In this document: positions 1 through 64,000 of the stretch, one piece after another | Layout of the letters: each line of letters begins with the position of its first letter | Numbering within the stretch: position 1 is the first letter of the stretch | Assembly: GCA_016719645.1 (NCBI GenBank) | Contig: JADJYS010000001.1 | Location: 134,558-198,557, forward strand | Direction of reading: 5' to 3' | Origin: a bacterium | Lineage (GTDB): Bacteria > Krumholzibacteriota > Krumholzibacteriia > LZORAL124-64-63 | Length of the DNA stretch: 64,000 nucleotides | Program-made: the position numbers and the translations under genes | The notes under the pieces: generated by a model | Told to the model about the DNA's origin: nothing | The model's input: only the letters and a program-made list of their open reading frames with translations | Database searches by the model: none

Positions 1-1160
1 AGCCCGGCGTGCCGTTCGGCGCCAACTACCGCATCATCGACTTCACGCTCAGCAACATCTGGAACTCGGGCCTGCGCCGCATCTACGTGCTGACGCAGTA
101 CAAGTCCTACTCGCTGGACAAGCACCTGCTCAAGGGCTGGCAGATCTTCAACCACGAGGCGGGGGAGTTCCTCTACGGCATCCCGCCCCAGCACCGCGTC
201 GGCGAGATGTGGTACCGCGGCACCGCGGACGCCATCTACCAGAACATCTACCTCATCGACCGCGAGCAGCCCGACTACGTGCTGATCCTCTCGGGCGACC
301 ACATCTACCGCATGGACTACTCGACGCTGATGGTCCTGCACACCCGGCGCAAGGCGCGGCTGACCCTGGCCGCGGTCGTGGTGCCGCGCAGCGAGGCCCA
401 CGAGTTCGGCATCCTGGAGGTCGACGAGCAGGGCTGGGTGGTGGGGTTCCAGGAGAAGCCGTCGGACCCCAAGACGATCCCCGGCAAGCCCGACTGGTGC
501 CTGGTCAACATGGGGGTCTACGTCTTCAACCGCGAGAGCCTGGTCAGCGAGCTGCTCAAGGACGCCGGCGACCCGAGATCGGCCCACGACTTCGGCAAGA
601 ACGTCATCCCGGCCATGGTCCGCGAGGGCGGCGTGCTGGCCTACCCCTTCCTCGACCACGAGACCGAGCAGCCCCGCTACTGGCGCGACATCGGCACCCT
701 GGACACCTACTACGCCGCCTCGATGGACCTGATCCGTCCGGTGCCGCCCTTCAGCCTCTACGACCGCGAGTGGCCCATCCGCACCTGGATGGCGCCGGCG
801 CCGCCCGCCAAGACGGTCCACAACCACTTCGACGGCACCAGCCCGCTCGGCCAGCTCATCGGCTCGATCGTCGGCGGCGGCACCATCATCTCCGGCGGCA
901 CCGCCGAGCGCTCGATCCTGGGCCGCAACGTCTACCTCGACGCCGGCTGCCACGTGGTCGACTCGGTGATCATGGACAACGCGCGCATCGGCAAGCGCGC
1001 GGCGGTCCACCGCGCCATCGTCGACAAGGGCGCCGAGATCCCCGACGGCATGCACATCGGCTGGGACCGCGAGGCCGACCACCGCCTGTTCAAGGTGACC
1101 GAGGCCGGGGTCGTCGTGGTGCCGAAGGACTGGCGGGCCGGCGTCGCGGCCACGGCCTAG
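1..1160 (+). CDS. glgC: glucose-1-phosphate adenylyltransferase (5' end truncated by window edge)
   Basis: ORF 9..1160 translation matches the GlgC family throughout (NYRIIDF, GTADAIYQN, ADP-glucose pyrophosphorylase C-terminal beta-helix). The frame is open to position 1. Confidence 0.9.
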   Translation, partial: PGVPFGANYRIIDFTLSNIWNSGLRRIYVLTQYKSYSLDKHLLKGWQIFNHEAGEFLYGIPPQHRVGEMWYRGTADAIYQNIYLIDREQPDYVLILSGDHIYRMDYSTLMVLHTRRKARLTLAAVVVPRSEAHEFGILEVDEQGWVVGFQEKPSDPKTIPGKPDWCLVNMGVYVFNRESLVSELLKDAGDPRSAHDFGKNVIPAMVREGGVLAYPFLDHETEQPRYWRDIGTLDTYYAASMDLIRPVPPFSLYDREWPIRTWMAPAPPAKTVHNHFDGTSPLGQLIGSIVGGGTIISGGTAERSILGRNVYLDAGCHVVDSVIMDNARIGKRAAVHRAIVDKGAEIPDGMHIGWDREADHRLFKVTEAGVVVVPKDWRAGVAATA

Positions 1161-1951
1161 CCGTCCGCGTACTGGTCCGGCCGGCGGTCCTCCCACAGGT
1201 CGTTGCGCGGCGTCAGGCGCGGGTCGGCGTGCGCGAGGTCGATCGCGGCCGCGGCGGCGCCCGTCGCGGCGCCGTCCAGGCGCGCCAGCGGCGCCCCGCG
1301 CGGCCCGCAGACCTGGCTGCGGCCGATGAAGTCGAGACGCCGCCCGGCGATCCGCTCCTCCCGACCCACCCGGTTCGCCGTCACCGCGAAGCAGCGGTTC
1401 TCCAGGCAGCGCGTCACCATGGCGTCGGGGCAGTGGGGCAGCACCAGGTTGCTGGGGTGGGCGAGCAGCTTCGCGCCGCGCCGCGCCAGGCTGCGGGCCG
1501 CCTCCGGGAAGATCCAGTCGAAGCAGATCATCATGCCCACCGCCGTGCCGCAGGCCGCGAAGACCGGGAAGCCGAGGTCGCCCGGCTCGAAGACGAGCTT
1601 CTCGTCCCAGAACAGGTGGACTTTGCGGTAGAGCGCCGTCGTGCCGTCGGGCCGCACCAGCAGGCTGCTGTTGAAGAGCCGGTCGCCGTCCCGTTCGGCG
1701 AAGCCGGCCACCAGGGTGGTGCCGGTGGCCGCGGCGGCGGCGGCCAGGCGTTGCGAGGTCGGGCCGTCCGCCGGCTCGGCCAGCTCCCGCAGTTCCCCGC
1801 GGTCGCGGAACTGGTAGCCGGTCGTGCACAGCTCGGGCAGGACCGCCAGGTCGAGCCCGGGCGGCACCAGCGCCAGGGCGGCCTCGAGGTTGCGGACCGT
1901 CTCGCCGAACACCGGCGAGGTCTGGATCGCGGCCACGCGCAGTTCGCTCAC
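1157..1951 (-). CDS. carbon-nitrogen hydrolase (nitrilase superfamily)
   Basis: C-terminal 264 aa of ORF 1157..3205(-) is a CN-hydrolase (LRVAAIQ..., E-K-C triad context, MICFD). GTG start at 1951. The upstream part of that ORF is wrong-frame junk. Confidence 0.8.
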   Translation of the reverse strand: MSELRVAAIQTSPVFGETVRNLEAALALVPPGLDLAVLPELCTTGYQFRDRGELRELAEPADGPTSQRLAAAAAATGTTLVAGFAERDGDRLFNSSLLVRPDGTTALYRKVHLFWDEKLVFEPGDLGFPVFAACGTAVGMMICFDWIFPEAARSLARRGAKLLAHPSNLVLPHCPDAMVTRCLENRCFAVTANRVGREERIAGRRLDFIGRSQVCGPRGAPLARLDGAATGAAAAAIDLAHADPRLTPRNDLWEDRRPDQYADG

Positions 1952-3056
1952 GTCGCCTCCCTGAGCCGCGGCGCGGGCCGCAGCAGGTCCTCGAGCCGCG
2001 ACAGCATGGCGGCCCGGTCGAAGTCGGTCCGGATGTGGGCGGCGGCCGCCGCTCCCAGGCGGCGGCGCAGGCCGGGGTCGCCCAGCAGCCTCAGGATCGC
2101 GGCGGCCAGGGCCGCCGCGTCGTCCGGGGGCACCAGCAGGCCCGTCTGCCCGTCGAGCACCACCTCGGGCAGCGAACTGACGCGCGTCGCGACCACGGGC
2201 CGGCCGCACGCGCCCGCCTCGGCGGCGGCGAGCCCGAAGCCTTCGTACCGCGAGGGGGCCGCCAGCAGCGCCAGCGAACCGTGGAACGCCGGCATGTCCC
2301 GGACCCAACCCGCCAGTTCGACGCTGCCCGGGTCCCGCAGCCCGGCGCGCCAGGTCGCGAGCGCCGGCCGCAGGGGGCCCTCGCCGGCGAGGCGCAGCAG
2401 CGGCGGTTCGCCGGCCCAGGCCTCGAGCACCCGGGTCCAGGCCGCCATCAGCAGCGGCACGCCCTTGCGCTCGTCCAGGCTGCCCGCGAAGCCCACCACC
2501 GGACGCCCCGGCGGCTCCGGCCGCTCCGGAAGCGCCCGCCGTCGATGCCCTTGTAGAGCAGGTGGACCCGTTCCGGCAGCAGCCACGGCGCGCTGTCGAG
2601 CGTGGTGCGCAGCGTGGCGCGCGAATTGACCAGCACCCCGGAGGCCACCCGGCTGTAGTACCAGCGGTAATAAGGCCGCGGGCGCAGGGGGTGGTCGCTC
2701 TCGCGGCTCTTGAGCACGACCTCGATGCCGGCCAGGCGGGCCGCAACGCCCGCAGCCTTGAGGTCCTTGAGCCGGTTGCAGAGCACGGCGGTCGTGCCGT
2801 GGCGCCGCAGCAGGCGCAGCAGGCGCGCCTGGGTCCAGGGCGCCCCGTCGCAGCGGATCGGCACGCCGGCCGATTCGAGGCCGGCCTCCTCGGCCAGGCG
2901 CAGCAGTTCCGAGCCCGGCTGGCCGACCAGCAGGACCCGGTGGCCGCGTTCCTTGAGACCCTGGGCCACGTCCAGATGCCAGAGCTCGGCGCCGCCGAGG
3001 CTCCGCATGCCGTTGACCAGGGCCAGGTTGATCCGGGGGCTCGCCGTTGTCGACAT
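1948..3056 (-). CDS. glycosyltransferase family 4 (GT-B), interrupted by an apparent 1-nt frameshift near 2515-2535
   Basis: The N-terminal GT4 domain (MSTTASPRINLALVNG...LYKGIDGGRF) lies in the frame of ORF 2448..3215. The C-terminal GT4 domain (RPVVGFAGSLDERKG...EGFGLAAAEA) lies in the frame of ORF 1948..3063. The junction falls in the GC-rich run ggagcggccggagccgcc. Confidence 0.75.
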
Positions 3057-3174
3057 CCGACACGCTCCGATGGGGGGGGCCTCATTGTCGTGGAAAATCC
3101 AAGGATGACCAGCGGGAATCGCGACCCGAGAGCCCGAGGTCGAACCGGCACGCCGCCTAGATTTGATGTATTCG

Positions 3175-3250
3175 CATAAAAATTGTTGTAATGTTGTTTT
3201 TGCATGATGTATCATCTTGAGGTGGCGGAAGCGCCACGCACTAAATCAAC
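3175..3250 (+). promoter_or_regulatory. candidate sigma70-like promoter in the AT-rich gap upstream of the secreted-protein gene (TTGTAA-18nt-TATCAT)
   Basis: An unusually AT-rich roughly 120-bp stretch in a 70% GC genome. A -35/-10-like hexamer pair is present. Confidence 0.3.
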
Positions 3251-3283
3251 CAACAAGATGGTCTGTTCCCTGGAGGGAAGTCG

Positions 3284-4200
3284 ATGATGTCCAAGAAGAT
3301 GAGCTTGCTGCTGCTGTCGCTCCTGGTGGTGGGGCTGGCCGGTTCCGCCCAGGCCACCCGCTGGGACGCCTTCAGCGCCACGGCGGATTGCGAGGGCTGG
3401 TCGATGGAGGGCTTGGTCAAGATCGGTGCCAGCCACCCCTACGTCGACGTGGAATACGCGGTCGCGGCGACCCGCGACGGCGCCGTGCTCGAGGAGCACA
3501 CCGGCACGGTCCGGCTCGAGATGGACGCCGACGCCGTCCCGATGGAGGCTTCCGGGGAATGGTCGCAGGACCTCACCGGCGACGTCACGGTGATCGGGAC
3601 CTTCTTCCTGCCCTTCGTGACCAGCGGCGACACGATCAAGACCTTCGAGCAGGTGCTGGACTGCGGCGGCGACACCCCGGTCGTGTGCGCCCACCGCCCG
3701 GCCTGGTGGAAGCGCCACTGCCACGAGTGGCCCGTCAACCAGCTGCGGATCGCCAACCACCAGCGCAGCAAGCAGGAACTGCTGTGCGTGCTGCGGATGC
3801 CCGCCCTCACCCTGCAGGTGCGTCTGGCCCGCCAGCTGATCGCCGCGAAGCTGAACGTCGCCGCCGGCGTCGAGGACACCGCCGCGGCGTCGATCGCCGC
3901 CGCCGACACCTTCCTGGCTTCGCGTCCCTGGTACAGCTGCCTGTCGCACTCCGCCCGCGCCGAGGCGCGGCGCCTGATCCACGAGCTGCGCGAGTTCAAC
4001 CGCGGCAACTGCGGCTGCGGCAACAAGGCGCTGGCCGGGGCGCAGGATCCCGACGTGGACGAGGCCGACGACGCCGAGGACGCCGACGACCTGTACGGCT
4101 GGGGCGACGTGAAGTCGATGTACCGCTGGATGCTGACCCGTCCAGGGCCGCCTTCCCTGCAGGGGGGGGCGGCCGACGTTCTGCCGGTGCGCCGGCCGGG
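3284..4200 (+). CDS. secreted Cys-rich hypothetical protein (signal peptide); 3' end uncertain because the reading frame runs into dus
   Basis: ATG with signal peptide MMSKKMSLLLLSLLVVGLAGSAQA. Coding-like codon usage runs to about 4140. The same frame then stays open to 5356 across dus in a different frame, giving R/P-rich junk. A G8 homopolymer sits at 4162-4169. Confidence 0.5.
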
Positions 4201-4271
4201 CTTTCGGACCCGGCCGGCGCGCCTATATTGGAGGTTCGTCCGCGCCCGAGCCGCCAGCCGACCGGAGCCCC

Positions 4272-5288
4272 GTGTTCGACCGCAAGCCCGTCCGCATCGA
4301 CCCCCGCACGCCCTGGTTCGCCGGGGTGCGCACCGCCCTGTCGCCCATGGCCGGGGTGACCGACCGCGCGTTCCGGGACATCTGCCGCGAGCACGGCGCG
4401 GGGATCGCCTTCTGCGAGTTCACCGCCGCCAAGGGCCTGACCTACGACATCCCCCAGGCCTGGCGGCTCGTGGACACCGAGGGGGAGCAGGGGCTGGTCG
4501 GCGTGCAGATCTTCGGCAACGAGCCCGCCGCGATGGCCGGCGCCGCCCGCCTGATGGCGAGCCGCCGGCTCGACGTGCTGGACATCAACTTCGGCTGCCC
4601 CGCCAAGAAGGTCGTGGCCAAGTGCGGGGGCAGCGCGCTGCTGGCCGACGTGCCCCTGCTGACGGAGATCGCCGCCGCGGTCGTCGCGGCCAGCCCGGCG
4701 CCGGTCAGCGCCAAGATCCGCACCGGCTGGGACGAGGCCTCGGTCAACTACCGCGAGGTGGGCCTCGCGCTGCAGGAAGCCGGCTGCGTCTGGGTCACCC
4801 TGCACGGCCGCACCCGGGCCCAGAAGTTCACCGGCGAGGCCGACTGGGAGCGCATCGCCGACCTGGTCGACACCCTCGAGATCCCGGTGATCGGCAACGG
4901 CGACGTCGTGGACGGCGACGCGTACGCCCGCATGGTGCGGACGACCCGCTGCCACGCCGTCATGGTCGGCCGGGCCGCCACCGGCGACCCCTGGCTCTTC
5001 GAGGCGATGGACGCCGCCGAGGGGCTGCGCTCCTTCGAGCCGCCGACGCTCGAGGAGATCTTCGCGACCGTCGACCGCCACGTCGTCGAGGAATGCCGCC
5101 TGAAGGGGGAGCGCGTCGGCTCCCACGTGGTACGCAAGCACGTGGTGAGGTATTTCCGGGGCTTCCCGGGGGCCGCCGCCATCCGGCGCCGCCTGTTCGC
5201 CACCGAGACCGGGGAGCAGATGCTCGCCGTCCTGGCCGAGGTGAAGCGGGAAGCGGACCCGCTGCAGCGCGTGGAGCGCGGGGACTGA
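4272..5288 (+). CDS. dus: tRNA-dihydrouridine synthase
   Basis: LSPMAGVTD, FMN-binding TIM-barrel Dus family signature, catalytic Cys region. GTG start. Confidence 0.85.
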   Translation: MFDRKPVRIDPRTPWFAGVRTALSPMAGVTDRAFRDICREHGAGIAFCEFTAAKGLTYDIPQAWRLVDTEGEQGLVGVQIFGNEPAAMAGAARLMASRRLDVLDINFGCPAKKVVAKCGGSALLADVPLLTEIAAAVVAASPAPVSAKIRTGWDEASVNYREVGLALQEAGCVWVTLHGRTRAQKFTGEADWERIADLVDTLEIPVIGNGDVVDGDAYARMVRTTRCHAVMVGRAATGDPWLFEAMDAAEGLRSFEPPTLEEIFATVDRHVVEECRLKGERVGSHVVRKHVVRYFRGFPGAAAIRRRLFATETGEQMLAVLAEVKREADPLQRVERGD

Positions 5289-5365
5289 CGCCGGCCCGGC
5301 GGGGACCGGCCTTGCGCCGGCGCCGCCGTTCTGCTAGATTCGCCCCGAGACAGTGACGGCTGTCC

Positions 5366-5398
5366 TTTTAATGCGGCCCCGCGAGGCCCAAAAGGAGG
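5366..5398 (+). promoter_or_regulatory. candidate PyrR-binding loop (pyr attenuator RNA motif) in the pyrR leader
   Basis: UUUAAUGCGGCCCCGCGAGGCCCAAAAGGAGG resembles the PyrR binding-loop consensus (UUUAA...CC.G.GAGGC...AAGGA). It lies about 90 nt upstream of pyrR. Confidence 0.5.
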
Positions 5399-5410
5399 CG
5401 GAACCGGAAC

Positions 5411-5450
5411 CAGGCAGGCACGGGTGCGTTCAGGCCCCTTGCCTTTTTTT
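5411..5450 (+). terminator. attenuator-type intrinsic terminator (GC-rich hairpin plus T7 run) in the pyrR leader
   Basis: GC-rich imperfect stem (ggcagg.../ccttgcc) followed by ttttttt at 5444-5450, immediately upstream of the pyrR RBS. Confidence 0.45.
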
Positions 5451-5483
5451 GTGTCCGGCGCCGCCCCCGGGAGGGGTGAAGAG

Positions 5484-6035
5484 ATGTCCTTCGTCGAGAA
5501 GACCACCATCATGAACGGCAGCGAGGTCGCCCGCGCGCTGACCCGCATCGCCCACGAGATCATCGAGGCCAACAAGGGGACGGCGGACCTGGTGCTGCTG
5601 GGCGTGCAGCGCCGCGGGGTGCCGCTGGCGGCGCTGATCGGCGAGGCGATCCGCAAGGTGGAGGGGGTCGAGGTCCCCCTCGGCGCCATCGACATCACCT
5701 TCTACCGCGACGACCTCTCCACGATCGGGCCGGCGCCGCGGATCAACGAGACCACCGTCCCGATGGACGTCACCGACAAGAACGTCATCCTGGTCGACGA
5801 CGTGCTGTACACCGGCCGCACGGTGCGCGCCGCCCTCGACGTGATCATGGACTGGGGCCGCCCGCGCGCGATCCGCCTGGCGGTGCTCATCGACCGCGGG
5901 CACCGCGAGCTGCCCATCCGCCCGGACTTCGTCGGCAAGAACGTCCCCACCTCCCACAAGGAGATCATCAAGGTCAAGGTGAAGGAGTACGACGACCGCC
6001 AGGAAGTGGTCGTCGGGGAGGTGCAGGAGGGATGA
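5484..6035 (+). CDS. pyrR: bifunctional pyr operon attenuation regulator / uracil phosphoribosyltransferase PyrR
   Basis: [12 protein letters not shown]...[13 protein letters not shown]...[13 protein letters not shown] (PRTase fold, PyrR family). RBS gggagggg upstream. ATGA overlap with pyrB. Confidence 0.9.
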
Positions 6036-7000
6036 GCCTGCGCAGCAAGGACCTGATCGGGCTGGAGGAGCTGTCGCGCGAGGAGATCCTGACGATCCTC
6101 GAGGCCGCCGAAGCCTTCCGGACGATCTTCGACCGGCCGATCCGCAAGGTGCCCATCATGCGCGGCCGGACGGTCGTGAACTTCTTCGTCGAGCCCAGCA
6201 CGCGCACGCGGATCAGCTTCGAGCTGGCCGAGAAGCGGCTCTCCGCCGACATCGTCAACTTCGACGCCTCGACCTCCTCGCTCAAGAAGGGCGAGACCCT
6301 GCGCGACACCGCCGAGAACATCCAGGCGATGAAGATCGACATGATCGTCGTGCGCCACTCCTCGCCCGGCGCGGCGGCCTACCTGGGCCGCGTGCTGAAG
6401 GCCAGCGTGATCAACGCGGGCGACGGCGCGCACGAACACCCGACCCAGGGCCTGCTCGACATCATGACCATGCGGCAGCGCCTCGGCAACCTCGAGGGCC
6501 GCAAGGTCACCATCATCGGCGACATCGCGCAGTCGCGCGTCGCCCGCTCGAACATCTACGGGCTGACGAAGCTGGGGGCCGAGGTGACGGTCTGCGGGCC
6601 GCCGACCATGGTCCCGGCCGCCATCGCCCGCCTGGGCGTGAAGGTCGAGCACGACCTGCTGCGCGCGGTGGCCGACGCCGACGTGCTGAACGTGCTGCGC
6701 ATCCAGCTCGAGCGCCACAGCCAGATGGTGTTCCCGGGCAACCGGGAGTACCACCTGATGTTCGGCGTCACCGAAGAGGTGCTGCGCCACACCAAACCCG
6801 CCTGCTTCGTGATGCACCCCGGGCCGATGAACCGCGACGTGGAGATCAGCTCCGAGGTCGCCGACGGGCCGCGCCAGGTGATCCTCGAACAGGTGACCAA
6901 CGGCGTGGCCGTGCGCATGGCCGTGATCTACCTGCTGTCCGGGGGCGATCCCCGGCAGCTCGGCGGCGGCGTCCGCGCCGGCGGACGCGGGGAGGACTGA
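6032..7000 (+). CDS. pyrB: aspartate carbamoyltransferase catalytic subunit
   Basis: STRTR, HPTQ, HPGP motifs of the ATCase/OTCase family. Confidence 0.92.
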
Positions 7001-7002
7001 GC

Positions 7003-8313
7003 ATGGAGTGGAACTGGAAGCGGATCCCCGCGGAGTACCTGGTGGCGAACGTGCGCCTGTGCCGCGACGGCAGGCTGGGGGACCGGCCGGGGTTCCTGCA
7101 CGTCCAGAAGGGGCGCGTGGCCGCGCTCGGGATCGGCGCGCCGTCCCGCGAGGACCTGCCCGTCCTGGACGGCGGCGGCCTGGTCTGCGCGCCCGGGCTG
7201 GTGGACGTCCACGTGCACTTCCGCGAGCCCGGCCAGGAGGAGAAGGAGACCATCGCCACCGGCTCGCGCGCCGCGGCCGCCGGCGGCTTCACCTCCGTGG
7301 TCACCATGCCCAACACCCGCCCGCCGGTGGACGACGCGCCGATGGTGCGCTACATCCTGGACCGCGCCCAGGAGACCGGCCTCTGCCGCGTGTTCCCGAC
7401 CGCGGCGATCAGCAAGGGGCAGGAGGGCGAGACGCTGACGGAGTTCGGCGACCTGGTCAAGGCCGGCGCCGTCGGCTTCACGGACGACGGCCGGCCGGTC
7501 ATGCACGGCAAGCTCATGCAGTACGCCCTGCAGTACGCGCGGATGCTGGGCGTGCCCGTGACCTGCCACGCCGAGGACACGACCCTGGCCGGCAAGGGCG
7601 TGATGCACGCCGGCTACTGGTCCACGAAGCTGGGCCTGGCGGGCCTGCCGCGGCTGGCCGAGGACGCGATGGTGTTCCGCGACGTCGAGCTGGCCCGCGC
7701 CACCGGCGGCCACCTGCACGTCGCCCACGTCTCGACCCGGGGCACCGTCGAGATCATCCGCCGGGCGAGGGAGCAGGGGGTGAACGTCACGGCCGAGGTG
7801 ACGCCCCACCACCTGTCCCTGGACCACTCGTGCTGCCGCGACTTCTCGCCGCTGTTCAAGATGAGCCCGCCGCTGCGCGAGCAGGAGGACATCGAGGCGG
7901 TGACCCAGGGGCTCGTCGACGGCGTGCTGGACTGCATCGCCAGCGACCACGCCCCGCACACGGCGATGGAGAAGGAGCTGATGTTCGACCAGGCGCCCTT
8001 CGGCGTGGTCGGGCTGGAGACCGCGCTCGCGGTCTGCCATACTCACCTGGTCCGCACGGGCAAGCTGGACCTCGGCCAGCTCGTGGAACGGATGACCTCC
8101 CGCGCCGCGGCGACCTACGGGCTGCCCTGCGGGAAACTCGAGGAGGGCGGGGAAGCCGACTTCCTGCTCTTCGACCCGGAAGAGGAATGGACCGTGCAGC
8201 CCGAGCTGCTGAAGTCCAAGAGCAAGAACACTCCGTACGGCGGGCAGAAGCTGGCCGGGCGCGTGAAGGCGACCTTCCTGCGCGGCCGGCTGACCCACCG
8301 CGACGGGGAGTGA
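7003..8313 (+). CDS. pyrC: dihydroorotase (multifunctional-complex type)
   Basis: DVHVHFREPG, metal-binding His/Asp pattern, ASDHAPH motif. Confidence 0.9.
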   Translation: MEWNWKRIPAEYLVANVRLCRDGRLGDRPGFLHVQKGRVAALGIGAPSREDLPVLDGGGLVCAPGLVDVHVHFREPGQEEKETIATGSRAAAAGGFTSVVTMPNTRPPVDDAPMVRYILDRAQETGLCRVFPTAAISKGQEGETLTEFGDLVKAGAVGFTDDGRPVMHGKLMQYALQYARMLGVPVTCHAEDTTLAGKGVMHAGYWSTKLGLAGLPRLAEDAMVFRDVELARATGGHLHVAHVSTRGTVEIIRRAREQGVNVTAEVTPHHLSLDHSCCRDFSPLFKMSPPLREQEDIEAVTQGLVDGVLDCIASDHAPHTAMEKELMFDQAPFGVVGLETALAVCHTHLVRTGKLDLGQLVERMTSRAAATYGLPCGKLEEGGEADFLLFDPEEEWTVQPELLKSKSKNTPYGGQKLAGRVKATFLRGRLTHRDGE

Positions 8314-8362
8314 GGGACCGCGAAAGCGGGCCCGTGACGACCCCTGGGATAGGACGTCCGCG

Positions 8363-9922
8363 ATGAGGTACCGGAACCGCAACCTGGCCGCGCTCCTGCT
8401 CGCCCCGGCGCTGCTGGCCGCGGGCGCGGGCTGCGCCCGCTTCAACACCTTCTACAACGCGCGCAAGGCCTTCACGACCGCGGAGATCGTGCGCGAGGAC
8501 CGCCTCAAGCAGGGCCAGGACCCCGCCACGCCCACGCCGCAGCAGGCCCAGGAATACCAGCGGTGCGTCAAGAAGTGCCAGATCATCCTGGACGAGTACC
8601 CGGGCCACCCGCTCACCGACGACGCCCTGTTCCTGATGGCCAAGGCGTACCACCGGCTCGAGTCGCACCGCATGGCGATCACCCAGCTGAACCTGCTGAT
8701 CTCGAACTTCCCGGCCACGCCGCACCTGGAGGAAGCCCTGTACCTGCAGGCGGTGAGCCACCTGCTGGTGGGGGACGCCGCCGGCAGCGGCAGCTACCTC
8801 TCCCAGCTCGAGCAGGCCTTCCCCGAGTCCGAGTTCCAGGCCGAAGCGCTGCGCGTCGGCGGCGAGAACGCGCTGGCGCTGGAAGCCTGGGCCGACGCCC
8901 GCGACCGTTTCCGCGACTACCTCGACCTGCACGCCGGGAGGGAAGAGGCCGCGGCCGTCGGCAACAAGCTGGCCCGCTGCTTCTGGGAACTGGGCGAGTT
9001 CGAGGAGGCCCGCGCCCGGCTCGAGGCCGTCGTCGCCGTCGACGGGGACAAGGGCCAGCTGTTCGACGCGCGGCTGCTGCAGGCCCGGTGCCTGACGCGG
9101 CTGGGGCGCCACGACGAGGCCGACGGGCTGGTCTCCCAGCTGAAGGAGGAGGCCGAGCTCTACGGCAAGGACGGCGTGACGGCCCTGGCGCAGGCCGAGA
9201 TCCTGATCGCCCGGGACAAGCCCGAGGAGGCGGCCGCGCTGCTGGAGGCCCTGCCCGCGGAGTGGCGCGCCGGCGAGGTGCCGGCGCGGCTGGCCGAGAT
9301 GCTCGGGGGGATCTACCTGTCGCAGTGGAAGATCGAAGAGGCCCGCGGGCAGTACCGCGACGCCCTGCGCAACGCGAACGTGCTGCAGGACGAGGAGCGC
9401 TGCCGCCGTCTCGACGCCGAGCTCAACCGCTACCTGGCCGCCGACCAGCGGCTCGGCACCGCCGCCGAGGACCAGAAGCCCGCCCTGCGCCTGACCATGG
9501 CCAACGTCCTGCTGTTCGCGCTGGAGCGGCCGCGGCTCGCGCTGGACGCCTACCTCGAAGTGGCGGCGGCGCCGGACAGCGCCGCCGCCGTGCGCGGCCT
9601 CTACGGCGCCGCCCTGGTCTACCGCGACCACCTCGGCCTGCCGGATTCCGCGGCGGTGCACCTCGCGCGCCTGCAGGACGAGTACCCGGAGTCCCCCCAG
9701 GCCTTCGTCCTGCGCGAGGGCGAGCAGGGCGATCTCTACACCTACCTGACCGGGCTCGAGGCGCGGCGGCGCGAGATGGAACTGGCCGCCGGCACGACGC
9801 CGGATGCCGGTCCCGGCGCCGTGGAAGCGACAGGCCCGGGAGGCGAGCGGCCCGCGCCGCCGCCGGAAGCGGGAGGGCGCCGGTCGCACTGGCGCGACCG
9901 GAAACTGCAGGCGCGCGGCTGA
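8363..9922 (+). CDS. TPR-repeat lipoprotein (BamD/YbgF-like architecture, 519 aa)
   Basis: Signal peptide with lipobox LLAAGAGC, followed by multiple TPR-like helical repeats. It is embedded between pyrC and pyrK on the same strand. Confidence 0.7.
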   Translation: MRYRNRNLAALLLAPALLAAGAGCARFNTFYNARKAFTTAEIVREDRLKQGQDPATPTPQQAQEYQRCVKKCQIILDEYPGHPLTDDALFLMAKAYHRLESHRMAITQLNLLISNFPATPHLEEALYLQAVSHLLVGDAAGSGSYLSQLEQAFPESEFQAEALRVGGENALALEAWADARDRFRDYLDLHAGREEAAAVGNKLARCFWELGEFEEARARLEAVVAVDGDKGQLFDARLLQARCLTRLGRHDEADGLVSQLKEEAELYGKDGVTALAQAEILIARDKPEEAAALLEALPAEWRAGEVPARLAEMLGGIYLSQWKIEEARGQYRDALRNANVLQDEERCRRLDAELNRYLAADQRLGTAAEDQKPALRLTMANVLLFALERPRLALDAYLEVAAAPDSAAAVRGLYGAALVYRDHLGLPDSAAVHLARLQDEYPESPQAFVLREGEQGDLYTYLTGLEARRREMELAAGTTPDAGPGAVEATGPGGERPAPPPEAGGRRSHWRDRKLQARG

Positions 9923-9955
9923 GGGGAAGCCGGGCCCGGTCCAGGAGTACGCGAC

Positions 9956-10783
9956 GTGAACCCGAGCGCCGACGCGACCGCACCGCCCGCCCGCCGCCTG
10001 CGCGGGACGATCGCCGACGAGACCGCGGTCTCGTCGTCCATGCGCCGGCTCGACCTCGAACTGGAGGAACCCGTCGCCTTCCAGCCCGGCCAGTTCTGCA
10101 TGCTCAACCTCGCGGGCGAGCGGGCCCTGGTTTTCGGCCGCCCCTTCTCCCTGCTGGCGGCCTCGGGCCGGCGCCTCTCCCTGCTCTACAAGGTCGTCGG
10201 CCGCGGCACCGCCCGCCTGCGCGATGCCGGCGCCGGCGCACCGGTCACCTGCCTGACGCCCCTGGGCCGGCCGTTCCCCGCGCCGGACGAGCGGCCGCGC
10301 CTGCTGCTCGCGGGCGGGGTGGGCCTGCCGCCGCTGATCGCCTGGGCGGAGCGCTGGGGCCGCCCGCGGGACCTGCGCTGCGCCGGCGGCCGCGACGGCG
10401 ACGACCTGCCCCGCGGCCTGCTGGGGCCCGGCTGGCGCCTCAGCGCGGACCGGCCCGCCGGGGAGCCGGGGGGCCGGGCGGTCTTCGCCGGGAACGTGGT
10501 GGAACTGGCGCGCTCGCTGCTGCCCGCCGGGGCGCCGGCGCACGTGGTGCTGGCCTGCGGCCCGCTGCCCCTGCTGCGGGCGGCCGCGGGATTGGCCGAC
10601 GAGCGGGGCTGGGACTGCCTGGTCTCGGTGGAGGAGCGCATGGGCTGCGGCTACGGCGTGTGCCGGGGCTGCGTGGTCCCGCGCGCCGGCGACGACGGCT
10701 ACGCCACGGCCTGCAAGGACGGGCCGGTCTTCGACGCCCGCGCACTGGACTGGGCGAGGTTCGGCGGGGAGGGCGCGGCGTGA
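9956..10783 (+). CDS. pyrK: dihydroorotate dehydrogenase electron-transfer subunit
   Basis: FAD/NAD-binding ferredoxin-reductase fold with C-terminal 2Fe-2S Cys cluster (CGYGVCRGCVV). GTG start. GTGA overlap with pyrD. Confidence 0.85.
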   Translation: MNPSADATAPPARRLRGTIADETAVSSSMRRLDLELEEPVAFQPGQFCMLNLAGERALVFGRPFSLLAASGRRLSLLYKVVGRGTARLRDAGAGAPVTCLTPLGRPFPAPDERPRLLLAGGVGLPPLIAWAERWGRPRDLRCAGGRDGDDLPRGLLGPGWRLSADRPAGEPGGRAVFAGNVVELARSLLPAGAPAHVVLACGPLPLLRAAAGLADERGWDCLVSVEERMGCGYGVCRGCVVPRAGDDGYATACKDGPVFDARALDWARFGGEGAA

Positions 10784-11703
10784 CGAAGCTGCCGGACTGG
10801 CTCGCCTTCGATCCCCGCGGGCCGCTGCGGCTCGGCCCCCGCACCTTCCCCGGCCGGATCTGGACGGCGTCGGGCTGCTTCGGCTACGGCCTCGACGGCG
10901 CCGATCTCGGCACCGCCGGGGGCGGCTCGCCCTTCGACGGCCTCGGCGCCGTGGTCACCAAGACGGTCACGCCGCAGGCGCGCCGCGGCAACCCGCCGCC
11001 GCGGCTGTGGGAGACCGCGCACGGCGCGCTGAATTCCATCGGTCTGGAGAACGTCGGCCTCGCGAGGTTCGCGGACGAGATCGTGCCGGTCCTGGAGGCG
11101 CGCGGGGTGCCCTTCGTGGCCAGCCTCGCGGCCACCCGGCCCGAGGAGTTCGGGGACCTGGCCCGCCGCCTGGCCGCCGCGGCCGCCGGCGCGGCGCACT
11201 GGCACGGCGTCGAGCTGAACCTGAGCTGCCCGAACGTGGCCGAGGGCGGGGTCGACTTCGGCCGCGATCCCGAGACGGTGGAGCGCTGCGTCGCCGCGGC
11301 CCGCGAGCACCTGGCGGGGCGCGCCCTGCTGGCCAAGCTCACGCCCAACGTCGGCAGCATCGCCCGGCTCGCGGCGGCGGCGGCGCGCGGCGGCGCCGAC
11401 GGGGTGACCGCCATCAACACCCTGATCGGCATGGACGTGGACCTGCGCACGGGCGAGCCGGTCCTGCCGCGCCGCCGGGGCGGCTACAGCGGCCCCGCGC
11501 TGCTGCCGGTGGCGCTGGCGCGCGTCGACGAGATCGTGCAGGAGACGGGGCTGCCCGTGGTGGGCGTCGGCGGGGTCGCGACCCTCGAGGATGCGCTGAA
11601 GTTCTTCGCGGTGGGGGCGGTGGCCGTGCAGGTCGGCACGGCCCAGATGAGCGATCCCTTCGCCGCCGCGGCGGTGGCCGCGGCGCTGGCGGCGGCCGGC
11701 TAG
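10780..11703 (+). CDS. pyrD: dihydroorotate dehydrogenase catalytic subunit (class 1B)
   Basis: SGCFGYG, NSIGLEN, NLSCPN and NTL motifs of DHOD family 1. Confidence 0.9.
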   Translation: MTKLPDWLAFDPRGPLRLGPRTFPGRIWTASGCFGYGLDGADLGTAGGGSPFDGLGAVVTKTVTPQARRGNPPPRLWETAHGALNSIGLENVGLARFADEIVPVLEARGVPFVASLAATRPEEFGDLARRLAAAAAGAAHWHGVELNLSCPNVAEGGVDFGRDPETVERCVAAAREHLAGRALLAKLTPNVGSIARLAAAAARGGADGVTAINTLIGMDVDLRTGEPVLPRRRGGYSGPALLPVALARVDEIVQETGLPVVGVGGVATLEDALKFFAVGAVAVQVGTAQMSDPFAAAAVAAALAAAG

Positions 11704-12791
11704 TAGTCGTCCCTCGGCACGGCGTAGTCGTCGTCGTAGGGATCGTCCCCGCCATCCTTGAAGTCCTCGTCGAGGTCTTCCGGCAGGTTCTCCTCGCGGA
11801 TGCCGTCCGGGACGGGCGGCGTCTCCTTGCCCTCCTCGAGCTCCACCGGCAACCCGTCGGGGAAGTCGGCTTCCAGCAGGTCGATCAGCGAGGCCGTGTT
11901 GAGCAGGAGCTGCTCGGCCAGCCGCACGCCCAGCGCCGCCGCCTCGGCCGAGGGGCCGCGCAGCACCGACTGGTTCATCGAGCTGCCGCGCAGGGAGCCC
12001 ACGGCCCCGGTGACGATCAGGCTGTCCTCGCCCGCCTGGGCCAGCACGCCGAGGGGGCAGTCCTGGTCCGAGCAGATGCGCTCGCGGAAGGCGAGCTCGG
12101 CCGTCATCTCCGCGCGCGACTGGGGGGAGTCCACGGCCGCCGCCATGCCGAGCACCTCGCCGTCGCCGGCCCTGGCCACGATGGCGATGAGGCCCTGGCC
12201 GGCCCCGGGCAGGGTCATCTCCGGGAAGAAGATCTCCGTCACGATGTCCTGGACGCCCAGGCGTTCGGCGATGGCCGCGGGCAGGACCAGGCAGTCGACG
12301 GCCTCGTCCTGGAGGTACGCGTCCAGCGCCTCGACGGCGCCGCCGTAGAGGAGCTTCGGCTTCAGCTGCGGCCAGAGCTGGGTGATCTGGGCCATCGAGC
12401 GGCGGGACAGGACGCCGACGCGCGTGCCGTCCTCGAGGTCGTCCGCGATGCAGCCGCCCTTGTGCAGCAGGGCGTCGAAGGGCGTGTTGCGCTCGGGCAC
12501 CGCGGCGACCACCAGCCCCGCCGGCAGCGGCCGGACGATGTCCTCCGCGGCGATGTCCAGCAGCTGGAACTCCCCGGCCAGCAGGCGCGACAGCAGCATC
12601 TCGATCTCCGCCGCCGAGTGGGCGCAGTACAGCTCCGACGCGCTCTGCCGGTTGGTGCGGGGGTCCGAGACGGTGACCATGTCGAAGATGGCCTTGGGGT
12701 GCGCCGCGCGCAGCCTCTCGATGACCAGCAGGGTCTGGGCGCGGTTGAGGCGCCCGTCGAGGGTGCCCAGGGTGTAGGTGCCGCTGCTCAT
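11700..12791 (-). CDS. hemC: hydroxymethylbilane synthase (porphobilinogen deaminase) with acidic C-terminal tail
   Basis: LNRAQTLLVIERL, cofactor-Cys region ERICSDQDCPLG. About 45-aa D/E-rich C-terminal extension. Its stop shares the CTAG tetranucleotide with the pyrD stop. Confidence 0.85.
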   Translation of the reverse strand: MSSGTYTLGTLDGRLNRAQTLLVIERLRAAHPKAIFDMVTVSDPRTNRQSASELYCAHSAAEIEMLLSRLLAGEFQLLDIAAEDIVRPLPAGLVVAAVPERNTPFDALLHKGGCIADDLEDGTRVGVLSRRSMAQITQLWPQLKPKLLYGGAVEALDAYLQDEAVDCLVLPAAIAERLGVQDIVTEIFFPEMTLPGAGQGLIAIVARAGDGEVLGMAAAVDSPQSRAEMTAELAFRERICSDQDCPLGVLAQAGEDSLIVTGAVGSLRGSSMNQSVLRGPSAEAAALGVRLAEQLLLNTASLIDLLEADFPDGLPVELEEGKETPPVPDGIREENLPEDLDEDFKDGGDDPYDDDYAVPRDDY

Positions 12792-12828
12792 CGCTCGTAC
12801 GCTCCCGTGATCGCGGTCCGCGCCCCTG

Positions 12829-13956
12829 TCAGGCCGTCCCGGCGAGGTGTTCCCGCACCAGTTCCCCGATCCGCCGGGCGTCCCGCTCGGGCAGCGCCTG
12901 GTGGATCGGCAGCGCCAGCACTTCGCGCCCCGCCGCCTCGGCGTGCGCCAGGTCGCCGTGGACCCGGCAGTACTCGGCCAGCTCGTGGCGGTGCAGCGGC
13001 GGGTCGTAGTAGACGCCGAAGTCGACGCCCGCTTCCCGCAGCCGGGCTTCCAGTCTGGCACGTTCCGGGACACGGATCCAGTACTGATGATGGGTGACGC
13101 GCAGCCCGGAGCCCGGCCGGGGCGTGGCCAGCCGGTGGGCCTCCGGGACGAGCTCGTTGTAGACGGCGGCGGCCCGGTCGCGGTCGGCCTGCTCGTCGGC
13201 GAAGCGGGCCAGGCGGACGCGGATCGCCAGGGCCTGGATCTCGTCGAGGCGGCTGTTCCAGCCCGAGTGCAGGCGGCCGCCGACGCGGACCGTCTCGTGG
13301 CCGCGCAGGCGGCGCAGCAGGGCGGCGTCGGCGGCGTCGCGGCAGAGGATCATGCCGCCGTCGCCGATGCCGGGCAGGTTCTTGGTCGGGTAGAAGCTGA
13401 GGCAGGCCGTCCGGCCGAGGGAGCCGCACGGGCGGCCGCGGTAGAGGGAGCCGAAGGCCTGGCACATGTCTTCCACGATGTCCAGGCCGTGGCGGGCCGC
13501 CGTCCGCTCGAGGGGCTCCATCTCGCAGGGCATGCCGAAGATGTGCACCGGCAGCAGCACGCGGGTGCGCGCGGTGACGGCGTCGGCGGCGAGGTCGGGG
13601 TCCAGGTTGAGCGTGCGCGGGTCGATGTCGACGAAGACCGGCGTGCCGCCGAGGCGGATGATCGCCTCGATCGTGGCCACGAAGGTGTAGGGGGTGGTCA
13701 CGACCTCCACCCCGGGCCCGACCCCCGCGATCTGCAGCGCCATGTAGAGGGCGGCCGACCCGGAGGCGACGCCGACCGCGTCGGCGGCCCCGCAGGCCGT
13801 CGCCATCTCGGCTTCCAGGGCGTGCACCTCGCGGCCCAGGATGTACTGCCCGGTCGTCAGCAGGCGCTCGACCCCGTCCAGGATCTCCTGCTTGCAGGGC
13901 AGCATGGGCGTCACCAGGTCGTAGCGGTCGACGCGCCGACCTTCGTTCTCGTGCAT
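12829..13956 (-). CDS. DegT/DnrJ/EryC1/StrS family sugar aminotransferase (PLP-dependent)
   Basis: Family-typical motifs including the active-site Lys region (FYPTKNL) and GDGG. Confidence 0.85.
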   Translation of the reverse strand: MHENEGRRVDRYDLVTPMLPCKQEILDGVERLLTTGQYILGREVHALEAEMATACGAADAVGVASGSAALYMALQIAGVGPGVEVVTTPYTFVATIEAIIRLGGTPVFVDIDPRTLNLDPDLAADAVTARTRVLLPVHIFGMPCEMEPLERTAARHGLDIVEDMCQAFGSLYRGRPCGSLGRTACLSFYPTKNLPGIGDGGMILCRDAADAALLRRLRGHETVRVGGRLHSGWNSRLDEIQALAIRVRLARFADEQADRDRAAAVYNELVPEAHRLATPRPGSGLRVTHHQYWIRVPERARLEARLREAGVDFGVYYDPPLHRHELAEYCRVHGDLAHAEAAGREVLALPIHQALPERDARRIGELVREHLAGTA

Positions 13957-13998
13957 GGGGTCCTTCCCTTTCCGGTCTTGGCGGCTCCCGCGGCGCGG

Positions 13999-15309
13999 CT
14001 AGGCGCGGGGGCGCCCGAAGCAGCGGTAGGCGAAGCCGTGCTCGCCCAGCAGGGCGCTGTTGTAGACGTTGCGGCAATCGAGGAAGCGGCGCCCGCGCAC
14101 GGCTTCGCCGAGCCGCGCCAGGTCGAGCTGCCGGTACTCGTTCCACTCGGTGACCAGCAGGACGAGGTCGGCGCCGGTCGCGGCGTCGTACGGGCCTTCG
14201 CAGTAGCGCAGCGCGGGGTGGAGGACCCGGAAGTTGTCCATGGCCACCGGGTCGTGCACGCGCAGCGAGGCGCCCGCGTCCTGCAGGGCGGCGACCAGCG
14301 CCCGGCTCGGCGCGTCGCGGATGTCGTCGGTGTTCGGCTTGAAGCTCAGGCCCAGCAGGGCCACGACCGCGCCCTTCAGGTCGGGCAGCAGCTCGCGGGC
14401 CTTCGCCATGGCGATGCCGGGCAGGCGGTCGTTCACGCCGATGGCCGCGCGCACGATGCTCATGTCGGTGCCGGCCTGCTCGGCGATGTGGACGATCGCG
14501 TTGGTGTCCTTGGGCAGGCACGAGCCGCCGAAGCCCAGGCCGGCGTGCAGGAACTTCGGGCCGATGCGCTTGTCCAGGCCCATGGCCTTGGCCACCAGCG
14601 AGACGTCGGCGCCCACGCGGTCGGCCAGCGCGGAGATCTCGTTGATGTAGGAGATCTTCACCGCCAGGAAGGCGTTGCTGGCGTACTTGATCAGCTCCGC
14701 GGATTCGATGTCGCAGTTGAGGATCGGGGTCTCCAGCAGGTAGAGCGGGCGGTAGATCTCGCGCATGACCTTCTCGCCGTGGGCCGACTCGGTGCCGACC
14801 ACCACGCGGTCGGGGCGCATGAAGTCCTCGATGCTCGACCCCTCGCGCAGGAACTCGGGGTTGCTGGCCAGCTCGAAGTCCACCGGCCGCGGCTGGGACT
14901 CCAGGATGGCCGCCTTGACCTTGCGGGAGGTGCCCACCGGCACGGTGCTCTTGGTGACGATGACGCACGGGCGCGTCATGAGCTGCCCGATCTCGCGCGC
15001 GACGTTCAGCACGTAGGTCAGGTCGGCCTCGCCGCCGTCGGACATGGGCGTCTGCACGGCGATGAAGATGACGTCCGTCTTGCCCATCGCCTCGGCCAGC
15101 GAGGTGGTGAAGAAGAGGCGGTTCCCGGCGACGTTCTTGGCGACCAGGCGGTCGAGGCCCGGTTCGTAGATCGGCATGACCCCGCGGTGGAGGTCGGCGA
15201 TGCGCTCGGCGTTGATGTCGACGCACCAGACCTCGTGCCCGAAGTCGGCCAGGCAGGCCCCCGAGACGAGGCCCACGTATCCGGTCCCGATCATGCAGAT
15301 GCGGCTCAT
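13999..15309 (-). CDS. ugd: UDP-glucose 6-dehydrogenase / nucleotide-sugar dehydrogenase
   Basis: N-terminal GxGxVG Rossmann motif, catalytic Cys (GGSCLPKD), UDPG_MGDP_dh C-terminal domain. Confidence 0.88.
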   Translation of the reverse strand: MSRICMIGTGYVGLVSGACLADFGHEVWCVDINAERIADLHRGVMPIYEPGLDRLVAKNVAGNRLFFTTSLAEAMGKTDVIFIAVQTPMSDGGEADLTYVLNVAREIGQLMTRPCVIVTKSTVPVGTSRKVKAAILESQPRPVDFELASNPEFLREGSSIEDFMRPDRVVVGTESAHGEKVMREIYRPLYLLETPILNCDIESAELIKYASNAFLAVKISYINEISALADRVGADVSLVAKAMGLDKRIGPKFLHAGLGFGGSCLPKDTNAIVHIAEQAGTDMSIVRAAIGVNDRLPGIAMAKARELLPDLKGAVVALLGLSFKPNTDDIRDAPSRALVAALQDAGASLRVHDPVAMDNFRVLHPALRYCEGPYDAATGADLVLLVTEWNEYRQLDLARLGEAVRGRRFLDCRNVYNSALLGEHGFAYRCFGRPRA

Positions 15310-15523
15310 CGCTGCTCCCTCGTCCCCTGCCGCAGGTCGCGCAGGGCGGTTTCCAGGTCCCTTATCGACGCCCTTCCCGCGGCGGCGCGCTCTGCGGCGG
15401 CGTCGGCTCCGGGACGGGCAGGTTCGGCGGATCGCGGGTGGTCCGGTCCGGACACGGTCGTCAAGTTCCGATGCCCGGCTGGAGATGTCCAGCGCGTTTT
15501 CGGGGCGCGGCCGCCGTTCGGGC

Positions 15524-15964
15524 TCAGCCGTTGGCCAGGCGCAGCCATTCCTTGTAGAGGCAGCGGTCCGCGACGACGACCAGCCCCGCGGCGACCGCCT
15601 TGCGGGACGCCTCGGCGTGCGCCACGCCCTCCTGCAGCCAGACCGCGCGCGCGCCGGCGGCGATGGCCGCGTCCACGATGGCGGGGACGGCCTCGCTGCG
15701 GCGGAACACGTCGACCACGTCGATCGGGCCCGGCACGTCGGACAGCGCCGGGTAGACCGGGACGCCGAGCACTTCCCGCAGCTGGGGGTTGACGCCGGCG
15801 ACCTCGATGCCCTGGCCGATCAGGAAGCGGGCGATGCCGTGGCTGGCCCGCTCCGGGTTCTCGGAGATGCCCACCACGGCCACCCGGCGCATCCCGAGCA
15901 GGAGCGCGCGGACCGACGCGTCGTCGGGCGTGGGATCGAAATCGTCGCTGCGGTTGGCGTCCAT
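15524..15964 (-). CDS. CoA-binding domain protein (YccU-like)
   Basis: [24 protein letters not shown]...GVNPQ typical of CoA_binding_2. True ATG lies internal to ORF 15524..16156. Confidence 0.75.
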
Positions 15965-16137
15965 CGCCGCTCCTTCGCGTCTGCAGGGGATCCGTGGGGG
16001 AGGCCCGGGCCCCGCAAAGTGTACGGGTGGCCGTCCCCGGTGTCCACTCCGGGCCGGCGGCGGATTTCGATTTCCCGTCCGCACCGCGGTTGCTATCTTC
16101 GCGGCGGCGTCACGAATCCCGACCCGCGAGGACAGCC

Positions 16138-18165
16138 ATGAACCCCGTGCTGACATCCGTGCTGCTGCTGGCGGCCCTGGCCATGTTCGCGAACACCATC
16201 GCGGACCGCTACTGGCTGCTGAGGGCCGCCGAGGCCGACGACCGCCGGGACCGCCTCGGCGAACGCCTGCGGCGCCTGTTCGCCATCGGCTTCGGCCAGC
16301 GCCGCCTGCTCTACGAGCGGGGGGCCGGCTGGATGCACGTGGGGATCTTCGCGGGCTTCCTGGTGGTCTCCCTGCGCACGGTCGCGCTGTGCGGCCGCGG
16401 CTTCGACCCGGACTTCCACCTGCCGGGCTTCGGCGGCCTGCTCGGCCAGGCCTACGCGGCGCTGAAGGACGTGTTCGAGGTGATCGTGCTGGCGGCGGTC
16501 GGGTTCGCGGCCTGGCGCCGGCTGGTGCTGCGGCCCGGGCGCCTGCACCTCAGCGCCGAGGGCGTGCTGATCCTCGCCTGGATCGCCGCCTTGATGGCCA
16601 CCGACCTGCTCGGCGACGGGGCCCTGTTCGCCCTGCGGCCCGACCACCCGGAGGCCGGCTGGTCCTTCGTCGGCACCGCGCTGTCGGGGCTGTTCGCGGG
16701 CCTCCCGGCGCCGGAGGTCCGGGCCTGGCTGGCCGTGATGTACTGGTCGCACCTGGTGCTGGTGCTGGCGTTCCTGAACTTCCTGCCCTACGGCAAGCAC
16801 TTCCACGTGCTGACCGCCCTGCCCAACGTGTTCACGATGAAGCTGGGCCCGCCGGCCGCGCCCGCCCGCCTGGATTTCGAGGGGCGCGAGGTCTTCGGCG
16901 TCGGCAAGCTGGAGGACTACTCCTGGCGGCGGCTGCTGGACATGTACACCTGCACCGAGTGCGGCCGCTGCACGGTGCACTGCCCGACGGCCACCACCGG
17001 CAAGCCGCTGCGCCCGCGGGAGCTGATCACCGACCAGCGCGACCACCTGCTGGCCGTCGCCGACGGCCTGCGCCGGGTGGGCAAGCTGAAGCACCAGGGG
17101 CGCGCCGAGGAGGCCGCCGCCGCGTCGGCCGCGCTCGCGCGGCCCGCGCTCGCCGGCGTCGTGATCTCCGACGACGTGCTCTGGGGCTGCACCACCTGCG
17201 GCTACTGCCAGACGGTCTGCCCGGTCGCCATCGAGCACGTCGACCACGTCGTGGACCTGCGCCGCCACCGCATGATGATGGAGTCGGCGATGCCGCCGGA
17301 GTTCCAGGCGGCGCTGCGCGGCCTGGAGAACAACTCGAACCCCTGGAACGTCGGGGCCGCCGCCCGCGAGGACTGGATCGGCGACCTGCCGGTGCCGCGC
17401 CTGCGCGACAAGGGCCGCGCCGAGTACCTGCTCTTCGTGGGCTGCGCCGGCGCCTACGACGAACGCAACAAGGACGTCCTGCGCGCCGTGTGCCGCCTGC
17501 TGAACCACGCCGGCGTGGACTACGCCGTGCTGGGGACCGAGGAGGGCTGCTGCGGCGACCCGGCCCGCCGCGCCGGCCACGAGTACCTCTTCCAGGCGCA
17601 GGCGCAGCGCAACATCGAGACCTTCACCCGCTACGAGGTCGGCGCCGTGGTGACGGCCTGCCCGCACTGCTTCAACATGATCCGCAACGAGTACCCGCAG
17701 TTCGACTGGTCCGCCTCGCGGGTGCTGCACCATTCCGAGCTGCTGCAGGATCTCGTGGCGCAGGGGCGGCTGCGGCTGCGGGCGGGGAGCGGCGCGCGGG
17801 TGACCTACCACGATTCCTGCTACCTCGGCCGGCACAACGGCGTCTACGACGCGCCCCGCGACCTCGTCGACGCCCTCGGCCTCGAGCGCGTGGAGATGGC
17901 CCGCAGCCGCCGCGACGGGTTCTGCTGCGGCGCCGGCGGGGCCCGGATGTTCATGGAGGAGTCCCTGGGCACGCGCATCAACCAGAACCGGGTCGACGAG
18001 GCGGCCGGCACCGGGGCCGCGGAGGTCTGCACCGCCTGCCCGTTCTGCCTGACCATGATCGGCGACGGCATCAAGGAGACCGGGCGCGAGGAGACCCTGC
18101 GCGCCCTGGACCTGGCCGAATTGATCGAGCGCCAGCTCGACGAAGGGGCGCCGCCGCCGCGGTGA
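16138..18165 (+). CDS. membrane-anchored (Fe-S)-binding oxidoreductase with two 4Fe-4S ferredoxin motifs and two CCG domains (HdrD/GlpC-like)
   Basis: N-terminal polytopic membrane domain. [12 protein letters not shown] and [12 protein letters not shown] clusters. C-terminal Cys-rich CCG repeats (CCGDP, CCGAGG). Confidence 0.8.
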
Positions 18166-18271
18166 CCGTGTCGGCGCTTGCCAAACAGGAGTCGTGAGGT
18201 AAGATATCGGCGCCGCCGCCGGCTCCGGCCGGCCGCGCGGCGCCGGCCGTTCCCGAGCGATGGAGGCGACG

Positions 18272-19318
18272 ATGTCCGTCTACGAGCCCGTGCGCACCAC
18301 CCCCGAGCTGGACCGCCTCTGGCGGCGCGGCGCCGAGTTCTTCGGTTCGCGCGTGCCCATCATGTGCGGCGCCATGACCTGGATCTCCGACCCGCACCTC
18401 GTCGCGACGTTCAGCAACCTGGGCGGCTTCGCCTCGCTGGCCGGCGGCAACATGCCCCCGGAGCTCTTCGCGGCCTCGATCGACGCCACCCGCGCCCTGA
18501 CCGACCGGCCGTTCGGCGCCAACATCATCGTCATCGCGCCCAACTACCGCGCCCACCTGGACATCTGCTGCGAGAAGCGGCTCAGCCACATCTTCTTCGC
18601 CGGCTCGATCCCGCGCCAGAGCGAGGTCGAGCAGGCCCGCGCGAGCGGCGCGAAGGTGATCTGCTTCGCCTCGGCGGGCTCCATCGCCGAGCGCATGATC
18701 GGCTACGGGGCCGACGCCCTCATCCTGGAGGGCAGCGAGGCGGGCGGGCACATCGGCCACGTCTCGACCACGGTGCTGCTGCAGGAGGTCCTGTTCCCGT
18801 ACGCGGAGCGGCTGCCGATCTTCGTCGCCGGCGGCATCGCGGACGGCCGCATGGTCGGGCACCTCTGCCTCATGGGCGCCGCCGGCGCCCAGCTCGGCAC
18901 GCGCTTCGTCGTCGCCGACGAGTGCCTCGCGCACCCGGCGTTCAAGCAGGCCTTCATCAAGGCCCGCTCCCGCGAGGCGATCGCCACGCCCCAGTACTCG
19001 TCGAAGCTGCCGGTGGTCGCCGTGCGCGCCCTGAACAACGGGGCGATGCAGCGTTTCGGCGAGCTGCAGCTCGACCTGCTGCGCAAGGTGGAGGCGGGGG
19101 AGATCAACCGCCAGGACGCCCAGTTCGAGGTCGAGAAGTACTGGGTCGGCTCGCTGCGGGAGGGGGCGGTGGCCGGCGACGTCGACCGGGGCTCGCTCAT
19201 GGCCGGGCAGTCGGTCGGCCTGGTGACCCGCACCCAGCCCCTGCGCGAGATCCTCCAGCAGCTGGTGGACGAGGCCCATGCGGCCGTCGCGGGCGCCCGC
19301 GGCCGCCTGGAGGCCTGA
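18272..19318 (+). CDS. nitronate monooxygenase (NMO)/FabK-like FMN oxidoreductase
   Basis: NMO/2-nitropropane dioxygenase TIM-barrel motifs (MCGAMTWIS, GSEAGGHIG). GGAGG RBS 5 nt before ATG 18272. ORF track start 18260 is an alternative start. Confidence 0.8.
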   Translation: MSVYEPVRTTPELDRLWRRGAEFFGSRVPIMCGAMTWISDPHLVATFSNLGGFASLAGGNMPPELFAASIDATRALTDRPFGANIIVIAPNYRAHLDICCEKRLSHIFFAGSIPRQSEVEQARASGAKVICFASAGSIAERMIGYGADALILEGSEAGGHIGHVSTTVLLQEVLFPYAERLPIFVAGGIADGRMVGHLCLMGAAGAQLGTRFVVADECLAHPAFKQAFIKARSREAIATPQYSSKLPVVAVRALNNGAMQRFGELQLDLLRKVEAGEINRQDAQFEVEKYWVGSLREGAVAGDVDRGSLMAGQSVGLVTRTQPLREILQQLVDEAHAAVAGARGRLEA

Positions 19319-19448
19319 AGGGGCCCTGCGGGAGGCGCTTCCCCGCTTGACGCTGGCGTCGGCCGGACCCTACATTAGACGGGGCGCGCGACGTCCATCC
19401 GTCGCGTTCGGCCCCGCTTCCGCTCACTCCACCCCTCCGAGGTCGACG

Positions 19449-20942
19449 ATGTTCCAGCAGCGACACCTGTTCCTCGCCTGCGCCGCCCTCGCCGCCGCCG
19501 TGGCCTTCGGCAGCGGTTGCGGCGAGGACGACGGCGGCTCGACCGCCGCGCCCCCGACCTCCGGCACCGTGGTCGTCACGCCCGGGCCGGCGACCCTGGA
19601 CATCTCCTGGACCCTGCGCGGCCCCGGCGGCTTCAACGAAAGCGGTTCGGGCGCCCGCACGTTCGCCTCGCAGTCGCTGGGCAACTACACGCTGACCTGG
19701 ACGCCGGTCGCCGGCTGGGTCCGCCCGTCGCCGTCGACGGTCACCCAGAAGCTCGAGGCCGGCGGCCGCGTGGAGTTCACCGGCCAGTACCGCGAGAACC
19801 TGCCGAGCACGGTCGCCATCGACGTCGAGCCCGACGACGCCGGCACGACCTGGGTCCTGAACGGACCCGACGGCTTCCGGCACCCCGGCTCCGGCGACCA
19901 GACGCTGGACGGGCTCGATTCGGGCGTCTACACGCTGACCTGGGGCGATCGCAGCGGCTACTGGCTGCCCGTCGCCAACCCCCAGACCAGCGAGGTCTTC
20001 GGCGGCACCACGACCTTCACGGGCGCCTACCGGCAGGACCTGCCGGCGCCCGCGGGTTTCCGCTTCGTCCCCGACGGGGTGTTCACCATGGGCAGCCCCG
20101 AGGACGAATGGGGCCGCCGGGACGACGAGACCGAGCACCAGGTGCTGCTGACCGGGGGCATCTTCGTCGCCAGGAGCGAAGTGACGCGCTCGGCGTACCT
20201 GACGCAGCTGAACTGGGCCTACCACCAAGGCCACTGCGGGATCGAGGCCGTGGTCGATGACGACGTCGTGGTCTACCTCGTCCGCGACAACCTCGACGGT
20301 TCCTCGACCGAGCTGCTCACCCTCAGCGCCACCTCGCTGGTCTTCGCCGCCGACGCCGACTCCTTCCAGCTCCCGCCCGGGGACGTCGCGAACTACCCCA
20401 TCGGCGGCGTGAACTGGTACGGCGCGGCCGCCTACTGCGACTGGCGCAACCTGCGCCAGGGGCTGCCCCGCGCCTACGACCACGCCACCTGGACGCTCGC
20501 CGCCGGCAGCCATCTCGCCACCGCGGGCTACCGCCTGCCCACCGAGGCCGAGTGGGAGTACCTCTGCCGCGCGGGCTCGACCACGGCCTTCACCAACGGG
20601 CCGCTGCTGAACCCGGAATGCGTCGACCCGAACCTCGACCTGGTCGGCTGGAACTGCATGCCGGTGGTCATGCGCGTGGAGCAGAAGCTGCCCAGCGCCT
20701 GGGGCCTCTACGACATGCACGGCAACCTGGCCGAATGGTGCCAGGACGTGTCGGCGCCCTACGCCGACGGGGACGCGATCGACCCCCTGTTCGTGGGCGC
20801 CGGGACGCAGCGGGTCGTCCGCGGCGGCGGCTACGCGAGCTCGGTCCACGAGTGCCGCAGCGCCCGCCGCAGCGCCCTGGTCCCCGCCGCGGGGGTCGTC
20901 GGCGTCGGCCTGCGGCCGGTGCGCAACGCGACCGCCGGCTGA
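19449..20942 (+). CDS. lipoprotein with tandem N-terminal repeat domains and C-terminal formylglycine-generating-enzyme (FGE/SUMF1) family domain
   Basis: Lipobox AFGSGC. Two about 90-aa repeats (TLTWTPVAGW... / TLTWGDRSGYW...). FGE-sulfatase signatures (FRFVPDGVFTMGSP, NWYGAAAYC, RVVRGGGYAS). Confidence 0.8.
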   Translation: MFQQRHLFLACAALAAAVAFGSGCGEDDGGSTAAPPTSGTVVVTPGPATLDISWTLRGPGGFNESGSGARTFASQSLGNYTLTWTPVAGWVRPSPSTVTQKLEAGGRVEFTGQYRENLPSTVAIDVEPDDAGTTWVLNGPDGFRHPGSGDQTLDGLDSGVYTLTWGDRSGYWLPVANPQTSEVFGGTTTFTGAYRQDLPAPAGFRFVPDGVFTMGSPEDEWGRRDDETEHQVLLTGGIFVARSEVTRSAYLTQLNWAYHQGHCGIEAVVDDDVVVYLVRDNLDGSSTELLTLSATSLVFAADADSFQLPPGDVANYPIGGVNWYGAAAYCDWRNLRQGLPRAYDHATWTLAAGSHLATAGYRLPTEAEWEYLCRAGSTTAFTNGPLLNPECVDPNLDLVGWNCMPVVMRVEQKLPSAWGLYDMHGNLAEWCQDVSAPYADGDAIDPLFVGAGTQRVVRGGGYASSVHECRSARRSALVPAAGVVGVGLRPVRNATAG

Positions 20943-20968
20943 CCCGACGTCGATCTGACGAACGACGA

Positions 20969-20992
20969 GGGGCTCCGCCCGTGCGGAGCCCC
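20969..20992. terminator. bidirectional intrinsic terminator hairpin between convergent FGE-family gene and etfA
   Basis: Perfect 10-bp stem ggggctccgc/gcggagcccc with 4-nt loop, followed by ttcccgtt. Confidence 0.5.
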
Positions 20993-21033
20993 TTCCCGTT
21001 GCGGCCTGCGGCCGCGCCGTCGGCGGCCCGGGA

Positions 21034-21999
21034 TCAGTCGAGGGCCGCGATCGCGTCGCGCAGCGCGGGCACGACCTCGAAGAGGTCGGCCGCGATGCCG
21101 TAGTCGGCGGCCTTGAAGATCGGGGCGTTGGGATCCTTGTTGATCGCCACGATGCACTTCGACGAGCTCATGCCCGCGAGGTGCTGGATCGCGCCGCTGA
21201 TGCCCACCGCCACGTAGAGCTTCGGGCTGACCGTCTTGCCGGTCTGCCCGACCTGGTGGGAGTGGGGCACCCAGCCGGCGTCGACGATGGCGCGGCTGGC
21301 GCCCGCCGCGGCGCCCATGGCCGCCGCCAGCGTCTCGATCAGCTGGTAGTTGGCGGCTTCCTTGAGGCCGCGGCCGCCGGAGACGATGACCTCGGCCTCG
21401 GTCAGCTCGATCTTCTTCTCCGCCGACGTGAGCGTCTCGACGACCGCGGCGTGGGGCGCGAAGCCGCCCAGGCCGGGGTCGAAGCTCTCGGCCGGCGCGT
21501 CCGCGCCGCCGCCCGCGAAGAGGGGGAAGGCGTTCGGCCGCACGCCGGCCACCGCGACCGGGGCCTCGACCGCCACCTCGGCGTAGCACTTGCCGGCGAA
21601 GATCGGGCGGCGCAGCCGGAACCCGCCGTCGAAGTCCAGGCCCACGCAGTCGCTCACGCAGGCCGCGTCCAGCCGCGCCGCCAGGCGGGGCGCGAAATCC
21701 TTGCCCGTCGCCGTCGCGCCCACCAGGAGCAGGTCGGGGCGGCGGGCCGCGACGAAGGCGGCCAGGGCGCGGGTCCAGGTCTCGGCGTCGTAGCGGGCGA
21801 AGGCGTCGCCGGAGGCGGTGAAGACGCGGTGGGCGCCGTGGCGGCCGGCCTCGGCGGCGCCAGCGGCGTCCCCCAGCACGACGGCCCAGACCTCGCCGCC
21901 CGTCCGGTCGACGAGGCGGCGCGCCTCGGCCGTCATCTGCCAGGCGACCTTCTTGGCGGTTCCCCCGCTCTGCTCGATGTACACGGCGATGTTCGGCAT
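21034..21999 (-). CDS. etfA: electron transfer flavoprotein alpha subunit
   Basis: ETF alpha FAD-binding C-terminal domain motifs ([12 protein letters not shown]). Confidence 0.9.
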
Positions 22000-22012
22000 G
22001 TCGGGTCTCCCG

Positions 22013-22795
22013 TCAGATGACCTTGGCTTCGTCGCGCAGCAGGCGCGCCAGTTCCCGGGCGGCGGCGGCGGGATCGTCGGCGGCGACCATCCGGCACGCG
22101 GCGCGCGGCGGGGGCGGGGAGTACGTCGTGACCCGGGTGCGGGCCGCGGGGATCTCGAGGCCCAGGTCGGCGCAGGTCAGGGTCTCCTGCGGCTTCATCC
22201 CGGCCTTCATGATGTTCGGCAGGCTCGGCAGGCGCGGCTCGTTCAGGCCCTTCTGGCAGGTGACCACCGCGGGCAGCGAGCCCCGCACGACCGCGGCGCC
22301 GCCCTCGATCTCGCAGGTGGCGGTGAAGACGCCCTCGCCCAGCTCCAGCTTCGTCACCACGGTCGCCTGCGAGCAGTCGAGCAGCTCGGCGAGCATCGGC
22401 CCCACCTGGGCGCTGTCGTCGTCGATGGCCTGCTTGCCGGTCAGGATCAGGTCGTAGGCGCCGCGCCGCAGCACCGCGGCGAGCACCTTCGCCGTCTGCA
22501 GCGGCTCGGCGTTCTCCAGCGCGGGCTCGTTGACCCGGATCGCGCGGTCGCAGCCCACCGCGAGGCAGTCCTTCTTCAGCGTCTCCACGGCGCGATCAGA
22601 GCCGATCGTCACGGCGGTGATCTCGCAATCGGCGCCCAGGCGCTCCTTGATGCGCACCGCTTCCTCGACCGCGAAGGCGTCGTAGGGGTTCAGCACGCGG
22701 GTGAAGCCGGAGCGGTCGAGCTCCGGGCCCGGCGCGGCCAGGGTGATCCTGGTTTCGGAGTCGGGGACCTGCTTCACGCAGACGGCGATCTTCAT
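22013..22795 (-). CDS. etfB: electron transfer flavoprotein beta subunit
   Basis: MKIAVCVKQVPD... ETF beta family. Confidence 0.9.
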   Translation of the reverse strand: MKIAVCVKQVPDSETRITLAAPGPELDRSGFTRVLNPYDAFAVEEAVRIKERLGADCEITAVTIGSDRAVETLKKDCLAVGCDRAIRVNEPALENAEPLQTAKVLAAVLRRGAYDLILTGKQAIDDDSAQVGPMLAELLDCSQATVVTKLELGEGVFTATCEIEGGAAVVRGSLPAVVTCQKGLNEPRLPSLPNIMKAGMKPQETLTCADLGLEIPAARTRVTTYSPPPPRAACRMVAADDPAAAARELARLLRDEAKVI

Positions 22796-22889
22796 GGGGC
22801 CTCCAGGCTCTCGTGCATCGTCGGCCGCCGTTCGCGGCGACGGGCCCGCAGGGCGGGCCCGGGAATGATAGGCAGCGGTCGCGGAGGCG

Positions 22890-24232
22890 TCAAACCCCCG
22901 GTGCCCGGGGCGGCCGGCCCTCCAGGACGCGGCCGCCGGCCTGGTCGGCCCGCTTCAGCAGCAGCGCGAAGACGAACCCCACGACGCCCAGGCCCGCGAA
23001 CATCAGCATGCTGGCGCTGTAGCCGTGCGTGGCGTCGCGCAGCCTCCCGTTCAGGAAGGGGAAGAGCGCCAGGCCGATGTTCTGGATCGCGGTGCAGAGC
23101 CCGAAGGCGGTGCCCGTGTGCTCGGCCTTGACCACCAGCGGGATCGCCGGCCACATGGCCGCCGGCACCAGCACGAAGGCGGCGCCCAGCACCATCATCG
23201 GCAGCACCGGGTAGATGTCGGTCAGCCCGAGCAGCAGGTAGGCCGGGATCATCAGGATCGAGCCCACCAGCATCATCGTGGCCCGCGCCCCACGCGGTCG
23301 ACCAGCAGGCCGGCGAAGGGCGCGCAGATCATCGAGGCGAAGATGATGATCGAGGACAGCCCGCCCGCGGTCTGGAACATGTGCAGGAAGCTGCCGAAGA
23401 CGTTGGCCAGGAACCCCCCGGTCGACTCGGCCACCCGCTGCACGCCCCACTTGTCGACGAAGAAGTCGGTGCTCAGGGCGGTGAAGGGGAACACCGCGGA
23501 GTAGAAGGTCAGGCAGAGCAGCGTCACGTACCAGAAGCTGGGGCTGAGCTTCAGGATGTCCGCGAGCCTGATCTTGTCCTCGGCGCCGGTCTCCTGGAGG
23601 TCGGGCAGGTAGCGCTCGCCGCGGCGGTCCAGGATCACGTACACGATGTTGCCCAGCAGCGAGACGCAGCAGAAGATCGCCGCCGCGACCAGGCCGGCCC
23701 GGTAGCCGCCGAAGGTCTGGGCGATCAGCTCGCCGGTGTTGAAGGCGAAGAGCGTGCCCAGGCGCGAGACCGTCAGCGAGATGCCGAAGGCCAGGGCGAT
23801 CTCCTTGTTGCGGAACCAGCGGGCGAGGATGGCGCTCTGCGCCACGACCAGCGGCTCGGCGCCGGCCCCGAAGATGAAGCGGCCGACGAAGACCATCGGG
23901 ATCGACTTGGCCGAGGCCACCACCAGCGCGCCGCACAGCACCAGGACCGAGAAGATCATGCTCGAGCGGCGCGTGCCCAGCCGGTCGATCAGGAAGCCGC
24001 TGCCGAACACCGCCAGGATCGCCGCCACGCTGTAGGCGGTGTAGAAGCCGCCGATGGTGCTGCGCGAGGCGCCCAGGTCCTGCACCAGCGAAGGCGCCAG
24101 GGCGCCGATGATGTCGTAGGCGAAGTAGCTGCCGAAGGTCAGCAGGCTGGCGAAGGCCAGCACGAGCAGGCGGTACGGCCGACCGGCGGGATGGAAGCGT
24201 CCTGGACCCTCCGCGGGCCTGAAGTCGAGCAT
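22890..24232 (-). CDS. MFS transporter, interrupted by an apparent 1-nt frameshift near 23275-23300
   Basis: N-terminal 6-TM half lies in ORF 23273..24232 and C-terminal half in ORF 22890..23936. Shifting frame in gggcgcgggcc restores FAGLLVDRVGRR-ATMMLVGS, a typical MFS loop. Confidence 0.75.
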
Positions 24233-24249
24233 GGCGTCTCTCCTGACGT

Positions 24250-24278
24250 GAGCGGTCCGCCGCCGTGGCGGACCGCTC
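24250..24278. repeat. perfect 12-bp inverted repeat (gagcggtccgcc N5 ggcggaccgctc) in the MFS/lpdA divergent intergenic region
   Basis: Read directly from sequence. Sits about 18 nt upstream of the MFS start codon on the minus strand. Confidence 0.4.
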
Positions 24279-24428
24279 CCATCAGAACCCGCGCGGGCGG
24301 ATCCGTCAACGACGGAGAGCGCCCGGCGCCCTCCCGGGTCGCGGCTGGCATTCCCGCCGGCCGGCTCCTATGATGGTCGCGGCGCGGCCCGCGGGCCCCG
24401 CCGCGGACGACCTTCCCGGGAGAGGACC

Positions 24429-25841
24429 ATGAACGAACGAACCTGCGACCTCGTCGTGATCGGCGCCGGGCCGGGCGGCTACGTGGCCGCCGCGCGCGGC
24501 GCCCGGCTCGGGCTGCGCACCGTCCTGGTGGAGAAGGACGAGCGCCTCGGCGGCACCTGCCTGCTGCGCGGCTGCATCCCCACCAAGGCCCTGCTGCAGT
24601 CGGCGCGCACCTGGGAGCTGTGCCGCAAGGGAGCCAAGACCTTCGGCGTGGACGTGCCCGCCGCCGCCTTCGACTGGGGCCGGATCCAGAAGCGCAAGGA
24701 GGCGGTCGTGCGCAAGGGCGCGCTCGGCGTCGCCGCGCTGCTGGACGGGGCCGGGGTCGAGGTCGTGCGCGGCCGCGGGCGCCTCGACGGACCCGGACGC
24801 GTCATCGTGGAGCGGCCCGGCGAACCCGCGTCCTGCCTGCTGGCGCCGAAGATCATCGTCGCCACCGGCTCGGCGGCGAGCGCCGTGCCCGGCGTGCAGC
24901 CCGACGGCGAGCGGATCCTGACCAGCGACCACCTGCTCGAGATCCCGGCCGTGCCGCCGTCGCTGATCGTGCTGGGCGCCGGCGCGGTCGGCGTCGAGTT
25001 CGCCGACGTCGCGGCCGCCTTCGGCGCCGAGGTGACGCTGGTGGAGATGCTGCCCCGGGTCCTGCCCCTGGAGGACGCGGACTGCTCCCGCGAGATCGAG
25101 CAGGCGCTGGCCCGCCGCAAGATCGGCGTGTTCTGCGGCCACCGCGCGGTGCGGGTCGCGCGCGCGGGGGACCTGGTGGAGGTCGAACTGAAGGACCTCG
25201 CGACCGGCGCCGCGGTGACGCGCTCGGCGACGCACCTGCTGCTGGCGGTGGGCCGCCGCCCGGTCACCGAGGGCCTCGGCCTGGCCGAGGCCGGCGCCGT
25301 CGTCGACCGGCGCGGCTTCGTGCAGACCGACGCCTTCCAGCAGACCGCGGCCCCCGGCGTCTACGCCATCGGCGACATCACCTTGGCGCCCCAGCTGGCC
25401 CACACCGCCAGCGCCCAGGCCCTGGTCGCCGCCGGCCACGCCGCCGGCCGCGCGGTGACGCCCGTCGATCTCGACCTGATCCCCTCCTGCACCTACTGCT
25501 CGCCCGAGGTCGCCTCCGTCGGCCTGACGGAGGAGGAGGCGCGGGCCCGGGGACACGAGGTCCGCGTGGGGCGCTTCCCGATGGCCGCCCTCGGCAAAGC
25601 CTCGATCCTCAACGAGCTGCACGGTTTCGTGAAGGTGGTGGCCGAGGAGGCCGGCGACCGGGTCCTCGGCGTGCACATGGTCGGCCCCCATGCCACGGAC
25701 CTGATCGCCGCCGCCGTCACCGCCCTGAGCTTCGGCGGCGGGCTGGCGACCTGGAGCCGGGTCGTGCACCCGCATCCCACCCTCAGCGAAGGCCTCCAGG
25801 AGGCGCTGCTGGACGTGCAGGGGATGTCGGCCCACGGTTGA
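24429..25841 (+). CDS. lpdA: dihydrolipoyl dehydrogenase
   Basis: GAGPGGY FAD motif, redox-active CLLRGCIPTK disulfide, C-terminal HPHPTLSE dimerisation motif. Confidence 0.9.
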   Translation: MNERTCDLVVIGAGPGGYVAAARGARLGLRTVLVEKDERLGGTCLLRGCIPTKALLQSARTWELCRKGAKTFGVDVPAAAFDWGRIQKRKEAVVRKGALGVAALLDGAGVEVVRGRGRLDGPGRVIVERPGEPASCLLAPKIIVATGSAASAVPGVQPDGERILTSDHLLEIPAVPPSLIVLGAGAVGVEFADVAAAFGAEVTLVEMLPRVLPLEDADCSREIEQALARRKIGVFCGHRAVRVARAGDLVEVELKDLATGAAVTRSATHLLLAVGRRPVTEGLGLAEAGAVVDRRGFVQTDAFQQTAAPGVYAIGDITLAPQLAHTASAQALVAAGHAAGRAVTPVDLDLIPSCTYCSPEVASVGLTEEEARARGHEVRVGRFPMAALGKASILNELHGFVKVVAEEAGDRVLGVHMVGPHATDLIAAAVTALSFGGGLATWSRVVHPHPTLSEGLQEALLDVQGMSAHG

Positions 25842-25988
25842 GGGCGAACGGTCTGGCGGCTCCAGCGGAACCGGCTGGGGTCGCAGAACGGTGCGGACAC
25901 CTCGGCGTTTTCTCGTTGCGGATCGCTGGATCCTCTTATATATTCCTGTATCGTTATTTAGCGATTCTATCCCGGGCAAGGGGAAGCG

Positions 25989-27035
25989 GTGGCGACCCAG
26001 TTCCAGCATCCGGCCGCCTTCTATCAGGCCGTCGGCGATCCGACGCGGCTGCGGCTGCTGCGGCTGCTCGGGCGGGGCGAACTGACGGTCCAGGACATGG
26101 TGCAGATCCTGGGCTTGAGCCAGCCCGGCGTGTCGAAGCACCTGGCCGTCCTGCGCGAAGCCGGCTGGTTGAGCCACCGCAAGGACGGCACCTGGGGCTG
26201 GTACGGTCTGGCCGACCGCTCCGCCCTGGGCGACGACGAGGGGCTGCGGGACGCCGTGCTCGCCTCGGCGGCGCGCGTGCCCGAGGCCGCCGGCGACGAC
26301 GAGGCGCTGCGGCGGGTGCTGGCCGACCGCGACCGCCGCACCGGGGAGTTCTTCGCGGGGATCGCCGGCGCCTGGGACCAGATCCGCCCCGCCTTCGAGG
26401 CGCCCGACATCCAGGCCGGCGCCGTGGCGGCGCTGGTGCCGCCCGGGTTGGCGGTCCTGGACATCGGCACCGGCACCGGCGCGATGCTGCCGCTGCTCGC
26501 GGGCGCGGGCGCGACGGTCACCGCCGTGGACACCAGCGAGGCGATGCTCGAGCGGGCCCGCCTGCTCTGCGGCCGCGAGGGGATCGCCGGCGTCGAGTTC
26601 CGCCGCGCCGACATCCAGGACCTGCCCTTCGCCGACGGATCGTTCGACGCCGCGTACTGCTCGATGGTGCTGCACCACGTCGCGCGCCCCGAGCGGGCCG
26701 TGAGCGAGATGGCCCGCGTCGTGCGCGGCGGCGGCAAGGTCGTGATCGCGGCCTTCACGCGCCACAACCTGCAGTGGATGCGCGAGGAACTGGCCCACCA
26801 GTGGCTCGGCTTCTCCCGCGAAGAGGTGCAGTCCCTCTTCGCGCGCCACGGCCTGGTCCCGCGCCGCTACCTCGTGCGCCGGCCGGCGCAGATCGACCTG
26901 GCGCGGGTCTCCCTGCCGCCCGGCCTGCAGGACCGCGGCGCGGTCTGGCCCGACGTGTTCCTGGCCGTGGGGGAGAAGCCCCCCGCCGCGGCCGCCCCAT
27001 CCGTGACCGACGACGCGGGCTCCGACCCGCGCTGA
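25989..27035 (+). CDS. sahR: ArsR-family HTH regulator fused to SAM-dependent methyltransferase-like domain (SahR-like)
   Basis: N-terminal ArsR wHTH (DPTRLRLLRLL...VQDM...GLSQPGVSKHL). C-terminal class I MTase fold (LDIGTGTG, methyltransf_11). Located immediately upstream of ahcY. GTG start. Confidence 0.75.
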   Translation: MATQFQHPAAFYQAVGDPTRLRLLRLLGRGELTVQDMVQILGLSQPGVSKHLAVLREAGWLSHRKDGTWGWYGLADRSALGDDEGLRDAVLASAARVPEAAGDDEALRRVLADRDRRTGEFFAGIAGAWDQIRPAFEAPDIQAGAVAALVPPGLAVLDIGTGTGAMLPLLAGAGATVTAVDTSEAMLERARLLCGREGIAGVEFRRADIQDLPFADGSFDAAYCSMVLHHVARPERAVSEMARVVRGGGKVVIAAFTRHNLQWMREELAHQWLGFSREEVQSLFARHGLVPRRYLVRRPAQIDLARVSLPPGLQDRGAVWPDVFLAVGEKPPAAAAPSVTDDAGSDPR

Positions 27036-27055
27036 CCCGCAAGAGGAGGACGAAG

Positions 27056-28333
27056 ATGACGAGCAAGCACGCAGACGCGGCCCGCAGCAAGGTGGCCGAC
27101 CCCGGCCTGGCCGAGCGCGGGCGCAGCAAGATCGACTGGGCCGAGAGCCGGATGCCGGTGCTGATGGCCCTGCGCGAAGAGCACTCCCGGCTGCAGTCCC
27201 TCAAGGGCATGCGCATCGCCGGCTGCCTGCACGTGACCAAGGAGACGGCCGTCCTGATCGAGACGCTGAGCGCCGCCGGCGCCGAGATCTCGTGGAGCGG
27301 CTGCAACCCCCTGTCCACGCAGGACGACGTGGCCGCCGCGCTGGCCGCCGCCGGCGTCTCGATCTACGCCTGGCACGGGATGAACGTCGAGGAGTTCTAC
27401 TGGTGCATCGACCGCACCCTCGACTTCAAGCCCACCCTCACGCTCGACGACGGCGCCGACCTCATCTTCTCGGTCCACAACCGCCACCCGAACCTGATCG
27501 CGGGCATCGTCGGCGGCACCGAGGAGACCACCACCGGCATCCACCGCCTGCGCGCGATGGCCGCCGACGGCGCGCTGAAGTACCCGGTCGTGGCGGTCAA
27601 CGACGCCGAGACCAAGTGGGACTTCGACAACGTCTACGGCACCGGCCAGTCCAGCCTCGACGGCATCATCCGCGCGACCAGCGTGCTGCTGGCCGGCAAG
27701 AACTTCGTGGTCGCCGGCTACGGCCACTGCGGCAAGGGCTGCGCGATGCGCGCGGCCGGCTTCGGCGCCAGCGTGATCGCCACGGAGATCAAGGCCACCG
27801 CCGCCCTGAAGGCGACCCTCGACGGCCACCGGGTCATGACCATGGACGAGGCGGCCGCCGTCGGCGACATCTTCATCACCGCGACCGGCATGAAGGACGT
27901 CATCGTCAAGCGGCACTTCGAGGTCATGCGCGACGGCGCCATCGTCTGCAACACCGGCCACTACGACTGCGAGATCAACATCGACGACCTCGCCGCGCTG
28001 TCGACCGGCAAGCGCGAGATCCGCGCCAACTGCGAGGAGTACACCCTGCGCGACGGCCGCCGCATCTACCTGCTGGCCCAGGGCCGCCTGGTCAACCTGG
28101 CCGCCGCCGAGGGCCACCCCAGCGAGGTCATGGACATGTCGTTCGCCAACCAGTTCCTGAGCATGGTCCGGCTGGCGCGCGAGGGCCGCGACCTCGCCGC
28201 CGACGTCCACGACATCCCCGAGACGCAGGACCAGTACATCGCCGGCATCAAGCTGCGCACCATGGGCATGTCTCTGGACAAGCTCACCGAGGAGCAGATC
28301 CGCTACGCCGACGACTACTCTGCGGGCACCTGA
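27056..28333 (+). CDS. ahcY: adenosylhomocysteinase
   Basis: Complete SAHH family match (HMTKETAVLIETL, NAD-binding GYGHCGKG, C-terminal YADDYS-like tail). Confidence 0.92.
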   Translation: MTSKHADAARSKVADPGLAERGRSKIDWAESRMPVLMALREEHSRLQSLKGMRIAGCLHVTKETAVLIETLSAAGAEISWSGCNPLSTQDDVAAALAAAGVSIYAWHGMNVEEFYWCIDRTLDFKPTLTLDDGADLIFSVHNRHPNLIAGIVGGTEETTTGIHRLRAMAADGALKYPVVAVNDAETKWDFDNVYGTGQSSLDGIIRATSVLLAGKNFVVAGYGHCGKGCAMRAAGFGASVIATEIKATAALKATLDGHRVMTMDEAAAVGDIFITATGMKDVIVKRHFEVMRDGAIVCNTGHYDCEINIDDLAALSTGKREIRANCEEYTLRDGRRIYLLAQGRLVNLAAAEGHPSEVMDMSFANQFLSMVRLAREGRDLAADVHDIPETQDQYIAGIKLRTMGMSLDKLTEEQIRYADDYSAGT

Positions 28334-28360
28334 GCCCGGGCCGCGGCGACCGTGCAAAAA

Positions 28361-28384
28361 GGCCGGCCCCCCGAGGGGCCGGCC
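28361..28384. terminator. bidirectional intrinsic terminator between convergent ahcY and OMP gene
   Basis: aaaaa-ggccggcccc-ccga-ggggccggcc-ttcg, a perfect 10-bp GC stem flanked by an A-run and a T-containing tract. Confidence 0.55.
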
Positions 28385-28410
28385 TTCGCGTTGCGGGAGC
28401 GGGGCGCGGG

Positions 28411-29208
28411 TCAGATCCCGATCACCAGCCCCAGCGAGAGGTTCCAGAAGTGGGTGTTCGTCCAGTAGTAGCTGTCGTTGAAGGGCGACTGCAGGCCCTC
28501 CCACTTGATCTCGTCGCCGGTCAGCACGTAGCCCCAGAGCAGCTGCAGGTCGAGGTTCGCCCGCGAGTTCAACCGGTACTCGGTGCCGAGGCCGGCGCCG
28601 AAGCCGAAATCCTGCCCCTCGATGGCCTGGTCCTGGTAGGTCACGACGTCGCTGCCGCGCCCGTCCTCGTGCAGGGCCCAGTCGAAGTAGAGGAAGCTGG
28701 TCCGCATGTACGGGTTGAAGCGCGACCCGGGCGTCAGCTTGTTGCCCAGGTAGGCGGTGATGTTCAGGAAGCCGCCGTCGAGCCGCAGGTAGTTGTCCGG
28801 CGAGATGGGGTCGCCGTCGACGAACCGGTCGTTGATCGCGTCCATCTCGCCCGGCTTGCTGTCGCTCAACCCGAACCCTCCGCGCATGCCGCCGACCGAG
28901 ACGGCCAGCCCGTCCAGGACGTACACCCGCAGGTCGCCCATGACGCCCGTCCCCGCCGTCGTCAGGTCGTTGATGTCGGCGACCTTCTCCTTGAGGATGT
29001 GCAGGGGGAGCAGGTGGACGAAGGACGCCGAGGCGGCCAGCAACGAGGGATGCCGCAGCCTGGCGGCGGCCGGGACCTGCACGCTGTCGGCTCCGGCCGC
29101 GGCGGCGGCCTGGTCCTGGGCGAAACAGGCGAGGGGCGCCAAGCCCAGGAGCAACACCGACAGGGCCACGCCGACCAGGGGCCGGGACGGGCTCGGGAGC
29201 GAACGCAT
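28411..29208 (-). CDS. outer-membrane beta-barrel protein (porin/OmpA-like barrel, hypothetical)
   Basis: Signal peptide MRSLPSPSRPLVGVALSVLLLGLAPLACFAQ. Alternating hydrophobic beta-strand pattern with Y/F/W-rich C-terminal strand. Confidence 0.6.
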   Translation of the reverse strand: MRSLPSPSRPLVGVALSVLLLGLAPLACFAQDQAAAAAGADSVQVPAAARLRHPSLLAASASFVHLLPLHILKEKVADINDLTTAGTGVMGDLRVYVLDGLAVSVGGMRGGFGLSDSKPGEMDAINDRFVDGDPISPDNYLRLDGGFLNITAYLGNKLTPGSRFNPYMRTSFLYFDWALHEDGRGSDVVTYQDQAIEGQDFGFGAGLGTEYRLNSRANLDLQLLWGYVLTGDEIKWEGLQSPFNDSYYWTNTHFWNLSLGLVIGI

Positions 29209-29339
29209 GCTTGCGCTCCTTTCGGGGCGGTGGGGGCTGTCGCTGCGCATGGAAGATACTGCTTCCCCCGTGATGTCCAGGTTGTGCCAGCGAGATTGTG
29301 TCCCGGTCCGAAAGAAGCCGGTTTCGTCGCGTGCACTTG

Positions 29340-30545
29340 CTGGTCAGCGTGCCCGCTTGAGTTCGTGGCGGCGGTTGACCCGGAATTCCCTGGTCACGAC
29401 CGTCCGTTCGTAGTCTCCCCCACTGGGGCACCTGAGCGGAATAGCCTCTCCGCCAGCACGTCCTTCGCCGAGAGCGGCCCGGCGTCCGGCATCGCGGGTG
29501 GGGGCCCTTTCCCGCCGGCGCTTGATGTAGTTGCGCCAGACGACCAGGATGGCCAGCCGCTCGGCCGAGCCTTGCCTCCGCTTCGGCCAGCTGATCGTCT
29601 CACGTCGATGACCGGCCTGGCTGTGACGCACGAGCAGATCCAGGAGGTTCGCTTCAAACAGGGGATTCCGCGCCGTCCGCCTTCTCTTCGCGGATGTGAT
29701 CACGTGGTCGATGCGGCACGGGACCTCCCGCATGGCATACGGGTAAGTTCGATGATCGTCGCTGCGGACGGTCGCCACGGTGCTGTCCCGCAGCGCGATC
29801 TCCAGCAGTTCCTGCACGTCTTTGAGAACGTTGCCGGGTTCAGGCGTACCGAGCCGCGACTCGAGCGTCGGCGGGATTTCTGGTACTCGGTCATCCTGCC
29901 TTTGCGACGCAATTCGCTATCGGTGAAATACCGGACGAACGAGGTGCCCGCTTCGATGGCCAGATGGTGGTGGAACGGATGGTACTGGCTGAATTCGAAA
30001 CTCTCGAACCCATCGATGACGAGATCGCCCGCCAGAGGTGCTGCGGCGAGCCTCTGCGCATGAAACAGCAGGCAATGGCGGCCCAGGCGAGCTAGTTGGC
30101 TGTCGACGGTCGCCGGGGCGGCCTGGAGATCGCGGGCGATCTGACGGTTGGCCATGGCGCCGACGGTCTTCATGAATAGGCTTGGGAGGATCTCGGGTCG
30201 TTTCAGCCAATAGGTGGTATCGAACGTCTGTCGACTGAAGGAGACGCGGCAAGCCAGGCACAGGTACCGTTGGATACGGTGGGGTGCACATCGCCGGGTG
30301 TAGAAACCCAGGCGCTTGAAACGCCACTGACGTTGCAAGGTATTATGATATTTGCAGTTGGGGTTCGGGCAGTAAGGGGGCGCCCAATCCGGGTGATGCG
30401 GACTCATGCCGCGGACCGGCACATCCCGGGCCGGACACATTATTCCGGGCACAACCTACGGGTTGCCTTCGGGTTGGTTACGGGGTATCATCATTCGCTG
30501 AAGGCCTAGCCTGTCAGCACAGGGTCGGTGCGGTCCCACGCAGCT
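29340..30545. mobile_element. IS1595-family insertion sequence remnant (boundaries approximate)
   Basis: Single transposase gene with N-terminal Zn-ribbon and ISXO2-like DDE region. Flanked by a similar 19-bp sequence in direct orientation (gcttgaGTtcgtggcGgcgg at 29355 and gcttgaCtcgtggcTgcgg at 30544). Confidence 0.5.
29344..30452 (-). pseudogene. IS1595-family transposase, split across two overlapping frames (frameshift about 29700-29817)
   Basis: ORF 29700..30452 carries CPNPNCKYHN...CLAC Zn-ribbon plus FKRLGFYTRR. ORF 29344..29817 carries the C-terminal DDE region. The two overlap in different frames. Confidence 0.65.
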
Positions 30546-30709
30546 TGACTCGTGGCTGCGGAGCGGCCGGCATCAGTGCCTGGGGAAATGAGTCGCCCTT
30601 CAGGCCTGGAGACCATCGCCCGCATCGGCGCTTTCTATCCTGGGCCGGGTCCCAAAGGGGTCCCCGGCCCAGGGTGCTATTACCCCCGGGGGCGGACGGG
30701 AGCAGCGAG

Positions 30710-31804
30710 ATGAACACGGAAGTGACCGACCGGACGACCCGACAGCTCCTGCACGCCCTGCCCAAGACCGACCTCCACGTCCACCTCGACGGTTCCCTGC
30801 GGCCGGCCACGGTCCGCGAGCTGGCGGCCCGCTACGGGCTGCCCTTCGCCTTCCGCGACGACGACGACGTGCGCGCGGTCTGCGAGGTGGGCGAGCAGTG
30901 CGAGAGCCTCGAGGACTATCTCAAGGTCTTCGACATCACGCTCCAGATGATGCAGCAGCCCGGCGACATCGAGCGGATCGCCTTCGAGCTGGCCGAGGAC
31001 GCGCACCGCGAGAACATCCGCTACATGGAAGTGCGCTACTCGCCGATGCTGCACACGGTGCGGGGGCTCACCCTGGACGAGATCGTCGCCGCGGTGCAGC
31101 GCGGGCTGGACCGGGCGCACCGGCGCTACGGCATCGTCACCGGGCAGATCATCTGCGGGATCCGGCACATCTCGCCGGCGTCGTCGGTGGAGCTGGCGGA
31201 GCTGGCGGTGCGCTGGAAGGGGCGGGGCGTGGTGGCCTTCGACCTGGCGGGCGCCGAGAAGGACTTCCCGGCCAAGGACCACCTGCAGGCCTTCTACGTG
31301 GTGCTCAACCGCAACCTGCCGGTCACCGTGCACGCGGGCGAGGCGTTCGGGCCCGCGAGCATCCACCAGGCCATCCACTACTGCGGCGCCAACCGGATCG
31401 GGCACGGCACCAACCTGGCCGCCGACCCCGACCTGATGCAGTGGGTCAACGACCGGCGCATCGCGGTCGAGGTGTGCCTGGCGAGCAACATGCAGACCCG
31501 GGCGATCGCCCGCTGGTCGGACCACCCCATCAAGCGCTTCCTGGACGAGGGGCTGCGGGTCACGCTCAACACGGACAACCGGCTGGTGTCGGGCACCACG
31601 ATGACCCACGAGCTGGAGCTGGCCGTGGCCCACTACGCCCTGAGCGTGGAGCAGGTCACCAAGATCCTGCTCGACGGCTTCAAGAGCGCGTTCCTGCCCC
31701 TGGCCGACAAGGCCCGCCTGATCAACCGCGTGCTCGGGGAGTTCGAGGCCCTGGGCGTGCAGCCGGGCGGCGTGCTCGACCGCCGCTGGCGCGCCCAGTT
31801 CTGA
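30710..31804 (+). CDS. add: adenosine deaminase
   Basis: LPKTDLHVHLDGS, metal-binding His/Asp pattern (SLNTDN-like VTLNTDN, HAGE). Confidence 0.88.
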   Translation: MNTEVTDRTTRQLLHALPKTDLHVHLDGSLRPATVRELAARYGLPFAFRDDDDVRAVCEVGEQCESLEDYLKVFDITLQMMQQPGDIERIAFELAEDAHRENIRYMEVRYSPMLHTVRGLTLDEIVAAVQRGLDRAHRRYGIVTGQIICGIRHISPASSVELAELAVRWKGRGVVAFDLAGAEKDFPAKDHLQAFYVVLNRNLPVTVHAGEAFGPASIHQAIHYCGANRIGHGTNLAADPDLMQWVNDRRIAVEVCLASNMQTRAIARWSDHPIKRFLDEGLRVTLNTDNRLVSGTTMTHELELAVAHYALSVEQVTKILLDGFKSAFLPLADKARLINRVLGEFEALGVQPGGVLDRRWRAQF

Positions 31805-31817
31805 GGGGCGGGCGCGG

Positions 31818-32771
31818 CTACCGGCCGGCGTAGAGACCGAGCAGCACCGCCGCATCGACCAGGGCCCACAGCACCAGCGCCGTGTACATGCGGGCCTCGT
31901 GCTGGCGGGCCGTCAGCTGCCGCGCCCGCCGCCGCCACGCCGCCGCCGCCAGGAACCACGCCGCCAGCGCCAGGCCCAGGACCAGCTGCGGGACCGCCCG
32001 GGGAACGGGATGGGCGAGCAGCAGCGCGGCGGCGCCGACGGCCAGCAGCAGGGCCAGGTCCAGCGACCGCGTCGCGCCCAGGGCGGTGGCCAGGGTGCGG
32101 TCGCCGCGGGCGCGGTCGGGCGCGATCTGGTAGAGCTGGGTCATCGGGTAGAACGAGCCGAACAGCAGGGCGAACCCGCCCGCCAGCAGCCAGCCCGCGC
32201 CGTCGGGCCAGGCGTCCGGCCGCCCGGCCGCGGCCTGGCCGGCCAGCAGCCCCGCCAGCGTGGTCCCCCCTCCGTACCCCACCGCGTTCACCGCGAGATC
32301 CAGGCCCGGCACGCCCTTCCAGCGCGTCGCCGGGTGCGAGTAGGCCACCGACAGCAGCGTGCAGGCGGCGGTCACCGCCGCGAAGCGCGGCGACACCAGC
32401 AGCGCGGGGAGCAGGCCCGCGGCCATCAGCAGCAGGGCGAACGCCGCCAGCCGGGGCGGCGGCGGCGGCGGGGCGCGCAGGTAGGCGATGTCGTCCACGT
32501 CGCGGTCGTGGGCGCTGTTGTAGGCCAGCGTCCCGCCGTTGAGGCAGAGGACCCAGGCCAGCCACGCCCAGGGCAGGACGTCGGGTCGCGCCAGCGCCGC
32601 CGTCCCCGGCAGCGCCCCCCGCGCGGCGAGCGCACCGCCGAGCGTCGGGTCGGCGAGCAGGCCGACCGCGAGCTGCGCGGTCAGGATGGGCCACTGGCGG
32701 GGACGCAGGAACAGCAGGTAGTCGAAGGGGGGGCCCAGCAGCCTACGCCCGATCCGCCGCGCGCGCGTCAT
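31818..32771 (-). CDS. UbiA-family prenyltransferase (polytopic membrane protein)
   Basis: Multi-TM protein with Asp-rich motifs (NSAHDRDVDD) characteristic of UbiA prenyltransferases. Confidence 0.75.
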   Translation of the reverse strand: MTRARRIGRRLLGPPFDYLLFLRPRQWPILTAQLAVGLLADPTLGGALAARGALPGTAALARPDVLPWAWLAWVLCLNGGTLAYNSAHDRDVDDIAYLRAPPPPPPRLAAFALLLMAAGLLPALLVSPRFAAVTAACTLLSVAYSHPATRWKGVPGLDLAVNAVGYGGGTTLAGLLAGQAAAGRPDAWPDGAGWLLAGGFALLFGSFYPMTQLYQIAPDRARGDRTLATALGATRSLDLALLLAVGAAALLLAHPVPRAVPQLVLGLALAAWFLAAAAWRRRARQLTARQHEARMYTALVLWALVDAAVLLGLYAGR

Positions 32772-33330
32772 GCTCCGCCTCCCTCGGCGCCGTCGCCAGG
32801 CGCAGCTGCGCCGCGAACCAGGCGGGATCGAAGGTGGCGTTGACGCACATGCGCTCCATGCCGGTCAGGGGCGCCAGCAGGGCGGGGATTTCCGGGACGC
32901 TGCGCAGGGCCTTGACCAGGCGGTCGTCGCAGGCGGTGGCGATGATCAGGTCGGGGCGGCGTTCGCGGGCCAGGGCGAAGGCGACGTGGCTGCGGAAGGC
33001 GACCAGCGCCTCGACTTGGAACCGGTCGGCGACCCGCGCCAGTTCGCCCAGGTCGCAGCGGTCGCAGCCGAGGCAGGTCGCCAGCGAGCCGCCGTCGTCG
33101 ATCTTGCAGCAGCCCCGCCGGACGCACCGCGGCAGGATCAGCAGCACCGTCGCGGCGCCGTGGGCCGCGAGGCGGCGCTCCACGCGGCGGTTGTTGGCGG
33201 CCACGAGCCGGCGGATCAGGGGCTCGTCCGAGCGGCCGGCCCTGGCCAGCAGGGCGCGGGCCGCCGCCACGGCCAGCACGTAGGCGCGGTGCCGCCAGGG
33301 CGAGCGGTAGGGGGGGCGGCGGGGGCTCAA
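32743..33330 (-). CDS. DUF116-like Cys-rich protein
   Basis: C-terminal part of ORF 32743..33702 carries a conserved Cys pattern (PRCVRRGCCKIDDGGSLATCLGCDRCDLGE). Putative TTG start 33330 overlaps the TrmH-family stop. Upstream part of the ORF is G/R-rich junk. Confidence 0.5.
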   Translation of the reverse strand: MSPRRPPYRSPWRHRAYVLAVAAARALLARAGRSDEPLIRRLVAANNRRVERRLAAHGAATVLLILPRCVRRGCCKIDDGGSLATCLGCDRCDLGELARVADRFQVEALVAFRSHVAFALARERRPDLIIATACDDRLVKALRSVPEIPALLAPLTGMERMCVNATFDPAWFAAQLRLATAPREAEHDARAADRA

Positions 33331-33875
33331 CGCGGGCTCCCGGCGGCCAGCCAGGCCCGGCGCAGGTGGAAGGCCAGGACGCCGAAGCTCACGGCGACGT
33401 TCAGCGACTTCTTGGCGCCCGCCATCGGGATCTCCACGCAGGCGTCGACGGCCGCCAGGGTCGCGGGGCCGACGCCCTGGACCTCGTGGCCGACGACGAA
33501 GCAGACGGGGAAGCGGTAGGGGAACTCCTCGAAGGGCGCCGCCCCCGGCGCCTGCTCCAGGGCCACGACCTGGACGCCGCGCGCCCGCAGGTCGGCGACG
33601 GCGGCGGCCGGGTCCTGGCGGTAGTCCCAGGGGACGGTCTCGGTGGCGCCGAGCGCCGTCTTCTCGATGTCGGCGCGGGGCGGGGTGGCGGTCATCCCGC
33701 ACAGGAACAGGCCGCCGAGGTTGGCGGCGTCGGCGGTGCGGAACATCGAACCGACGTTGCCGGCGCTGCGGATGCCGTCGAGCAGGGCCGTGACCGGCAT
33801 CCGGTCCCGGCCGGCCAGGGCGGCGCGGTCGAGCCGGTCGGCGGGGCGGGCGAAGGGGTCGTCGCGCTGGCTCAT
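33327..33875 (-). CDS. TrmH/SpoU-family RNA 2'-O-methyltransferase
   Basis: SPOUT motifs (GNVGSMFRTADA, VVGHEVQGV, SLNVAVSFGVLAF). ATG at 33875 chosen within ORF 33327..33959. Confidence 0.75.
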   Translation of the reverse strand: MSQRDDPFARPADRLDRAALAGRDRMPVTALLDGIRSAGNVGSMFRTADAANLGGLFLCGMTATPPRADIEKTALGATETVPWDYRQDPAAAVADLRARGVQVVALEQAPGAAPFEEFPYRFPVCFVVGHEVQGVGPATLAAVDACVEIPMAGAKKSLNVAVSFGVLAFHLRRAWLAAGSPR

Positions 33876-34064
33876 GGGGTCCCCGGGGGCCGTGGGTGCT
33901 TCCGGGCCGCCCGGCGGCCCGCTGCCGGGCATGATGCGGAAGAAACGCCTTTCTGGCAACAGCGGGTTAAACCGCGGCCGCCGCCGGCCGATAGCACCGT
34001 CGAGGGAGCGCCGGAAGCGAAGGCACGACCGGAACCATCATCAGGACCAGGTGCGGCCCATCCC

Positions 34065-35468
34065 ATGAAGCGCAAAACCGTCACGCTGTGCATGATCGCC
34101 AAGGACGAGGAAGCGACGATCGGCCAGACCATCAAGTCGGCCCTGGCCGTCGTCGACGAGATCGTCGTCGGCGACACGGGCTCGTCCGACAACACGCGCC
34201 TGATCGCCGAGGGCTACGGGGCCCGCGTGGTCGACGTGCCGTGGGACGACGACTTCGCCGCCGCGCGCAACGCCGTGCTGGCCGAGGCGCGCTGCGACTG
34301 GATCCTGGTGCTGGACGCCGACGAGCGCCTGCAGCCGGTGCGCCCGGTCGAGCTGCAGCGCCTGCTGGCGGAGCCGGACGCCGCCGGCTACCGCGTGGCG
34401 ATCCTCGCCGGCGGCCAGGAGCGCGGCGACGATGCGGCGACGCAGGTGCGGCTGTTCCGCAACCACCCCTACGTCCGCTACTGCTACCCGGTCCACGAGA
34501 CGATCGAGATCGCCCTGGAGAACTGGGCGACCGCCCGCGGGTTCGGCATCAGGAGCTCGCAGCTGGCGCTGATCCACGACGGCGGGGCCGAGCGGGCCGC
34601 GAACCGCGGCGAGCGCAACCGCCGCCTGCTGCGCGAGGCCTCCCGGGAGTACCCCTACGAGCCCTACTTCGCCTACTGCCTGGCGACCGAGACGCTCACG
34701 CGCCTCGAGGACGAGGTGCTGCCGGTGGCGGGGCTGGGCAAGACGGTGCGCCAGCTGCAGCGGGCGTGGGAGACGGTGCGCGGGATGCCGCCGGCCGCCG
34801 CCGCCGCGCTCGCCTACGGGCCGGACCTCGCGGGCCTGCTCGGCGCGGCGCTGATCGCGCGCCTGGAGACGGCCGCCGCGCTGGACGTCGTGCGCGACGC
34901 GCTGGAGATGTACCCCGACCGCCCCGAGCTGCGGTTCCGCCGCGCCGTGGCCGCCGTCCGCCACCTCGCGCGGGGCGACGACGCGGGCCTCACCCTGGTC
35001 GCGGCCTCCAGCCTGCGCAAGCTCGCCACGCGCGATCTCGAGGCCTGCCTGGCCTCGGCCGGTTCCGCGCCGGACGCGGATGAGCGCTGGCGCGACCTGT
35101 ACCCGTGGCGTTACCTTGGCCTGCTGGACCTGCTCGACGGGAACCCCGACGCGGCGGAGCGCCGCTTCGACCGGGCCCTGGACCTGGCCCCGCTCTACTC
35201 CCACGCCTGGCTCGGCAAGGCCGAGTGCGACCGGCTGCGGGGGGAGGGCCGGCGCGCCCTGGGCTACTACCTGCGGGCGGTCACCACCGACGAGCGGAAC
35301 CTGTCGGCCTGGCTCAGGGGCGGGCAGGTGCTGGAGGAGCTGGGTTTCCGCGACAACGCCAAGAGCTGGCGCGCGAAGATCGAGACCCTCTTCCCCGAGT
35401 TCGTCGGCCTGCGCGACGCGAGCGACTGGCTGGACGAGATGCTCCCGCGCCGCCTGCAGACCACCTAG
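34065..35468 (+). CDS. family-2 glycosyltransferase with C-terminal TPR-like helical domain
   Basis: CMIAKDEEATIGQTIKS...VGDTGSSDNT...DADE (GT2 DxD motifs). C-terminal half is TPR-like. Confidence 0.75.
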   Translation: MKRKTVTLCMIAKDEEATIGQTIKSALAVVDEIVVGDTGSSDNTRLIAEGYGARVVDVPWDDDFAAARNAVLAEARCDWILVLDADERLQPVRPVELQRLLAEPDAAGYRVAILAGGQERGDDAATQVRLFRNHPYVRYCYPVHETIEIALENWATARGFGIRSSQLALIHDGGAERAANRGERNRRLLREASREYPYEPYFAYCLATETLTRLEDEVLPVAGLGKTVRQLQRAWETVRGMPPAAAAALAYGPDLAGLLGAALIARLETAAALDVVRDALEMYPDRPELRFRRAVAAVRHLARGDDAGLTLVAASSLRKLATRDLEACLASAGSAPDADERWRDLYPWRYLGLLDLLDGNPDAAERRFDRALDLAPLYSHAWLGKAECDRLRGEGRRALGYYLRAVTTDERNLSAWLRGGQVLEELGFRDNAKSWRAKIETLFPEFVGLRDASDWLDEMLPRRLQTT

Positions 35469-35484
35469 GCGCCCCGGAGAAGCG

Positions 35485-36885
35485 ATGACCCACCACCACG
35501 ACCCGGCCAGTCCGCCTGCCGACGGCCTGCGCGGCGACCCGCCGCCGCGGCACCTGCGCGTCCACACGCACCGCAACCTGCGCCTGGCCTCGATCGCGGC
35601 CATCGGCTTCGACATGGACCACACGCTGGCCCTCTACGACCCCCACGTCTTCGAGCAGCTCTGCTTCGAGATGGCCGTCGCGCTGCTCGTCGAGGCCAAG
35701 GGCTACCCCGAGAACCTGCGCGAGGTGGCCTACGACCGCACCGCCGTCACCCGCGGCCTGATCGTCGACCGCCGCCTGGGCAACCTGGTGAAGGTGGACG
35801 CCTACGGCTACGTGGCGCGCGTCCGCCACGGCGGGCGGCTGCTGACGAAGCTCGAGCGGCGGGAGGCCTACAAGCGGGGCCGCATCCGGCTGAGCCCGAA
35901 CCGCTACCGGGTCGTCGACACGCTCTTCGACCTGCCGGAGGGCTCGCTCTACTCGGCGCTGGTGGCCCTGAAGGACGGGCAGCCCGGGCTGCTGCGCCCG
36001 AGCTACAAGACGCTGTTCGACGACATCCGCGACGCCATCGACACCATCCACCGCGACGGCTCGCTGAAGCGCCGCATCATGGCCGACCTGCCCCGCTACT
36101 TCGTGCGCGACCCCCTGCTGGCGCCGACGCTGCGCCGCTTCCGCGAGGCGGGCAAGAAGCTGTTCCTGCTCACGAACTCCGAGCCCGACTACACCGGCGC
36201 CGTCATGGACTACATCCTCGGCGGCGAGGACGGCCCCTGGGACGACCTCTTCGACCTGGTCATCTGCACCGCGCGCAAGCCGGGGTTCTTCCTGCCCAAG
36301 GGCAAGGGGGAGCGCGTCCCGGCCGACACGGTGCCGCACCTGCCGAACCGCCGCGGGCATTGCTTCACCGGGGGCGACGCGTTCTACCTGGAGTCCAAGC
36401 TCGGCGCGATCGGCGACGCGATCCTCTACTTCGGCGACCACACCTACGGCGACATCCTGCGCAGCAAGAAGTCGGTCGGCTGGCGCACCGCCATGATCGT
36501 GCCGGAGGTGGAGGAGGAGATCCTCGCCGCGGAGCCGCTGCGCGGGGCGATGGACGGCCTCGAGGAGGTCGAGGACTCGCTGGAGGACCTGGGCCTGGAG
36601 CGCGACCACCTGCTGTCGCTGCCCGACCACGACCCCCTGGTCGTGCAGGAGCTGCAGGACCGCATCCAGGCCAGCCTGGGGCGGCGGGCCCAGCTGCAGA
36701 AGCGGATCGCCGCGGTCTACAATCCCTGGTGGGGCTCGATCTTCCGCGAGGGGCGGGCGGTCAGCCGCTTCGGCGCCCAGATCCGCGACGTCGCCTGCAT
36801 CTACACCAGCCGCGTCAGCAACCTGTCGCGCTACCCGGTGCAGAAGTTCTTCTCGAGCACGGGCGAGCGGATGCCGCACGAGTGA
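35485..36885 (+). CDS. HAD-superfamily 5'-nucleotidase (cN-II/PF05761-like)
   Basis: N-terminal DMDHTL HAD motif I. Long family-typical body (YFGDHTYGDI motif IV region). Confidence 0.75.
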   Translation: MTHHHDPASPPADGLRGDPPPRHLRVHTHRNLRLASIAAIGFDMDHTLALYDPHVFEQLCFEMAVALLVEAKGYPENLREVAYDRTAVTRGLIVDRRLGNLVKVDAYGYVARVRHGGRLLTKLERREAYKRGRIRLSPNRYRVVDTLFDLPEGSLYSALVALKDGQPGLLRPSYKTLFDDIRDAIDTIHRDGSLKRRIMADLPRYFVRDPLLAPTLRRFREAGKKLFLLTNSEPDYTGAVMDYILGGEDGPWDDLFDLVICTARKPGFFLPKGKGERVPADTVPHLPNRRGHCFTGGDAFYLESKLGAIGDAILYFGDHTYGDILRSKKSVGWRTAMIVPEVEEEILAAEPLRGAMDGLEEVEDSLEDLGLERDHLLSLPDHDPLVVQELQDRIQASLGRRAQLQKRIAAVYNPWWGSIFREGRAVSRFGAQIRDVACIYTSRVSNLSRYPVQKFFSSTGERMPHE

Positions 36886-36897
36886 CGCGGGCCGCCG

Positions 36898-38292
36898 CTA
36901 CTTCCAGTGCTCGCTCAGGAACTGGTCGACCTCGGGGATGCCGCCCTGGTACACGAGGTACCCGTTGTAGGGCTCCCGCTCGGTGATGTCGCGCGCGATC
37001 GGCGTCAGCATGATGCGGGCGACCTCGGCGGGGTCCTGCGTCTGGCCCAGCGCCCAGCCCAGCTTCATGTAGGCCACCTCGGGCAGCATGTTGGCCGCGG
37101 GCACGACGCCCAGCTCCATGATCTCGCGCCCGGTCTCGTACACGTACATCTGCACGAAGCCCCAGAGCGTCTGCACGGTCATGAACATCGAGACGCCCGC
37201 CTTGTGCGCCCGCTCCAGCGCGGGGTACAGGGGGCGGTTGACGTGGCCCAGGCCCGTGCCCGCGATGATGATCCCCTTGTAGCCGTGGTCGACCAGGCTG
37301 TCGATGACGTCCGGCTTCATGCCCGGGTAGTAGTAGACCAGCGAGACCCGGTCGTCGAAGACGGCCTTGACCGTGACGTCGCGGTCGGCGCGGCGGCGGC
37401 TGTAGTCGTTGCGGAACGGCGTGACGCCGTCCTGGTCGACCTTGCCCAGGGGGACGTCGCTCAGGGTGCGGAAGGTCGAGCGGTACGAGGAGTGCATCTT
37501 GCGCACGCGGGTGCCCTGGTGCAGCAGGCCGTACTGGTCGCTGGTGGGGCCGAACATGCAGACCATCACCTCGGCGAGGTCGCTGGTCGCGGCCGTGCGC
37601 GCGGCGTTCATGAGGTTGATGGCGGCGTCGGAGCTGGGCCGGTCGCTCGAGCGCTGGCTGCCGACCATGACGATCGGCACCGGCGAGCCCTGGACCATGA
37701 AGGAGAGGATGGCCGCGGTGTGGTGCATGGTGTCGGTGCCGTGCCCCACCACGATGCCGTCGACGCCGGCGGCGATCTCGCGCCCGATGGCCTCGGCCAG
37801 GCCGATCCACTGCTCGGGCCCCATGTTCTCGCTGAACACGCCGTAGAGCTTCTCGGTCTCCAGGTTGCAGACGTCCGCCAGCTCGGGCACCGAGCCGTAC
37901 AGCTCGCCGGGCGAGAAGGCGGGGATCACGGCGCCGGTGCGGTAGTCCAGGCGCGAGGCGATCGTGCCGCCGGTGCCCAGCAGCTTCACGCGGGGCTTGC
38001 CCTCGGAGTAGGGGAAGGCCTTCTCCGGGATCTTGTAGTTGGCGACCTTGCGCCCGTGGACCGTGATCTCCTGCATGCCCCCGACGTGCAGGCCGATGTT
38101 GTAGCCGGTCGACATCTTCAGCACGACGTGCTCGGGGTCGGCCATCTCGTTGCGCGGCAGGATCAGGCCGCGGAACTCGCCCCGGTCGGTGCGGATCGTG
38201 ACGTCGCTCCACACCAGCGCGTCGTGCTTCTTCAGCACGGCCAGCGCCGGGTCGCGGTAGCCCTTGTAGTCCTCGTTGCCGTTCCCGCTCAC
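36898..38292 (-). CDS. gatD: archaeal-type Glu-tRNA(Gln) amidotransferase subunit D (asparaginase-like)
   Basis: N-terminal GatD-specific domain (EHVVLKMSTGYNIGLHVGG) plus L-asparaginase fold (LGTGGTIAS, GIVVGHGTDTM). GTG start with GTGA overlap to gatE stop. Confidence 0.85.
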   Translation of the reverse strand: MSGNGNEDYKGYRDPALAVLKKHDALVWSDVTIRTDRGEFRGLILPRNEMADPEHVVLKMSTGYNIGLHVGGMQEITVHGRKVANYKIPEKAFPYSEGKPRVKLLGTGGTIASRLDYRTGAVIPAFSPGELYGSVPELADVCNLETEKLYGVFSENMGPEQWIGLAEAIGREIAAGVDGIVVGHGTDTMHHTAAILSFMVQGSPVPIVMVGSQRSSDRPSSDAAINLMNAARTAATSDLAEVMVCMFGPTSDQYGLLHQGTRVRKMHSSYRSTFRTLSDVPLGKVDQDGVTPFRNDYSRRRADRDVTVKAVFDDRVSLVYYYPGMKPDVIDSLVDHGYKGIIIAGTGLGHVNRPLYPALERAHKAGVSMFMTVQTLWGFVQMYVYETGREIMELGVVPAANMLPEVAYMKLGWALGQTQDPAEVARIMLTPIARDITEREPYNGYLVYQGGIPEVDQFLSEHWK

Positions 38293-40205
38293 GACGTCGC
38301 CTCCTCGAGCCAGGCGGCCGCCTGGCGTCCCGACACCCGGCCGCGCAGGGCGGGCATCACCCGGCCCATGATCGCGCGCCGCCGCGGCCCGTCCGCCTCC
38401 GGCAGGCCGGACGGCGGCGCGGCGGCCGCCTCGGCCCAGGCCGCGTCGAAGGCCGCGCGGGCCTCGCGCGGCGGCAGCGCGGCGGCGGGATCGCCGTCCG
38501 ACCACCAGATCGCTTCGGGCAGGACGCGGCCCGCGCGCAGCTCGTCCAGGGCGCGCTCCCACCAGGCGCCCGCCGCGGGCACGCTCGACGGCCGCGGCAG
38601 GTCGCGGTCCAGCAGCAGCGAGGCGAGCCCGGTCGCGGACAGGGGGCCGTCGCCGAGGCGGGGGTGCAGGTGGGCGTAGAGGTCGTAGGCCGGGTGCCGG
38701 GCCAGCCGGTCGGCCAGGTCCTCGCCCACGCCGTCGCGGCGCAGCCGCTCGCGGCGCTCCCAGGGCGGCGGCGGCAGGTCGGCGGCGAGGCGCGCGAGGC
38801 GGTCCGCGGCCAGCACGACCGGGGGCAGGTCGGTGTCCGGGTACATGCGGCTGGGGCCGGGCAGCACGCGCTCGAAGCCCGTGGTGTCGTCGGGCAGGGC
38901 CTGGCGGGTCTCCTCGGGCACGCCCTCGCAGGCCTCGCGCGCGCGCAGCAGGATCTCGCCCGCCGCGGTGCGGGCGTCGCGCTCGTCGCCCCAGACCACC
39001 ATGATGGGCGTGTCGCGCCCGACGCCGCAGGCGCGCTCGATGCGGCCCCACTCCGCCGACGAGAGCGTGGAGATCTCGCTCGTCGAGCAGATGACGTTCG
39101 GCAGCGTGTCGATGCAGGCGACCACGCGCACGCGGTCCGAGAATTCCTTCAGGAAGCGGGTGTGGGGCTGGGTCGGGGTGGAGACGAGCCCCTCGAAGCC
39201 GGGCAGGGGCACGGCCATGACGCGCGCGCCGCCCGCGACGGCCTCGCGCAGGTAGCTCCCCTCGGCGCCCTGGACGATCGAGGTCACGTCGCGCGAGGCG
39301 TCCGGCAGGGATTCCGCGGTCACGCCGCGCTCGCGCAGGACGTCGCGGATGGCCAGCAGGCTGCGCTGGCGCAGGGCCTCGTTGTGCACCAGCCGCGGGA
39401 TGCGCTTGATGCTCGGGACGCCCTTGATCTCGACGCGGGAGCCGCCGCGGATGCTGACGTTCACGTCCTGCCGCGCCGCGCCGACGCCCGTGCGCACCAG
39501 GCCGCTGGCGCGCGCCAGGCGGCGCAGCTCGTCGCAGACGGCGGCGACGTCCCAGGGGGTGTGCATGTCCGGATCGGTGACGGTCTCGATCAGGGGCATG
39601 CCGAGCCGGTCGGTGCGGTAGACGCGGGAGTGGCCGCGGTCGCTGACCTCGCGGCAGGAATCCTCCTCGATGGACAGCTGGCGGATCCCGATGCGCCGCC
39701 CGCGGTAGGGGACCGCGCCCTGGACGCCGATGATCGCCGTGCGCTGGAAGCCCGTCGGGATGCTGCCGTCGAGGTACTGCTTGCGGGCGATGTGGATCTC
39801 GTCGACCACCTGCAGGCCGAGCATCAGCGAGACCCGCACCGCGTGGTCGAGCGCCTCGGGGTTCATCTCGAAGGGCGGGGCGTCGTCCATCTCGTAGGTG
39901 CAGACCGTCTCGTCGTTCAGCAGGTAGGTGATGTTCTTGCGGGTCTTGAACTCCATCAGCGCGGTGCCGTCGTAGTCCCCCATCTCGCTGAGGGTCGGGC
40001 GCATGTGGCGCAGGATCTCCGCGTGGTGCTCGCCGGTGTAGCGGCCGGCGGGGCAGCGGCAGAAGAGCTTCTTCGAGGTCTGCAGCTGCTGGTGCACCTC
40101 GAGTCCGGACATCAGCCCGAGCGACTGGTATTCGTCCTCGCCCCAGGCTCCCAGGACGGGCAGCGGGGCGCCCTGCAGGGGATCGTAGCGGGAGACGTCG
40201 TTCAT
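38289..40205 (-). CDS. gatE: archaeal-type Glu-tRNA(Gln) amidotransferase subunit E
   Basis: GLEVHQQLQTSKKLFCRCP N-terminus, GatB/GatE catalytic core, C-terminal GatB/YqeY-like tail. About 638 aa as in archaeal GatE. Confidence 0.85.
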   Translation of the reverse strand: MNDVSRYDPLQGAPLPVLGAWGEDEYQSLGLMSGLEVHQQLQTSKKLFCRCPAGRYTGEHHAEILRHMRPTLSEMGDYDGTALMEFKTRKNITYLLNDETVCTYEMDDAPPFEMNPEALDHAVRVSLMLGLQVVDEIHIARKQYLDGSIPTGFQRTAIIGVQGAVPYRGRRIGIRQLSIEEDSCREVSDRGHSRVYRTDRLGMPLIETVTDPDMHTPWDVAAVCDELRRLARASGLVRTGVGAARQDVNVSIRGGSRVEIKGVPSIKRIPRLVHNEALRQRSLLAIRDVLRERGVTAESLPDASRDVTSIVQGAEGSYLREAVAGGARVMAVPLPGFEGLVSTPTQPHTRFLKEFSDRVRVVACIDTLPNVICSTSEISTLSSAEWGRIERACGVGRDTPIMVVWGDERDARTAAGEILLRAREACEGVPEETRQALPDDTTGFERVLPGPSRMYPDTDLPPVVLAADRLARLAADLPPPPWERRERLRRDGVGEDLADRLARHPAYDLYAHLHPRLGDGPLSATGLASLLLDRDLPRPSSVPAAGAWWERALDELRAGRVLPEAIWWSDGDPAAALPPREARAAFDAAWAEAAAAPPSGLPEADGPRRRAIMGRVMPALRGRVSGRQAAAWLEEATS

Positions 40206-40304
40206 GGGCGTCCTGTGCGGCTGGAGTGGAGGGAACGTGCGGCGCGGGACCAATATAGGGGGCGCGCTACGGGGGGCCAACGTTGTTTTCCCGTCGGCAG
40301 GAGG

Positions 40305-40335
40305 TTGTGAAATCTCGTCAACCAGCATCTTGACG
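40305..40335. promoter_or_regulatory. candidate Rex operator/inverted repeat in the gatE-rex divergent region
   Basis: TTGTGAAatctCGTCAAC matches half of the TTGTGAA-N4-TTCACAA Rex box. It overlaps a perfect IR cgtcaa-N8-ttgacg. Confidence 0.3.
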
Positions 40336-40434
40336 GGCATCCGGCGGCGGGAGTAGATTGGTCCTGTCAAAGACCTAACAAGAACGCTCGTGATCCGATC
40401 GGCGCCGCGCCGCGGCCGGCGAAGGGAGATCCCG

Positions 40435-41109
40435 GTGAGGGTCGTCAACACCAAGGGCAAGAAGTTCCGCGTTCCCGACGCCACCATCCTGCGTCTGCCG
40501 CTGTACCTGGACAAGCTCATCCTGCTGCAGCAGGCGGGCGTCAAGGAAGTCTCGTCGCGGCAACTCGCGACCTCCCTGGACATCAAGGCCAGCCAGCTGC
40601 GGCACGATTTCCACTACTTCGGGGGCTTCAGCAAGCCGGGCCGTCCCTACCAGGTCGACAAGCTGGTGCCGGCCCTCGAGGAGATCATCGGGGTCGACGT
40701 GCCGGTGCCCATGATCATCGTGGGAGCCGGCCACCTCGGCCAGGGCCTGGCCAACTACCGCAACTTCGAGCGCCTGGGCTTCCCGCTGCGCGGGATCTTC
40801 GACGTGGACCCGAAGCTCGTCGGCCTGGAGATCCGCGGCGTGCCGATCCGGCCGCTGTCCGAGATGCCCGCCTACGTGCAGGAGAACGGCATCCGGGTCG
40901 GCGTGCTGACCGTGCCGGTGGGGGTGGCCCAGGACGTCGCCAACCAGATGGTCGCCGCCGGCGTGGTCGGCATCTGGAACTTCACGCCGACCGACATCCG
41001 CACCCCGCCGCAGGTCATCGTGCGCAACGAGCGGCTGGCGGTGGGCCTGATGTGCCTGAGCTTCAAGGCCAAGCGGGTCGGCCAGGCCGAAGAGCTGAAG
41101 CAGGACTGA
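40435..41109 (+). CDS. rex: redox-sensing transcriptional repressor Rex
   Basis: RLPLYL...wHTH N-terminus and Rossmann NADH-sensing domain (IVGAGHLG). GTG start after GAAGGGAG RBS. Confidence 0.85.
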   Translation: MRVVNTKGKKFRVPDATILRLPLYLDKLILLQQAGVKEVSSRQLATSLDIKASQLRHDFHYFGGFSKPGRPYQVDKLVPALEEIIGVDVPVPMIIVGAGHLGQGLANYRNFERLGFPLRGIFDVDPKLVGLEIRGVPIRPLSEMPAYVQENGIRVGVLTVPVGVAQDVANQMVAAGVVGIWNFTPTDIRTPPQVIVRNERLAVGLMCLSFKAKRVGQAEELKQD

Positions 41110-41117
41110 CCCGCAGG

Positions 41118-42110
41118 TCACCAGCGGATCAGGTTGGCGCCCCAGGTGAAGCCCGAGCCGAACGCCACCAGCACCAGCAGGTCGCCGCGTTCGAGCCGGC
41201 CCTCCCGCGTCGCCTCGCTCAGCGCGATGGGGATCGACGCCGCCGTCGTGTTGCCGTAGCGGTGGATGTTGCTGAAGACCTGCTCCGCGGACAGGTCGAA
41301 GCGCTTGGTCACCGCCTCGGTGATGCGCAGGTTGGCCTGGTGGGGGATGACCAGCTTGACGTCCTGCTTCGCGACCCCGCCCGCCTCGAGCACCTCCTGG
41401 ATCGCCTCGCAGAAGCGCCGCACCGCGTGCGTGTAGACGGCCCGGCCGTTCATGTGCGGGAAGTGGCGGCCCTCGGCGATCTGCGCGGCCGTGATGCGGC
41501 CCGGCTGGCTGCCCGACGGCAGCTCGCACCACAGCTCGCGGGCGAACTCGCCCTGGCTGTGCAGGACGCTGGCCAGCACGTCGCCCGGCCCCTCGCCCGC
41601 CTGCAGCACGACGGCGCCGGCCCCGTCGCCGAACAGCACGGCGATGTCGCGGCCGCGGTCGGAGATGTCCAGCGAGGTGGAGTGGATCTCCGTGCCGACG
41701 ACCAGCACGGTGCGCGCGAGCCCGGCCTTGATGTGGGCCGCGGCCGTGGCCAGGCCGTAGACGAAGCCGGTGCACTGGTTGCGGATGTCCAGGGCGCCGA
41801 CCGTCCGTGCGCCCAGCGCGTGCTGCAGCAGGACGCCGTTGCCCGGGAAGAAGCAGTCGGGGTTGAGGGTCGCGCAGATGATCAGGTCGAGATCCCCGGC
41901 CGCGAGGCCCGCGTCCTGCAGCGCCATGCGCGCGGCGCCGGCGGCGAGGTCGTCGAGCGTCGTGCCGGGGGTGATCCAGCGGCGCTCGCGGATCCCGGTG
42001 CGCTCGACGATCCACTCGTCGCTGGTGTCCATCCACTGCGCCAGGTCGTGGTTGGTCACGACGCGCTCGGGCACGCAGTGCCCCGTCCCGATCACCTTCG
42101 CACAGGTCAC
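41118..42110 (-). CDS. fabH: 3-oxoacyl-ACP synthase III
   Basis: Cys-His-Asn triad context (NQCTGFVYGL, HQAN, GNTTAASIP). GTG start. Confidence 0.9.
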   Translation of the reverse strand: MTCAKVIGTGHCVPERVVTNHDLAQWMDTSDEWIVERTGIRERRWITPGTTLDDLAAGAARMALQDAGLAAGDLDLIICATLNPDCFFPGNGVLLQHALGARTVGALDIRNQCTGFVYGLATAAAHIKAGLARTVLVVGTEIHSTSLDISDRGRDIAVLFGDGAGAVVLQAGEGPGDVLASVLHSQGEFARELWCELPSGSQPGRITAAQIAEGRHFPHMNGRAVYTHAVRRFCEAIQEVLEAGGVAKQDVKLVIPHQANLRITEAVTKRFDLSAEQVFSNIHRYGNTTAASIPIALSEATREGRLERGDLLVLVAFGSGFTWGANLIRW

Positions 42111-42125
42111 GTCCTGCCTCCCGGT

Positions 42126-42940
42126 TCAGCGGCTCGTGATCTTGAGGTCGCGGCCCAGGGCCGCCGCGTGCGCGGCGGCCCAGGCCCCGGCTTCGGCCTC
42201 GGAACGGAACCAGGCCACGCGGACCCGCGTCAGCGAAGCGCCGCCGGCCGTCCTGACGGTTTCGGTCTCGATGCGGTGGCCGGCCTTGCGCAGCCGGGTC
42301 ACCAGCTCTTCGGCGTTGGCCGGCTGGCCGAAGGCGCCCAGCTGGATCGCCCACGCGCCCGAGGCGCCCGGGGGCACGATCGCCGTGCCGGCCGGCGTCG
42401 GCGCGGTCTCGACCGCGGCCGCCCCGTCCGGTCGCCGACGGGCTCGTCGCCGCCCGCCAGGCCGTCGGCACCGGCCGCCGCGCCGCGAACGGCCGCCGCC
42501 CGGCCGCCGGGGCTCTCGGGCACCACCTCGGGGGCTTCCTGCGCCAGGTCCACGTCACCGCTGACGGGCCGCTGGGGGTCGTAGGGGAGCCCGGGGGAGT
42601 CGGAGGTCACGACCGACGTCTGCTCGCCCACCGGCGGCGGCAGTTCGAAGCCGCCGCGCGGCCAGAAGATGAACACCAGGATCGCCACCAGGGCGACCCC
42701 CACGGCGGCCAGGATCCCGCGGCCGCTGCGGCCGCCGCGCCTGCGCACGCCGACCACCGTCGCCGGCGCGCGCCAGGCGTCGTCGCCGTCCGGCTCGTCT
42801 CCGGCCGGGGCGTTCCCGGGCGGTGCGTCGGGTGCGGGCGCCCAGGCGCTGCGCGGGTCATCGTCCCGATCCTCGGCCCGGTTGAGGAACTCCAGGTCGC
42901 CGTCGTCCTCGTCGTCGTCGCGGCGCCGGTCGTCGAACAT
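42126..42940 (-). CDS. SPOR-domain (septal peptidoglycan-binding) membrane protein; N-terminal and SPOR parts lie in different frames
   Basis: N-terminal acidic cytoplasmic tail plus TM helix (ILAAVGVALVAILVFIFW) in frame of ORF 42299..42940. C-terminal SPOR domain (AWAIQLGAFGQPANAEELVTRL...RVRVAWF) in frame of ORF 42126..42377. The P/A/G-rich linker hides the frameshift position. Confidence 0.6.
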
Positions 42941-43090
42941 CGCGCGTCCTCCGGTCTAGTGGGATGCAGCCCGGGCGCGAGTATAGGCGGGCCCGGGCCG
43001 GTCGCACAAGCGCGGAACCGCCGCCCACCCCGGCCGACGCGCGCTTGCGCCGCCGCCGCGTGCCGCCTATGATCGCCAAGGGAGGACCGC

Positions 43091-43804
43091 ATGAGCCGTC
43101 AGCAGAGCCGACGTCGCCGGGCCGAGGCCTTCATCTTCGACCTCGACGGCACGCTCGTCGACTCGGGACGCGATCTCGCCGTCTCGGCCAACTTCGTGCG
43201 CGCCCGCTTCGGGCTGCCGGAACTCCCGGAACCGGTCGTCGTCTCCTTCGTGGGCGACGGCGTGGGCAAGCTCGTCGAGCGCGCGCTGGCCGACCTGGGG
43301 GGACCGTCGGCCGCCGAGCGCGTCGCCGAGGGCCTGGGCGTCTTCATGGACCACCACGACCGCCACTGCCTCGACCACAGCCGCCTGTACCCGGGCGTGC
43401 TGGAGACGCTGCGCAGGTTCGCCGACTTCCCGCTGATGGTGGCCACGAACAAGTCCCGCCGCTTCGCCGTGAAGGTGCTGGCGGGACTGCACGTCGACGG
43501 GGCCTTCCGCCGGGTGGTGTGCGGCGACGACGTCGCACGCCGCAAGCCCGACCCCGAGCCGCTGGCGCTCTGCCTGCAGGGGCTGGGCGTCGACCCCCGC
43601 GACGTGGCCATGGTCGGGGACGGGACCAACGACGTCCTGGCGGCCCGCGCCCTGGGCTGCACCGCCGTCGGCTGCGCCTTCGGCCTCACCGCGCGCGACC
43701 GCCTGCTCGCCGCCGGCCCCGACCTCGTGCTGGAGTCCTTCGCCGAGCTCGCCGACCACTTCGTCTCCCGTCCCGCCCCCGCGCCCCGGAAGGCCGGCCC
43801 ATGA
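43091..43804 (+). CDS. HAD-family hydrolase (phosphoglycolate-phosphatase-like)
   Basis: FIFDLDGTLVDS motif I, VATNKS motif II, K...GDGTNDV motifs III/IV. Confidence 0.75.
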   Translation: MSRQQSRRRRAEAFIFDLDGTLVDSGRDLAVSANFVRARFGLPELPEPVVVSFVGDGVGKLVERALADLGGPSAAERVAEGLGVFMDHHDRHCLDHSRLYPGVLETLRRFADFPLMVATNKSRRFAVKVLAGLHVDGAFRRVVCGDDVARRKPDPEPLALCLQGLGVDPRDVAMVGDGTNDVLAARALGCTAVGCAFGLTARDRLLAAGPDLVLESFAELADHFVSRPAPAPRKAGP

Positions 43805-45577
43805 ACCGTCCGCCCGCGCTCTCGCCCTGGCCGCTCCACGACCTGCTCGCGCGCGCCGTCGCCGAGCTGGACGCCCGCGGCGCGATCTTCGACCTCCCGG
43901 CCGGCAAGTGGCACCGGCCCGTCGACGGCGTCGACCTCGCCGACACGGTCGGCGGCCACGCCGTCGGCACGCCGCTGGGCCCGGCCGCCGGTCCGCACAC
44001 GCAGCTGGCGCAGAACCTGGCCCTGAGCTGGCTGGCCGGGGCGCGCACCCTCGAACTCAAGACCGTCCAGGTCCTCGACGAGCTGGAGATCCCGCGCCCC
44101 TGCATCGACATGGCCGCCGAGGGCTACAACGTCGAATGGAGCCAGGAGCTGCGCCTGGAGGAGTTCCCTGCGCGAGTACGCCAAGGCCGCGCTGCTGATC
44201 GCGGTCCTGCGCGCCTGGGAGCCGGTGCGCGCGGTGGTCGGGGAGCCCGGCGGCCACGTCTTCGAGCTGTCGTGCGGCTACGACCTGGCCGGCGTGCGCA
44301 GCGCGACGATGGCCGCGTTCCTGGACCGCCTCGGCGACGCGGGCGCGGAGGTGGACGCGCAGCGCCGCGGGGTGCCGCGCGCGCTGGCCGCCCTGCGCGA
44401 CGTCGAGGTGCCGGCGCGCCTCTGCACCGGCGCCACCCTGAGCACCTTCCACGGCTGCCCGCCGGGGGAGATCGAGGCCATCGTCCGCCACCTGATGACC
44501 CGCCACGGCCTGGACGTCACGGTGAAGCTGAACCCCACGCTGCTGGGCGCCGACGCGGTGGCGGCGATCCTGCACGACCGGCTCGGCTACCGCGACGCGG
44601 CCCTGGTGCCGCAGGCCTTCGCCGAGGACCTGGTCATGGACCGCGCCCTGGAACTCGTCGGCGGCCTGGCGGATTTCGCGCGCGCGCAGGGCCGCCGCTT
44701 CGGCATCAAGCTCACCAACACCCTGGTGGTCGCCAACGCGCGCGGCCGCCTGCCGGGCGAGCGCGCCTACCTCTCGGGGGCGCCGCTGCACGTGCTGGCC
44801 GCCACCCTGCTGGCCGAACTCGACGCCCGCCTGCCCGGCCGCCTGGCGCTGGCCGGCCGGCCCGGGGGCGAGGTGCCGGTCTCGTTCTCGGCGGGGATCG
44901 AGCGCGGCAACGCGGCCGAGGCCGTGGCGCTCGGGCTGGCGCCGGTGACCGTCTGCAGCGACCTGCTGAAGCCCGGCGGCTACGGCCGCCTGTCCGGGAT
45001 GCTGCGCCGGCTGGCCGACGAGATGCGCGCCGCCGGCTGCGCCGACCTGGCGTCCTGGCGGGCGCGGGCCGCCGCCGCGGCCCGCGACGGCGGCTTCCCC
45101 TCGGCCGCGGCCGCCTACGCCGCGCGCCTGGCCGCCCCCGACGGCGCGGCGCCCTACGCCGCGGTCGCGGTGCGCGCGCCGCTGAAGAGCACCGGCCGCA
45201 AGCTGGACCTGTTCGACTGCACGAGCTGCCACCTCTGCGTGACGGTCTGCCCGAACGACGCGATGATCCGCCTGGCCCGTCCCGACGGGTGCGAGGACCG
45301 CCTGGCCAAGCGCTGGCAGTACCTGTGCCTGGCCGACCTGTGCAACGACTGCGGCAACTGCGCGACCTTCTGCCCCGACGACGGGGCGCCCCACCGGGCG
45401 AAGCCCCGCCTGCACCTGGCGGGCGGGGGGGCCGCGCCGGCCGAATCCGATTATCGTGTCGCGCGCGCCGGCGGGGCCTGGACCGCGGCCGGCGCGCGCG
45501 AACCCGCGCTGGTCGCCGCCCTGCTGCGCGACCTGCCGCTGCCGGCCGAGGACCCGGAACCCGAGGATGCGTCATGA
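43801..45577 (+). CDS. DHOD/DPD-family TIM-barrel flavoprotein with C-terminal 2x[4Fe-4S] ferredoxin domain (PreA-like), apparent 1-nt frameshift near 44175-44190
   Basis: N-terminal 120 aa (GTPLGPAAG...LELKTVQ...IPRP) in frame of 43801. Remainder (FELSCGY, VKLNPT, IKLTNT, CTSCHLCVTVCP, CNDCGNCATFCP) in ORF 44225..45577. Removing one base in gaggagttccctgcg gives continuous EESLREYAKAALL. ATGA overlaps with both neighbours. Confidence 0.7.
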
Positions 45578-47547
45578 CCGCACGTCCGCCCCTGTTCACG
45601 CCGTTCGCCCGCGACGAGGAGACCATCCGGATCGCGCCTGCGCTCGCCCGCGACGGCGGCCTGCTCGCCTGGGCCCGCGACTTCCAGCTGGGCACGGCCG
45701 GCTACCGCGACCTGCTCGACCCCGCCGACCTGCACAGCACCGAGGTCCCGTTCAACAGCCTGAACGTGTCGGTGATGCTGGCCGCCCGCGCCCAGCTGGC
45801 GCTCGAGGAGGGGCTGGCCCACCTCCACGTGGGCGGCGAGGTGCGGCCGCACACCCAGGAGTTCATCGACCTGGCGGCCCGCCTCTACGCCGCCTGCGGG
45901 ATCTGCGTCCACCTGCGTCCCGAGGGGGTGCGCACCACGCCGATCTGGCTGTCGTCCTTCGGGGTGAACTACGAGGAGCTGGACGGGGGCGAGAACTTCA
46001 CCGCCTCGCACAGCCAGAGCTACAAGGGCGGCTGGAAGCCGATGGACGAATCGGGCATGCAGCTGCTGGAGATGGCGGGCCGCATCGCCGACCGCGTGCG
46101 CCTGCTGGCCGAGCGGGCGGCCGAGGAGGGGCTCGAGATCCCGCTCGCGGCCGCGGACGACCCCCTGATCGTGCGCGACTTCGATCCCGTCGCCGCGTAC
46201 GCGGACGCGCTGCGGGCCATCGTGCCCGCGGACATGCTGGACGGGATCGCCGCGGCCGCGGCCCGGGGCTTCCGCACCGCGATCTGCACCGAGGGCGGCA
46301 GCATGGGCGCCGCCGCGCGCCGCGTCTTCGCCGAGCTGGGCGTGGGCGTCGACGGGGACGGGCCCGTCTTCTTCACCCACGAGGCGGAGGCCAGCGACTA
46401 CCACGGCATCGGGATCCTGGACGGCGTGAACCACGGCGTCGACCCCGGCAAGTGGCAGGTCTACAAGCACGTCGGCGCGCAGGCGCTGCTGCGGGAACGG
46501 CGCGCCGACCTGGTGTTCATCTGGGACCCCGACGGCGACCGCTTCAACATGGTGACCGCGGCGCCCGCCGCCCTGGCCGACCGCGCCCGCGCGGCCGGGC
46601 TCGAGGTCGACCCGCTCGACGACGCGCGCGTGCTGGTCTTCTTCAAGCCGAACCAGATCTACTTCATGCTCGCCGCGGCGCGCCTCGAGGCGCTGCACGC
46701 CGCCGGGACCCTCGGCGACGACGACTGGATCGTGGCCACGAGCTGGCCGACCAGCCGCAGCATCGGCGAGCTGGCCGAGGCCTTCAACCGGCGCCACGGC
46801 ACGCGGCTGAGCACCTTCCGCGTGCCGGTCGGCTTCAAGCACTTCGGGAGCCTGGTCGCCGACCTGGAGGACCAGGTGCTCGAGTCCGACCCCGACGATC
46901 CCGGCCTGACCACCCGCGCCGTGGACGCGACCGGGACCGAGACGGTGTTCGGCCCCCGCCCCCGGCTGCTGATCATGGCCGAGGAGAGCGGCGGCGCCGC
47001 GCTGGGCCCCGGCGACTGGATGCTGTCGCGCGACGAGGAGCGCGCGACCCTGGCGATCAAGGAGAAGGACGCCATGCAGGTCGGGCTGGTCGCCCTGGGC
47101 CTCGGGGCGCGCCTGTTCGCCGCGGGGGGCAGCTTCGCCGCCTTCTACCTGGACCGCCTCGACGCCTACGGCATCGTGCACCGGTTCTACGAGCGGCGCG
47201 ACGTGACCCTGTTCGACGAGTCGCTGCGCGGCGCGGCCCGCGAGGAGGCCCGCGCCGCGGGCAACCGGCGCAAGGCGGCCGCGGTGGCCTGCTTCGCGGC
47301 GCTGGAGGGGCTGCCGCCGGCCGAGGTGGCCGCCGCCCTGCGCCGGCGCCTGCCGGCGGGCTGCGAGCTGCCGCCGGTCGTGCGCTGCTTCCGGGCCGGC
47401 GACGGCACGCTGATCGAGTTCGAGGGCTGCTGGTTCGAACTGCGGGCCAGCGGCACCGACGCCGTGCTGCGCTACTACTGCGAGGGCGGCGACGCGGCGC
47501 GCGTCGGCGAGCTGAACTCGGCCCTGATCGGCCTGGACCTGGACTGA
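45574..47547 (+). CDS. alpha-D-phosphohexomutase-superfamily protein (PGM/PMM-like)
   Basis: Active-site Ser loop TASHSQSYKGGWK, metal loop DPDGDR, sugar-binding EESGG. 657 aa. Confidence 0.75.
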   Translation: MTARPPLFTPFARDEETIRIAPALARDGGLLAWARDFQLGTAGYRDLLDPADLHSTEVPFNSLNVSVMLAARAQLALEEGLAHLHVGGEVRPHTQEFIDLAARLYAACGICVHLRPEGVRTTPIWLSSFGVNYEELDGGENFTASHSQSYKGGWKPMDESGMQLLEMAGRIADRVRLLAERAAEEGLEIPLAAADDPLIVRDFDPVAAYADALRAIVPADMLDGIAAAAARGFRTAICTEGGSMGAAARRVFAELGVGVDGDGPVFFTHEAEASDYHGIGILDGVNHGVDPGKWQVYKHVGAQALLRERRADLVFIWDPDGDRFNMVTAAPAALADRARAAGLEVDPLDDARVLVFFKPNQIYFMLAAARLEALHAAGTLGDDDWIVATSWPTSRSIGELAEAFNRRHGTRLSTFRVPVGFKHFGSLVADLEDQVLESDPDDPGLTTRAVDATGTETVFGPRPRLLIMAEESGGAALGPGDWMLSRDEERATLAIKEKDAMQVGLVALGLGARLFAAGGSFAAFYLDRLDAYGIVHRFYERRDVTLFDESLRGAAREEARAAGNRRKAAAVACFAALEGLPPAEVAAALRRRLPAGCELPPVVRCFRAGDGTLIEFEGCWFELRASGTDAVLRYYCEGGDAARVGELNSALIGLDLD

Positions 47548-47558
47548 GGGAGGTACCC

Positions 47559-47828
47559 GTGGGAGGCAAGGGCTACGTCACGCTGACGGTCTACAGCGCC
47601 ACCTGGTGCCCGGACTGCCGCGTCGCCAAGCGCTTCCTGGACGAGCACGGCGTGGTGTACGACACGGTGGAGATCGACCGCGACGAGGACGCCGCCCGGC
47701 TGCTGGAGGAGCGGACCGGCAAGCGCGGGATCCCGTACTTCGTGCTGGACGGGGAGCGCTGGGTGCGCGCCTACGTCCCGCGCCAGGGCTTCGACCGCGA
47801 GGGCATGGCCGAGCTGCTCGGGCTCTGA
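47559..47828 (+). CDS. glutaredoxin-like protein (CPDC active site)
   Basis: 89 aa, TVYSATWCPDCRVAKRFL...GIPYFVL thioredoxin-fold motif. GTG start 8 nt after GAGGGAGG. Confidence 0.7.
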   Translation: MGGKGYVTLTVYSATWCPDCRVAKRFLDEHGVVYDTVEIDRDEDAARLLEERTGKRGIPYFVLDGERWVRAYVPRQGFDREGMAELLGL

Positions 47829-47851
47829 GCGCCGCGGCGCCGGACGCGGCC

Positions 47852-47968
47852 TCAGGCGCGCTTGCTGTGGTCGACCGCCTTGAGGATCTTCAGGTTCAGC
47901 ACGACGAACCGCAGCAGCTGGAACAGCTTGTTGTTCATCCAGTACTTGTCGCGCGGCGTGATCTCCAC
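47852..47968 (-). CDS. small ORF (38 aa) co-oriented downstream of SQR gene
   Basis: GTG start 8 nt after GGAGG that overlaps the SQR stop. VEITPRDKYWMNNKLFQLLRFVVLNLKILKAVDHSKRA, an amphipathic K/L-rich peptide. Confidence 0.35.
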   Translation of the reverse strand: MEITPRDKYWMNNKLFQLLRFVVLNLKILKAVDHSKRA

Positions 47969-47979
47969 GGGGCCGCCTC

Positions 47980-49416
47980 CTACTCGGGTATGATCTTCCA
48001 GCCGATGCGTCCCTGCAGCTTGTGCATGAACGTGGTATGGATCATGCGCTTCATCCAGGCGCCGGCCAGCCCCATCTCCATGTGCGTGACGAACTGGTCG
48101 CGCCCCGACTCGTTGGGGAAGCGCCGGTGGTCGGGGACCACCGGGTAGACCATGATCACCGCCGCCGACCCGTCCCGCAGCGAGTCCCCCATCGAGGCGA
48201 TGCAGGCCGCCGACATCTCGGTCATGCGTTCGCTGTGCGTCATGCGCCCGCGCGTCACCAGATCGACCACGTTCAGGGCCACGACGCGGCCGATGATGCC
48301 CGACACCATGCCGGTGCGGGGAGGCGCGGGACTCACCGGGCGTCCCGACGGCGTCTGGCGCGGGCGCGAGATCGGCCCGGGCGGCGCGAACGCGATGCCC
48401 GCGGCGAAGATCGAGGGGTAGTGCGGGTTCTGGTAGACGGCGGGCCAGGCGTCCGGGTCCCGCCGCAGCTCCTCGTAGGAGAGCCCGTAGCGGCCGTCCA
48501 CCGCCACCAGCCGCGCCGGCGTGACGACGCGGTCGGAGACGTCGCCGCCGTCGCGGCCGAGGTACTTCATGTCGACCCCGGTGAAGCGGGGGATGAGCAT
48601 GGCGAAATCGAACGGGGTCTCGCCCTCGCGGCCGGCGAGATCCTCCCAGAAGATGCGGCCGCCGTCGACCGCGTGGACCGACCGGGCCGTCTCGGGCGCG
48701 ATGCCGTAGTCGCGGAACGCCGCATCGATGAACTCGGCGCTGGTGGTGCGCACGCCGCGGTGCCTGGCCACCAGGCCGTCGATGCCGAAATCGCCCAGCT
48801 CGGGCTCGTTGGTGAGGTAGACCAGGTCGGCGCGGTCGCGCACCCCCTGCCGGACGAGGTCCTTGTGGACGTTGGTGATGTACTCGAGCGCCGCGCCCTG
48901 GCAGGTGGCGCCGCCGTGGCCGGTGCCGATCACCAGCCGCTGGCGTTCGCCGCGCCGCATGCGCCCGATCGACTCCAGGTAGCGGTCGCGAGCCTGCACG
49001 GCGTGCGGCGGCGTGCAGATCGACCAGGTCGCCCCCGCCGCGGGCCCCAGACCGGGGGTCGCGGCGAAGTCGAGCTTGGGCCCCGTCGCCAGGATCAGGT
49101 GGTCGTAGTCCAGGCGGAAGGGCTCGTCGCGGCCGTCTTCGGTCCGGCCGCAGACGAACCGCTCGTCGGGGTGCACCTCGTCCACGCGCCCCTGGACGAA
49201 GCCCACGCCGAAGCGGCGGTAGACCGGCGCCAGCGGGAACTGGGTCCGCTCCGGCGCCATGTGCCCGATGCCGACCCAAACCAGCGATGGGATGTAGACG
49301 AAGTTGGCGGAGCGGTTGACGACCGTGACCTCGTGGTCGCGGCCGAGCCGGTCCCCCAGGTAGAGCGCGGCGGTATGACCCGCGAAACCCGCGCCGACGA
49401 CGACGATCCTGGCCAT
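47980..49416 (-). CDS. sqr: sulfide:quinone oxidoreductase-like FAD-dependent pyridine-nucleotide-disulfide oxidoreductase
   Basis: MARIVVVGAGFAGHTAA FAD motif, second Rossmann (LVIGTGHGGATC), conserved Cys residues, C-terminal amphipathic membrane-anchoring helices. Confidence 0.8.
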   Translation of the reverse strand: MARIVVVGAGFAGHTAALYLGDRLGRDHEVTVVNRSANFVYIPSLVWVGIGHMAPERTQFPLAPVYRRFGVGFVQGRVDEVHPDERFVCGRTEDGRDEPFRLDYDHLILATGPKLDFAATPGLGPAAGATWSICTPPHAVQARDRYLESIGRMRRGERQRLVIGTGHGGATCQGAALEYITNVHKDLVRQGVRDRADLVYLTNEPELGDFGIDGLVARHRGVRTTSAEFIDAAFRDYGIAPETARSVHAVDGGRIFWEDLAGREGETPFDFAMLIPRFTGVDMKYLGRDGGDVSDRVVTPARLVAVDGRYGLSYEELRRDPDAWPAVYQNPHYPSIFAAGIAFAPPGPISRPRQTPSGRPVSPAPPRTGMVSGIIGRVVALNVVDLVTRGRMTHSERMTEMSAACIASMGDSLRDGSAAVIMVYPVVPDHRRFPNESGRDQFVTHMEMGLAGAWMKRMIHTTFMHKLQGRIGWKIIPE

Positions 49417-49591
49417 GGTCCCCCCCCGGAGTCGGACGCCCGGGCGGAGCCTAGCACGTCGCGCAGGCACCGGCTGCCGCTATTCCGCGGCGCTCCGGGC
49501 TTGGCAGCCCCGCGGGCCCCGTGGTAGCATGCCGGGGCCGGGCTTCCGCCCGCCCGGCCGAGCGATGTCACCGCCGGCAAGAGGAGGATCC

Positions 49592-50662
49592 ATGCGCGGC
49601 ACGAAGAACGTCCTGGTGGTGGGGACCGGGACCATCGGCGAGCCCCTGATCGGGCTGCTGAGCCATTTCAAGGACCAGTTGGGCGTCGACGAGGTGCTCT
49701 TCCACAAGAACACGCCGCTGGTCACCGACCGCAGCAAGGTCAAGGACCTCATCCGGCGCGGCGCGCGCATCGTCTCGGACAAGGATCACGTCGCGGGTTT
49801 CAAGGACATCGGCATCCAGGTCGACACCACGACCGAGGACGCGCTGCAGGCCGCGCGGGTCGTCATCGACTGCACGCCCCTGGGCAACGACATGAAGGAG
49901 AAGTGGTACCGGTCCTACGAGGGTTCGACCGACCTCTTCATCGCCCAGGGCAGCGAGTTCGGCTTCGGCAAGCAGTACGCGCGCGGGATCAACGACGAGG
50001 TGCTCGACCACGCGACCGACAAGTACCTGCAGGTGGTCAGCTGCAACACCCACAACCTGTCGCTGATCATCAAGATGCTCGGGCTCGGCGACGAGGGCCC
50101 CGACAACCTGGTGCAGGGGCGCTTCGTGTGCATCCGCCGCGCCAACGACATCAGCCAGGACGGCAAGTTCGTGCCGAGTCCCGAGGTCGGCTCGCACGGC
50201 GACGCCGTCTTCGGCACCCACCACGCCCGCGACGCCTGGCACCTGTTCAACACCCTGGGCTACGACCTGAAGCTGTTCTCCTCGGCCCTGAAGCTCAACA
50301 CCAACCTGATGCACACCCTGCAGTTCCACCTGACGGTGCGCAAGCCGGTGACCCACGCCGAGCTGATGCAGCGCTGCGAGGCCAACGACCGCGTGGCGAT
50401 GACCCACAAGAAGACGGCCAACTCGATCTTCTCGTTCGGGCGCGACCACGGCTTCTACGGCCGCATCCTCAACCAGACCGTGATCCCCTACAACGGGATC
50501 CACGTCTCGCAGGACGGCCGCGAGATCACCGGCTTCTGCTTCACCCCCCAGGACGGCAACAGCCTGCTGAGCTCGGTCGCCGCCACCGTCTGGGCGCTCT
50601 ACCCGGACACCTACGACAAGATCATCCAGTGCCTGCGGCCCTACTTCTTCGACGAGGTGTAG
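49592..50662 (+). CDS. type II (archaeal-type) glyceraldehyde-3-phosphate dehydrogenase homologue
   Basis: VLVVGTGTIGEPL N-terminal Rossmann. VVIDCTPLG and YLQVVSCNTHNL align with the archaeal GAPDH IDCTPEG / VVSCNTTGL catalytic-Cys motif. 356 aa. GAGGAGG RBS. Confidence 0.65.
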   Translation: MRGTKNVLVVGTGTIGEPLIGLLSHFKDQLGVDEVLFHKNTPLVTDRSKVKDLIRRGARIVSDKDHVAGFKDIGIQVDTTTEDALQAARVVIDCTPLGNDMKEKWYRSYEGSTDLFIAQGSEFGFGKQYARGINDEVLDHATDKYLQVVSCNTHNLSLIIKMLGLGDEGPDNLVQGRFVCIRRANDISQDGKFVPSPEVGSHGDAVFGTHHARDAWHLFNTLGYDLKLFSSALKLNTNLMHTLQFHLTVRKPVTHAELMQRCEANDRVAMTHKKTANSIFSFGRDHGFYGRILNQTVIPYNGIHVSQDGREITGFCFTPQDGNSLLSSVAATVWALYPDTYDKIIQCLRPYFFDEV

Positions 50663-50684
50663 CCGGCCGCCCGGCCCGCAGCCA

Positions 50685-50710
50685 CGACGCGCGGAGGCGC
50701 CCGGTCGCGA
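50685..50710. terminator. bidirectional intrinsic terminator between convergent type II GAPDH gene and TPR gene
   Basis: ggcgcccggtc-gcga-gaccgggcgcc, a perfect 11-bp stem, followed by ccgtttcc. Confidence 0.5.
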
Positions 50711-50743
50711 GACCGGGCGCCCCGTTTCCGGGCCGCGGACCCG

Positions 50744-52219
50744 CTAGTCGGCGGGGGTCGGCGCGAGCTGCGCGATCAGGTCGCGGTAGGTCTGCTGCGC
50801 CGGCAGCTTGGCGTCGGCGCGGGCCAGCAGCGGCTGCACCTTCGCCAGGGCCTGGCCGGCGAGTTCGGCCTGGCCGAGTTCGAGGGCCGACCGCGCCAGC
50901 AGCAGCAGGGGGCGGATGCGCGCGGGGTTGGTCTCGAGGATCCGCTTCGCGTTCTCGAGCGCCGGGCCGGGCCGGCCGGCGGCGAGGTAGCTCTCGCCCT
51001 GGCGCCAGAGGAACCACCAGCGCTCGTGCGCGGGTCGCGACAGGCTGGAGTCGAGCATCAGCTGCCACTCGTCGATCGCCTTCTCGTGGTCGCCGTCGCG
51101 GGTCGCCAGCATGGCCCGGAACTGGTGCTCGAGGTTGTCGAGCTGATCGCGGTAGTTCTTGAAGGCGAAGGCGTCGCTGCGGCGCGCCTCGGCCAGGAAG
51201 CCGGCGATCGCGGCGTTCGCCTCTTCGCGGCGGTCCTGCATCGCCAGCTGGATCGCCCGGTAGAAGTCGCACAGGAAGGCGTCCGGGTACTTCCGCTGGT
51301 AGGACTCCATGGCGCGCAGGGCCTCGTCGTAGAGCTCGTGGGTGTAGTACATGCGGATGAGCGTCTCGTCGAGCTCGCGCTCCTGCGGCAGGCCCGCCAG
51401 CGCGGCGCGGATGCTCTCGAGGATCTTCTCGCCCTTGGCGATCATGCCCTGCTCGAGGTACAGCTCGCCCAGGTTGATCTGCGAGTAGTGGAAGTCGGGC
51501 TGGGCGTCCAGGGCGGCCGCGAACTCGCGCTCGGCGTCCGCGTAGTCGCCCTTCCAGCTCAGCACCTCGCCCAGCGAGTCGTGGGGGTTGGCCAGCCCGG
51601 GCGCCAGGAAGGCGTACTTGCGCAGGTGGGTGACGGCCTGCTCGTAGTCGCCGCGTCCCGCGGCGAGGTAGCCGAGCATGTTGTAGGCGGGAGCGTGGTT
51701 GGGCTCGATGGCCAGGATCTGCTCGTAGATGCGCTGGCAGTCGTCCCACTTGCCGGTCTGATAGAGGACGCTGGCCTTGGCCGACAGGGCCATCAGGTCC
51801 GTCGGCTGCTCGGCGAGCACGTAGTCCAGCAGCGAGTCGCGGACCTGGTCGCCCGGCTTGCGGTAGGCGAGCAGCAGCAGCTGCAGCTTCGCGCGCTCGA
51901 GCGCGTTGGGCAGGCGGGCGGCGAGGCTGTCGGCGAGGGCGGCCTCCCGGTCGCTGTCGGCCTGGTCGCCGAAGCGCAGCGAGAGCTGCGAGAGCAGGGC
52001 GTGGGCCGCCGCGAACTCGCCGTCCAGGGCCACCGCGCGCCGCAGCGAGGAGTCGGCCTGGGAGAACTGGAACGCGTTCAACTGGGAGTAGCCGCGCTCG
52101 AACAGCTTGTAGGCCTCCCCCGAGCGCGTGGTGAACTCGCGCTTCGGCCCCCCCAGGAACAGCAGGGCCAGGGCGACCAGCGCCAGGGCGGCCAATCCCA
52201 TCAGGACGGATCTCTTCAT
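50744..52219 (-). CDS. TPR-repeat protein with N-terminal signal/anchor
   Basis: MKRSVLMGLAALALVALALLFLGG hydrophobic N-terminus, then more than 8 TPR-like repeats. ATGA overlap with the upstream PP2C-protein stop. Confidence 0.7.
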   Translation of the reverse strand: MKRSVLMGLAALALVALALLFLGGPKREFTTRSGEAYKLFERGYSQLNAFQFSQADSSLRRAVALDGEFAAAHALLSQLSLRFGDQADSDREAALADSLAARLPNALERAKLQLLLLAYRKPGDQVRDSLLDYVLAEQPTDLMALSAKASVLYQTGKWDDCQRIYEQILAIEPNHAPAYNMLGYLAAGRGDYEQAVTHLRKYAFLAPGLANPHDSLGEVLSWKGDYADAEREFAAALDAQPDFHYSQINLGELYLEQGMIAKGEKILESIRAALAGLPQERELDETLIRMYYTHELYDEALRAMESYQRKYPDAFLCDFYRAIQLAMQDRREEANAAIAGFLAEARRSDAFAFKNYRDQLDNLEHQFRAMLATRDGDHEKAIDEWQLMLDSSLSRPAHERWWFLWRQGESYLAAGRPGPALENAKRILETNPARIRPLLLLARSALELGQAELAGQALAKVQPLLARADAKLPAQQTYRDLIAQLAPTPAD

Positions 52220-54864
52220 GACTCGTTCTCCGCTCGGGTGAGGGGGGGCAGGCCCCGCTGTGCGTACGCAACGGCGTCCGTCGGGTTGCCGGCGGCGGTG
52301 TGGAGGGCCTTCAGGACCAGCAGGGTCACGTCGTCGTCCGCCTGCTCGCGCCCGCTGAAGGCGCGCAGCTCGGCGTTCATGATGTCGAGCAGGTCGCCCG
52401 CCCCGATCCCGTGGTGTTCGGACAGCAGGCGCTCCACGCGCGCGGTGCCGAACTCCTCGTCGGCGTGGTCGACGGTCTCGGTCAGCCCGTCGGTGTAGAG
52501 GAAGAGCATGTCGCCGGGGCCGAAGTCGATCGTCTCCTCCTCGTAGCTCCCGAAATCGAAGGCGCCCAGGGGCAGGCCGCCCTTGTCCAGCTGGAGCAGG
52601 GTCCCGTCGGCCCGGCGCAGGATCGGGGCGTTGTGGCCGCCCGAGCTGTAGCGCAGCCGCCGGCGCACGGGGTCCACGAAGGCCAGGAACAGGGTGGCGA
52701 AGTGGGTCGGGTCGGTGCTCGCGTACAGGTAGAGGTTGACCCGGTCGAGGATCTCGCCCGGGGAGTCGCTGATGGCGCAGTGGGCGCGCAGCGAGGCCTG
52801 GAGGCTCGAGGCCAGCAGGCTGGCGGGGATGCCCTTGCCGCTGACGTCGCTGATGATGACCACGAGCTGCCCGTCGTCCCGCACGATCAGGTCGTAGTAG
52901 TCGCCGCTGACCTCGGCGCTGTTGAGGTTGCAGGCGGCCAGCTCCAGGCCGCGCACCTCGGGCAGGCGTTCGGGCAGCAGCCGGCTCTGGATCGAGCGCG
53001 CCAGGGCGAGCTGCTCCTCCAGCTTCTGCTTCTTCAGCTCCTCCTCGTAGAGGCGGCTGTTCTCGATCTGCAGGGCCATCTGCCCGGCCACCAGGGTGAG
53101 CAGCTCGAGGTCCTGCAGCTGGTAGTCGTCGCCGCCGTGCTTGGGCGGCAGGGCGAAGAGCCCGACCAGGCGGCCGCGCACCAGCATCGGCACCAGCAGC
53201 GCGATCCCCAGGCCGGCCAGGGCGTCCCGCTCCTGCAGCCGCTGCAGCAGCTCGGCCTGCTCGCGGGTCGCGGCCGCGCGGACGTCCAGGCGGACCTGGC
53301 TGCGCTCGACCCAGTAGGGCTCGTTGAACTGCGCGAGGCGCAGGGCCGTGGCCGCGAGCCTCAGCGTCGCGGGGCACTCGTCGCAGCCGTCCGGGCCGGC
53401 GCGGGGCCCGTCGGCGGCGGGGTGGGCGACGACCCCGGCCAGCAGCCACTCCTCGCCGGCGGGGCCCGGCCGGTAGACCGCGAGGCGCGGCAGGTCGACC
53501 AGCTGGCAGAGCCGCCCGCCGATGCGCCCGATCAGCGCGTCCTGCTGGATGATCTGGGGGATCTCCAGCCCGAACTCCTGCAGGGCGCCGGCCAGGTTGC
53601 CGCGGCTGCGGAAGAAGCGGCGGTCCAGCTGCCCCTGCAGGTGGACGCGGGCCGGCCACAGCGAGGCGGCCGCGGCCAGCGTCGCGGCGACCGTGGCGAC
53701 CTGGCTGGTCTGCGAGCTGAGGCGCAGCAGCAGCGCGCCCAGGCCCAGCACGAACCCCAGGTAGAGCAGGAACAGGCCGCCGGTCAGCAGGGAGTAGACG
53801 AGGCTGCGCTTGAGCAGCACCTCGATCTGCATCACGCGGTAGCGGGCGATGCAGTAGCTGAACGACAGCGGCACGGCGATCATCGGCACCGTGCCGATGA
53901 AGGCGAGCGTGTCGCCCACGCGGTCGCCCGGCAGCACGGTGAAGATCAGGAAGGGCAGGATGCCCGCCAGCGTGCCGACGGTCAGGATGCGGATGCGGCG
54001 GCGCTGCAGCGGGTCGCGGAACTGGTAGTAGCTGTGCAGCAGGGCGACGGCGCCGGCCGAGAAGAACGTGCCCAGGACCAGCCAGCGCGTGTTGTAGATC
54101 CGCGGGGCGTGGGAGCCGAAGAACTGGTCCATGGTGAACTGCAGGTAGAAGACCAGCGGCAGCACGTAGAGCAGGGGCTCGAGCCAGGGCCGCCGCGTGA
54201 CGATGATCTTCTTGTCCGGGAACACCAGGAAGAAGTGCAGGAACAGCGCCGGCAGCAGGAAGCGCGCGAGCGCGCCGGCGTTGCGGGTGATGATGTCGCC
54301 CCAGAAGTAGCTCGACCGGTTCAGGTCGGTCATGAAGAACACGGCGAACAGCAGGCACATCCTGAAGAACAGCCGCGCGGCCTGCGACTCCCGCCCGCGC
54401 AGGTAGATCATCAGGCCGATCAGCCAGTAGGCCAGGGAGAGGAACCCGTAGTACGGGTAGAAGCGGTCGGCGGTGCGGAACGCGCTCAGCCGCACCGGCA
54501 CGCGCAGGACCTTGCCGTCGCGCATGATCAGGTAGGGCACCAGCGAGCCGACCTGCTGCCGGCCGAGCAGCTGGGCGGCCTCCTGGGGCGAGGCGACCAG
54601 GGTGGTGCCGATGCCGATGATCTCGTCGCCCGGCTGCAGCAGGTTGATCCCGCCGTCGGCCCGCGGCGGCACCTCCAGCACGGTGACCGTCGAGCGGCCC
54701 AGCAGCCAGACCGTGCCGTCGTTGGGGCGGATCTTGCCGGCGTCCATGGCGGAGAACAGGCAGAGCCCGAACGTGGCGAGCGCCCCGAGCAGGTGGGCCC
54801 AATGGCCGACGGCGCCGCCGCGGGGCGCTGCGGAAAACTGGAAGTTGGACTCTTCCGTCGCCAT
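52216..54864 (-). CDS. multidomain signalling protein: PDZ - polytopic membrane domain - GAF - PP2C/SpoIIE Ser/Thr phosphatase
   Basis: N-terminal TM plus PDZ-like (GDEIIGIG). About 8 hydrophobic helices. GAF (LVGLFALPPKHGGDDY). C-terminal PP2C (SGDYYD, DVSGKG, LYTDGL). 882 aa. Confidence 0.8.
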   Translation of the reverse strand: MATEESNFQFSAAPRGGAVGHWAHLLGALATFGLCLFSAMDAGKIRPNDGTVWLLGRSTVTVLEVPPRADGGINLLQPGDEIIGIGTTLVASPQEAAQLLGRQQVGSLVPYLIMRDGKVLRVPVRLSAFRTADRFYPYYGFLSLAYWLIGLMIYLRGRESQAARLFFRMCLLFAVFFMTDLNRSSYFWGDIITRNAGALARFLLPALFLHFFLVFPDKKIIVTRRPWLEPLLYVLPLVFYLQFTMDQFFGSHAPRIYNTRWLVLGTFFSAGAVALLHSYYQFRDPLQRRRIRILTVGTLAGILPFLIFTVLPGDRVGDTLAFIGTVPMIAVPLSFSYCIARYRVMQIEVLLKRSLVYSLLTGGLFLLYLGFVLGLGALLLRLSSQTSQVATVAATLAAAASLWPARVHLQGQLDRRFFRSRGNLAGALQEFGLEIPQIIQQDALIGRIGGRLCQLVDLPRLAVYRPGPAGEEWLLAGVVAHPAADGPRAGPDGCDECPATLRLAATALRLAQFNEPYWVERSQVRLDVRAAATREQAELLQRLQERDALAGLGIALLVPMLVRGRLVGLFALPPKHGGDDYQLQDLELLTLVAGQMALQIENSRLYEEELKKQKLEEQLALARSIQSRLLPERLPEVRGLELAACNLNSAEVSGDYYDLIVRDDGQLVVIISDVSGKGIPASLLASSLQASLRAHCAISDSPGEILDRVNLYLYASTDPTHFATLFLAFVDPVRRRLRYSSGGHNAPILRRADGTLLQLDKGGLPLGAFDFGSYEEETIDFGPGDMLFLYTDGLTETVDHADEEFGTARVERLLSEHHGIGAGDLLDIMNAELRAFSGREQADDDVTLLVLKALHTAAGNPTDAVAYAQRGLPPLTRAENES

Positions 54865-54955
54865 CGTTATCCTGGTCCTTCGGCGGGGTGACGCCTCGTC
54901 GTCGGGCACAATATCATAGAGAACGGGGCGTGGCTGCAATTGTTGCGGGGAGGGC

Positions 54956-55367
54956 CGTGGACGGCGACCGGTTGACGGGGCCCCTGCCCTGGACCTGCGA
55001 GCGGGGGGAGGGGCGCCTGGCCGTCCGGCTGGAACTCCGCCCCCAGGGGCGCGACCTGCTGCTGCTGATCGGCGGCGGCGCGGTCCACGCCGGCGCCGTG
55101 GCCGTCGCCTCGCCCGCCGGGGGCACCGCCGGGGAGCCCTGCGACGAGCTGGCGGTCGTGCCCGGCCACAAGGAAGGCCCGCTCGCCCGCGAAGGCGCGC
55201 GGCGGCTGGCCGCCGCCTCGGGCCGCACCTGCGTCGCGGTCGCCGGCATCCACCAGGACCGCGCGACGCCGGACGAGATCGCCGCGATCGTGGCGCACGC
55301 CCGCGACGCCCTGCACGACCTGGCCGACGCCCTGACGCGCCGGCGCCGAGAGGAAGGAACGGCATGA
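54956..55367 (+). CDS. hypothetical protein (co-oriented with, and ATGA-overlapping, suhB)
   Basis: Strong third-position GC bias in this frame. No recognisable family. Start uncertain between 54888 ORF start and GTG 54956. Confidence 0.4.
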
Positions 55368-56182
55368 ACCGCGAACTGGCCGCCATCGAGACCACGCTGC
55401 TGAGCTGGACGGACGAGATCGGCGCCATCGCCACCGGCCTGTTCCGCCGCACGGGGGAGCTGCGGTTCAAGCACGGGCAGGAGGCGATCACCGAGGCCGA
55501 CCACCGCATCGAACGGCTGCTGGTCGAACGGATCCGCGCGGCCTTCCCCGGCGACGCCGTCCACGGCGAGGAATTCGGCGATTCGGGCGGCGGCGTCGCC
55601 GCCGCCGGCGGGCGCACCTGGTACCTCGATCCCGTCGACGGGACGCTGAACTTCTCCCTCGGCCTGCCGGACTTCTGCACGTCGGTGGCCCTGATGGAGG
55701 GCGACGAGATCCTGGCCGCGCTGGTCTACCAGCCGCTGCACGGCGAGCGCTTCACCGCGGTGCGCGGCGGCGGCGCCCGGCTCAACGGCGCGCCCATCCG
55801 GGTGAGCGGCCGCGCCCCGCTGAGCGCCGCGATCCTCAGCCTGCAGCTGCAGAAGCGCGGCCGCTTCGTGCAGAGCGCGCCGCTGCTGCAGAAGGTCCTG
55901 CTCGATTCGATGAAGGTCCGCCGGCTGGGGACCATCGCCCTGGAGATGGCCTACCTGGCGGACGGCCGCTACGACGGGCTGCTGGCGGGGCGCGGCCAGC
56001 CGCAGGAGCTGTACGACGTGGCGGCGGGGATGCTGCTGGTGCAGGAGGCGGGGGGCGTCGTGACCGATCACCGCGGCCTGCCCTACGTCCCGGGCTCGAC
56101 CGACCTGATCGGCAGCAACGGCGCGATCCACGACGAGCTGATCGCGCTGATCCGGGAGCACCACGACACGACGCGCGACTGA
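55364..56182 (+). CDS. suhB: inositol monophosphatase family protein
   Basis: DPVDGT and WYLDP-type metal-binding motifs of the IMPase family. Confidence 0.85.
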   Translation: MNRELAAIETTLLSWTDEIGAIATGLFRRTGELRFKHGQEAITEADHRIERLLVERIRAAFPGDAVHGEEFGDSGGGVAAAGGRTWYLDPVDGTLNFSLGLPDFCTSVALMEGDEILAALVYQPLHGERFTAVRGGGARLNGAPIRVSGRAPLSAAILSLQLQKRGRFVQSAPLLQKVLLDSMKVRRLGTIALEMAYLADGRYDGLLAGRGQPQELYDVAAGMLLVQEAGGVVTDHRGLPYVPGSTDLIGSNGAIHDELIALIREHHDTTRD

Positions 56183-56184
56183 GC

Positions 56185-57468
56185 CTAGAGGTACTGCAGG
56201 GCCAGCGCGCCGCTGCCGAGCAGGCCGTAGCTGAGCCAGGCCGGGTCCTCGGCGCCGCTGCGGTCGCGGCAGGCGAGGGCCGCGGCGCGCAGCGAGCTCG
56301 CGACGGTCGCGCCGGCGGCCAGGGCCCGGTAGAAGTCGCCCGCGAAGGCGCGGGCCCGCGGCTGCGACACCGCCAGGTGCGGACCCACCACGGCCGAAGC
56401 TCCCGACATCAGGAACCGCGGGCCGAAGGACGTCAGCCCCAGGTAGCTGTTGGAGAAGACCAGCGGCGGCGTGGCGGCGTGACGCGCCAGATCCTCGGGC
56501 GACACCGGCCCGTCCTCCAGCAGCCAGTGCGCCTGCGCTCCCGACGCCGCATGAGCGTCGCCGCCCCCGGACCACGGGTGCAGGCGGCCCTGTTCGGCCC
56601 GCTCGGAGATGCGGTCCAGCAGGGCGGTGACCGGATCCACGCCGACGGGTTCCAGCTCCAGCTCCTCCTGCGCCGACATCATGAGGTCGCGGGCCAGGGA
56701 CTCCCAGCCCGAGAGCTGCGTCGTGGCCGACGCCAGCTGGGGCGCGGCCGTGGCGCCGCTGAAGTGGAAGCCCTGGTAGCGGCGGCCGGTGCGGGCCAGG
56801 CGGCCCGGGGTCATCGCGCCCGCCGGCGACTCGAGCCAGGCCAGCCTCTGACCGTCGCCCAGCCGGGCCAGGGCCTCGTCCAGCATGGCGCGCTCGAGGC
56901 GCGCCTGCACCGTGCCGTCGCCGCGCCCGTGCCCGTCGAGGAACAGGACGCCGGGGTCGGCGCAATCCTCGGGGCGGAAACGCCGCACGACCTCGCCCAG
57001 CCGCGACGGGCCCTGCGTCTGCTCCGTCTGGATCTGGTCCTCCCAGCGCCGGGACCAGGCGCCGCGCCGGGCGGACTTGAGCGAGCTGCGCCGGTCGGCG
57101 CAGATCGGGGCCATCTCCAGCACGAAGCGGATGCCGTTGTGCAGGCAGGACCAGGGCAGGACCAGGTCGTCGGTCGCCACCACCAGGTGGTAGCCGATCG
57201 GGGTCTCGGCGGCGGCGCCGGCCAGGCTGGGGGAGGCGGCGCCCACGTCCGGACGCTCGGGGGCGAAGGCCGCGGGGTTGCCGGTCTGGGCGGCCCGGAA
57301 CAGCAACTGCCCGAGCTCGGTCATCGCCGCGTGGACCGCCGGGCTGTCGAGCCCCTCGGTCTGCTGCAGGCGCACCAGCCGCTCGCGCTGGGCGTGCGCG
57401 CGGTCGAGCAGACCGCGCCGGGTGGTCGCGTCCTGGCCGCGAGTCAGATCGATATCCAGCCACTGCAC
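56185..57468 (-). CDS. CHAT-like (caspase-fold) domain protein with catalytic Cys apparently replaced (pseudo-protease?)
   Basis: His-Gly motif VLFLDGHG. The position of the usual CHAT Cys reads LVFSNSYLG. C-terminal ...AWLSYGLLGSGALAL resembles the CHAT C-terminal strand. GTG start. Confidence 0.5.
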   Translation of the reverse strand: MQWLDIDLTRGQDATTRRGLLDRAHAQRERLVRLQQTEGLDSPAVHAAMTELGQLLFRAAQTGNPAAFAPERPDVGAASPSLAGAAAETPIGYHLVVATDDLVLPWSCLHNGIRFVLEMAPICADRRSSLKSARRGAWSRRWEDQIQTEQTQGPSRLGEVVRRFRPEDCADPGVLFLDGHGRGDGTVQARLERAMLDEALARLGDGQRLAWLESPAGAMTPGRLARTGRRYQGFHFSGATAAPQLASATTQLSGWESLARDLMMSAQEELELEPVGVDPVTALLDRISERAEQGRLHPWSGGGDAHAASGAQAHWLLEDGPVSPEDLARHAATPPLVFSNSYLGLTSFGPRFLMSGASAVVGPHLAVSQPRARAFAGDFYRALAAGATVASSLRAAALACRDRSGAEDPAWLSYGLLGSGALALQYL

Positions 57469-57635
57469 GGCGGACTCCTCCCGAAAGCGCTAGAAAACGG
57501 GCACCGTCCCCCATTCCAGCAAGGTCCGGACCGGGGTCGGCGGCTGATTGCACCCAACTTCATTATCGGCAGCGTCATGCCTCAACTGTAGGTCCCAGCC
57601 CCGAATTCGTCCCCGCCCATACCCATGCTGCTGTT

Positions 57636-57784
57636 CGACTTGGGTCCGCACATCCTGCCGGGACCGGGGTGTCCTGCAGGCCCTGGAGCCAGGATGGCGG
57701 AAGGGCCGGAAGGCCAAGCGCTCCGGGCGCAGGAGGCGCCCGGAGCGCGCCCCCGGTCCCGGCAGGATGTGCGGACCCAAGTCG
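57636..57784. repeat. 149-bp nested perfect palindrome: 34-bp inverted repeat arms (57636-57669 / 57751-57784) enclosing an inner 13-bp IR hairpin (57718-57748)
   Basis: Outer arm cgacttgggtccgcacatcctgccgggaccgggg is exactly reverse-complemented 81 nt downstream. Inner arms are gcgctccgggcgc-aggag-gcgcccggagcgc. Mirror-image ORFs appear on both strands of the track. Confidence 0.8.
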
Positions 57785-57890
57785 CATCGAGGATGGAACC
57801 AAAAGAAAAAGGCGCCTCGCGGCGCCTCATCCCGGATCCGGACGGTCTGGCGACCGTTCGGGTTCCTCAGCTGTCGATACCGGCGGTGCG

Positions 57891-57977
57891 TGGTGCCCGA
57901 GGGGAGACTCGAACTCCCACGAGGAATCCCTCACTACGACCTGAACGTAGCGCGTCTACCAATTCCGCCACCCGGGC
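57891..57977 (-). tRNA. tRNA-Leu (anticodon CAG) with encoded CCA
   Basis: Manual fold: 7-bp acceptor (one G-U), D-arm, anticodon stem ctacg/cgtag with loop uuCAGgu, long variable-arm hairpin, T-arm gggag-ttcgagt-ctccc, then CCA. Confidence 0.85.
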
Positions 57978-58166
57978 TCCACCGTCGGCTGCAGGAGCGG
58001 TGGGCTGACGCCCGGTGCTCCGCGAGGGGCAAATCTAGAGGACGCCTCCGGACCTGTCAACCCCCCGAGGCCAAAAAGCGGCGGGAAAAAGCGGATTGTG
58101 CCGATCGGGCGCAGATGTTAGCTTCTCACCCCCGGCGCCCGCGATCCCATCCGGTCAGGAGTGACG

Positions 58167-58637
58167 ATGCCCGCGAACCGCGCCGAAAGCGGCGTGAAGA
58201 TCATCGCCAAGAACCGCAAGGCCTTCCACGAGTACGAGATCCTCGATAAGTGGGAAGCCGGGATCGTGCTGCAAGGCACCGAGGTCAAGTCCCTGCGCGC
58301 CGGCAAGTGCAACCTCGGCGACGCCTACGCCGAGATCCGCGACGGCGAAGCCTGGCTGGTGAAGGTCCACATCGGCCCCTACGACCAGGGCAACCGCGCG
58401 AACCACGACCCCTTCCGCCGCCGCAAGCTGCTGCTGACGCGGCGCGAGATCCGCAAGCTGCGGCCGCGGCTCGAGGAGAAGGGCCTGACGCTGGTGCCCC
58501 TGAGCATGTACTTCAAGCACGGGCTGGTGAAGGTCGAGTTCGGGATCGGCCGGGGCAAGAAGCTCCACGACAAGCGCCACGCCACGGCGAAACGGGATTC
58601 CGACCTGCGCATCCGGCGCGAGATGGGACGGCACTGA
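58167..58637 (+). CDS. smpB: SsrA-binding protein
   Basis: IAKNRKAFHEYEI...GTEVKSLR SmpB signature. AGGAG 6 nt upstream of ATG 58167. ORF track GTG 58161 is an alternative start. Confidence 0.92.
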   Translation: MPANRAESGVKIIAKNRKAFHEYEILDKWEAGIVLQGTEVKSLRAGKCNLGDAYAEIRDGEAWLVKVHIGPYDQGNRANHDPFRRRKLLLTRREIRKLRPRLEEKGLTLVPLSMYFKHGLVKVEFGIGRGKKLHDKRHATAKRDSDLRIRREMGRH

Positions 58638-58640
58638 GCC

Positions 58641-60182
58641 GTGGACGCCTCCCGCACATCCCCTCTGGTCTCGAAGGCGCTGCTGCTGGCCGCGGTCGCT
58701 CTGGCGACGACGGTCGTGACGTTTTCCTCCGCGCACGCGGGTCCCTTCCCGGCGGCCGACCCCGACGGCCCGGTCCTGCGCGTCCAGGTCGTCTACCCCG
58801 GCGACCGCGCGCCGGGGTCGATCGAGGCGCGCCGCCTCGCGGCGGGCATGGCCGAGCCCTTCGTCAGCTCGGCCGACGCGGCCCTGATCTTCCGCGCCGC
58901 ACGCTACTGGGATCCCGACCGCCTGCAGCTGACCATGCGCGCCGGCGGCCGCAGCGCCGTGGCCACGGTGAACAGCCGCCACGTCCAGCGCGCCGGCGGC
59001 AGCCTCCTGCTCGCGCTGGCGCCCGTCCACGTCGACGGCGACGTGTGGCTCCCGCTGGAATTCCTGACCGCCGTGCTCGCGCCGGCCGCCGGCGACGACG
59101 TGGACTGGGACCCCGGCATGCAGGTGCTGACCGTGGGCGGCCGGCGCGCCGACCTGCTCACGCTGACGCTCGACGAGACGTCCGACGCCACGACCCTCGT
59201 GCTGGGCTGCGCCAAGGCCCTCGCCTGGCGGCTGGAACGCAGCGCGCCGGACACGCTGGCGCTCACGCTGGACGAGGCGAACGCGGCGCCGGCGCTGCTG
59301 GGGGCGGTGCCCGCCGAGGGCCTGGTCGCCGGCGGCGTGCTCGCGCAGTTGCCCGGTGGCGTGCGCGTCGCGGTGGCGCTCGGACCGCGGGCCGGCGGCT
59401 GGAACGTCGAGACCGCCGAGGATGGGCGCGAGATCCGCCTCGCCCTGCAGGCGCGCGAGGGTGGCGTCCCGGAGGAGCCCGCGCCGGCCGCCGCGCCGGA
59501 CGGCCCCGCGGCGGTCCCGGCGGGGCGCGACGTGCGCGTCGTGGTGATCGACCCGGGCCACGGCGGGTCGGATCGCGGCGCGGTCGGGGACGGCGGGACG
59601 CCCGAGAAGGACCTCATGCTGGACCTGGCCGAAGAGCTCCGCCAGCAGCTGCGGCGCCTGGATTTCCAGGTCGTGCTGACCCGCGACGACGACCGCGATC
59701 TCGAACCCGAGCAGCGCGCCGAGGCCGCGAACCGCGCCGGCGGCGACGTCTTCGTCTCCCTGCACGCCGACGGCTGGTTCGGCGCCGGGGCGTCGGGCGT
59801 CACGACCTTCGCCGCGCCGCAGGACGACGAGCCGCTGCCGGATCTCGCGGACGGTTTCACGCCCTGGCACCTCGCGCAGCGGCGGCACGCCATCGCGAGC
59901 GGCGAGCTGGCGGCGCTGGTCCAGCCGCGGCTGGTCGCCGTGTCCGGCTCGCCCGACCGCGGGATCGTGCGCCTCGACGCGCGCGTCCTGCAGGGCGTCG
60001 ACATGCCCGCGGTGATGGTCGAAGTCGGCTTCCTGACCGATCCGGGCCAGGAGCGCAGCCTGCTCGACGGCGGCCGGCGGCGCGAGCTGGCCGCGGCGAT
60101 CGCCGAGGCCGTGGCCGCCTTCCGCGGCGGCGGGCGGGACGGCAAACCCCGCGCGTCGTCGTCGCAGGAGGAACCCTGGTGA
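58641..60182 (+). CDS. amiC: N-acetylmuramoyl-L-alanine amidase (Amidase_3) with N-terminal AMIN domain
   Basis: Signal peptide. AMIN-like N-terminal domain. Catalytic VVIDPGHGG...E...H Zn-amidase motifs. GTG start. Confidence 0.85.
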   Translation: MDASRTSPLVSKALLLAAVALATTVVTFSSAHAGPFPAADPDGPVLRVQVVYPGDRAPGSIEARRLAAGMAEPFVSSADAALIFRAARYWDPDRLQLTMRAGGRSAVATVNSRHVQRAGGSLLLALAPVHVDGDVWLPLEFLTAVLAPAAGDDVDWDPGMQVLTVGGRRADLLTLTLDETSDATTLVLGCAKALAWRLERSAPDTLALTLDEANAAPALLGAVPAEGLVAGGVLAQLPGGVRVAVALGPRAGGWNVETAEDGREIRLALQAREGGVPEEPAPAAAPDGPAAVPAGRDVRVVVIDPGHGGSDRGAVGDGGTPEKDLMLDLAEELRQQLRRLDFQVVLTRDDDRDLEPEQRAEAANRAGGDVFVSLHADGWFGAGASGVTTFAAPQDDEPLPDLADGFTPWHLAQRRHAIASGELAALVQPRLVAVSGSPDRGIVRLDARVLQGVDMPAVMVEVGFLTDPGQERSLLDGGRRRELAAAIAEAVAAFRGGGRDGKPRASSSQEEPW

Positions 60183-60784
60183 GCCCGCGCACGCATCGCC
60201 GACTGCCGCTTGAGGGCGGCCGCCGCCTGTGGGGGGGGCTGGCCCTGCTCGTCTTCGTCGCGGCGGTGACGGGCGGCGTCTCGGCCCTCTGGCTGAGCCG
60301 AGGCCCCGGGCACGAACCGGTGGCCGCGCCGCCGGAGTCGGCGCCCGAACGGGTCATCGCCGGCTCACGCGGCGTGGTGCTCTACTTCCCGGACGACGAC
60401 GGGATCGGCATGGTCACCGAGGAGATGCTGCTGCCCAGCCGCGACCAGCTCGACGAGGACGTGCTGTCGGTGATGACCGCCCTGCAGCGCGGCCCCCGCG
60501 CCGCGCGCAACGCCGCGTCCCTGCCCGCGGGCGCCCGCCCGCTGGGCGTGTTCCTGGACCGCGACGCCGGCCACGCGGTCGTGGACTGGAGCCGCGAGCT
60601 CATCACCGGCCAGCCGGGCGGCAGCGCCGCCGAACTGGCGACCCTGACCTCGATCCTGCGGACGCTGTCCTGGAACTTCCCCGAACTCGCCACCTGCACG
60701 CTGCTGGTCGAGGGGGCCCCGGTCTCGACCCTGGCCGGCCACCTCGACGCCGACCGGCCCTTCGTCCTGAAGCGCTGGCGCTGA
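60179..60784 (+). CDS. GerMN-domain protein (predicted periplasmic, membrane-anchored)
   Basis: N-terminal TM helix, then GerMN/Gmad2-like region ([16 protein letters not shown]...LTSILRTL...VEGAPV). GTGA overlap with amidase stop. Confidence 0.6.
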
Positions 60785-60798
60785 CCCGAAAGGACCAC

Positions 60799-61644
60799 GT
60801 GGGACCCATCGGCGTCTTCGATTCGGGCATGGGCGGCCTGACCGTCCTGCGGGAGCTGCGCCGGCGCCTGCCGGCCGAGGACCTGCTGTACTTCGGCGAC
60901 ACCGCGCGGGTGCCCTACGGCACCAAGGGCGAGCGCACGGTGCGCGCCTTCGCGCGCCAGGACGCCTCGTTCCTGGTCAGCCGCGGGGCCAAGCTCGTGG
61001 TCGTGGCCTGCAACACCGCCTCGGCGTTCGCCATCGACGACCTGCAGCGCGAGCTGCCGGTGCCCGTGCTCGGGGTCATCGACCCCGGCGTGCAGACCGC
61101 CCTGCAGCGCACGCGCGGCGGCCGCATCGGCGTGATCGCCACGCGCGGCACCGTGGAGAGCGGGCGCTACCAGCAGCAGCTGTCGGCGGCCGTCGGGCCG
61201 GAGCGGGTGCTGGCCCGCGCCTGCCCGCTGTTCGTGCCCCTGGCCGAGGAGGGGATGGTCGACCATCCGATCACGCGCCTGGTGGCGTGGGAGTACCTGG
61301 CCCCGCTGCGCGACGCCGGCGTCGACACGCTGATCCTCGGCTGCACGCACTACCCGCTGCTGAAGCGGATCATCGGCGAGTTCATGGGCCCCGAGACCGT
61401 GCTGGTCGACTCGGCCGAGGCGCTGGCCGACGCGGCGACGCTGACGCTGGCCGGGGCCGGCCTGCAGCGGGACCCCGGCGGCCGGCCCGGCGGGATGGAA
61501 TTCTACCTCAGCGACATCCCCTGGATGTTCCAGGAAGCGGGGGCCCGCTTCCTCGGGCACCCCATCGACTCGGTCCAGACGGTGAACGTGAACGAAGCCG
61601 ACTGGGACGGGCACCTCGATCTCCCCGGAAAGGAAGCCCCGTGA
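60799..61644 (+). CDS. murI: glutamate racemase
   Basis: [13 protein letters not shown] and ACNTAS / GCTHYP catalytic Cys motifs. GTG start. Confidence 0.88.
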
Positions 61645-62354
61645 CCGCACGCGCCAACGACCGCAAGCCGATCCAGCTGCGCCCCGTCCAGATGACCCGC
61701 GACTACCTGCCGCACGCGGAGGGGTCGGTGCTGATCGAGATGGGCAACACGCGCGTGATCTGCACCGCGTCGCTCAGCCACGGCGTGCCGGGCTGGCTGC
61801 GGGGATCGGGCCAGGGCTGGGTCACCGCCGAGTACGGCATGCTGCCGCGCGCCACCTCGGAGCGCACCCGCCGCGAGGCCACCAACGCCGCGGGCCAGGG
61901 CGGCCGCACCATGGAGATCCAGCGGCTGATCGGCCGCAGCCTGCGCTCGGTCACCGACCTGAAGGCCATGGGCGAGATCACCGTCACGATCGACTGCGAC
62001 GTCATCCAGGCCGACGGCGGCACGCGCTGCGCGTCGGTCAACGGCGCCTCGGTGGCCCTCCACGACGCGCTGAAGCGCCTGAACCTGCGCCGCCACCCGA
62101 TGAGCGGCCTGGTCGGCGCCGTCAGCCTGGGCCTGCTCGACGGCGAGGTCCTGGTCGACCTGGACTACGCGGAGGATTCCCGCGCCTCGACCGACATGAA
62201 CATCATCATGGCCGAGGGCGGCGGGCTCATCGAGGTGCAGGGCACGGCCGAGGGGCGCCCCTTCGCCCGCGCGGACCTCGACCGCATGCTGGACCTGGCC
62301 GCCGGCGGCATCGCGCGGCTGATCGAGCTGCAGCGCAAGGTCCTGGAGGCCTGA
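61641..62354 (+). CDS. rph: ribonuclease PH
   Basis: Full-length RNase PH match ([28 protein letters not shown]). GTGA overlap with murI. Confidence 0.92.
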
Positions 62355-62358
62355 GCCG

Positions 62359-63360
62359 ATGAGCGACGCACGGCGCATCCTGGTGCTCGCGAGCCGCAAC
62401 CCCGACAAGGTGCGCGAGATGCGCGAGCTGTGCGGGGACGGCCCCTGGGACGTCCGCTCGGCGGCCGACTACCCGGGCCTGCCGGAGGTCGTCGAGGACG
62501 GCACGACGATCCTCGGCAACGCCACGCGCAAGGCCGTCGTCGCCGCCGCCTTCACCGGCGAGATCGCCGTGGCCGACGACACGAGCCTCTGCGTGCGCGC
62601 GCTGAACGACCTGCCCGACGTCTTCGCCGCGCGCTTCGCCGGGCCCGGCGCGACCTACGCCGACAACTGCCGGCTGCTGTCCGAACTGATGCGCGCGGTG
62701 CCCGACGGGTTCCGGCACGCCGTGTTCCAGACGGCGGCCGTGTGGGTGGATCCCCGGCCGGGCGCCGCGGACCCCGCGGGCGCGCAGACCGCCGCGGACG
62801 TGCGCTGGATGCACGACCCGTTCCGCCGGGCCGTCCACCTGCGGGACCCCCGCGACGCCGACGCCTACTGGAACGGCCTGTCCGACCGCGGCGCGGTGTG
62901 GGCGGCCTACCGCGCCGTGATGGGCGCCCCGGGCGTGATCCCCGGCGCGGACCAGGAGCGGCTGGCCGCCAAGCTCGAGGAGCTCTGCGCCGGCGCCGGC
63001 GACGTCCCCGCCGGCGCGATGCGCCTGCCCGACCTGCGCATCTGGACGGCGACCGGTCCCGACGACCCGGCCGCGCCGACCCGGGTCAGTCCCGACGGCC
63101 TGCCGGCGGACGCCCCCGGCCGCGCCGCGTGCGCGCCGGTCTGGCTGGAACTGTCGTCGCACGGCCGCCTGCACGGTGCGATCGCGACCTCGCCGTCGGG
63201 CCGGGCCGGTTTCGGCTACGACCCGGTGTTCCGCCCCGACGGGCTGGACCGCTCCCTCGCCGAGATGGAGCCGCGGGAGAAGAACGCGATCAGCCACCGC
63301 GGCCGCGCGCTGCGCAAGCTGCTCGACGCCGCGCGGAGGGTCTACGGGCCGCCGGCGTGA
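62359..63360 (+). CDS. rdgB: non-canonical purine NTP pyrophosphatase (RdgB/Ham1) with about 130-aa internal insertion
   Basis: Ham1 N-terminal motifs (ILVLASRNPDKVREM, ADDTSLCVRALN) and C-terminal motifs (GFGYDPVF, EKNAISHRGRAL) separated by an in-frame insert. Conserved rph-rdgB order. Confidence 0.8.
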   Translation: MSDARRILVLASRNPDKVREMRELCGDGPWDVRSAADYPGLPEVVEDGTTILGNATRKAVVAAAFTGEIAVADDTSLCVRALNDLPDVFAARFAGPGATYADNCRLLSELMRAVPDGFRHAVFQTAAVWVDPRPGAADPAGAQTAADVRWMHDPFRRAVHLRDPRDADAYWNGLSDRGAVWAAYRAVMGAPGVIPGADQERLAAKLEELCAGAGDVPAGAMRLPDLRIWTATGPDDPAAPTRVSPDGLPADAPGRAACAPVWLELSSHGRLHGAIATSPSGRAGFGYDPVFRPDGLDRSLAEMEPREKNAISHRGRALRKLLDAARRVYGPPA

Positions 63361-63538
63361 ACGCGGATTGACGGCCCCGCGAGGCGCCGGGCCGCCGGTT
63401 CGCGGCGCAAGCCCCTGCCGGGGGGGCGGTTGGGATCGGGAGCGTCCCGCGGGGGACGGGGAGCGAGGCTTGCTGAGCGTCCGGTCGGAAGCGCCGGCCG
63501 GGAAGGCGGATCCGGACGCGATCGCGGGGTGGGAAGGT

Positions 63539-63615
63539 CGGGGCGTGGCGCAGCCCGGTAGCGCATCTGCTTTGGGAGCAGAGGGTCGCCGGTTCGAATC
63601 CGGCCGCCCCGACCA
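63539..63615 (+). tRNA. tRNA-Pro (anticodon TGG) with CCA
   Basis: Manual cloverleaf: cggggcg acceptor, gcgc/gcgc D-stem, tctgc-uuUGGga-gcaga anticodon arm, gccgg-ttcgaat-ccggc T-arm, discriminator A, CCA. Confidence 0.85.
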
Positions 63616-63704
63616 CCAACTCCGGTGCCGAGTCTTGACACTCCAGGACGCTTGGACCATTATGTCCGTCCGTGCCTCGACGAGAGCGCGGGCGCACGAT
63701 ACTG

Positions 63705-63781
63705 GCGCCTGTAGCTCAGTTGGATAGAGCACCGGACTTCTAATCCGGCGGTCGCAGGTTCGAATCCTGCCAGGCGCGCCA
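63705..63781 (+). tRNA. tRNA-Arg (anticodon TCT) with CCA
   Basis: Manual cloverleaf: gcgcctg/caggcgc acceptor, agttggatag D-loop, ccgga-cuUCUaa-tccgg anticodon arm, gcagg-ttcgaat-cctgc T-arm. Confidence 0.88.
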
Positions 63782-63799
63782 GCTCTGCGGATCTCGGGT

Positions 63800-63876
63800 G
63801 GTGGATGTAGCTCAATTGGCGGAGCCCCTGGTTGTGGTCCAGGTGGTCGTGGGTTCGAATCCCATCATCCACCCCA
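63800..63876 (+). tRNA. tRNA-His (anticodon GTG) with encoded G-1 and CCA
   Basis: Manual cloverleaf: extra 5' G pairs with discriminator C. cctgg-uuGUGgu-ccagg anticodon arm. gtggg-ttcgaat-cccat T-arm. Confidence 0.88.
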
Positions 63877-64000
63877 CCCCCTTTCCCCAGCGCGACGCGC
63901 GGTCCGCAGACCCGCAGCAGGCGGCCCCGGACGGGGCCGTTCGCGTTGGCGGGGGAGGGTCCGCCCCCGGACCGGGATCGGGTTGAAGACTGCGGCCAAG

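Follow-up and report, generated by a model that had tools for sequence, protein, structure and literature searches.

Reviews of 2008 and 2022 (PMC2330236 among them) describe the amidotransferase GatDE as confined to archaea and call it an 'archaeal signature protein'. Its supposed absence from bacteria has been used to explain why archaea never gained GlnRS, and has also entered arguments about which amidotransferases LUCA carried (PMC2330236 among the reviews). In GatE of M. thermautotrophicus, His15, Glu157 and Glu184 are Mg2+ ligands, and all three are essential; archaeal GatDE recognises A1-U72, and the pair read by bacterial GatCAB on bacterial tRNA(Gln) is U1-A72 (PMC2330236).

GatCAB carries out an equal overall reaction on Glu-tRNA(Gln), and its GatB subunit is a paralogue of GatE, with the cradle and the YqeY-like tail in common. 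The two systems differ in their glutaminase: GatCAB has the amidase GatA, whose triad is Ser-cisSer-Lys, and the pair described here has an asparaginase-type GatD. GatCAB also requires GatC, and GatB lacks the AspRS-like insertion that is present in GatE here.

Results

The gatE-gatD pair lies among bacterial genes

In the window, the whole 64-kb stretch of DNA analysed here, gatE and gatD were found in the same orientation with overlapping stop and start codons. The features are collected in Table 1. The segment GLEVHQQLQTSKKLFCRCP was present in the gatE translation. The end of gatE (...ACG TCG TGA) is shared with the start of gatD (GTG AGC...), suggesting that the two genes are likely translationally coupled via this overlap. 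Judging from the genomic pairing, GatD and GatE would form one alpha2-beta2 enzyme here. A sigma-70 consensus scan of positions 36700-40600 gave two sites, against 0.1 expected; one is a candidate promoter of gatE-gatD by its consensus match, and the second faces rex. The spacer between rex and gatE (184 nt) was also searched for a Rex operator. This candidate was rejected, as the spacer held only the half-site TTGTGAA and the palindrome search returned one poor match versus 8.8 by chance.

Table 1. Features of the gatE-gatD locus; positions are those of the window
Feature	Position	Strand	Residues	Basis or remark
HAD-IG (cN-II type) 5'-nucleotidase	35485..36885	+		TIGR02244 313 bits, PF05761 420 bits
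gatD, Glu-tRNA(Gln) amidotransferase subunit D (asparaginase-type glutaminase)	36898..38292	-	464 aa + stop codon	GTG start
GatD asparaginase/glutaminase fold (N + C domains: Asparaginase, Asparaginase_C)	37009..37992	-	aa 101-428	PF00710 190 bits, PF17763 112 bits
GatD N-terminal domain (GatD-specific)	38059..38205	-	aa 30-78	Pfam PF18195 GatD_N, 46 bits, cut-off 25.7
GTGA overlap (gatE TGA stop / gatD GTG start)	38289..38292	-		read from sequence
gatE, Glu-tRNA(Gln) amidotransferase subunit E (tRNA-dependent kinase/amidase)	38289..40205	-	638 aa + stop codon	ATG start
GatE helical + YqeY-like tail domains (tRNA D-loop-binding module of archaeal GatE)	38292..38810	-	aa 466-638	
GatE cradle domain, C-terminal part (GVPEETRQALPDD...RMYPDTDLPP)	38811..38933	-	aa 425-465	aligned to 1zq1_C, 2d6f_C
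GatE insertion domain (AspRS-like)	38934..39335	-	aa 291-424	continuous alignment to 1zq1_C, 2d6f_C
GatE cradle (catalytic) domain, N-terminal part	39336..40133	-	aa 25-290	alignment to 2d6f_C
Candidate sigma-70-like promoter for gatE-gatD	40252..40280	-		TTGGCC, 17 nt spacer, TATATT; ~45 nt 5' of gatE start
rex (redox-sensing repressor)	40390..41109	+		NF003995 212 bits; PF06971, PF02629
fabH	41118..42095	-		

The 5'-nucleotidase gene is convergent with gatD, with 12 nt between their stop codons, and rex is divergent from gatE. Bacterial markers in the 64-kb window include FabH, Rex, an Amidase_3 peptidoglycan amidase, PyrB/PyrC and Dus. The GC contents at third codon positions (GC3) of gatD (1.00) and gatE (0.98) were comparable to those of the other 51 called genes in the window (0.91-0.99). 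An earlier note, made from the sequence alone, had described a minus-strand pair with a GTGA stop/start overlap, lying between a cN-II-type 5'-nucleotidase gene and a divergent rex gene and having host-like GC content and codon bias; the sequence, the family models of both flanking genes and the GC3 values bear this out. It had also called the context bacterial and diderm. The bacterial part stands, whereas for the diderm part this window offers a weak BamD/YfiO-like match only.

GatD and GatE have the domains and catalytic residues of the archaeal subunits

Both proteins were compared with curated equivalog-level HMMs of NCBI, each of which has its own cut-off. GatE scored 470.1 bits with NF003107 (cut-off 456) and 418.7 bits with TIGR00134 (cut-off 319.55), and GatD scored 499 bits with NF003217 (310) and 497 bits with TIGR02153 (324). 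A protein of a metagenome-assembled genome (MAG) at NCBI, named GatE (P0001), matches the GatE here with 100% identity. The closest solved structures were those of archaeal GatDE from Pyrococcus abyssi (1ZQ1) and M. thermautotrophicus (2D6F), both for GatE (1zq1_C, E 2e-97; 2d6f_C, E 1e-95) and for GatD (1zq1_A, E 2e-118; 2d6f_A, E 4e-112). The pair has the identical two-subunit set and catalytic residues, a common domain order (GatD_N and asparaginase fold; GatE cradle, insertion, helical domain and tail) and near-identical domain lengths, with identities over the aligned parts of 44-46% for GatD and 35-37% for GatE. Unlike the archaeal protein, GatE here is extended at its N-terminus, with ~24 aa ahead of the first conserved block.

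In GatD, Thr110 and the triad Thr186-Asp187-Lys265 were invariant among 27 GatD sequences. We take these to be the catalytic residues, presumably equivalent to Thr12, Thr89, Asp90 and Lys162 of E. coli AnsB. The asparaginase subfamily model TIGR00519 also matched GatD (378 bits, below the 499 bits of the GatD equivalog), because the asparaginase fold is common to both. Type I L-asparaginase (AnsA) consists of the asparaginase fold alone (~330 aa), without GatD_N and without a GatE partner. The possibility that GatD is such a free-standing asparaginase was rejected, given its extra GatD_N domain, its higher GatD equivalog score and the coupled gatE.

By alignment to 2d6f_C (hand-counted), His38, Glu180 and Glu207 of GatE correspond to the Mg2+ ligands His15, Glu157 and Glu184 of the M. 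thermautotrophicus protein, and these positions were kept in 140-142 of 143 GatE/GatB sequences. The C-terminal part of the cradle shows 51% identity between bacteria and archaea. The insertion domain lies at the same site as in archaea and has 134 aa (median 134 aa vs 129-134 aa in archaea); its identity to the archaeal domain is only 23%, and a Pfam search found no GAD match in the protein. An AF2 model of GatE (pLDDT 82, pTM 0.79) gave 1zq1_C and 2d6f as its best Foldseek matches, and AspRS structures as weak ones (E 0.01-0.03).

The tail (aa 466-638) was unmatched by NCBIfam and Pfam models, including Pfam GatB_Yqey. HHalign nevertheless aligned the bacterial and archaeal GatE tails over 166 columns with a probability of 99.9% (E 2e-36), and in the AF2 model the tail is all-helical with a pLDDT of ~90. 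Its identity is 19% between bacteria and archaea and, on average, 20% within the bacterial clade. The tail motif IMGRVMPALRGRVSG corresponds to IMGRVMAKVRGKADG in 1zq1_C, and the protein keeps MGxVMxxLRGR, a conserved C-terminal motif. Divergence of the insertion and the tail beyond the reach of Pfam GAD and GatB_Yqey sets this GatE apart from its archaeal counterparts, as does the bacterial host.

We also considered whether GatE is a GatB. GatB models gave 69-132 bits against cut-offs of 315-680 (the best, 132 vs 338), the insertion domain is present, and no gatA-like gene was found in the window or in the related loci searched; GatB was therefore rejected. These results agree with what the earlier note had read from the sequence, namely a full-length GatE with archaeal hallmarks, which passes the GatE equivalog cut-offs, and a GatD built of its N-terminal domain and an asparaginase fold, for which PF18195, PF00710 and PF17763 all match. 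Its own doubt, that the genes might be GatB/AnsA paralogues, is answered by the HMM scores and the GatD_N domain in favour of true GatD and GatE.

The pair belongs to a widespread bacterial clade

A scan of genome contigs for GatE detected close relatives in at least 80 bacterial MAGs, where the gene order is nearly always gatE-gatD. Among the labels of these MAGs are Krumholzibacteriia, Calditrichota, Ignavibacteria/Kapabacteria, Chlorobi-like, Phycisphaerae, Marinimicrobia, KSB1 and Aminicenantes. Members of the clade carry many different phylum-level labels, most of them of FCB-group (Fibrobacterota-Chlorobiota-Bacteroidota) lineages and Phycisphaerae. The earlier note had suggested an unusual route in this lineage; the distribution shows that the pair is not confined to one lineage. 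It had also held that a large, already-described bacterial clade of known function would speak against its proposal; the clade is indeed large, but our literature search found no paper on it, although source records name its proteins GatE, and the reviews say archaea-only.

In nearly all of the 80 bacterial loci gatD follows gatE by a few to ~60 nt, and at three loci gatE has no gatD within 10 kb. Two measures point to selection on the pair: GatD identity across the bacterial loci is 70-98%, and dN/dS against the closest relative (locus L001) was 0.11 for gatD and 0.34 for gatE. Directly upstream of the pair, on the same strand, glnA was found in 8 loci. Genes next to deep clade members include murC/murD, mraZ, lnt, a Kdo-transferase-family gene (Glycos_transf_N) and an HU-family gene (Bac_DNA_binding). 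The sole tRNA adjoining gatE was a tRNA-Glu(CUC) in locus L058.

The nearest archaeal relatives are Asgard sequences

GatE and GatD trees were built by neighbour-joining from corrected p-distances, with thin archaeal GatD sampling and one Heimdall sequence. Bacterial GatE was monophyletic in 199 of 200 replicates, with an Asgard-like sister in most replicates and Heimdall as the sister in 116 of the 200. Bacterial GatD was monophyletic in all 500 replicates and grouped with Heimdall in 448. The mean identity of Heimdall GatD was 51% to bacterial GatD versus 43.5% to other archaeal GatD. Asgard GatDE (from MAGs labelled Heimdallarchaeota, Thorarchaeota and Odinarchaeota) was therefore nearest in the trees of both subunits, and we conclude that the sister group of the bacterial clade is probably Asgard archaea, closest to Heimdallarchaeota, with moderate support for the exact sister.

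The gene order is gatE-then-gatD in the Thor and Odin loci, as in bacteria, and gatD-then-gatE in two Thermoprotei-type loci; the Odin locus also has a 4-nt gatE/gatD overlap like that of the pair here. Unlike the pair here, the Asgard loci have archaeal contexts (PolD DP2, a TFIIB-type zinc ribbon, the S13-S4-S11 order), and Asgard GatE matches Pfam GatB_Yqey (3/3) and GAD (2/3). As Asgard GatDE is nearest to the bacterial clade, the simplest history would be one ancient transfer from archaea to bacteria, followed by long residence in bacteria. A recent transfer was rejected on the basis of host-like codon use, the single bacterial clade and the gatE-gatD order conserved across many bacterial lineages, and the ancient acquisition proposed earlier is upheld on the same grounds.

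Search of the window and related loci for other components of Gln-tRNA synthesis

Neither the window nor ~1.2 Mb of related loci contained gatCAB, glnS, asnS or gltX, but the sample is too small to indicate absence, as a single-copy gene would be expected in it ~0.3 times. In the same sequences, tblastn with Bacillus GatA and GatB gave matches to the gatE genes alone and none to gatA. ARAGORN found no tRNA(Gln) in the window or in 60 loci.

Discussion

Taken together, these sequence comparisons suggest, with a probability of roughly 0.8, that this bacterial pair encodes a functional tRNA-dependent amidotransferase of the GatDE type. Its most likely role, by analogy, would be the canonical ATP-dependent amidation of Glu-tRNA(Gln), and the presence of glnA upstream in 8 loci is circumstantially in keeping with a Gln-tRNA role. 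If it works as archaeal GatDE does, a GatD dimer would hydrolyse glutamine (or asparagine) via Thr110 and the Thr186-Asp187-Lys265 triad, and the ammonia would move from GatD to GatE. The GatE cradle, with His38, Glu180, Glu207 and Mg2+, would phosphorylate the glutamate of Glu-tRNA(Gln) with ATP, and GatE would then amidate it to give Gln-tRNA(Gln), the tRNA being held by the insertion and tail domains. The partner here is likely a bacterial tRNA(Gln), in contrast to that of archaeal GatDE. The two tRNA-binding modules, the insertion and the tail, have diverged more than any other part (identities to archaea of 23% and 19%, no Pfam GAD or GatB_Yqey match), so that the specificity of the enzyme may have changed.

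A changed specificity might extend to Asp-tRNA(Asn), amidated either alongside Glu-tRNA(Gln) or in its place, so that GatDE would fully substitute for GatCAB in lineages that lost gatCAB. Bacterial GatCAB reads an identical U1-A72 pair on tRNA(Gln) and tRNA(Asn) (PMC2330236), and a GatDE retuned to bacterial tRNA(Gln) could for this reason accept both tRNAs. The insertion domain, which in archaeal GatE was modelled to clash with ND-AspRS (PMC2330236), ranks second in divergence among the regions here. We nevertheless consider this unlikely: nothing direct favours it, the insertion domain is of full length, the recurrent neighbour is glnA rather than asnB or aspS, and the archaeal enzyme acts specifically on Glu-tRNA(Gln) (PMC2330236).

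A repurposed enzyme, applying the glutaminase-kinase chemistry to another carboxylate with no tRNA substrate, appears highly improbable. The fast-evolving tail, even inside the bacterial clade, and the three loci with gatE but no adjacent gatD are what such a change could leave, but both tRNA-binding modules are full length and clearly homologous to the archaeal ones, the MGxVMxxLRGR motif is kept, the scores are at equivalog level and GatD is extremely conserved. An artefact, either a mis-assembled or mis-binned archaeal fragment or mislabelled GatB/AnsA paralogues, has in its favour only the prior view of GatDE as archaeal and is refuted, to the extent that sequence data permit, by contiguous bacterial genes on either side within the window, a GC3 equal to that of the host, the recurrence of the arrangement in at least 20 Krumholzibacteriia-like MAGs that were assembled independently, GatB models far under their cut-offs and the GatD-specific N-terminal domain.

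Returning to a GatDE acting on Glu-tRNA(Gln), we tentatively propose, at somewhat less than even odds, that a bacterial radiation (Krumholzibacteriota, other FCB-group lineages and Phycisphaerae) makes Gln-tRNA(Gln) by a GatDE acquired in the distant past from an Asgard-like archaeon, either as the sole Glu-tRNA(Gln) amidotransferase after loss of GatCAB or in a split like that of archaea, with GatDE serving Gln and GatCAB serving Asn.

Our literature search found no paper that connects these bacterial phyla with GatDE or with either subunit. Amidotransferases are unmentioned in the Caldithrix genome paper, and no gat annotations were found in the supplementary files of papers on Krumholzibacteriota, deep aquifers and Caldithrix. 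In NCBI and JGI/IMG records, proteins of the bacterial clade already bear the name GatE. The kind of enzyme is known; its occurrence in Bacteria is unacknowledged in reviews. The archaea-only distribution does not hold, given the bacterial context here and the bacterial MAGs, and since it is a statement of distribution and not a biochemical criterion, it is no argument against membership in GatDE.

The existence of a bacterial GatDE clade that is large, old and well conserved contradicts the archaea-only premise of both the GlnRS and the LUCA arguments, and statements in databases and reviews that the enzyme is 'found only in Archaea' need updating. The clade represents a natural experiment, in which a tRNA-dependent enzyme moved between domains with differing tRNA(Gln) identity elements. 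If our tentative proposal is true, the insertion and tail modules must have been retuned to bacterial tRNA(Gln) from an archaeal tRNA(Gln) with A1-U72, and GatDE would no longer count as an archaeal signature protein. If GatDE replaced GatCAB, the Gln-tRNA (possibly also the Asn-tRNA) route in these phyla would depart from the standard bacterial scheme.

The window encodes a full-length GatE–GatD pair

An earlier note on this DNA had reported full-length, overlapping genes for GatD and GatE. The open reading frames bore this out (Table), and in the window sequence the TGA stop of gatE and the GTG start of gatD share the bases GTGA. Both products exceeded the cut-offs of the NCBIfam equivalog models: GatE scored 470 bits against NF003107 (cut-off 456) and 419 bits against TIGR00134 (cut-off 320), and GatD scored 499 bits against NF003217 (cut-off 310) and 497 bits against TIGR02153 (cut-off 324). 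The NCBIfam GatB models gave only 69–132 bits, with cut-offs of 315–680. Pfam domains were GatB_N in GatE, and GatD_N, Asparaginase and Asparaginase_C in GatD. Because of these scores and this domain set, we ruled out that the genes encode paralogues of the GatB or AnsA (free-standing asparaginase) kind.

Table. Coordinates of the genes and sequences discussed (L numbers, gatE-containing loci of other genomes)
Feature	Sequence	Position	Strand	Remark
gatE	window	38289-40205	-	638 aa, ATG start
gatD	window	36898-38292	-	464 aa, GTG start
HAD-IG (cN-II type) 5'-nucleotidase	window	35485-36885	+	convergent with gatD
rex	window	40390-41109	+	divergent from gatE; fabH beyond rex
Sequence between promoter-like sites	window	40306-40323
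Overlapping gene pair	window	44225-47547	+	450 and 657 aa
ORF	window	49592-50662	+	356 aa
GAF-SpoIIE phosphatase and CHAT-domain protein	window	52216-54864, 56185-57468	-
glnA	L038	8461-9936		upstream of gatE
glnA	L040	8433-9938		upstream of gatE
glnA	L052	2730-4235		upstream of gatE
glnA	L055	1199-2620		upstream of gatE
glnA	L057	8350-9957		upstream of gatE
glnA	L064	1-576		upstream of gatE
glnA	L077	8408-9889		upstream of gatE
glnA	L079	2-802		upstream of gatE
tRNA-Glu(CUC)	L058	9748-9822		178 nt upstream of gatE
gatE	L085	10001-11716		571 aa
gatE, gatD	L087 (Heimdall)	4392-7941		divergent
gatE, gatD	L088 (Thor)	6001-9302		gatE then gatD
gatE, gatD	L089 (Odin)	6001-9290		gatE then gatD, 4-nt overlap
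gatD, gatE	L090 (Thermoprotei)	4643-7917		gatD then gatE
gatD, gatE	L092 (Acidilobaceae)	4656-7926		gatD then gatE

Catalytic residues are retained and two GatE modules have drifted

The closest solved relatives were chains of archaeal GatDE: 1zq1_C (E = 2e-97) and 2d6f_C (E = 1e-95) for GatE, and 1zq1_A (E = 2e-118) and 2d6f_A (E = 4e-112) for GatD. By alignment, His38, Glu180 and Glu207 of GatE correspond to His15, Glu157 and Glu184 of the M. thermautotrophicus protein, Mg2+ ligands whose mutants lose kinase and transamidase activity (PMC2330236); these positions were kept in 140–142 of the 143 aligned GatE/GatB sequences. In GatD, Thr110 (the nucleophile of asparaginases) and the triad Thr186-Asp187-Lys265 are retained, and none of these four residues varies across 27 GatD sequences. 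At GatD residue 107, the opening position of the TGGT motif, every bacterial sequence and the Heimdall one have Thr, and those of Thor, Odin and Acidilobaceae have Cys; the second Thr of the motif is the invariant catalytic residue 110.

Family-model matches to GatE ended at about residue 516, leaving 120 aa. Bacterial and archaeal GatE tails aligned with an HHalign probability of 99.9% (E = 2e-36), the tail was helical and confident in the AF2 model of GatE (pLDDT 82, pTM 0.79), and the C-terminal motif IMGRVMxxxRGR was retained. The last 120 aa are a normal helical and YqeY-like tail. A Foldseek search with the model returned 1zq1_C and 2d6f as nearest, followed by GatB chains; weak AspRS matches were consistent with the AspRS-like insertion of GatE. 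Identity between bacterial and archaeal GatE was 41–51% in the cradle, 23% in the insertion and 19% in the tail, with the same domain lengths in both; the chemistry is thus conserved, and drift has been greatest in the two tRNA-holding modules, insertion and tail.

The pair lies in a bacterial gene context

Gene calls confirmed the flanks that had been described, a 5'-nucleotidase gene and a divergent rex. Besides rex and fabH, the window contains pyrB, dus, ahcY, ETF genes and genes for an Amidase_3 peptidoglycan amidase, a dihydroorotase-like (pyrC-like) amidohydrolase and a SpoIIE-type phosphatase. The bacterial context claimed earlier thus stood on the window's gene set; for its diderm part, the window offered a weak BamD/YfiO-like match alone. 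The host-like codon use also held: GC content at third codon positions (GC3) reached 1.00 in gatD and 0.98 in gatE, compared with 0.91–0.99 in the remaining 51 called genes, and GC across the entire window was 67–77%. All 464 gatD codons end in G or C, the extreme among the 53 called genes. Within the 64-kb window we found no aminoacyl-tRNA synthetase or gatCAB gene, and tRNA genes for Leu, Pro, Arg and His only.

A candidate sigma-70-like promoter precedes gatE by about 45 nt, and a second, for rex, is oriented away. Between these divergent sites, TTGTGAAATCTCGTCAAC includes one good copy of TTGTGAA, which we take to be a Rex-operator half-site; a full Rex palindrome was absent there, and the pattern search was at chance level. 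Elsewhere in the window, the 356-aa ORF had a strong coding signal (GC3 0.99) and no Pfam match at E ≤ 1e-5. An unusual pair of genes overlaps by 4 nt: the 450-aa product, with 4Fe-4S motifs, resembles the middle part of YgfK, a putative selenate reductase subunit (240 bits, far below the cut-off of 835), and its 657-aa partner gave weak phosphoglucomutase-like matches only. Genes for a large GAF-SpoIIE (PP2C-type) phosphatase and a CHAT (caspase-like) domain protein lie close together, downstream of TPR proteins.

Many bacterial MAGs carry related GatDE genes

The window GatE shares 100% identity with a protein labelled 'bacterium' from a 655-kb MAG contig at NCBI, and the best 120 database clusters were each 59–91% identical to the window GatE, several being named Krumholzibacteria or Krumholzibacteriia. 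A scan with one genome per species found GatE relatives in at least 582 genomes (domain checked for part of them), of which the best 80 were all bacterial MAGs. Two MAGs, unclassified or Latescibacterota-labelled, had 97% and 90% GatE identity. Among the best 80, Krumholzibacteriia-like MAGs showed about 50–70%, and identities of 48–59% came with the labels Calditrichota or Caldithrix, Chloroherpeton, Ignavibacteriaceae, Kapabacteria, Phycisphaerae, Neomarinimicrobiota, KSB1, Aminicenantales, Elusimicrobiota and others; some submitters' labels on GatE-bearing MAGs are plainly unreliable.

In almost all bacterial loci long enough to show gatD, gatE precedes it, and GatD identity across these lineages was 70–98%; wider synteny (fabH etc.) was kept within the Krumholzibacteriia-like group only. 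Against the closest relative, dN/dS was 0.11 for gatD and 0.34 for gatE, values inflated by extreme GC3 bias. Two sequences that branch deep in the bacterial clade have plainly bacterial surroundings: one lies with clpS and genes of the HU (Bac_DNA_binding) and Kdo-transferase (Glycos_transf_N) families, the other with murC, murD, mraZ, rsmH and lnt. In three loci (L072, L073 and L085, the last with a GatE of just 571 aa), no gatD followed gatE within 10 kb downstream; either gatD has been lost there or, in some genomes, the two genes no longer lie together.

Bacterial GatDE probably has an Asgard-like origin

HMMER, run exhaustively over 1.84 billion cluster representatives, revealed a gap in scores: full-length bacterial-type GatE reached 428–773 bits, one Heimdallarchaeota sequence 396 and all other full-length archaeal sequences at most 351. 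A neighbour-joining tree (143 sequences, 623 columns, three GatB outgroups) recovered the 57 bacterial-type GatE as monophyletic in 199 of 200 bootstraps. Heimdall was their sister in 116 of 200; in most other replicates the sister was a subset of six Asgard-like sequences (Heimdall, Thor, Odin and three unnamed), and a large mixed group took this place in only 11. Bacterial GatD was monophyletic in 500 of 500 replicates and joined Heimdall GatD in 448 of 500 with asparaginase outgroups and 491 of 500 without, all by distance methods with one Heimdall sequence and nine archaeal GatD. Heimdall GatD had a mean identity of 51% to bacterial GatD versus 43.5% to other archaeal GatD. Independently, GatD agrees with the GatE tree.

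The gene order in Thor and Odin, gatE then gatD as in bacteria, agrees with the trees; the two Thermoprotei-type loci have the reverse order, and the Heimdall genes are divergent. With GatB as the root, bacterial GatE falls within the archaeal sequences, and transfer from archaea to bacteria is therefore the simpler direction. The large bacterial clade is probably of Asgard-like origin.

GatDE was called 'an archaeal signature protein' in a 2008 review (PMC2330236), and a review from 2022 likewise confines it to archaea. Full-text searches on GatDE, GatD or GatE in the bacterial phyla concerned yielded nothing relevant, and the Caldithrix genome paper is silent on GatDE. The earlier note had weighed its view against placement in a large, already-described bacterial clade: the trees do contain a large clade, but the literature searched gave no account of it. 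These bacterial proteins already carry the name GatE in NCBI and JGI/IMG records; the kind of enzyme is therefore a familiar one, and its genes have been labelled. The unacknowledged part seems to be the existence of the large bacterial branch.

Functional implications

Eight of the 80 loci carry, on the gatE strand, a glutamine synthetase gene, glnA (Gln-synt_N and Gln-synt_C), that ends 44–112 nt before gatE; these eight are labelled Krumholzibacteriota, Phycisphaerae or not at all (at least two phylum-level labels). In the window, glnA is absent beside gatE. Because the GatD glutaminase takes its amide from glutamine (PMC2330236), the glnA-gatE-gatD link fits the canonical function. The sole tRNA gene adjoining gatDE among 60 scanned loci was a bacterial-type tRNA-Glu(CUC) in L058, with G1-C72 and a large D-loop.

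Archaeal GatDE recognises A1-U72 and the D-loop, and bacterial GatCAB recognises U1-A72 on bacterial tRNA(Gln) (PMC2330236). Compared with the archaeal A1-U72 reader, bacterial GatDE has diverged in the insertion and tail modules of GatE, which may reflect retuning to bacterial tRNA. Overall, the observation of an archaeal-type GatDE in a bacterium was confirmed and its reading as an ancient acquisition supported. The window GatDE is a bacterial representative of a known kind of enzyme, within a large undescribed clade; candidate roles in these bacteria are the sole route to Gln-tRNA, a division of labour with GatCAB as in archaea, or a redundant one.

Follow-up and report, generated by a model that had tools for sequence, protein, structure and literature searches.

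Do tightly packed genes on one strand encode one pathway? The window, which is the whole 64,000-nucleotide stretch of DNA analysed here, carries on its + strand an array of four co-directional genes, encoding a HAD phosphatase, a short form of YgfK (gene 2, product termed YgfKN), a divergent phosphohexomutase-like protein (the mutase) and a glutaredoxin (Grx). From the tight coupling of these genes an earlier note had deduced a shared function that it did not recognise. The overlaps proved to be real; however, conservation of the gene order is mixed and a shared pathway is weakly supported. We propose, with a probability of about 0.6, that the locus is a lineage-specific compaction of older neighbour genes in Krumholzibacteria-like genomes and not a dedicated four-step pathway. 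The array would then be a real but ordinary lineage-specific juxtaposition of two older gene pairs, confined to one branch of a bacterial phylum without cultured members, and the evidence for a new pathway at this locus is weak.

Layout of the gene array

The ORF coordinates place all four genes on the + strand, as previously claimed, and the gene identities proposed earlier (HAD, Fe-S protein, PGM-like protein, glutaredoxin) were broadly right, with support from Pfam and NCBIfam. The features are as follows.

42941..43090, +, intergenic region 5' of the HAD gene and divergent from a SPOR-domain gene, with the Shine-Dalgarno sequence AAGGGAGGA just before the ATG
43091..43804, +, HAD-IA phosphatase of 237 aa, closest to phosphoglycolate phosphatase (Gph), with DLDGT and GDGTNDV intact (Pfam HAD_2)
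43801..44163, +, 5' segment of YgfKN, 121 codons in frame 1, with the invariant motifs GPAAGPHTQ, RPCID and NVEWSQEL
44164..44165, +, frameshift site, a TT dinucleotide with one T inserted (GAG-TTCC-CTG versus GAG-TCC-CTG in all relatives)
44166..45577, +, 3' segment of YgfKN in frame 2, covering what remains of the TIM barrel and, at the C-terminus, the ferredoxin domain with its two CxxCxxCxxxCP motifs
45574..47547, +, divergent protein of the alpha-D-phosphohexomutase superfamily, 657 aa, with the family-invariant TASHS (Ser145), DPDGDR, AEESGG and RASGTDAVLR
47548..47558, +, spacer of 11 nt, GGGAGGTACCC, holding the Grx Shine-Dalgarno sequence
47559..47828, +, 89-aa protein resembling glutaredoxin, GTG start codon, CPDC at the active site (Pfam Glutaredoxin, E 1.7e-15)
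49592..50662, +, divergent type-II GAPDH-like dehydrogenase of 356 aa, a possible fifth member of the genus-level array

The stop codon of the HAD gene overlaps the start codon of gene 2 as ATGA at 43801-43804, and the stop codon of gene 2 overlaps the start codon of the mutase gene as ATGA at 45574-45577, in agreement with the positions noted before. The Grx gene had been described as following after 12 nt with its own ribosome-binding site; a GGGAGG Shine-Dalgarno sequence does lie upstream of it, but the spacer is 11 nt and the GTG start is at 47559. The region 42941..43090 matched no sigma-70-like promoter and no Rfam element, riboswitch or RNA leader, and a promoter and terminator scan, which is weak for organisms of this kind, found no signals inside the array. 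Bacterial genomes often contain four successive genes on one strand as well as 4-nt ATGA overlaps, and the arrangement in itself is therefore not statistically unusual. Genes of a high-GC MAG can overlap tightly in a string without forming a pathway.

Gene 2 encodes a short form of YgfK

Gene 2 is a short YgfK; its predicted product has an FMN TIM barrel at the N-terminus and a 2x[4Fe-4S] ferredoxin domain at the C-terminus, but no GltD-like FAD/NADPH module in the centre. YgfKN matched positions 4-405 of the model TIGR03315 with an E value of 2e-115 and a score of 386 against a cut-off of 835; since the short form scores under this cut-off, surveys using the model would probably miss it. We take IPR017701 to be the InterPro counterpart of TIGR03315. 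BLASTP against E. coli YgfK aligned residues 7-404 with 5-405 at 39% identity and residues 476-534 with 905-958 at 46% identity, and nothing with E. coli residues of about 410-900. As only the N- and C-terminal parts of YgfK align, the central module is missing from YgfKN, which alone could therefore not accept electrons from NADPH. Eight invariant cysteines (C473/476/479/483 and C514/517/520/524) make up the two cluster motifs. The AlphaFold model of YgfKN has a pLDDT of 88, and its best PDB matches by Foldseek are DHODH and pig DPD (E 1e-8).

The earlier description of gene 2 as PreA-like holds for the DHOD/DPD-like TIM barrel, for the two 4Fe-4S motifs and for the absence of a PreT/GltD-like partner, but the family is YgfK and not PreA. 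YgfKN gave no match to Pfam DHO_dh (PF01180), the NCBIfam PreA model NF006183 matched the Fe-S motif alone (E 0.0072), and a sequence search of the PDB with gene 2 returned Fe-S motif or marginal matches. A PreA/PyrD paralogue was rejected, as no DHO_dh model matched while the YgfK match was strong. A glutamate-synthase small subunit with its partner encoded elsewhere was also rejected, because the GltD-like part is precisely what YgfKN lacks. In the window, a query made of the central and C-terminal parts of YgfK matched only the Fe-S domain of gene 2 itself. Near YgfKN, a GltD-like match occurs in only 3 of the 75 family loci, each time as part of a second, full-length ygfK.

YgfK, an enzyme of the reductive degradation of urate, is an NADPH:2,8-dioxopurine reductase that works with SsnA (10.1101/2025.04.24.650524; 10.1101/2025.05.19.654654). 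The guess of a pyrimidine or nucleoside salvage function in the earlier note thus came close in pointing to nucleobase metabolism, but named the wrong family. The short YgfK without the NADPH/FAD module is the form found in the SsnA/Xdh urate clusters of many environmental phyla, with hosts among the Acidimicrobiia, Acidobacteriota, Myxococcota, Elusimicrobiota and Planctomycetota. Homologues of urate-cluster genes (SsnA, Xdh, YgeW, YgeX, YgeY, YqeA, HyuA) were present in 59 of the 75 YgfKN loci outside the Krumholzibacteria, and in 48 of the 56 such loci of at least 12 kb; none of the 75 contained the HAD, mutase or Grx gene. Conversely, homologues of SsnA, XdhD and XdhA were not detected in the 64-kb window or, in any Krumholzibacteria-like locus, at a distance of up to 10 kb from YgfKN. 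The Krumholzibacteria copies retain 116 of 117 family-conserved columns and cluster with Acidimicrobiia copies located in full urate clusters. A search for SsnA in Krumholzibacteria genomes with an Acidimicrobiia SsnA query was uninformative, as none of the 120 matches listed fell below 72% identity and most of those with names were proteins of Actinomycetota type. Because no SsnA/Xdh gene was found near any Krumholzibacteria copy, a 2,8-dioxopurine-type substrate is presumptive for these proteins.

A surplus T breaks gene 2 in the assembly

In the assembly the ORF of gene 2 is broken: the start at 43801 lies in frame 1 but the stop at 45577 in frame 2, and the span of 1777 nt cannot be divided by three. 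The cause is a single surplus T in GAGTTCCCTG (the TT at 44164-44165), an indel of one base that breaks one gene of the array and is visible only by frame-aware reading. The frameshift had been overlooked in the earlier reading. Frame 1 is open from 43801 into the mutase frame, within a 1527-aa ORF at 42964-47547. The surplus T is unique to the window, being absent from the aligned loci L010, L015, L006, L050, L012, L013, L018 and L019 and from more distant homologues. With the frame corrected, YgfKN has 591 aa, the same length as the product of the intact L010 gene.

We consider the surplus T about twice as likely to be a residual assembly error as a true mutation. Compared with L010, the corrected gene shows a dN/dS of 0.23, similar to the 0.16-0.26 of the neighbouring genes, and every family-invariant residue is kept, arguing against relaxed constraint. 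The insertion is also absent from the nearest relative by DNA, L050 (~97%), whose HAD protein is identical. In addition, the locus-tag series of the window matches a long-read MAG project, to which we infer a link, and the 'tig...' sister contigs from related MAGs carry at least 20 indels across the same 4.8 kb. The alternative, less probable but quite conceivable, is that the frameshift is real and YgfKN a very recent pseudogene in this strain, the gene being dispensable and repeatedly lost in the clade; translation of the assembled sequence from 43801 would then leave the frame of YgfKN and continue in that of the mutase. This alternative takes the sequence as given, with the surplus T present and frame 1 open to 47547, and it accords with the sister lineages that have no YgfKN (L007, L008, L100, L102, L149 and L099). 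It is also favoured by the surplus T being the sole uncompensated coding indel in 18 kb of comparison between the window and L010, so that the contig is not obviously error-rich. A programmed +1 ribosomal frameshift, suggested by the SD-like GGAGGAG that CTGGAGGAGTTCCCTG places immediately 5' of the TTC-CCT shift site in a manner recalling prfB, is hardly credible and was rejected, because every homologue encodes the protein in one frame without the surplus base and the site is thus not conserved, because GGAGGAG merely encodes Leu-Glu-Glu and is also found in the in-frame relatives, and because the site, unlike that of prfB, has no in-frame stop codon.

The mutase and its partners

The mutase belongs, judging from its sequence, to a small, divergent and catalytically intact branch of the phosphohexomutase superfamily. 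The catalytic loops NFTASHS (S145), DPDGDR (318-323), AEESGG (469-474) and RASGTDAVLR (624-633) are invariant in 27 homologues. The AlphaFold model (pLDDT 87.7) has the four-domain fold, with a Foldseek E value of 4e-23 to PGMs over about 640 columns. In Pfam, domains I and IV score above their cut-offs and domain II weakly. No NCBIfam model came near its cut-off, the best being Arch_GlmM with 42 bits against 439 over only about 40 residues; by these models the mutase fits none of the characterised specificity groups (Pgm, PMM/PGM, GlmM, PNGM, phosphopentomutase), and PDB sequences gave no match below an E value of 0.02. The family counts 212 representatives at E<=1e-3 and 50 at E<=1e-30 among 1.84 billion representative sequences. 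Of 17 sister-clade loci, 14 carry a PMM-like HAD gene directly upstream of the mutase gene, and in P0245 the two are fused. Given this recurrence of a HAD-fold partner beside the mutase family, HAD and mutase may be functionally linked.

The HAD protein of the window belongs to the HAD-IA superfamily (Pfam HAD_2, E 2.9e-30). Its matches to the NCBIfam Gph models reach an E value of 2e-56, yet they remain under the equivalog cut-offs, with 190.8 against 225 (NF009695) and 147.4 against 180 (TIGR01449). Its gene is one of a conserved set, GatDE-Rex-FabH-SPOR-HAD, that forms a backbone of Krumholzibacteria-like loci. In 13 loci from 8 lineages the Grx gene directly follows the mutase gene, and its product keeps the C[PG]DC motif. 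The GAPDH-like gene follows Grx by ~105 nt on the same strand in the closest relatives, whereas in the window the two are parted by an inserted gene on the opposite strand.

Gene order across lineages

Among the loci surveyed, the four-gene order is confined to one family-level clade, in which it occurs in the window genus (L010, L096, L097, L006, L050) and in the lineages L098 and L101, whose arrays were found by metagenome scan. The ATGA overlaps are seen in the window genus, whereas the gene gaps in L098 and L101 are 30-160 nt without overlap. Between the window and these two lineages, identity is 60% for YgfKN, 55% for HAD and 70-74% for Grx. Within the clade, YgfKN has been lost or replaced at least twice: the order is HAD-FG-GAP-mutase-Grx in L099, HAD-FG-GAP-mutase in L008, and HAD-mutase without YgfKN or Grx in L007, L100, L102, L149 and L168. 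L019 has the order HAD-YgfKN-CxxCxxCC-mutase.

Other members of the phylum have 1-16 kb between HAD-YgfKN and the mutase, which Grx accompanies in some of them, or show no linkage of the two. The distance from YgfKN to the mutase is 5.5 kb in L127, about 9-10 kb in L107 and L016, and 15.6 kb in L012/L003. Neither HAD nor YgfKN lies within 3 kb of the mutase in 29 of the 30 loci whose mutase is less than 73% identical and that have at least 3 kb upstream, L019 having both. The earlier note had held that a failure of the four genes to co-occur in related genomes would speak against a shared function. The outcome is divided, since the order recurs in the window genus, L098 and L101 but is broken in sister lineages, and the genes stand apart in the rest of the phylum and in the 75 loci outside it.

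Two older gene pairs or one operon

Based on these comparisons, we propose that the array joins two modules. Module 1 would be HAD-YgfKN, with HAD as the Gph-like phosphatase of the conserved backbone. By homology, the substrate of YgfKN would be a heterocycle of the oxopurine type, which in E. coli is 2,8-dioxopurine, and the reaction the reduction of one of its C=C bonds. An external donor, for instance ferredoxin, would probably deliver the electrons by way of the two Fe-S clusters. Module 2 would be the mutase, with Grx added in some lineages. The mutase is predicted to move phosphate on a sugar phosphate by means of a phosphoserine at Ser145, a Mg2+ ion held by D318/D320/D322 and a PGM-like sugar-binding loop, while the CPDC glutaredoxin may act as a regulator of the mutase or hold a thiol in its reduced state. 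Deletion of the 1-16 kb between the modules would have yielded the overlapping array in the window genus. Several observations temper the idea of mere juxtaposition, among them the recurrent HAD-fold partner of the mutase family described above. The array has been kept over substantial divergence and overlaps in the window genus, which is compatible with selection for co-expression; and the distance between YgfKN and the mutase shrinks in several lineages (15.6, 5.5, 1.1 and 0.1 kb, and -4 nt), which could reflect repeated selection and not neutral deletion.

The four (or five) genes may instead form one operon for an undescribed pathway, for example of purine nucleotide or nucleoside breakdown, although we regard this as unlikely. 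HAD would be the nucleotidase, and the PGM-like enzyme would serve as a mutase of pentose or hexose phosphates; the oxopurine base set free would be reduced by the short YgfK, and Grx would supply or protect thiols. The ATGA overlaps, the 11-nt spacer and the lack of promoter or terminator matches inside the array agree with such an operon. So do the order kept in L098 and L101 despite protein divergence of 26-45%, the mutase-Grx adjacency in 8 lineages, the recurrence of HAD-fold partners with the mutase family, and the inclusion of archaeal phosphopentomutases in the PGM superfamily (structure match rank 50). Against it, HAD and the mutase persisted through two or more events in which YgfKN disappeared or gave way to an unrelated FG-GAP protein (L099, L008, L007, L100, L102, L149), and the genes are kept apart in most of the phylum. 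All 75 YgfKN loci of other phyla are without HAD, mutase and Grx, with urate-cluster genes there instead, whereas the array has no nucleoside phosphorylase, Xdh or SsnA and the 64-kb window no SsnA, XdhD or XdhA homologue. In addition, the HAD partner in the sister clade is a PMM-like IIB protein, whereas that in the window is of type IA. More speculative still, and improbable in our view, is an operon peculiar to one clade of Krumholzibacteria, in which a ferredoxin-dependent short YgfK, the HAD protein, a mutase of a new type, a dedicated Grx and possibly the GAPDH-like enzyme would connect the reductive breakdown of oxopurines with the release of sugar phosphates from nucleotides or nucleosides. 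Separately, and at the same low probability, the mutase family and its recurrent HAD-fold partner would stand for a new phosphohexomutase specificity class.

Comparison with known systems

E. coli YgfK (DOPOR, TIGR03315) shares with YgfKN the N-terminal FMN-type TIM barrel, over ~400 aa at the identity of 39% given above, and the C-terminal 2x[4Fe-4S] domain (46%). It has 1032 aa against 591 aa, the difference lying in a central GltD-like FAD/NADPH module of ~480 aa. The E. coli gene adjoins SsnA/Xdh genes, as do short-form relatives of YgfKN, whereas the gene in the window lies outside any urate cluster and is frameshifted. Among PreA/PreT, mammalian DPD and class-2 DHODH, it is PreA that has a common plan with YgfKN, in which two 4Fe-4S clusters come after a DHOD-like FMN TIM barrel. 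The fold predicted for YgfKN resembles those of DHODH and DPD (E 1e-8, TM about 0.6 on the target), yet identity is merely 13-19%, and PreA has a PreT-like partner, which is found neither in the window nor beside members of the YgfKN family. A functional analogy exists with clostridial PydAc and C. difficile UacX, which are FMN/Fe-S reductases without an FAD domain. Enzymes of this type dearomatise heterocycles without an NAD(P)H/FAD module of their own and need an external low-potential donor (10.1101/2025.05.19.654654). UacX belongs to the PF01180 (PydA/DHO_dh) family, whereas the window protein is of the YgfK lineage.

Bacterial alpha-PGMs (Thermus 2z0f, Salmonella 2fuv/3olp) and PMM/PGM have the same four-domain fold as the mutase (Foldseek E 4e-23 to 1e-21, TM about 0.74 on the target) and share all of its phosphoserine, metal, sugar and phosphate loops. 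They are only 16-20% identical to it and 100-200 aa shorter; the mutase stands apart as a small separate family with no NCBIfam equivalog match and weak Pfam domain matches. These small, divergent phosphohexomutases, repeatedly paired or fused with HAD-fold proteins, are of possible specialist interest. The window HAD has its best NCBIfam matches in Gph (HAD-IA) and its motifs intact, but scores below every Gph equivalog cut-off. Finally, Grx resembles the small glutaredoxins of the YruB/NrdH/mycoredoxin type in its CxxC thioredoxin fold and its length of about 80-90 aa; it scores above the Pfam Glutaredoxin cut-off but below the cut-offs of all specific NCBIfam models, and is distinguished from them by its place as the direct downstream partner of the mutase family.

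The gene array and a frameshift in gene 2

The window has a G+C content of ~72%, and the ORF listing contains long spurious ORFs everywhere. Frame-aware reading, with Pfam and NCBIfam support for each gene, confirmed four forward-strand genes and both of the ATGA overlaps described in the earlier note.

Genes of the array
43091-43804, +, HAD phosphatase
From 43801, +, Fe-S/TIM-barrel gene (gene 2, here YgfKN); ATG overlaps the HAD stop as ATGA
45574-47547, +, phosphohexomutase-like gene (mutase), 657 aa; ATG overlaps the gene 2 stop as ATGA
47559-47828, +, CPDC glutaredoxin (Grx), 89 aa; GTG start, GGGAGG Shine-Dalgarno

The GTG start of Grx lies 11 nt past the mutase stop, and the GGGAGG sequence provides the separate ribosome-binding site proposed for this gene. 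No Rfam element or riboswitch was found ahead of the array by Rfam search, and a motif scan found no promoter or terminator matches inside it. Across the window, Rfam matched only four tRNA genes, three clustered at 63539-63873 (+) and one at 57894-57977 (-).

The array is real, but its first description was incomplete, as a frameshift in gene 2 had been missed. The gene begins in frame 1 and finishes in frame 2 of the window sequence. Alignment with five close and four distant relatives revealed an extra T, GAGTTCCCTG versus GAGT-CCCTG, giving TT at 44164-44165. It is the sole uncompensated coding indel across 18 kb aligned with L010 (GCA_016278185.1; L-numbers denote relatives' genomic loci compared with the window), a close relative in which the gene is intact, encodes 591 aa and shows identical ATGA overlaps. 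Upon removal of the extra T, identity to the L010 gene is 92.6% and dN/dS is 0.23 (0.16-0.26 for neighbouring genes), and the family-conserved residues are kept. As assembled, frame 1 has no stop from 43801 to the mutase stop, resulting in a stop-free ORF of 1527 aa (42964-47547, +) that runs from the upstream region across the out-of-frame portion of gene 2 to the end of the mutase. The case shows that, at high G+C, a single indel can produce a false or fused ORF of great length.

The absence of the extra base from every homologue excludes a programmed frameshift. L006 and L050, two 'tig...' contigs of the related MAG GCA_016706845.1, show at least 20 indels over the same 4.8 kb, and the extra T is absent from both. 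These two versions of the region match the window at ~90% and ~97% identity, respectively. Both carry many indels and have frameshifts in HAD and YgfKN, and L050 has a 143-bp gap; this suggests strain mixing together with long-read errors in that assembly. The locus-tag series of the window, IPM94, suggests an origin in the same long-read project. We favour an assembly error over a very recent real mutation by about 2:1.

Conservation of the gene order

The survey covered 11 loci from exact protein look-ups and 80 metagenome loci, using tblastn and a neighbour-joining (NJ) mutase tree; all trees are NJ without support values. Neighbours were annotated with a few tblastn queries and, for selected ORFs, with Pfam; the loci are partly redundant. 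The closest relatives carry differing taxon labels ('bacterium', Latescibacteria, Fibrobacter), and the label 'Krumholzibacteria-like' follows the majority of named homologues.

Gene orders in the window and its relatives
HAD-YgfKN-mutase-Grx: window's genus (window, L010/L096, L097, L006, L050 and, in part, L011)
HAD-YgfKN-mutase-Grx: two further lineages, L098 and L101
HAD-FG-GAP protein-mutase-Grx: L099, window's clade
HAD-FG-GAP-mutase: L008/L009, window's clade
HAD-mutase only: L007, L100, L102, L149 and L168, window's clade
HAD-YgfKN-CxxCxxCC protein-mutase: L019, next clade out
HAD-YgfKN (often then methyltransferase) and mutase on the same strand, apart: 5.5 kb in L127, ~9-10 kb in L107 and L016, 15.6 kb in L012/L003, further out
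Mutase in unrelated contexts: L001, L004 and others, other lineages

The four genes co-occur in the window's genus, L098 and L101, but not in L099, L008/L009, the HAD-mutase lineages or 75 YgfKN loci from other phyla. In L098/L101, the mutase, YgfKN and HAD are 74%, 60% and 55% identical to those of the window, and the genes lie 30-160 nt apart without overlapping. In 45 mutase loci, at least 3 kb of sequence is available on the upstream side; within that distance YgfKN occurs in eight, six of which belong to the genus of the window, and HAD occurs in 16. Where the mutase is <73% identical to the window's (30 of these loci), HAD or YgfKN lies within 3 kb in L019 only. In 13 loci from eight lineages, Grx comes next after the mutase, and its C[PG]DC motif is conserved. 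A class-I SAM methyltransferase (UbiE-like) lies 3' of YgfKN on the same strand in L012, L013/L016, L018 and L107, overlapping it in L013; it is not in the window's array.

The simplest history would start from an ancestral neighbourhood GatDE-Rex-FabH-SPOR-HAD-YgfKN ... mutase, conserved on the chromosome. The DNA between YgfKN and the mutase would have been progressively deleted, leading to the overlapping genes of the window's genus. The earlier note had read the tight coupling as a sign of one shared, unrecognised pathway. Selection for co-expression of the four genes is compatible with the pattern, and real functional links are suggested best by the recurring mutase-Grx pairs and by the HAD-fold proteins that partner the mutase. 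However, YgfKN appears to have been replaced or lost later, at least twice within the clade, which argues against obligate dependence among all four genes and therefore disfavours a single new pathway. We consider such a pathway unlikely; the gene identities given earlier were partly right, and the pathway claim is weak. As a locus it is ordinary, with minor novelty in the shortened YgfK and in the divergent family to which the mutase belongs.

Flanking genes

Features flanking the array
36898-40586, -, GatD (GatD_N and asparaginase domains) and GatE (GatB_N) genes, upstream
47980-49470, -, SQR-like Pyr_redox_2 flavoprotein
49592-50662, +, type-II GAPDH-like gene, 356 aa, VVSCNTHN motif

A divergent type-II GAPDH-like gene lies ~105 nt 3' of Grx in the closest relatives, directly following it in L010, L006, L011, L096 and L097. 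Its product is 96-97% conserved within the genus. The window protein has no Pfam match; archaeal type-II GAPDH is a distant relative (PDB 2yyy, E 2e-10; NF003251, 82.7 bits, cut-off 185). The two genes are separated in the window by an inserted 1.66-kb segment (47825-49490) that is missing from L010. The flavoprotein encoded in this segment, on the opposite strand, matches type-III sulfide:quinone reductase weakly (E 7e-14, far below cut-off). The GatD-GatE pair, which we take to be an archaeal-type Glu-tRNA(Gln) amidotransferase, seems unusual in a bacterium; it is conserved beside Rex-FabH-SPOR in several Krumholzibacteria-like loci, including L007, L010 and L013.

The mutase family

Pfam gave weak matches of the mutase to PGM domains I, II and IV, and searches of NCBIfam and PDB sequences gave no notable match. 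All four domains of its AlphaFold model (pLDDT 87.7) align to bacterial PGMs with an E of 4e-23. The protein should be an active phosphosugar mutase, because its four catalytic loops are invariant in 27 homologues: phosphoserine NFTASHS, metal DPDGDR, sugar AEESGG and phosphate RASGTDAVLR.

The family is 63-75% identical across Krumholzibacteria-like genomes and small overall, with 212 representatives at E<=1e-3 among 1.84 billion. In a sister clade (L158-L175 except L168; 39-44% identical), a eukaryotic-PMM-like HAD gene lies directly 5' of the mutase in 14 of 17 loci, and the two are fused in the homologous protein P0245 (951 aa). Sugar-metabolism genes lie nearby: L158 and L169 have an NAD-dependent epimerase, and L174 has a PfkB kinase. 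Domains distantly related to the mutase (27-35%) also occur in giant predicted proteins, such as P0261 (4781 aa, also with a Glu/Leu dehydrogenase domain), P0262 (5945 aa) and P0269 (7416 aa), which could be true multi-enzyme proteins or gene-calling artefacts.

Gene 2 is a short form of YgfK

Gene 2 had been proposed as a PreA-type flavoprotein. PreA itself is rejected, as DHO_dh models gave no match and that of PreA covers a Cys motif only. The proposed architecture, a TIM barrel with two 4Fe-4S clusters and no NAD(P)H partner, was nevertheless apt, because the AlphaFold model (pLDDT 88, pTM 0.91) best matches class-2 DHODH and pig DPD (E ~1e-8, TM ~0.6 on target) and all eight Cys of two CxxCxxCxxxCP motifs are invariant. 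The family is YgfK: TIGR03315 matched over the first 405 positions (E 2e-115), and BLASTP aligned 7-404 of gene 2 to 5-405 of E. coli YgfK (39%) and 476-534 to 905-958 (46%). This split alignment indicates a YgfK without the central GltD-like FAD/NADPH module.

The short form (~590 aa) gave 6007 matches, with >600 genomic stretches in GTDB species genomes. Because it scores under the TIGR03315 cut-off, surveys that rely on the model would probably overlook it. We fetched 80 loci and searched them by tblastn with E. coli urate-cluster proteins; the 75 from other phyla include Acidimicrobiia, Acidobacteriota, Myxococcota, Elusimicrobiota, Planctomycetota, Gemmatimonadota, Proteobacteria and Eisenbacteria. 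At least one urate-cluster gene was found in 59 of the 75, and in 48 of the 56 that span at least 12 kb. SsnA and Xdh were each found in 48 of the 75, and YgeW, YqeA, YgeY, YgeX and HyuA were frequent. HAD, mutase and Grx genes were found in none of the 75, and a GltD-like neighbour in only three, each time as part of a second, full-length ygfK. Short YgfK lies inside SsnA/Xdh/YgeW/YgeY/YqeA urate-type clusters in L017, L054, L056, L059, L067, L070, L084-L088 and many others in L017-L094. In Krumholzibacteria-like loci, tblastn found no SsnA or Xdh within 10 kb of YgfKN.

Of 117 columns with at least 95% conservation in other phyla, the Krumholzibacteria-type copies retain 116, and they cluster with Acidimicrobiia copies from complete clusters in the unbootstrapped NJ tree. 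Based on this conservation, the tree grouping and the urate-cluster context elsewhere, oxopurine-type ring reduction is the most likely chemistry of YgfKN. An external donor would supply the electrons by way of the Fe-S clusters. Two 2025 preprints show that E. coli YgfK reduces 2,8-dioxopurine (isoxanthine) with NADPH during reductive urate degradation, and that its action is coupled to that of the amidohydrolase SsnA (10.1101/2025.04.24.650524; 10.1101/2025.05.19.654654). The E. coli protein differs from gene 2 of the window in possessing the central FAD/NADPH module.

Follow-up and report, generated by a model that had tools for sequence, protein, structure and literature searches.

A GAPDH-like dehydrogenase of a widespread bacterial family that is sister to the archaeal type II GAPDH

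The window, meaning the whole analyzed stretch of 64,000 nucleotides, contains the gene of a GAPDH type II-like dehydrogenase that belongs to what is called here the SCNTH family (Table 1). Its reading frame has no internal stops. Homologues of 356 to 358 aa share the start position of the protein, with the consensus MxxKNVLVVGTGTIGEPL. Since they begin at the same position, the annotated start is right, and the reading frame, start and length of 356 aa proposed in the initial annotation agree with the translation, with the ribosome-binding site before the ATG and with the starts of the homologues.

Table 1. Position of the dehydrogenase gene, its candidate signals, its functional motifs and the neighboring genes discussed in the text (numbering of the window).
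Feature	Position	Strand	Remarks
GAPDH type II-like dehydrogenase CDS, SCNTH family	49592..50662	+	356 aa plus stop; translation
Ribosome-binding site AAGAGGAGGA	49579..49588	+	3 nt before ATG; seen directly in the sequence
Candidate sigma-70-like promoter	49501..49530	+	TTGGCA / 18-nt spacer / TAGCAT, TG upstream; consensus scan, putative function
Terminator candidate	50696..50721	+	G+C-rich hairpin, 11-bp stem, GCGA loop; intergenic fold, putative function
Rossmann dinucleotide-binding loop GTGTIG, residues 11-16	49622..49639	+	Gly11, Gly13 and Gly16 in 73-74/75 members
Lys39, after beta-2	49706..49708	+	equivalent of Lys33, NADP-specifying in M. fervidus GAPDH; MAFFT
Active-site motif SCNTH	50039..50053	+	Ser150, catalytic Cys151, Asn152, Thr153, family-specific His154; alignment
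RRAND: Arg182/Arg183 and Asp186	50135..50149	+	aligned to Arg167/Arg168 (substrate-phosphate and inorganic-phosphate sites)
GTHHARD: His210/His211	50213..50233	+	aligned to His193/His194 (inorganic-phosphate site)
His241, base activating the catalytic Cys	50312..50314	+	His219 of 1CF2; 72/75 members
SQR-like FAD oxidoreductase gene	47980-49419	-	divergent; NF049943 51.5 bits, Pfam Pyr_redox_2
gatD	36898-38286	-	passes equivalog cut-off
gatE	38289-40205	-	passes equivalog cut-off

The candidate promoter was the sole consensus match between positions 49300 and 50900, where shuffled sequences lead to an expectation of 0.0. It is located within a stretch whose collinearity with L006, the nearest relative, extends from position 49487 on. 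Downstream, a spacer of 81 bp (50663-50743) separates the gene from a convergent one. The fold of this spacer has an energy of -54.5 kcal/mol (z = -3.4 compared to shuffles) and includes the G+C-rich hairpin, which was not reported by the consensus terminator scan because it has no T-run. From these elements we infer the transcription signals of the gene. Its GC3 of 0.986 is similar to that of the neighboring genes.

In the comparison with the NCBIfam and Pfam collections, type II GAPDH was the only significant family match of the protein. The match to NF003251 reached 82.7 bits (E 2.4e-23) and that to TIGR01546 61.8 bits (E 6e-17), compared to curated cut-offs of 185 and 232.9 bits, respectively. 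In Pfam no match was found at E <= 1, neither to Gp_dh_N and Gp_dh_C of type I GAPDH nor to the Semialdhyde_dh families. The positive controls from Pontibacter and Pseudorhizobium scored 452-454 bits with NF003251 and 328-341 bits with TIGR01546, whereas all 75 sampled members of the SCNTH family stayed below the NF003251 cut-off (best E 4.9e-38, converted to about 131 bits, vs. 185). The type I GAPDH model TIGR01534 gave 14.1 bits against a cut-off of 367.2, and the protein carries the motif SCNTHN instead of SCTTNC.

Among the PDB entries, 2yyy was matched by the sequence alone (E 2e-10). A profile of the family matched the four archaeal GAPDH structures from end to end with 117-139 bits (E 1e-33 to 2e-39), while type I GAPDH and erythrose-4-phosphate dehydrogenase (E4PDH) did not exceed 32 bits. 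The AlphaFold2 model of the protein (pLDDT 97.4, pTM 0.94) was compared with known structures by Foldseek. The six top matches of this predicted model were archaeal GAPDH chains, with TMq values of 0.78-0.80 and TMt values of 0.82-0.85; the best fold matches were 2yyy, 1b7g, 1cf2 and 2czc (TM 0.78-0.85, E about 1e-21). Type I enzymes ranked next (TMq 0.60-0.67, 12-17% identity). The archaeal-type GAPDH homology described in the initial annotation is therefore well founded in the NF003251 match, the PDB profile matches and the fold. As to its naming as a type II GAPDH, the protein is a homologue, but not a member of the curated family, given both scores below the cut-offs and its position in a separate sister clade.

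An identity as ASADH or ArgC was rejected. In the profile comparison with these families, which had been named beforehand as the one that could refute the assignment, type II GAPDH was the best match; ASADH, ArgC and other Rossmann dehydrogenase families had no match at E <= 1 in NCBIfam or Pfam, and ASADH and ArgC were absent from the top fold matches and from the best 60 PDB profile matches.

For the functional residues, the protein was aligned to 1CF2 (M. fervidus GAPDH) using MAFFT, and conservation in the family was counted over 75 diverse members. All active-site, phosphate-site and NADP-lysine residues defined for GapDH_II (PMC12041015) are kept in the protein and in 60-97% of these members. 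The motifs listed from the letters alone (G-x-G-T-I-G, IDCTP-G and Y-x-VVSCNT) were all found in the translation of 356 aa. Besides the Rossmann loop these are IDCTP at residues 92-96, followed by Leu-Gly at 97-98, and YLQVVSCNTH, which ends with SCNTH at residues 150-154. Ser150, Cys151, Asn152 and Thr153 align with Ser139, Cys140, Asn141 and Thr142 of 1CF2. Cys151 is present in 69 of the 75 members and His154 in 71. The catalytic Cys, whose absence from the alignment would have spoken against the assignment, corresponds to Cys140 of 1CF2 and is accompanied by the base His241 and the residues of the two phosphate sites.

In the archaeal enzyme, Arg167/Arg168 form the substrate-phosphate site, and Ser139, Asn141, Arg167, His193 and His194 the inorganic-phosphate site (PMC12041015). 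In the SCNTH family, Arg182 was found in 70, Arg183 in 73 and Asp186 in 72 of the 75 members. His210 is kept in 67; at position 211, 45 members have His and 25 have Gln. The base His241 is part of NLMH, which aligns with TLMH of 1CF2, 2YYY and 1B7G. The Lys after beta-2 has a role in the use of NADP by type II enzymes, NAD-specific ones having an acidic residue or Asn (PMC12041015); position 39 is occupied by Lys in 66/75 and by Arg in 4/75 members. Other residues are specific to the family and near-invariant in it: His154, Arg291, Pro319 and Asn323, with Gln320 in 67/75 members. Two conserved blocks, FSFGRDHGFYGR and TPQDGNSLLSS, are private to the family. One sub-clade (P0172, P0176, P0177 and P0265) has lost the catalytic Cys, the His-His pair and the His base.

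A neighbor-joining tree was calculated with E. coli GapA as the root; the method is rough and archaea were sampled sparsely (three archaeal and two bacterial sequences for the canonical type II group). The SCNTH family (76 sequences) was monophyletic in 91/100 and canonical type II in 96/100 bootstrap replicates, the two being sister groups. The protein was placed outside the canonical type II clade. Judged by the profile scores and this tree, it is not an orthologue of the canonical type II GAPDH and belongs to a separate SCNTH sister clade.

Members of this clade were found in the genomes of at least 600 bacterial species from many phyla, and the family counts 713 representatives and thousands of clusters at 90% identity. 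Every member for which a taxon is named comes from a bacterium; the cluster look-up for ten distant representatives returned almost no taxon names. The best 80 genome loci of the family were likewise all bacterial, in a genome scan built on a narrower family alignment (the diverse alignment has no conserved block). Between phyla the identity is 56-62%, in genomes spanning 28% to 72% GC. Members of the clade bear the NCBI name "hypothetical protein", and the literature searched on type II GAPDH in bacteria and on the central metabolism of Krumholzibacteria contained no paper on the family and no characterized member. The gene is thus an intact GAPDH-like enzyme gene of a widespread bacterial family, sister of archaeal type II, and only moderately unusual for a gene of central metabolism.

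The gene located upstream in divergent orientation had been read as SQR. The divergent transcription holds, while the identity does not: the only curated SQR match of its product is to the type III SQR model NF049943, with 51.5 bits compared to a cut-off of 525, which makes it a distant relative. The more fitting name is SQR-like FAD oxidoreductase. A functional link with the GAPDH-like gene was rejected, as the closest relative L006 has no SQR-like gene. The genes gatD and gatE, expected within 10 kb, are both real and lie about 9.4 kb upstream. A link between them and the GAPDH-like gene as neighboring archaeal-type enzymes, implied in the initial annotation, was not upheld, and the proximity is coincidental: in the relatives L001 and L007-L010 the intervening 12.7-kb block that carries gatDE is absent and a 5'-nucleotidase gene abuts the GAPDH-like gene. 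The proximity to the SQR-like gene and to gatDE is the product of lineage-specific insertions.

Downstream of the GAPDH-like gene, synteny is maintained across Krumholzibacteria. This conserved synteny, together with the host-like GC3, points to a long-resident core gene. Family neighbors are housekeeping genes that vary by lineage (tilS-hpt-ftsH, tsaD, fab genes and smpB). Clustering of all ORFs of 85 loci revealed no conserved functional partner, only lineage-specific synteny. Such varying neighbors fit an enzyme that needs no dedicated partner, and the gene gives the impression of a housekeeping unit that stands on its own. With E. coli queries, tblastn detected no gap, pgk or tpiA in the window or within 10 kb at the 85 loci. 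In a distant Bacteroidota sub-clade the gene is translationally coupled to a small phosphoglycosyl-transferase (Bac_transf) gene, which leaves room for more than one function in the wider family. The extension of this coupling to the clade of the present gene was rejected, since neither the window nor any of the 85 loci of that clade contains the partner.

By analogy with the archaeal type II GAPDH, the product of the gene is probably a phosphorylating, NAD(P)-dependent GAPDH that is competent in catalysis. Substrate, cofactor preference and physiological direction are those we infer for the following putative reaction. Cys151, activated by His241, would attack the aldehyde of glyceraldehyde 3-phosphate, and a hydride would be transferred to NAD(P)+, Lys39 being suited to the 2'-phosphate of NADP. 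Phosphorolysis of the thioacyl enzyme would yield 1,3-bisphosphoglycerate, and the reaction would be reversible. The C3 phosphate may be held by Arg182/Arg183 and the inorganic phosphate by Ser150, Asn152, Arg182, His210 and His211. The enzyme could serve in glycolysis or gluconeogenesis, either as the sole GAPDH of the organism or, beside another one, as a gluconeogenic isoenzyme that prefers NADP(H). The conservation of both phosphate sites favors GAPDH over another specificity; points against this function are an identity of only 19-31% to characterized enzymes, the scores of all 75 sampled members below the curated cut-off, the inactivity of the one assayed bacterial type II enzyme described below, the lack of gap, pgk and tpiA in the window and at the 85 loci, the Bac_transf coupling in the distant sub-clade and the near-invariant residues specific to the family.

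The same fold and thioacyl chemistry might instead act on another phosphorylated aldehyde or acyl-phosphate, for instance erythrose 4-phosphate or a phosphorylated semialdehyde of some biosynthetic route, which would make the protein a GAPDH-like paralogue rather than the GAPDH of the cell. This is unlikely on balance but deserves serious consideration, as the family forms its own clade far outside the curated type II model, carries the near-invariant residues of its own named above and has no glycolytic neighbors in the window or at the 85 loci; E4PDH moreover exemplifies a shift of substrate on the GAPDH fold. The Bac_transf coupling suggests a role in glycoconjugate synthesis in the distant sub-clade, but this partner is missing from the 85 loci of the clade of the present gene, which has no conserved pathway partner. 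The phosphate sites of type II GAPDH are also both kept residue for residue, and the family is conserved across phyla to the degree expected of a central enzyme. A non-catalytic or moonlighting pseudo-enzyme is very unlikely. The sub-clade that lost its catalytic residues would fit it, as would the PGAP-annotated type II GAPDH of Pseudoclostridium thermosuccinogenes, which showed no activity when assayed (PMC6543838) and is the one assayed bacterial type II GAPDH found in the literature searched. Nevertheless, the protein and 69-73 of the 75 members retain the catalytic Cys with its His base, the two Arg residues and the glycines of the Rossmann loop.

Least probable, and likewise very unlikely, is a recent import from archaea together with gatDE, in which case a canonical type II GAPDH of archaeal origin would have diverged after its arrival. 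The truly archaeal type of gatD and gatE at their short distance speaks for such an 'archaeal island'. The idea was rejected on account of the relatives that lack the gatDE block, the downstream synteny, the GC3 that matches the host genes and the tree, which places the family beside canonical type II as its sister and not inside it; the exclusively bacterial best 80 genome loci also argue against it.

Type II GAPDH is regarded as archaeal in textbooks and curated models. According to a study from 2019, functional evidence for type II GAPDH in bacteria was absent (PMC6543838). The sister group described here is a large and strongly conserved clade with a complete active site, whose identified members are all bacterial and which is captured by no Pfam model and no curated NCBIfam cut-off. 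If the enzyme is active as a GAPDH, an annotation hole in central carbon metabolism would be filled for Krumholzibacteriota, and possibly for the carriers among Acidobacteriota, Binatia, Neomarinimicrobiota and Planctomycetota, and the evolutionary history of GAPDH would become clearer. Geothrix alkalitolerans (SG263) is a cultured carrier. Other carriers are the Binatia chromosome OZ251459.1, the Entotheonella chromosome OY282375.1, the 1.6-Mb Krumholzibacteria-like contig CAVSZB010000007.1 and the assembly GCA_035447065.1. In a more speculative and rather improbable reading, the SCNTH family would represent a third, bacterial class of phosphorylating GAPDH that has displaced type I and become the sole GAPDH of Krumholzibacteriota, perhaps also of other phyla that carry it or, in a variant of this proposal, an enzyme for a new phosphorylated substrate. 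If a third class were true, the split between canonical type II and SCNTH would be ancient and 'type II' consequently not an archaeal invention, and annotations of the NCBI pipeline would show a false gap in glycolysis/gluconeogenesis in hundreds of species. If the protein is merely a second isoenzyme beside type I, it would be a routine extension of a known family.

Compared to known systems, ASADH, ArgC and LysY share the GAPDH superfamily and the Cys-based reductive dephosphorylation with the protein, without a profile match. Type I GAPDH (GapA/GapB) and E4PDH have the superfamily, the chemistry and the Ser-Cys-x-Thr core in common with it. An NADP-dependent isoenzyme for gluconeogenesis has a precedent in B. 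subtilis with its GapA and GapB (PMC6543838). The catalytic His of type I is His176, with other phosphate-site residues (PMC12041015), whereas the protein has a base of the His219 type.

The archaeal type II GAPDH (EC 1.2.1.59; 1CF2, 1B7G, 2YYY, 2CZC) is most similar. The two-domain fold is in common according to the predicted model (TM 0.78-0.85), as are Ser-Cys-Asn-Thr, the His219-type base, Arg-Arg, His-His and the NADP Lys, and the length of 334-343 aa is close to the 356 aa found here. The differences are the identity of only 19-31% and the motif SCNTT, which is SCNTH in the present family.

Canonical type II GAPDH also occurs sporadically in bacteria, as plasmid genes beside glgP in Pontibacter, Croceicoccus and Pseudorhizobium and as CDQ83_07070 in P. 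thermosuccinogenes. A bacterial host and type II homology are thus shared. The Pontibacter and Pseudorhizobium plasmid genes group with the archaeal enzymes at 37-44% identity, compared to 22% with the protein. Their distribution is patchy and plasmid-borne, whereas the SCNTH family is chromosomal, syntenic and widespread.

The gene of the GAPDH type II-like protein (the query) is translated into 356 residues with zero internal stops. Upstream of its ATG, the sequence AAGAGGAGGA was found as a strong ribosome-binding site with a gap of 3 nt. Since hundreds of homologues with a length of 356-358 aa share the same start residue, the start and length given in the initial annotation are correct, and the three motifs named there (GTGTIG, IDCTP and YLQVVSCNTH) were recovered in the protein. 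The G+C content of the window is ~72%, and the GC3 of the query gene (0.986) is similar to that of its neighbours. The gene is apparently monocistronic; the table lists a promoter-like site and a hairpin near its ends.

A Pfam search with the query gave zero matches at E <= 1. In NCBIfam, the only significant family was type II GAPDH, represented by the equivalog models NF003251 (82.7 bits, E 2.4e-23) and TIGR01546 (61.8 bits), both far under the curated cut-offs of 185 and 232.9, respectively. The type I model TIGR01534 scored 14 bits, and no semialdehyde dehydrogenase or ArgC model was matched in this search, so that a better ASADH-like match is absent and type II stays on top. Among the PDB sequences, the query alone matched four archaeal GAPDH structures (E 2e-10 to 7e-6). 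A profile of 75 members, a diverse sample of the SCNTH family around the query, matched the archaeal structures over their full length with 117-139 bits, followed by erythrose-4-phosphate dehydrogenase (E4PDH) and type I GAPDH with at most 32 bits. The AlphaFold2 model of the query, built from the 75-member alignment, was of very high confidence (pLDDT 97.4, pTM 0.94). Its top Foldseek hits in the PDB were 2yyy, 1b7g, 1cf2 and 2czc (TMq 0.78-0.80, TMt 0.82-0.85, identity 19-22%), with type I GAPDH and E4PDH in a second tier (TMq 0.60-0.67).

The active site of type II GAPDH has been described, in the numbering of the M. fervidus structure 1CF2, as Ser139, Cys140, Asn141 and Thr142 with His219 as the base; inorganic phosphate is bound by Ser139, Asn141, Arg167, His193 and His194, substrate phosphate by Arg167 and Arg168, and use of NADP goes with a Lys in the nucleotide domain (PMC12041015, a 2025 review). 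Residues were mapped using HMMER and MAFFT alignments. All of them are kept in the query (Ser150, Cys151, Asn152, Thr153, His241, Arg182, Arg183, His210, His211 and Lys39), including the catalytic Cys151, which corresponds to Cys140. Mainly because these residues are kept, phosphorylating GAPDH chemistry is predicted by homology, together with a capacity for NADP(H). In the family sample, Cys151 was found in 69, His241 in 72, Arg182 in 70, Arg183 in 73 and His210 in 67 of the 75 members. Position 211 is His in 45 and Gln in 25 members, position 39 Lys in 66 and Arg in four.

Within the Krumholzibacteria, the downstream order of TPR protein, GAF-SpoIIE phosphatase, SmpB and amidase genes is kept, and relatives carry a GT2-TPR gene and/or a 5'-nucleotidase gene immediately upstream of the GAPDH-like gene. 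In the window, the 5'-nucleotidase gene ends at 36885 and is separated from the query gene by a 12.7-kb block (36886-49590) with gatD, gatE, rex, fabH, a HAD hydrolase, a YgfK-like Fe-S protein, a divergent phosphohexomutase-like protein, a small thioredoxin-fold ORF and an SQR-like gene. This block is missing at the same place in five related loci (L001, L007-L010). In the nearest relative (L006, ~90% nucleotide identity), position 47824 is joined straight to 49487; 47825-49486 is absent and L006 is therefore without the SQR-like gene. The block and the SQR-like segment appear to be insertions or rearrangements that are nested and lineage-specific; no mobile-element genes were found in the block in a non-systematic look. 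The initial annotation was right about a divergent gene beside the query, whose identity as SQR is only distant, and about archaeal-type gatDE nearby, both of which pass their equivalog cut-offs; a link of gatDE to the query did not stand, as the block is absent from the five relatives. Both neighbourhoods are local accidents, neither a functional unit nor an archaeal island. Synteny, codon composition and phylogeny all contradict an archaeal-island origin of the query gene.

Features of the window, the query protein and the compared loci
Feature	Position	Strand	Evidence
gatD	36898-38286	-	GatD equivalog, 499 bits vs cut-off 310 (NCBIfam)
gatE	38289-40205	-	GatE equivalog, 470 bits vs cut-off 456 (NCBIfam)
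YgfK-like protein	44027-45577	+	245 bits, model positions 118-406 of 1012
Phosphohexomutase-like, 615 aa	45700-47547	+	phosphoglucomutase/phosphomannomutase domains I, II, IV weakly matched: 28.7, 20.9, 25.2 bits
SQR-like gene	47980-49419	-	type III SQR model, 51.5 bits vs cut-off 525
Promoter-like site	49501-49530		sole match in region scanned, 0.0 expected
Query gene	49592-50662	+	
G+C-rich hairpin	50696-50721		within 81-bp spacer ahead of convergent TPR gene
GTGTIG	query residues 11-16		
IDCTP	query residues 92-96		
YLQVVSCNTH	query residues 145-154		
Canonical type II GAPDH, Pontibacter actiniarum plasmid	L086 5001-6038		NF003251, 452-454 bits
Canonical type II GAPDH, Pseudorhizobium flavum plasmid	L087 4860-5894		NF003251, 452-454 bits
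Bacteroidota-type GAPDH-like genes	L088, L089, L090, L092, L093: 6001-70xx		Bac_transf (PF02397) gene end 6004-6017

Several genes of the block are unusual in themselves. The gatD and gatE genes encode an archaeal-type Glu-tRNA(Gln) amidotransferase in an otherwise Krumholzibacteria-like bacterial genome. The YgfK-like protein has a truncated architecture, with a region like the putative selenate reductase subunit YgfK and 4Fe-4S ferredoxin motifs. The product of 45700-47547 is a very divergent phosphohexomutase-like protein with TASHSQ where TASHNP is usual. Family matches of the SQR-like protein stop by residue 283 of 479, leaving the C-terminal ~200 residues unmatched.

In phyla other than the Krumholzibacteria, the gene is flanked by housekeeping genes that vary with the lineage: fabD-fabG-fabF in Polarisedimenticolia and tldD, a 167-aa ORF (DUF192) and an HdrD-like gene in Binatia (cluster sequences judged by eye), a GCS2 gene followed by tilS-hpt-ftsH in Neomarinimicrobiota and tsaD in one locus labelled Gammaproteobacteria (both by Pfam). 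Type I gap, pgk and tpiA were found neither in the flanks (up to 10 kb) of 85 loci of the query's clade nor in the window, using tblastn with E. coli queries.

When GTDB species were scanned, each represented by one genome, at least 600 matching stretches were obtained, 599 of them confirmed. The best 80 of these loci are all bacterial (identity 56-95%) and are labelled Krumholzibacteriia, Acidobacteriota, Binatia, Neomarinimicrobiota, Planctomycetota, Myxococcota/'delta proteobacterium', Bipolaricaulota, Eisenbacteria and Entotheonella; Fibrobacter or Gemmatimonadales labels seem to be attached to some Krumholzibacteria-like records. The Acidobacteriota carriers include the cultured Geothrix alkalitolerans SG263. 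The G+C content of the hosts ranges from 28% to 72% while protein identity is ~60%. The best matches of the query are named Candidatus Krumholzibacteria (85-98% identity). With a single exception, the NCBI names seen were 'hypothetical protein', and the names used by JGI were 'glyceraldehyde-3-phosphate dehydrogenase (NAD(P))' or 'type II'. In the literature library searched, no paper on the SCNTH family was found.

An exhaustive search over 1.84 billion representatives gave, clustered at 50% identity, 713 clusters at E <= 1e-3 and 132 at E <= 1e-30. Identity to the archaeal structures was at most ~30% for each of the best 150 representatives and the listed homologues; the archaeal enzymes share 47-60% identity among themselves and 14-31% with the family. 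None of the 75 sampled members reached the equivalog cut-off, the best E-value being 4.9e-38 (~131 bits, converted). Two plasmid genes named 'type II GAPDH' by PGAP, from Pontibacter and Pseudorhizobium and each beside glgP, served as positive controls and showed 37-44% identity to the archaeal enzymes and 22% to the query. By neighbour-joining, a rough method, rooted with E. coli GapA, the canonical type II group was monophyletic in 96 and the family, as its sister group, in 91 of 100 bootstraps. The proposed archaeal-type homologue is confirmed as a relative by profile, fold and active site, and is placed outside canonical type II by curated score and clade. As far as can be told from sequence and predicted structure, it would still work like a type II GAPDH.

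Both control plasmids are mobilizable, from unrelated hosts, with the GAPDH gene immediately upstream of or near glgP (alpha-glucan phosphorylase); this recurrence suggests a mobile glycogen-utilisation pair.

We consider it reasonably probable that the query is a functional NAD(P)-dependent phosphorylating GAPDH of a sister family of type II, acting as a stand-alone enzyme of central metabolism. It might be the sole GAPDH of the organism, having replaced type I, or an NADP(H)-preferring gluconeogenic isoenzyme, comparable to Bacillus GapB or to the archaeal enzyme. The chief alternative, the same chemistry with a shifted substrate specificity, is possible but rather doubtful. In its favour, the family is far from characterised enzymes and has invariant residues of its own, and in a distant Bacteroidota-type sub-clade (334-344 aa, 28-31% identity to the query) the GAPDH-like gene and the end of a small phosphoglycosyl-transferase gene overlap in five of six contigs. 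This pairing occurs in two distinct wider settings and may point to glycoconjugate synthesis as a role in that sub-clade; however, neither the 85 loci of the query's clade nor the window has this Bac_transf partner. In the same sub-clade, the region 1.5-2.6 kb upstream often contains an epimerase/dehydratase gene.

That the query is a pseudo-enzyme is unlikely. Such a reading applies to one small sub-clade (P0172, P0176 from a Myxococcota MAG, P0177 and P0265), in which the catalytic Cys and histidines are gone; in P0172, VVSCNTH is replaced by IPDVMAQ, GTHHA by GTAAA and His241 by Asp. The four proteins are probable pseudo-enzymes or re-purposed proteins.

The family is large, uncharacterised and under-annotated, with identified members that are all bacterial, and the kind of enzyme itself is already known. 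It would be more significant if it served entire phyla as their only GAPDH or acted on a new substrate. Further signatures of the family are FSFGRDHGFYGR and TPQDGNSLLSS, and its active-site motif SCNTH differs from the SCNTT of archaeal type II GAPDH.
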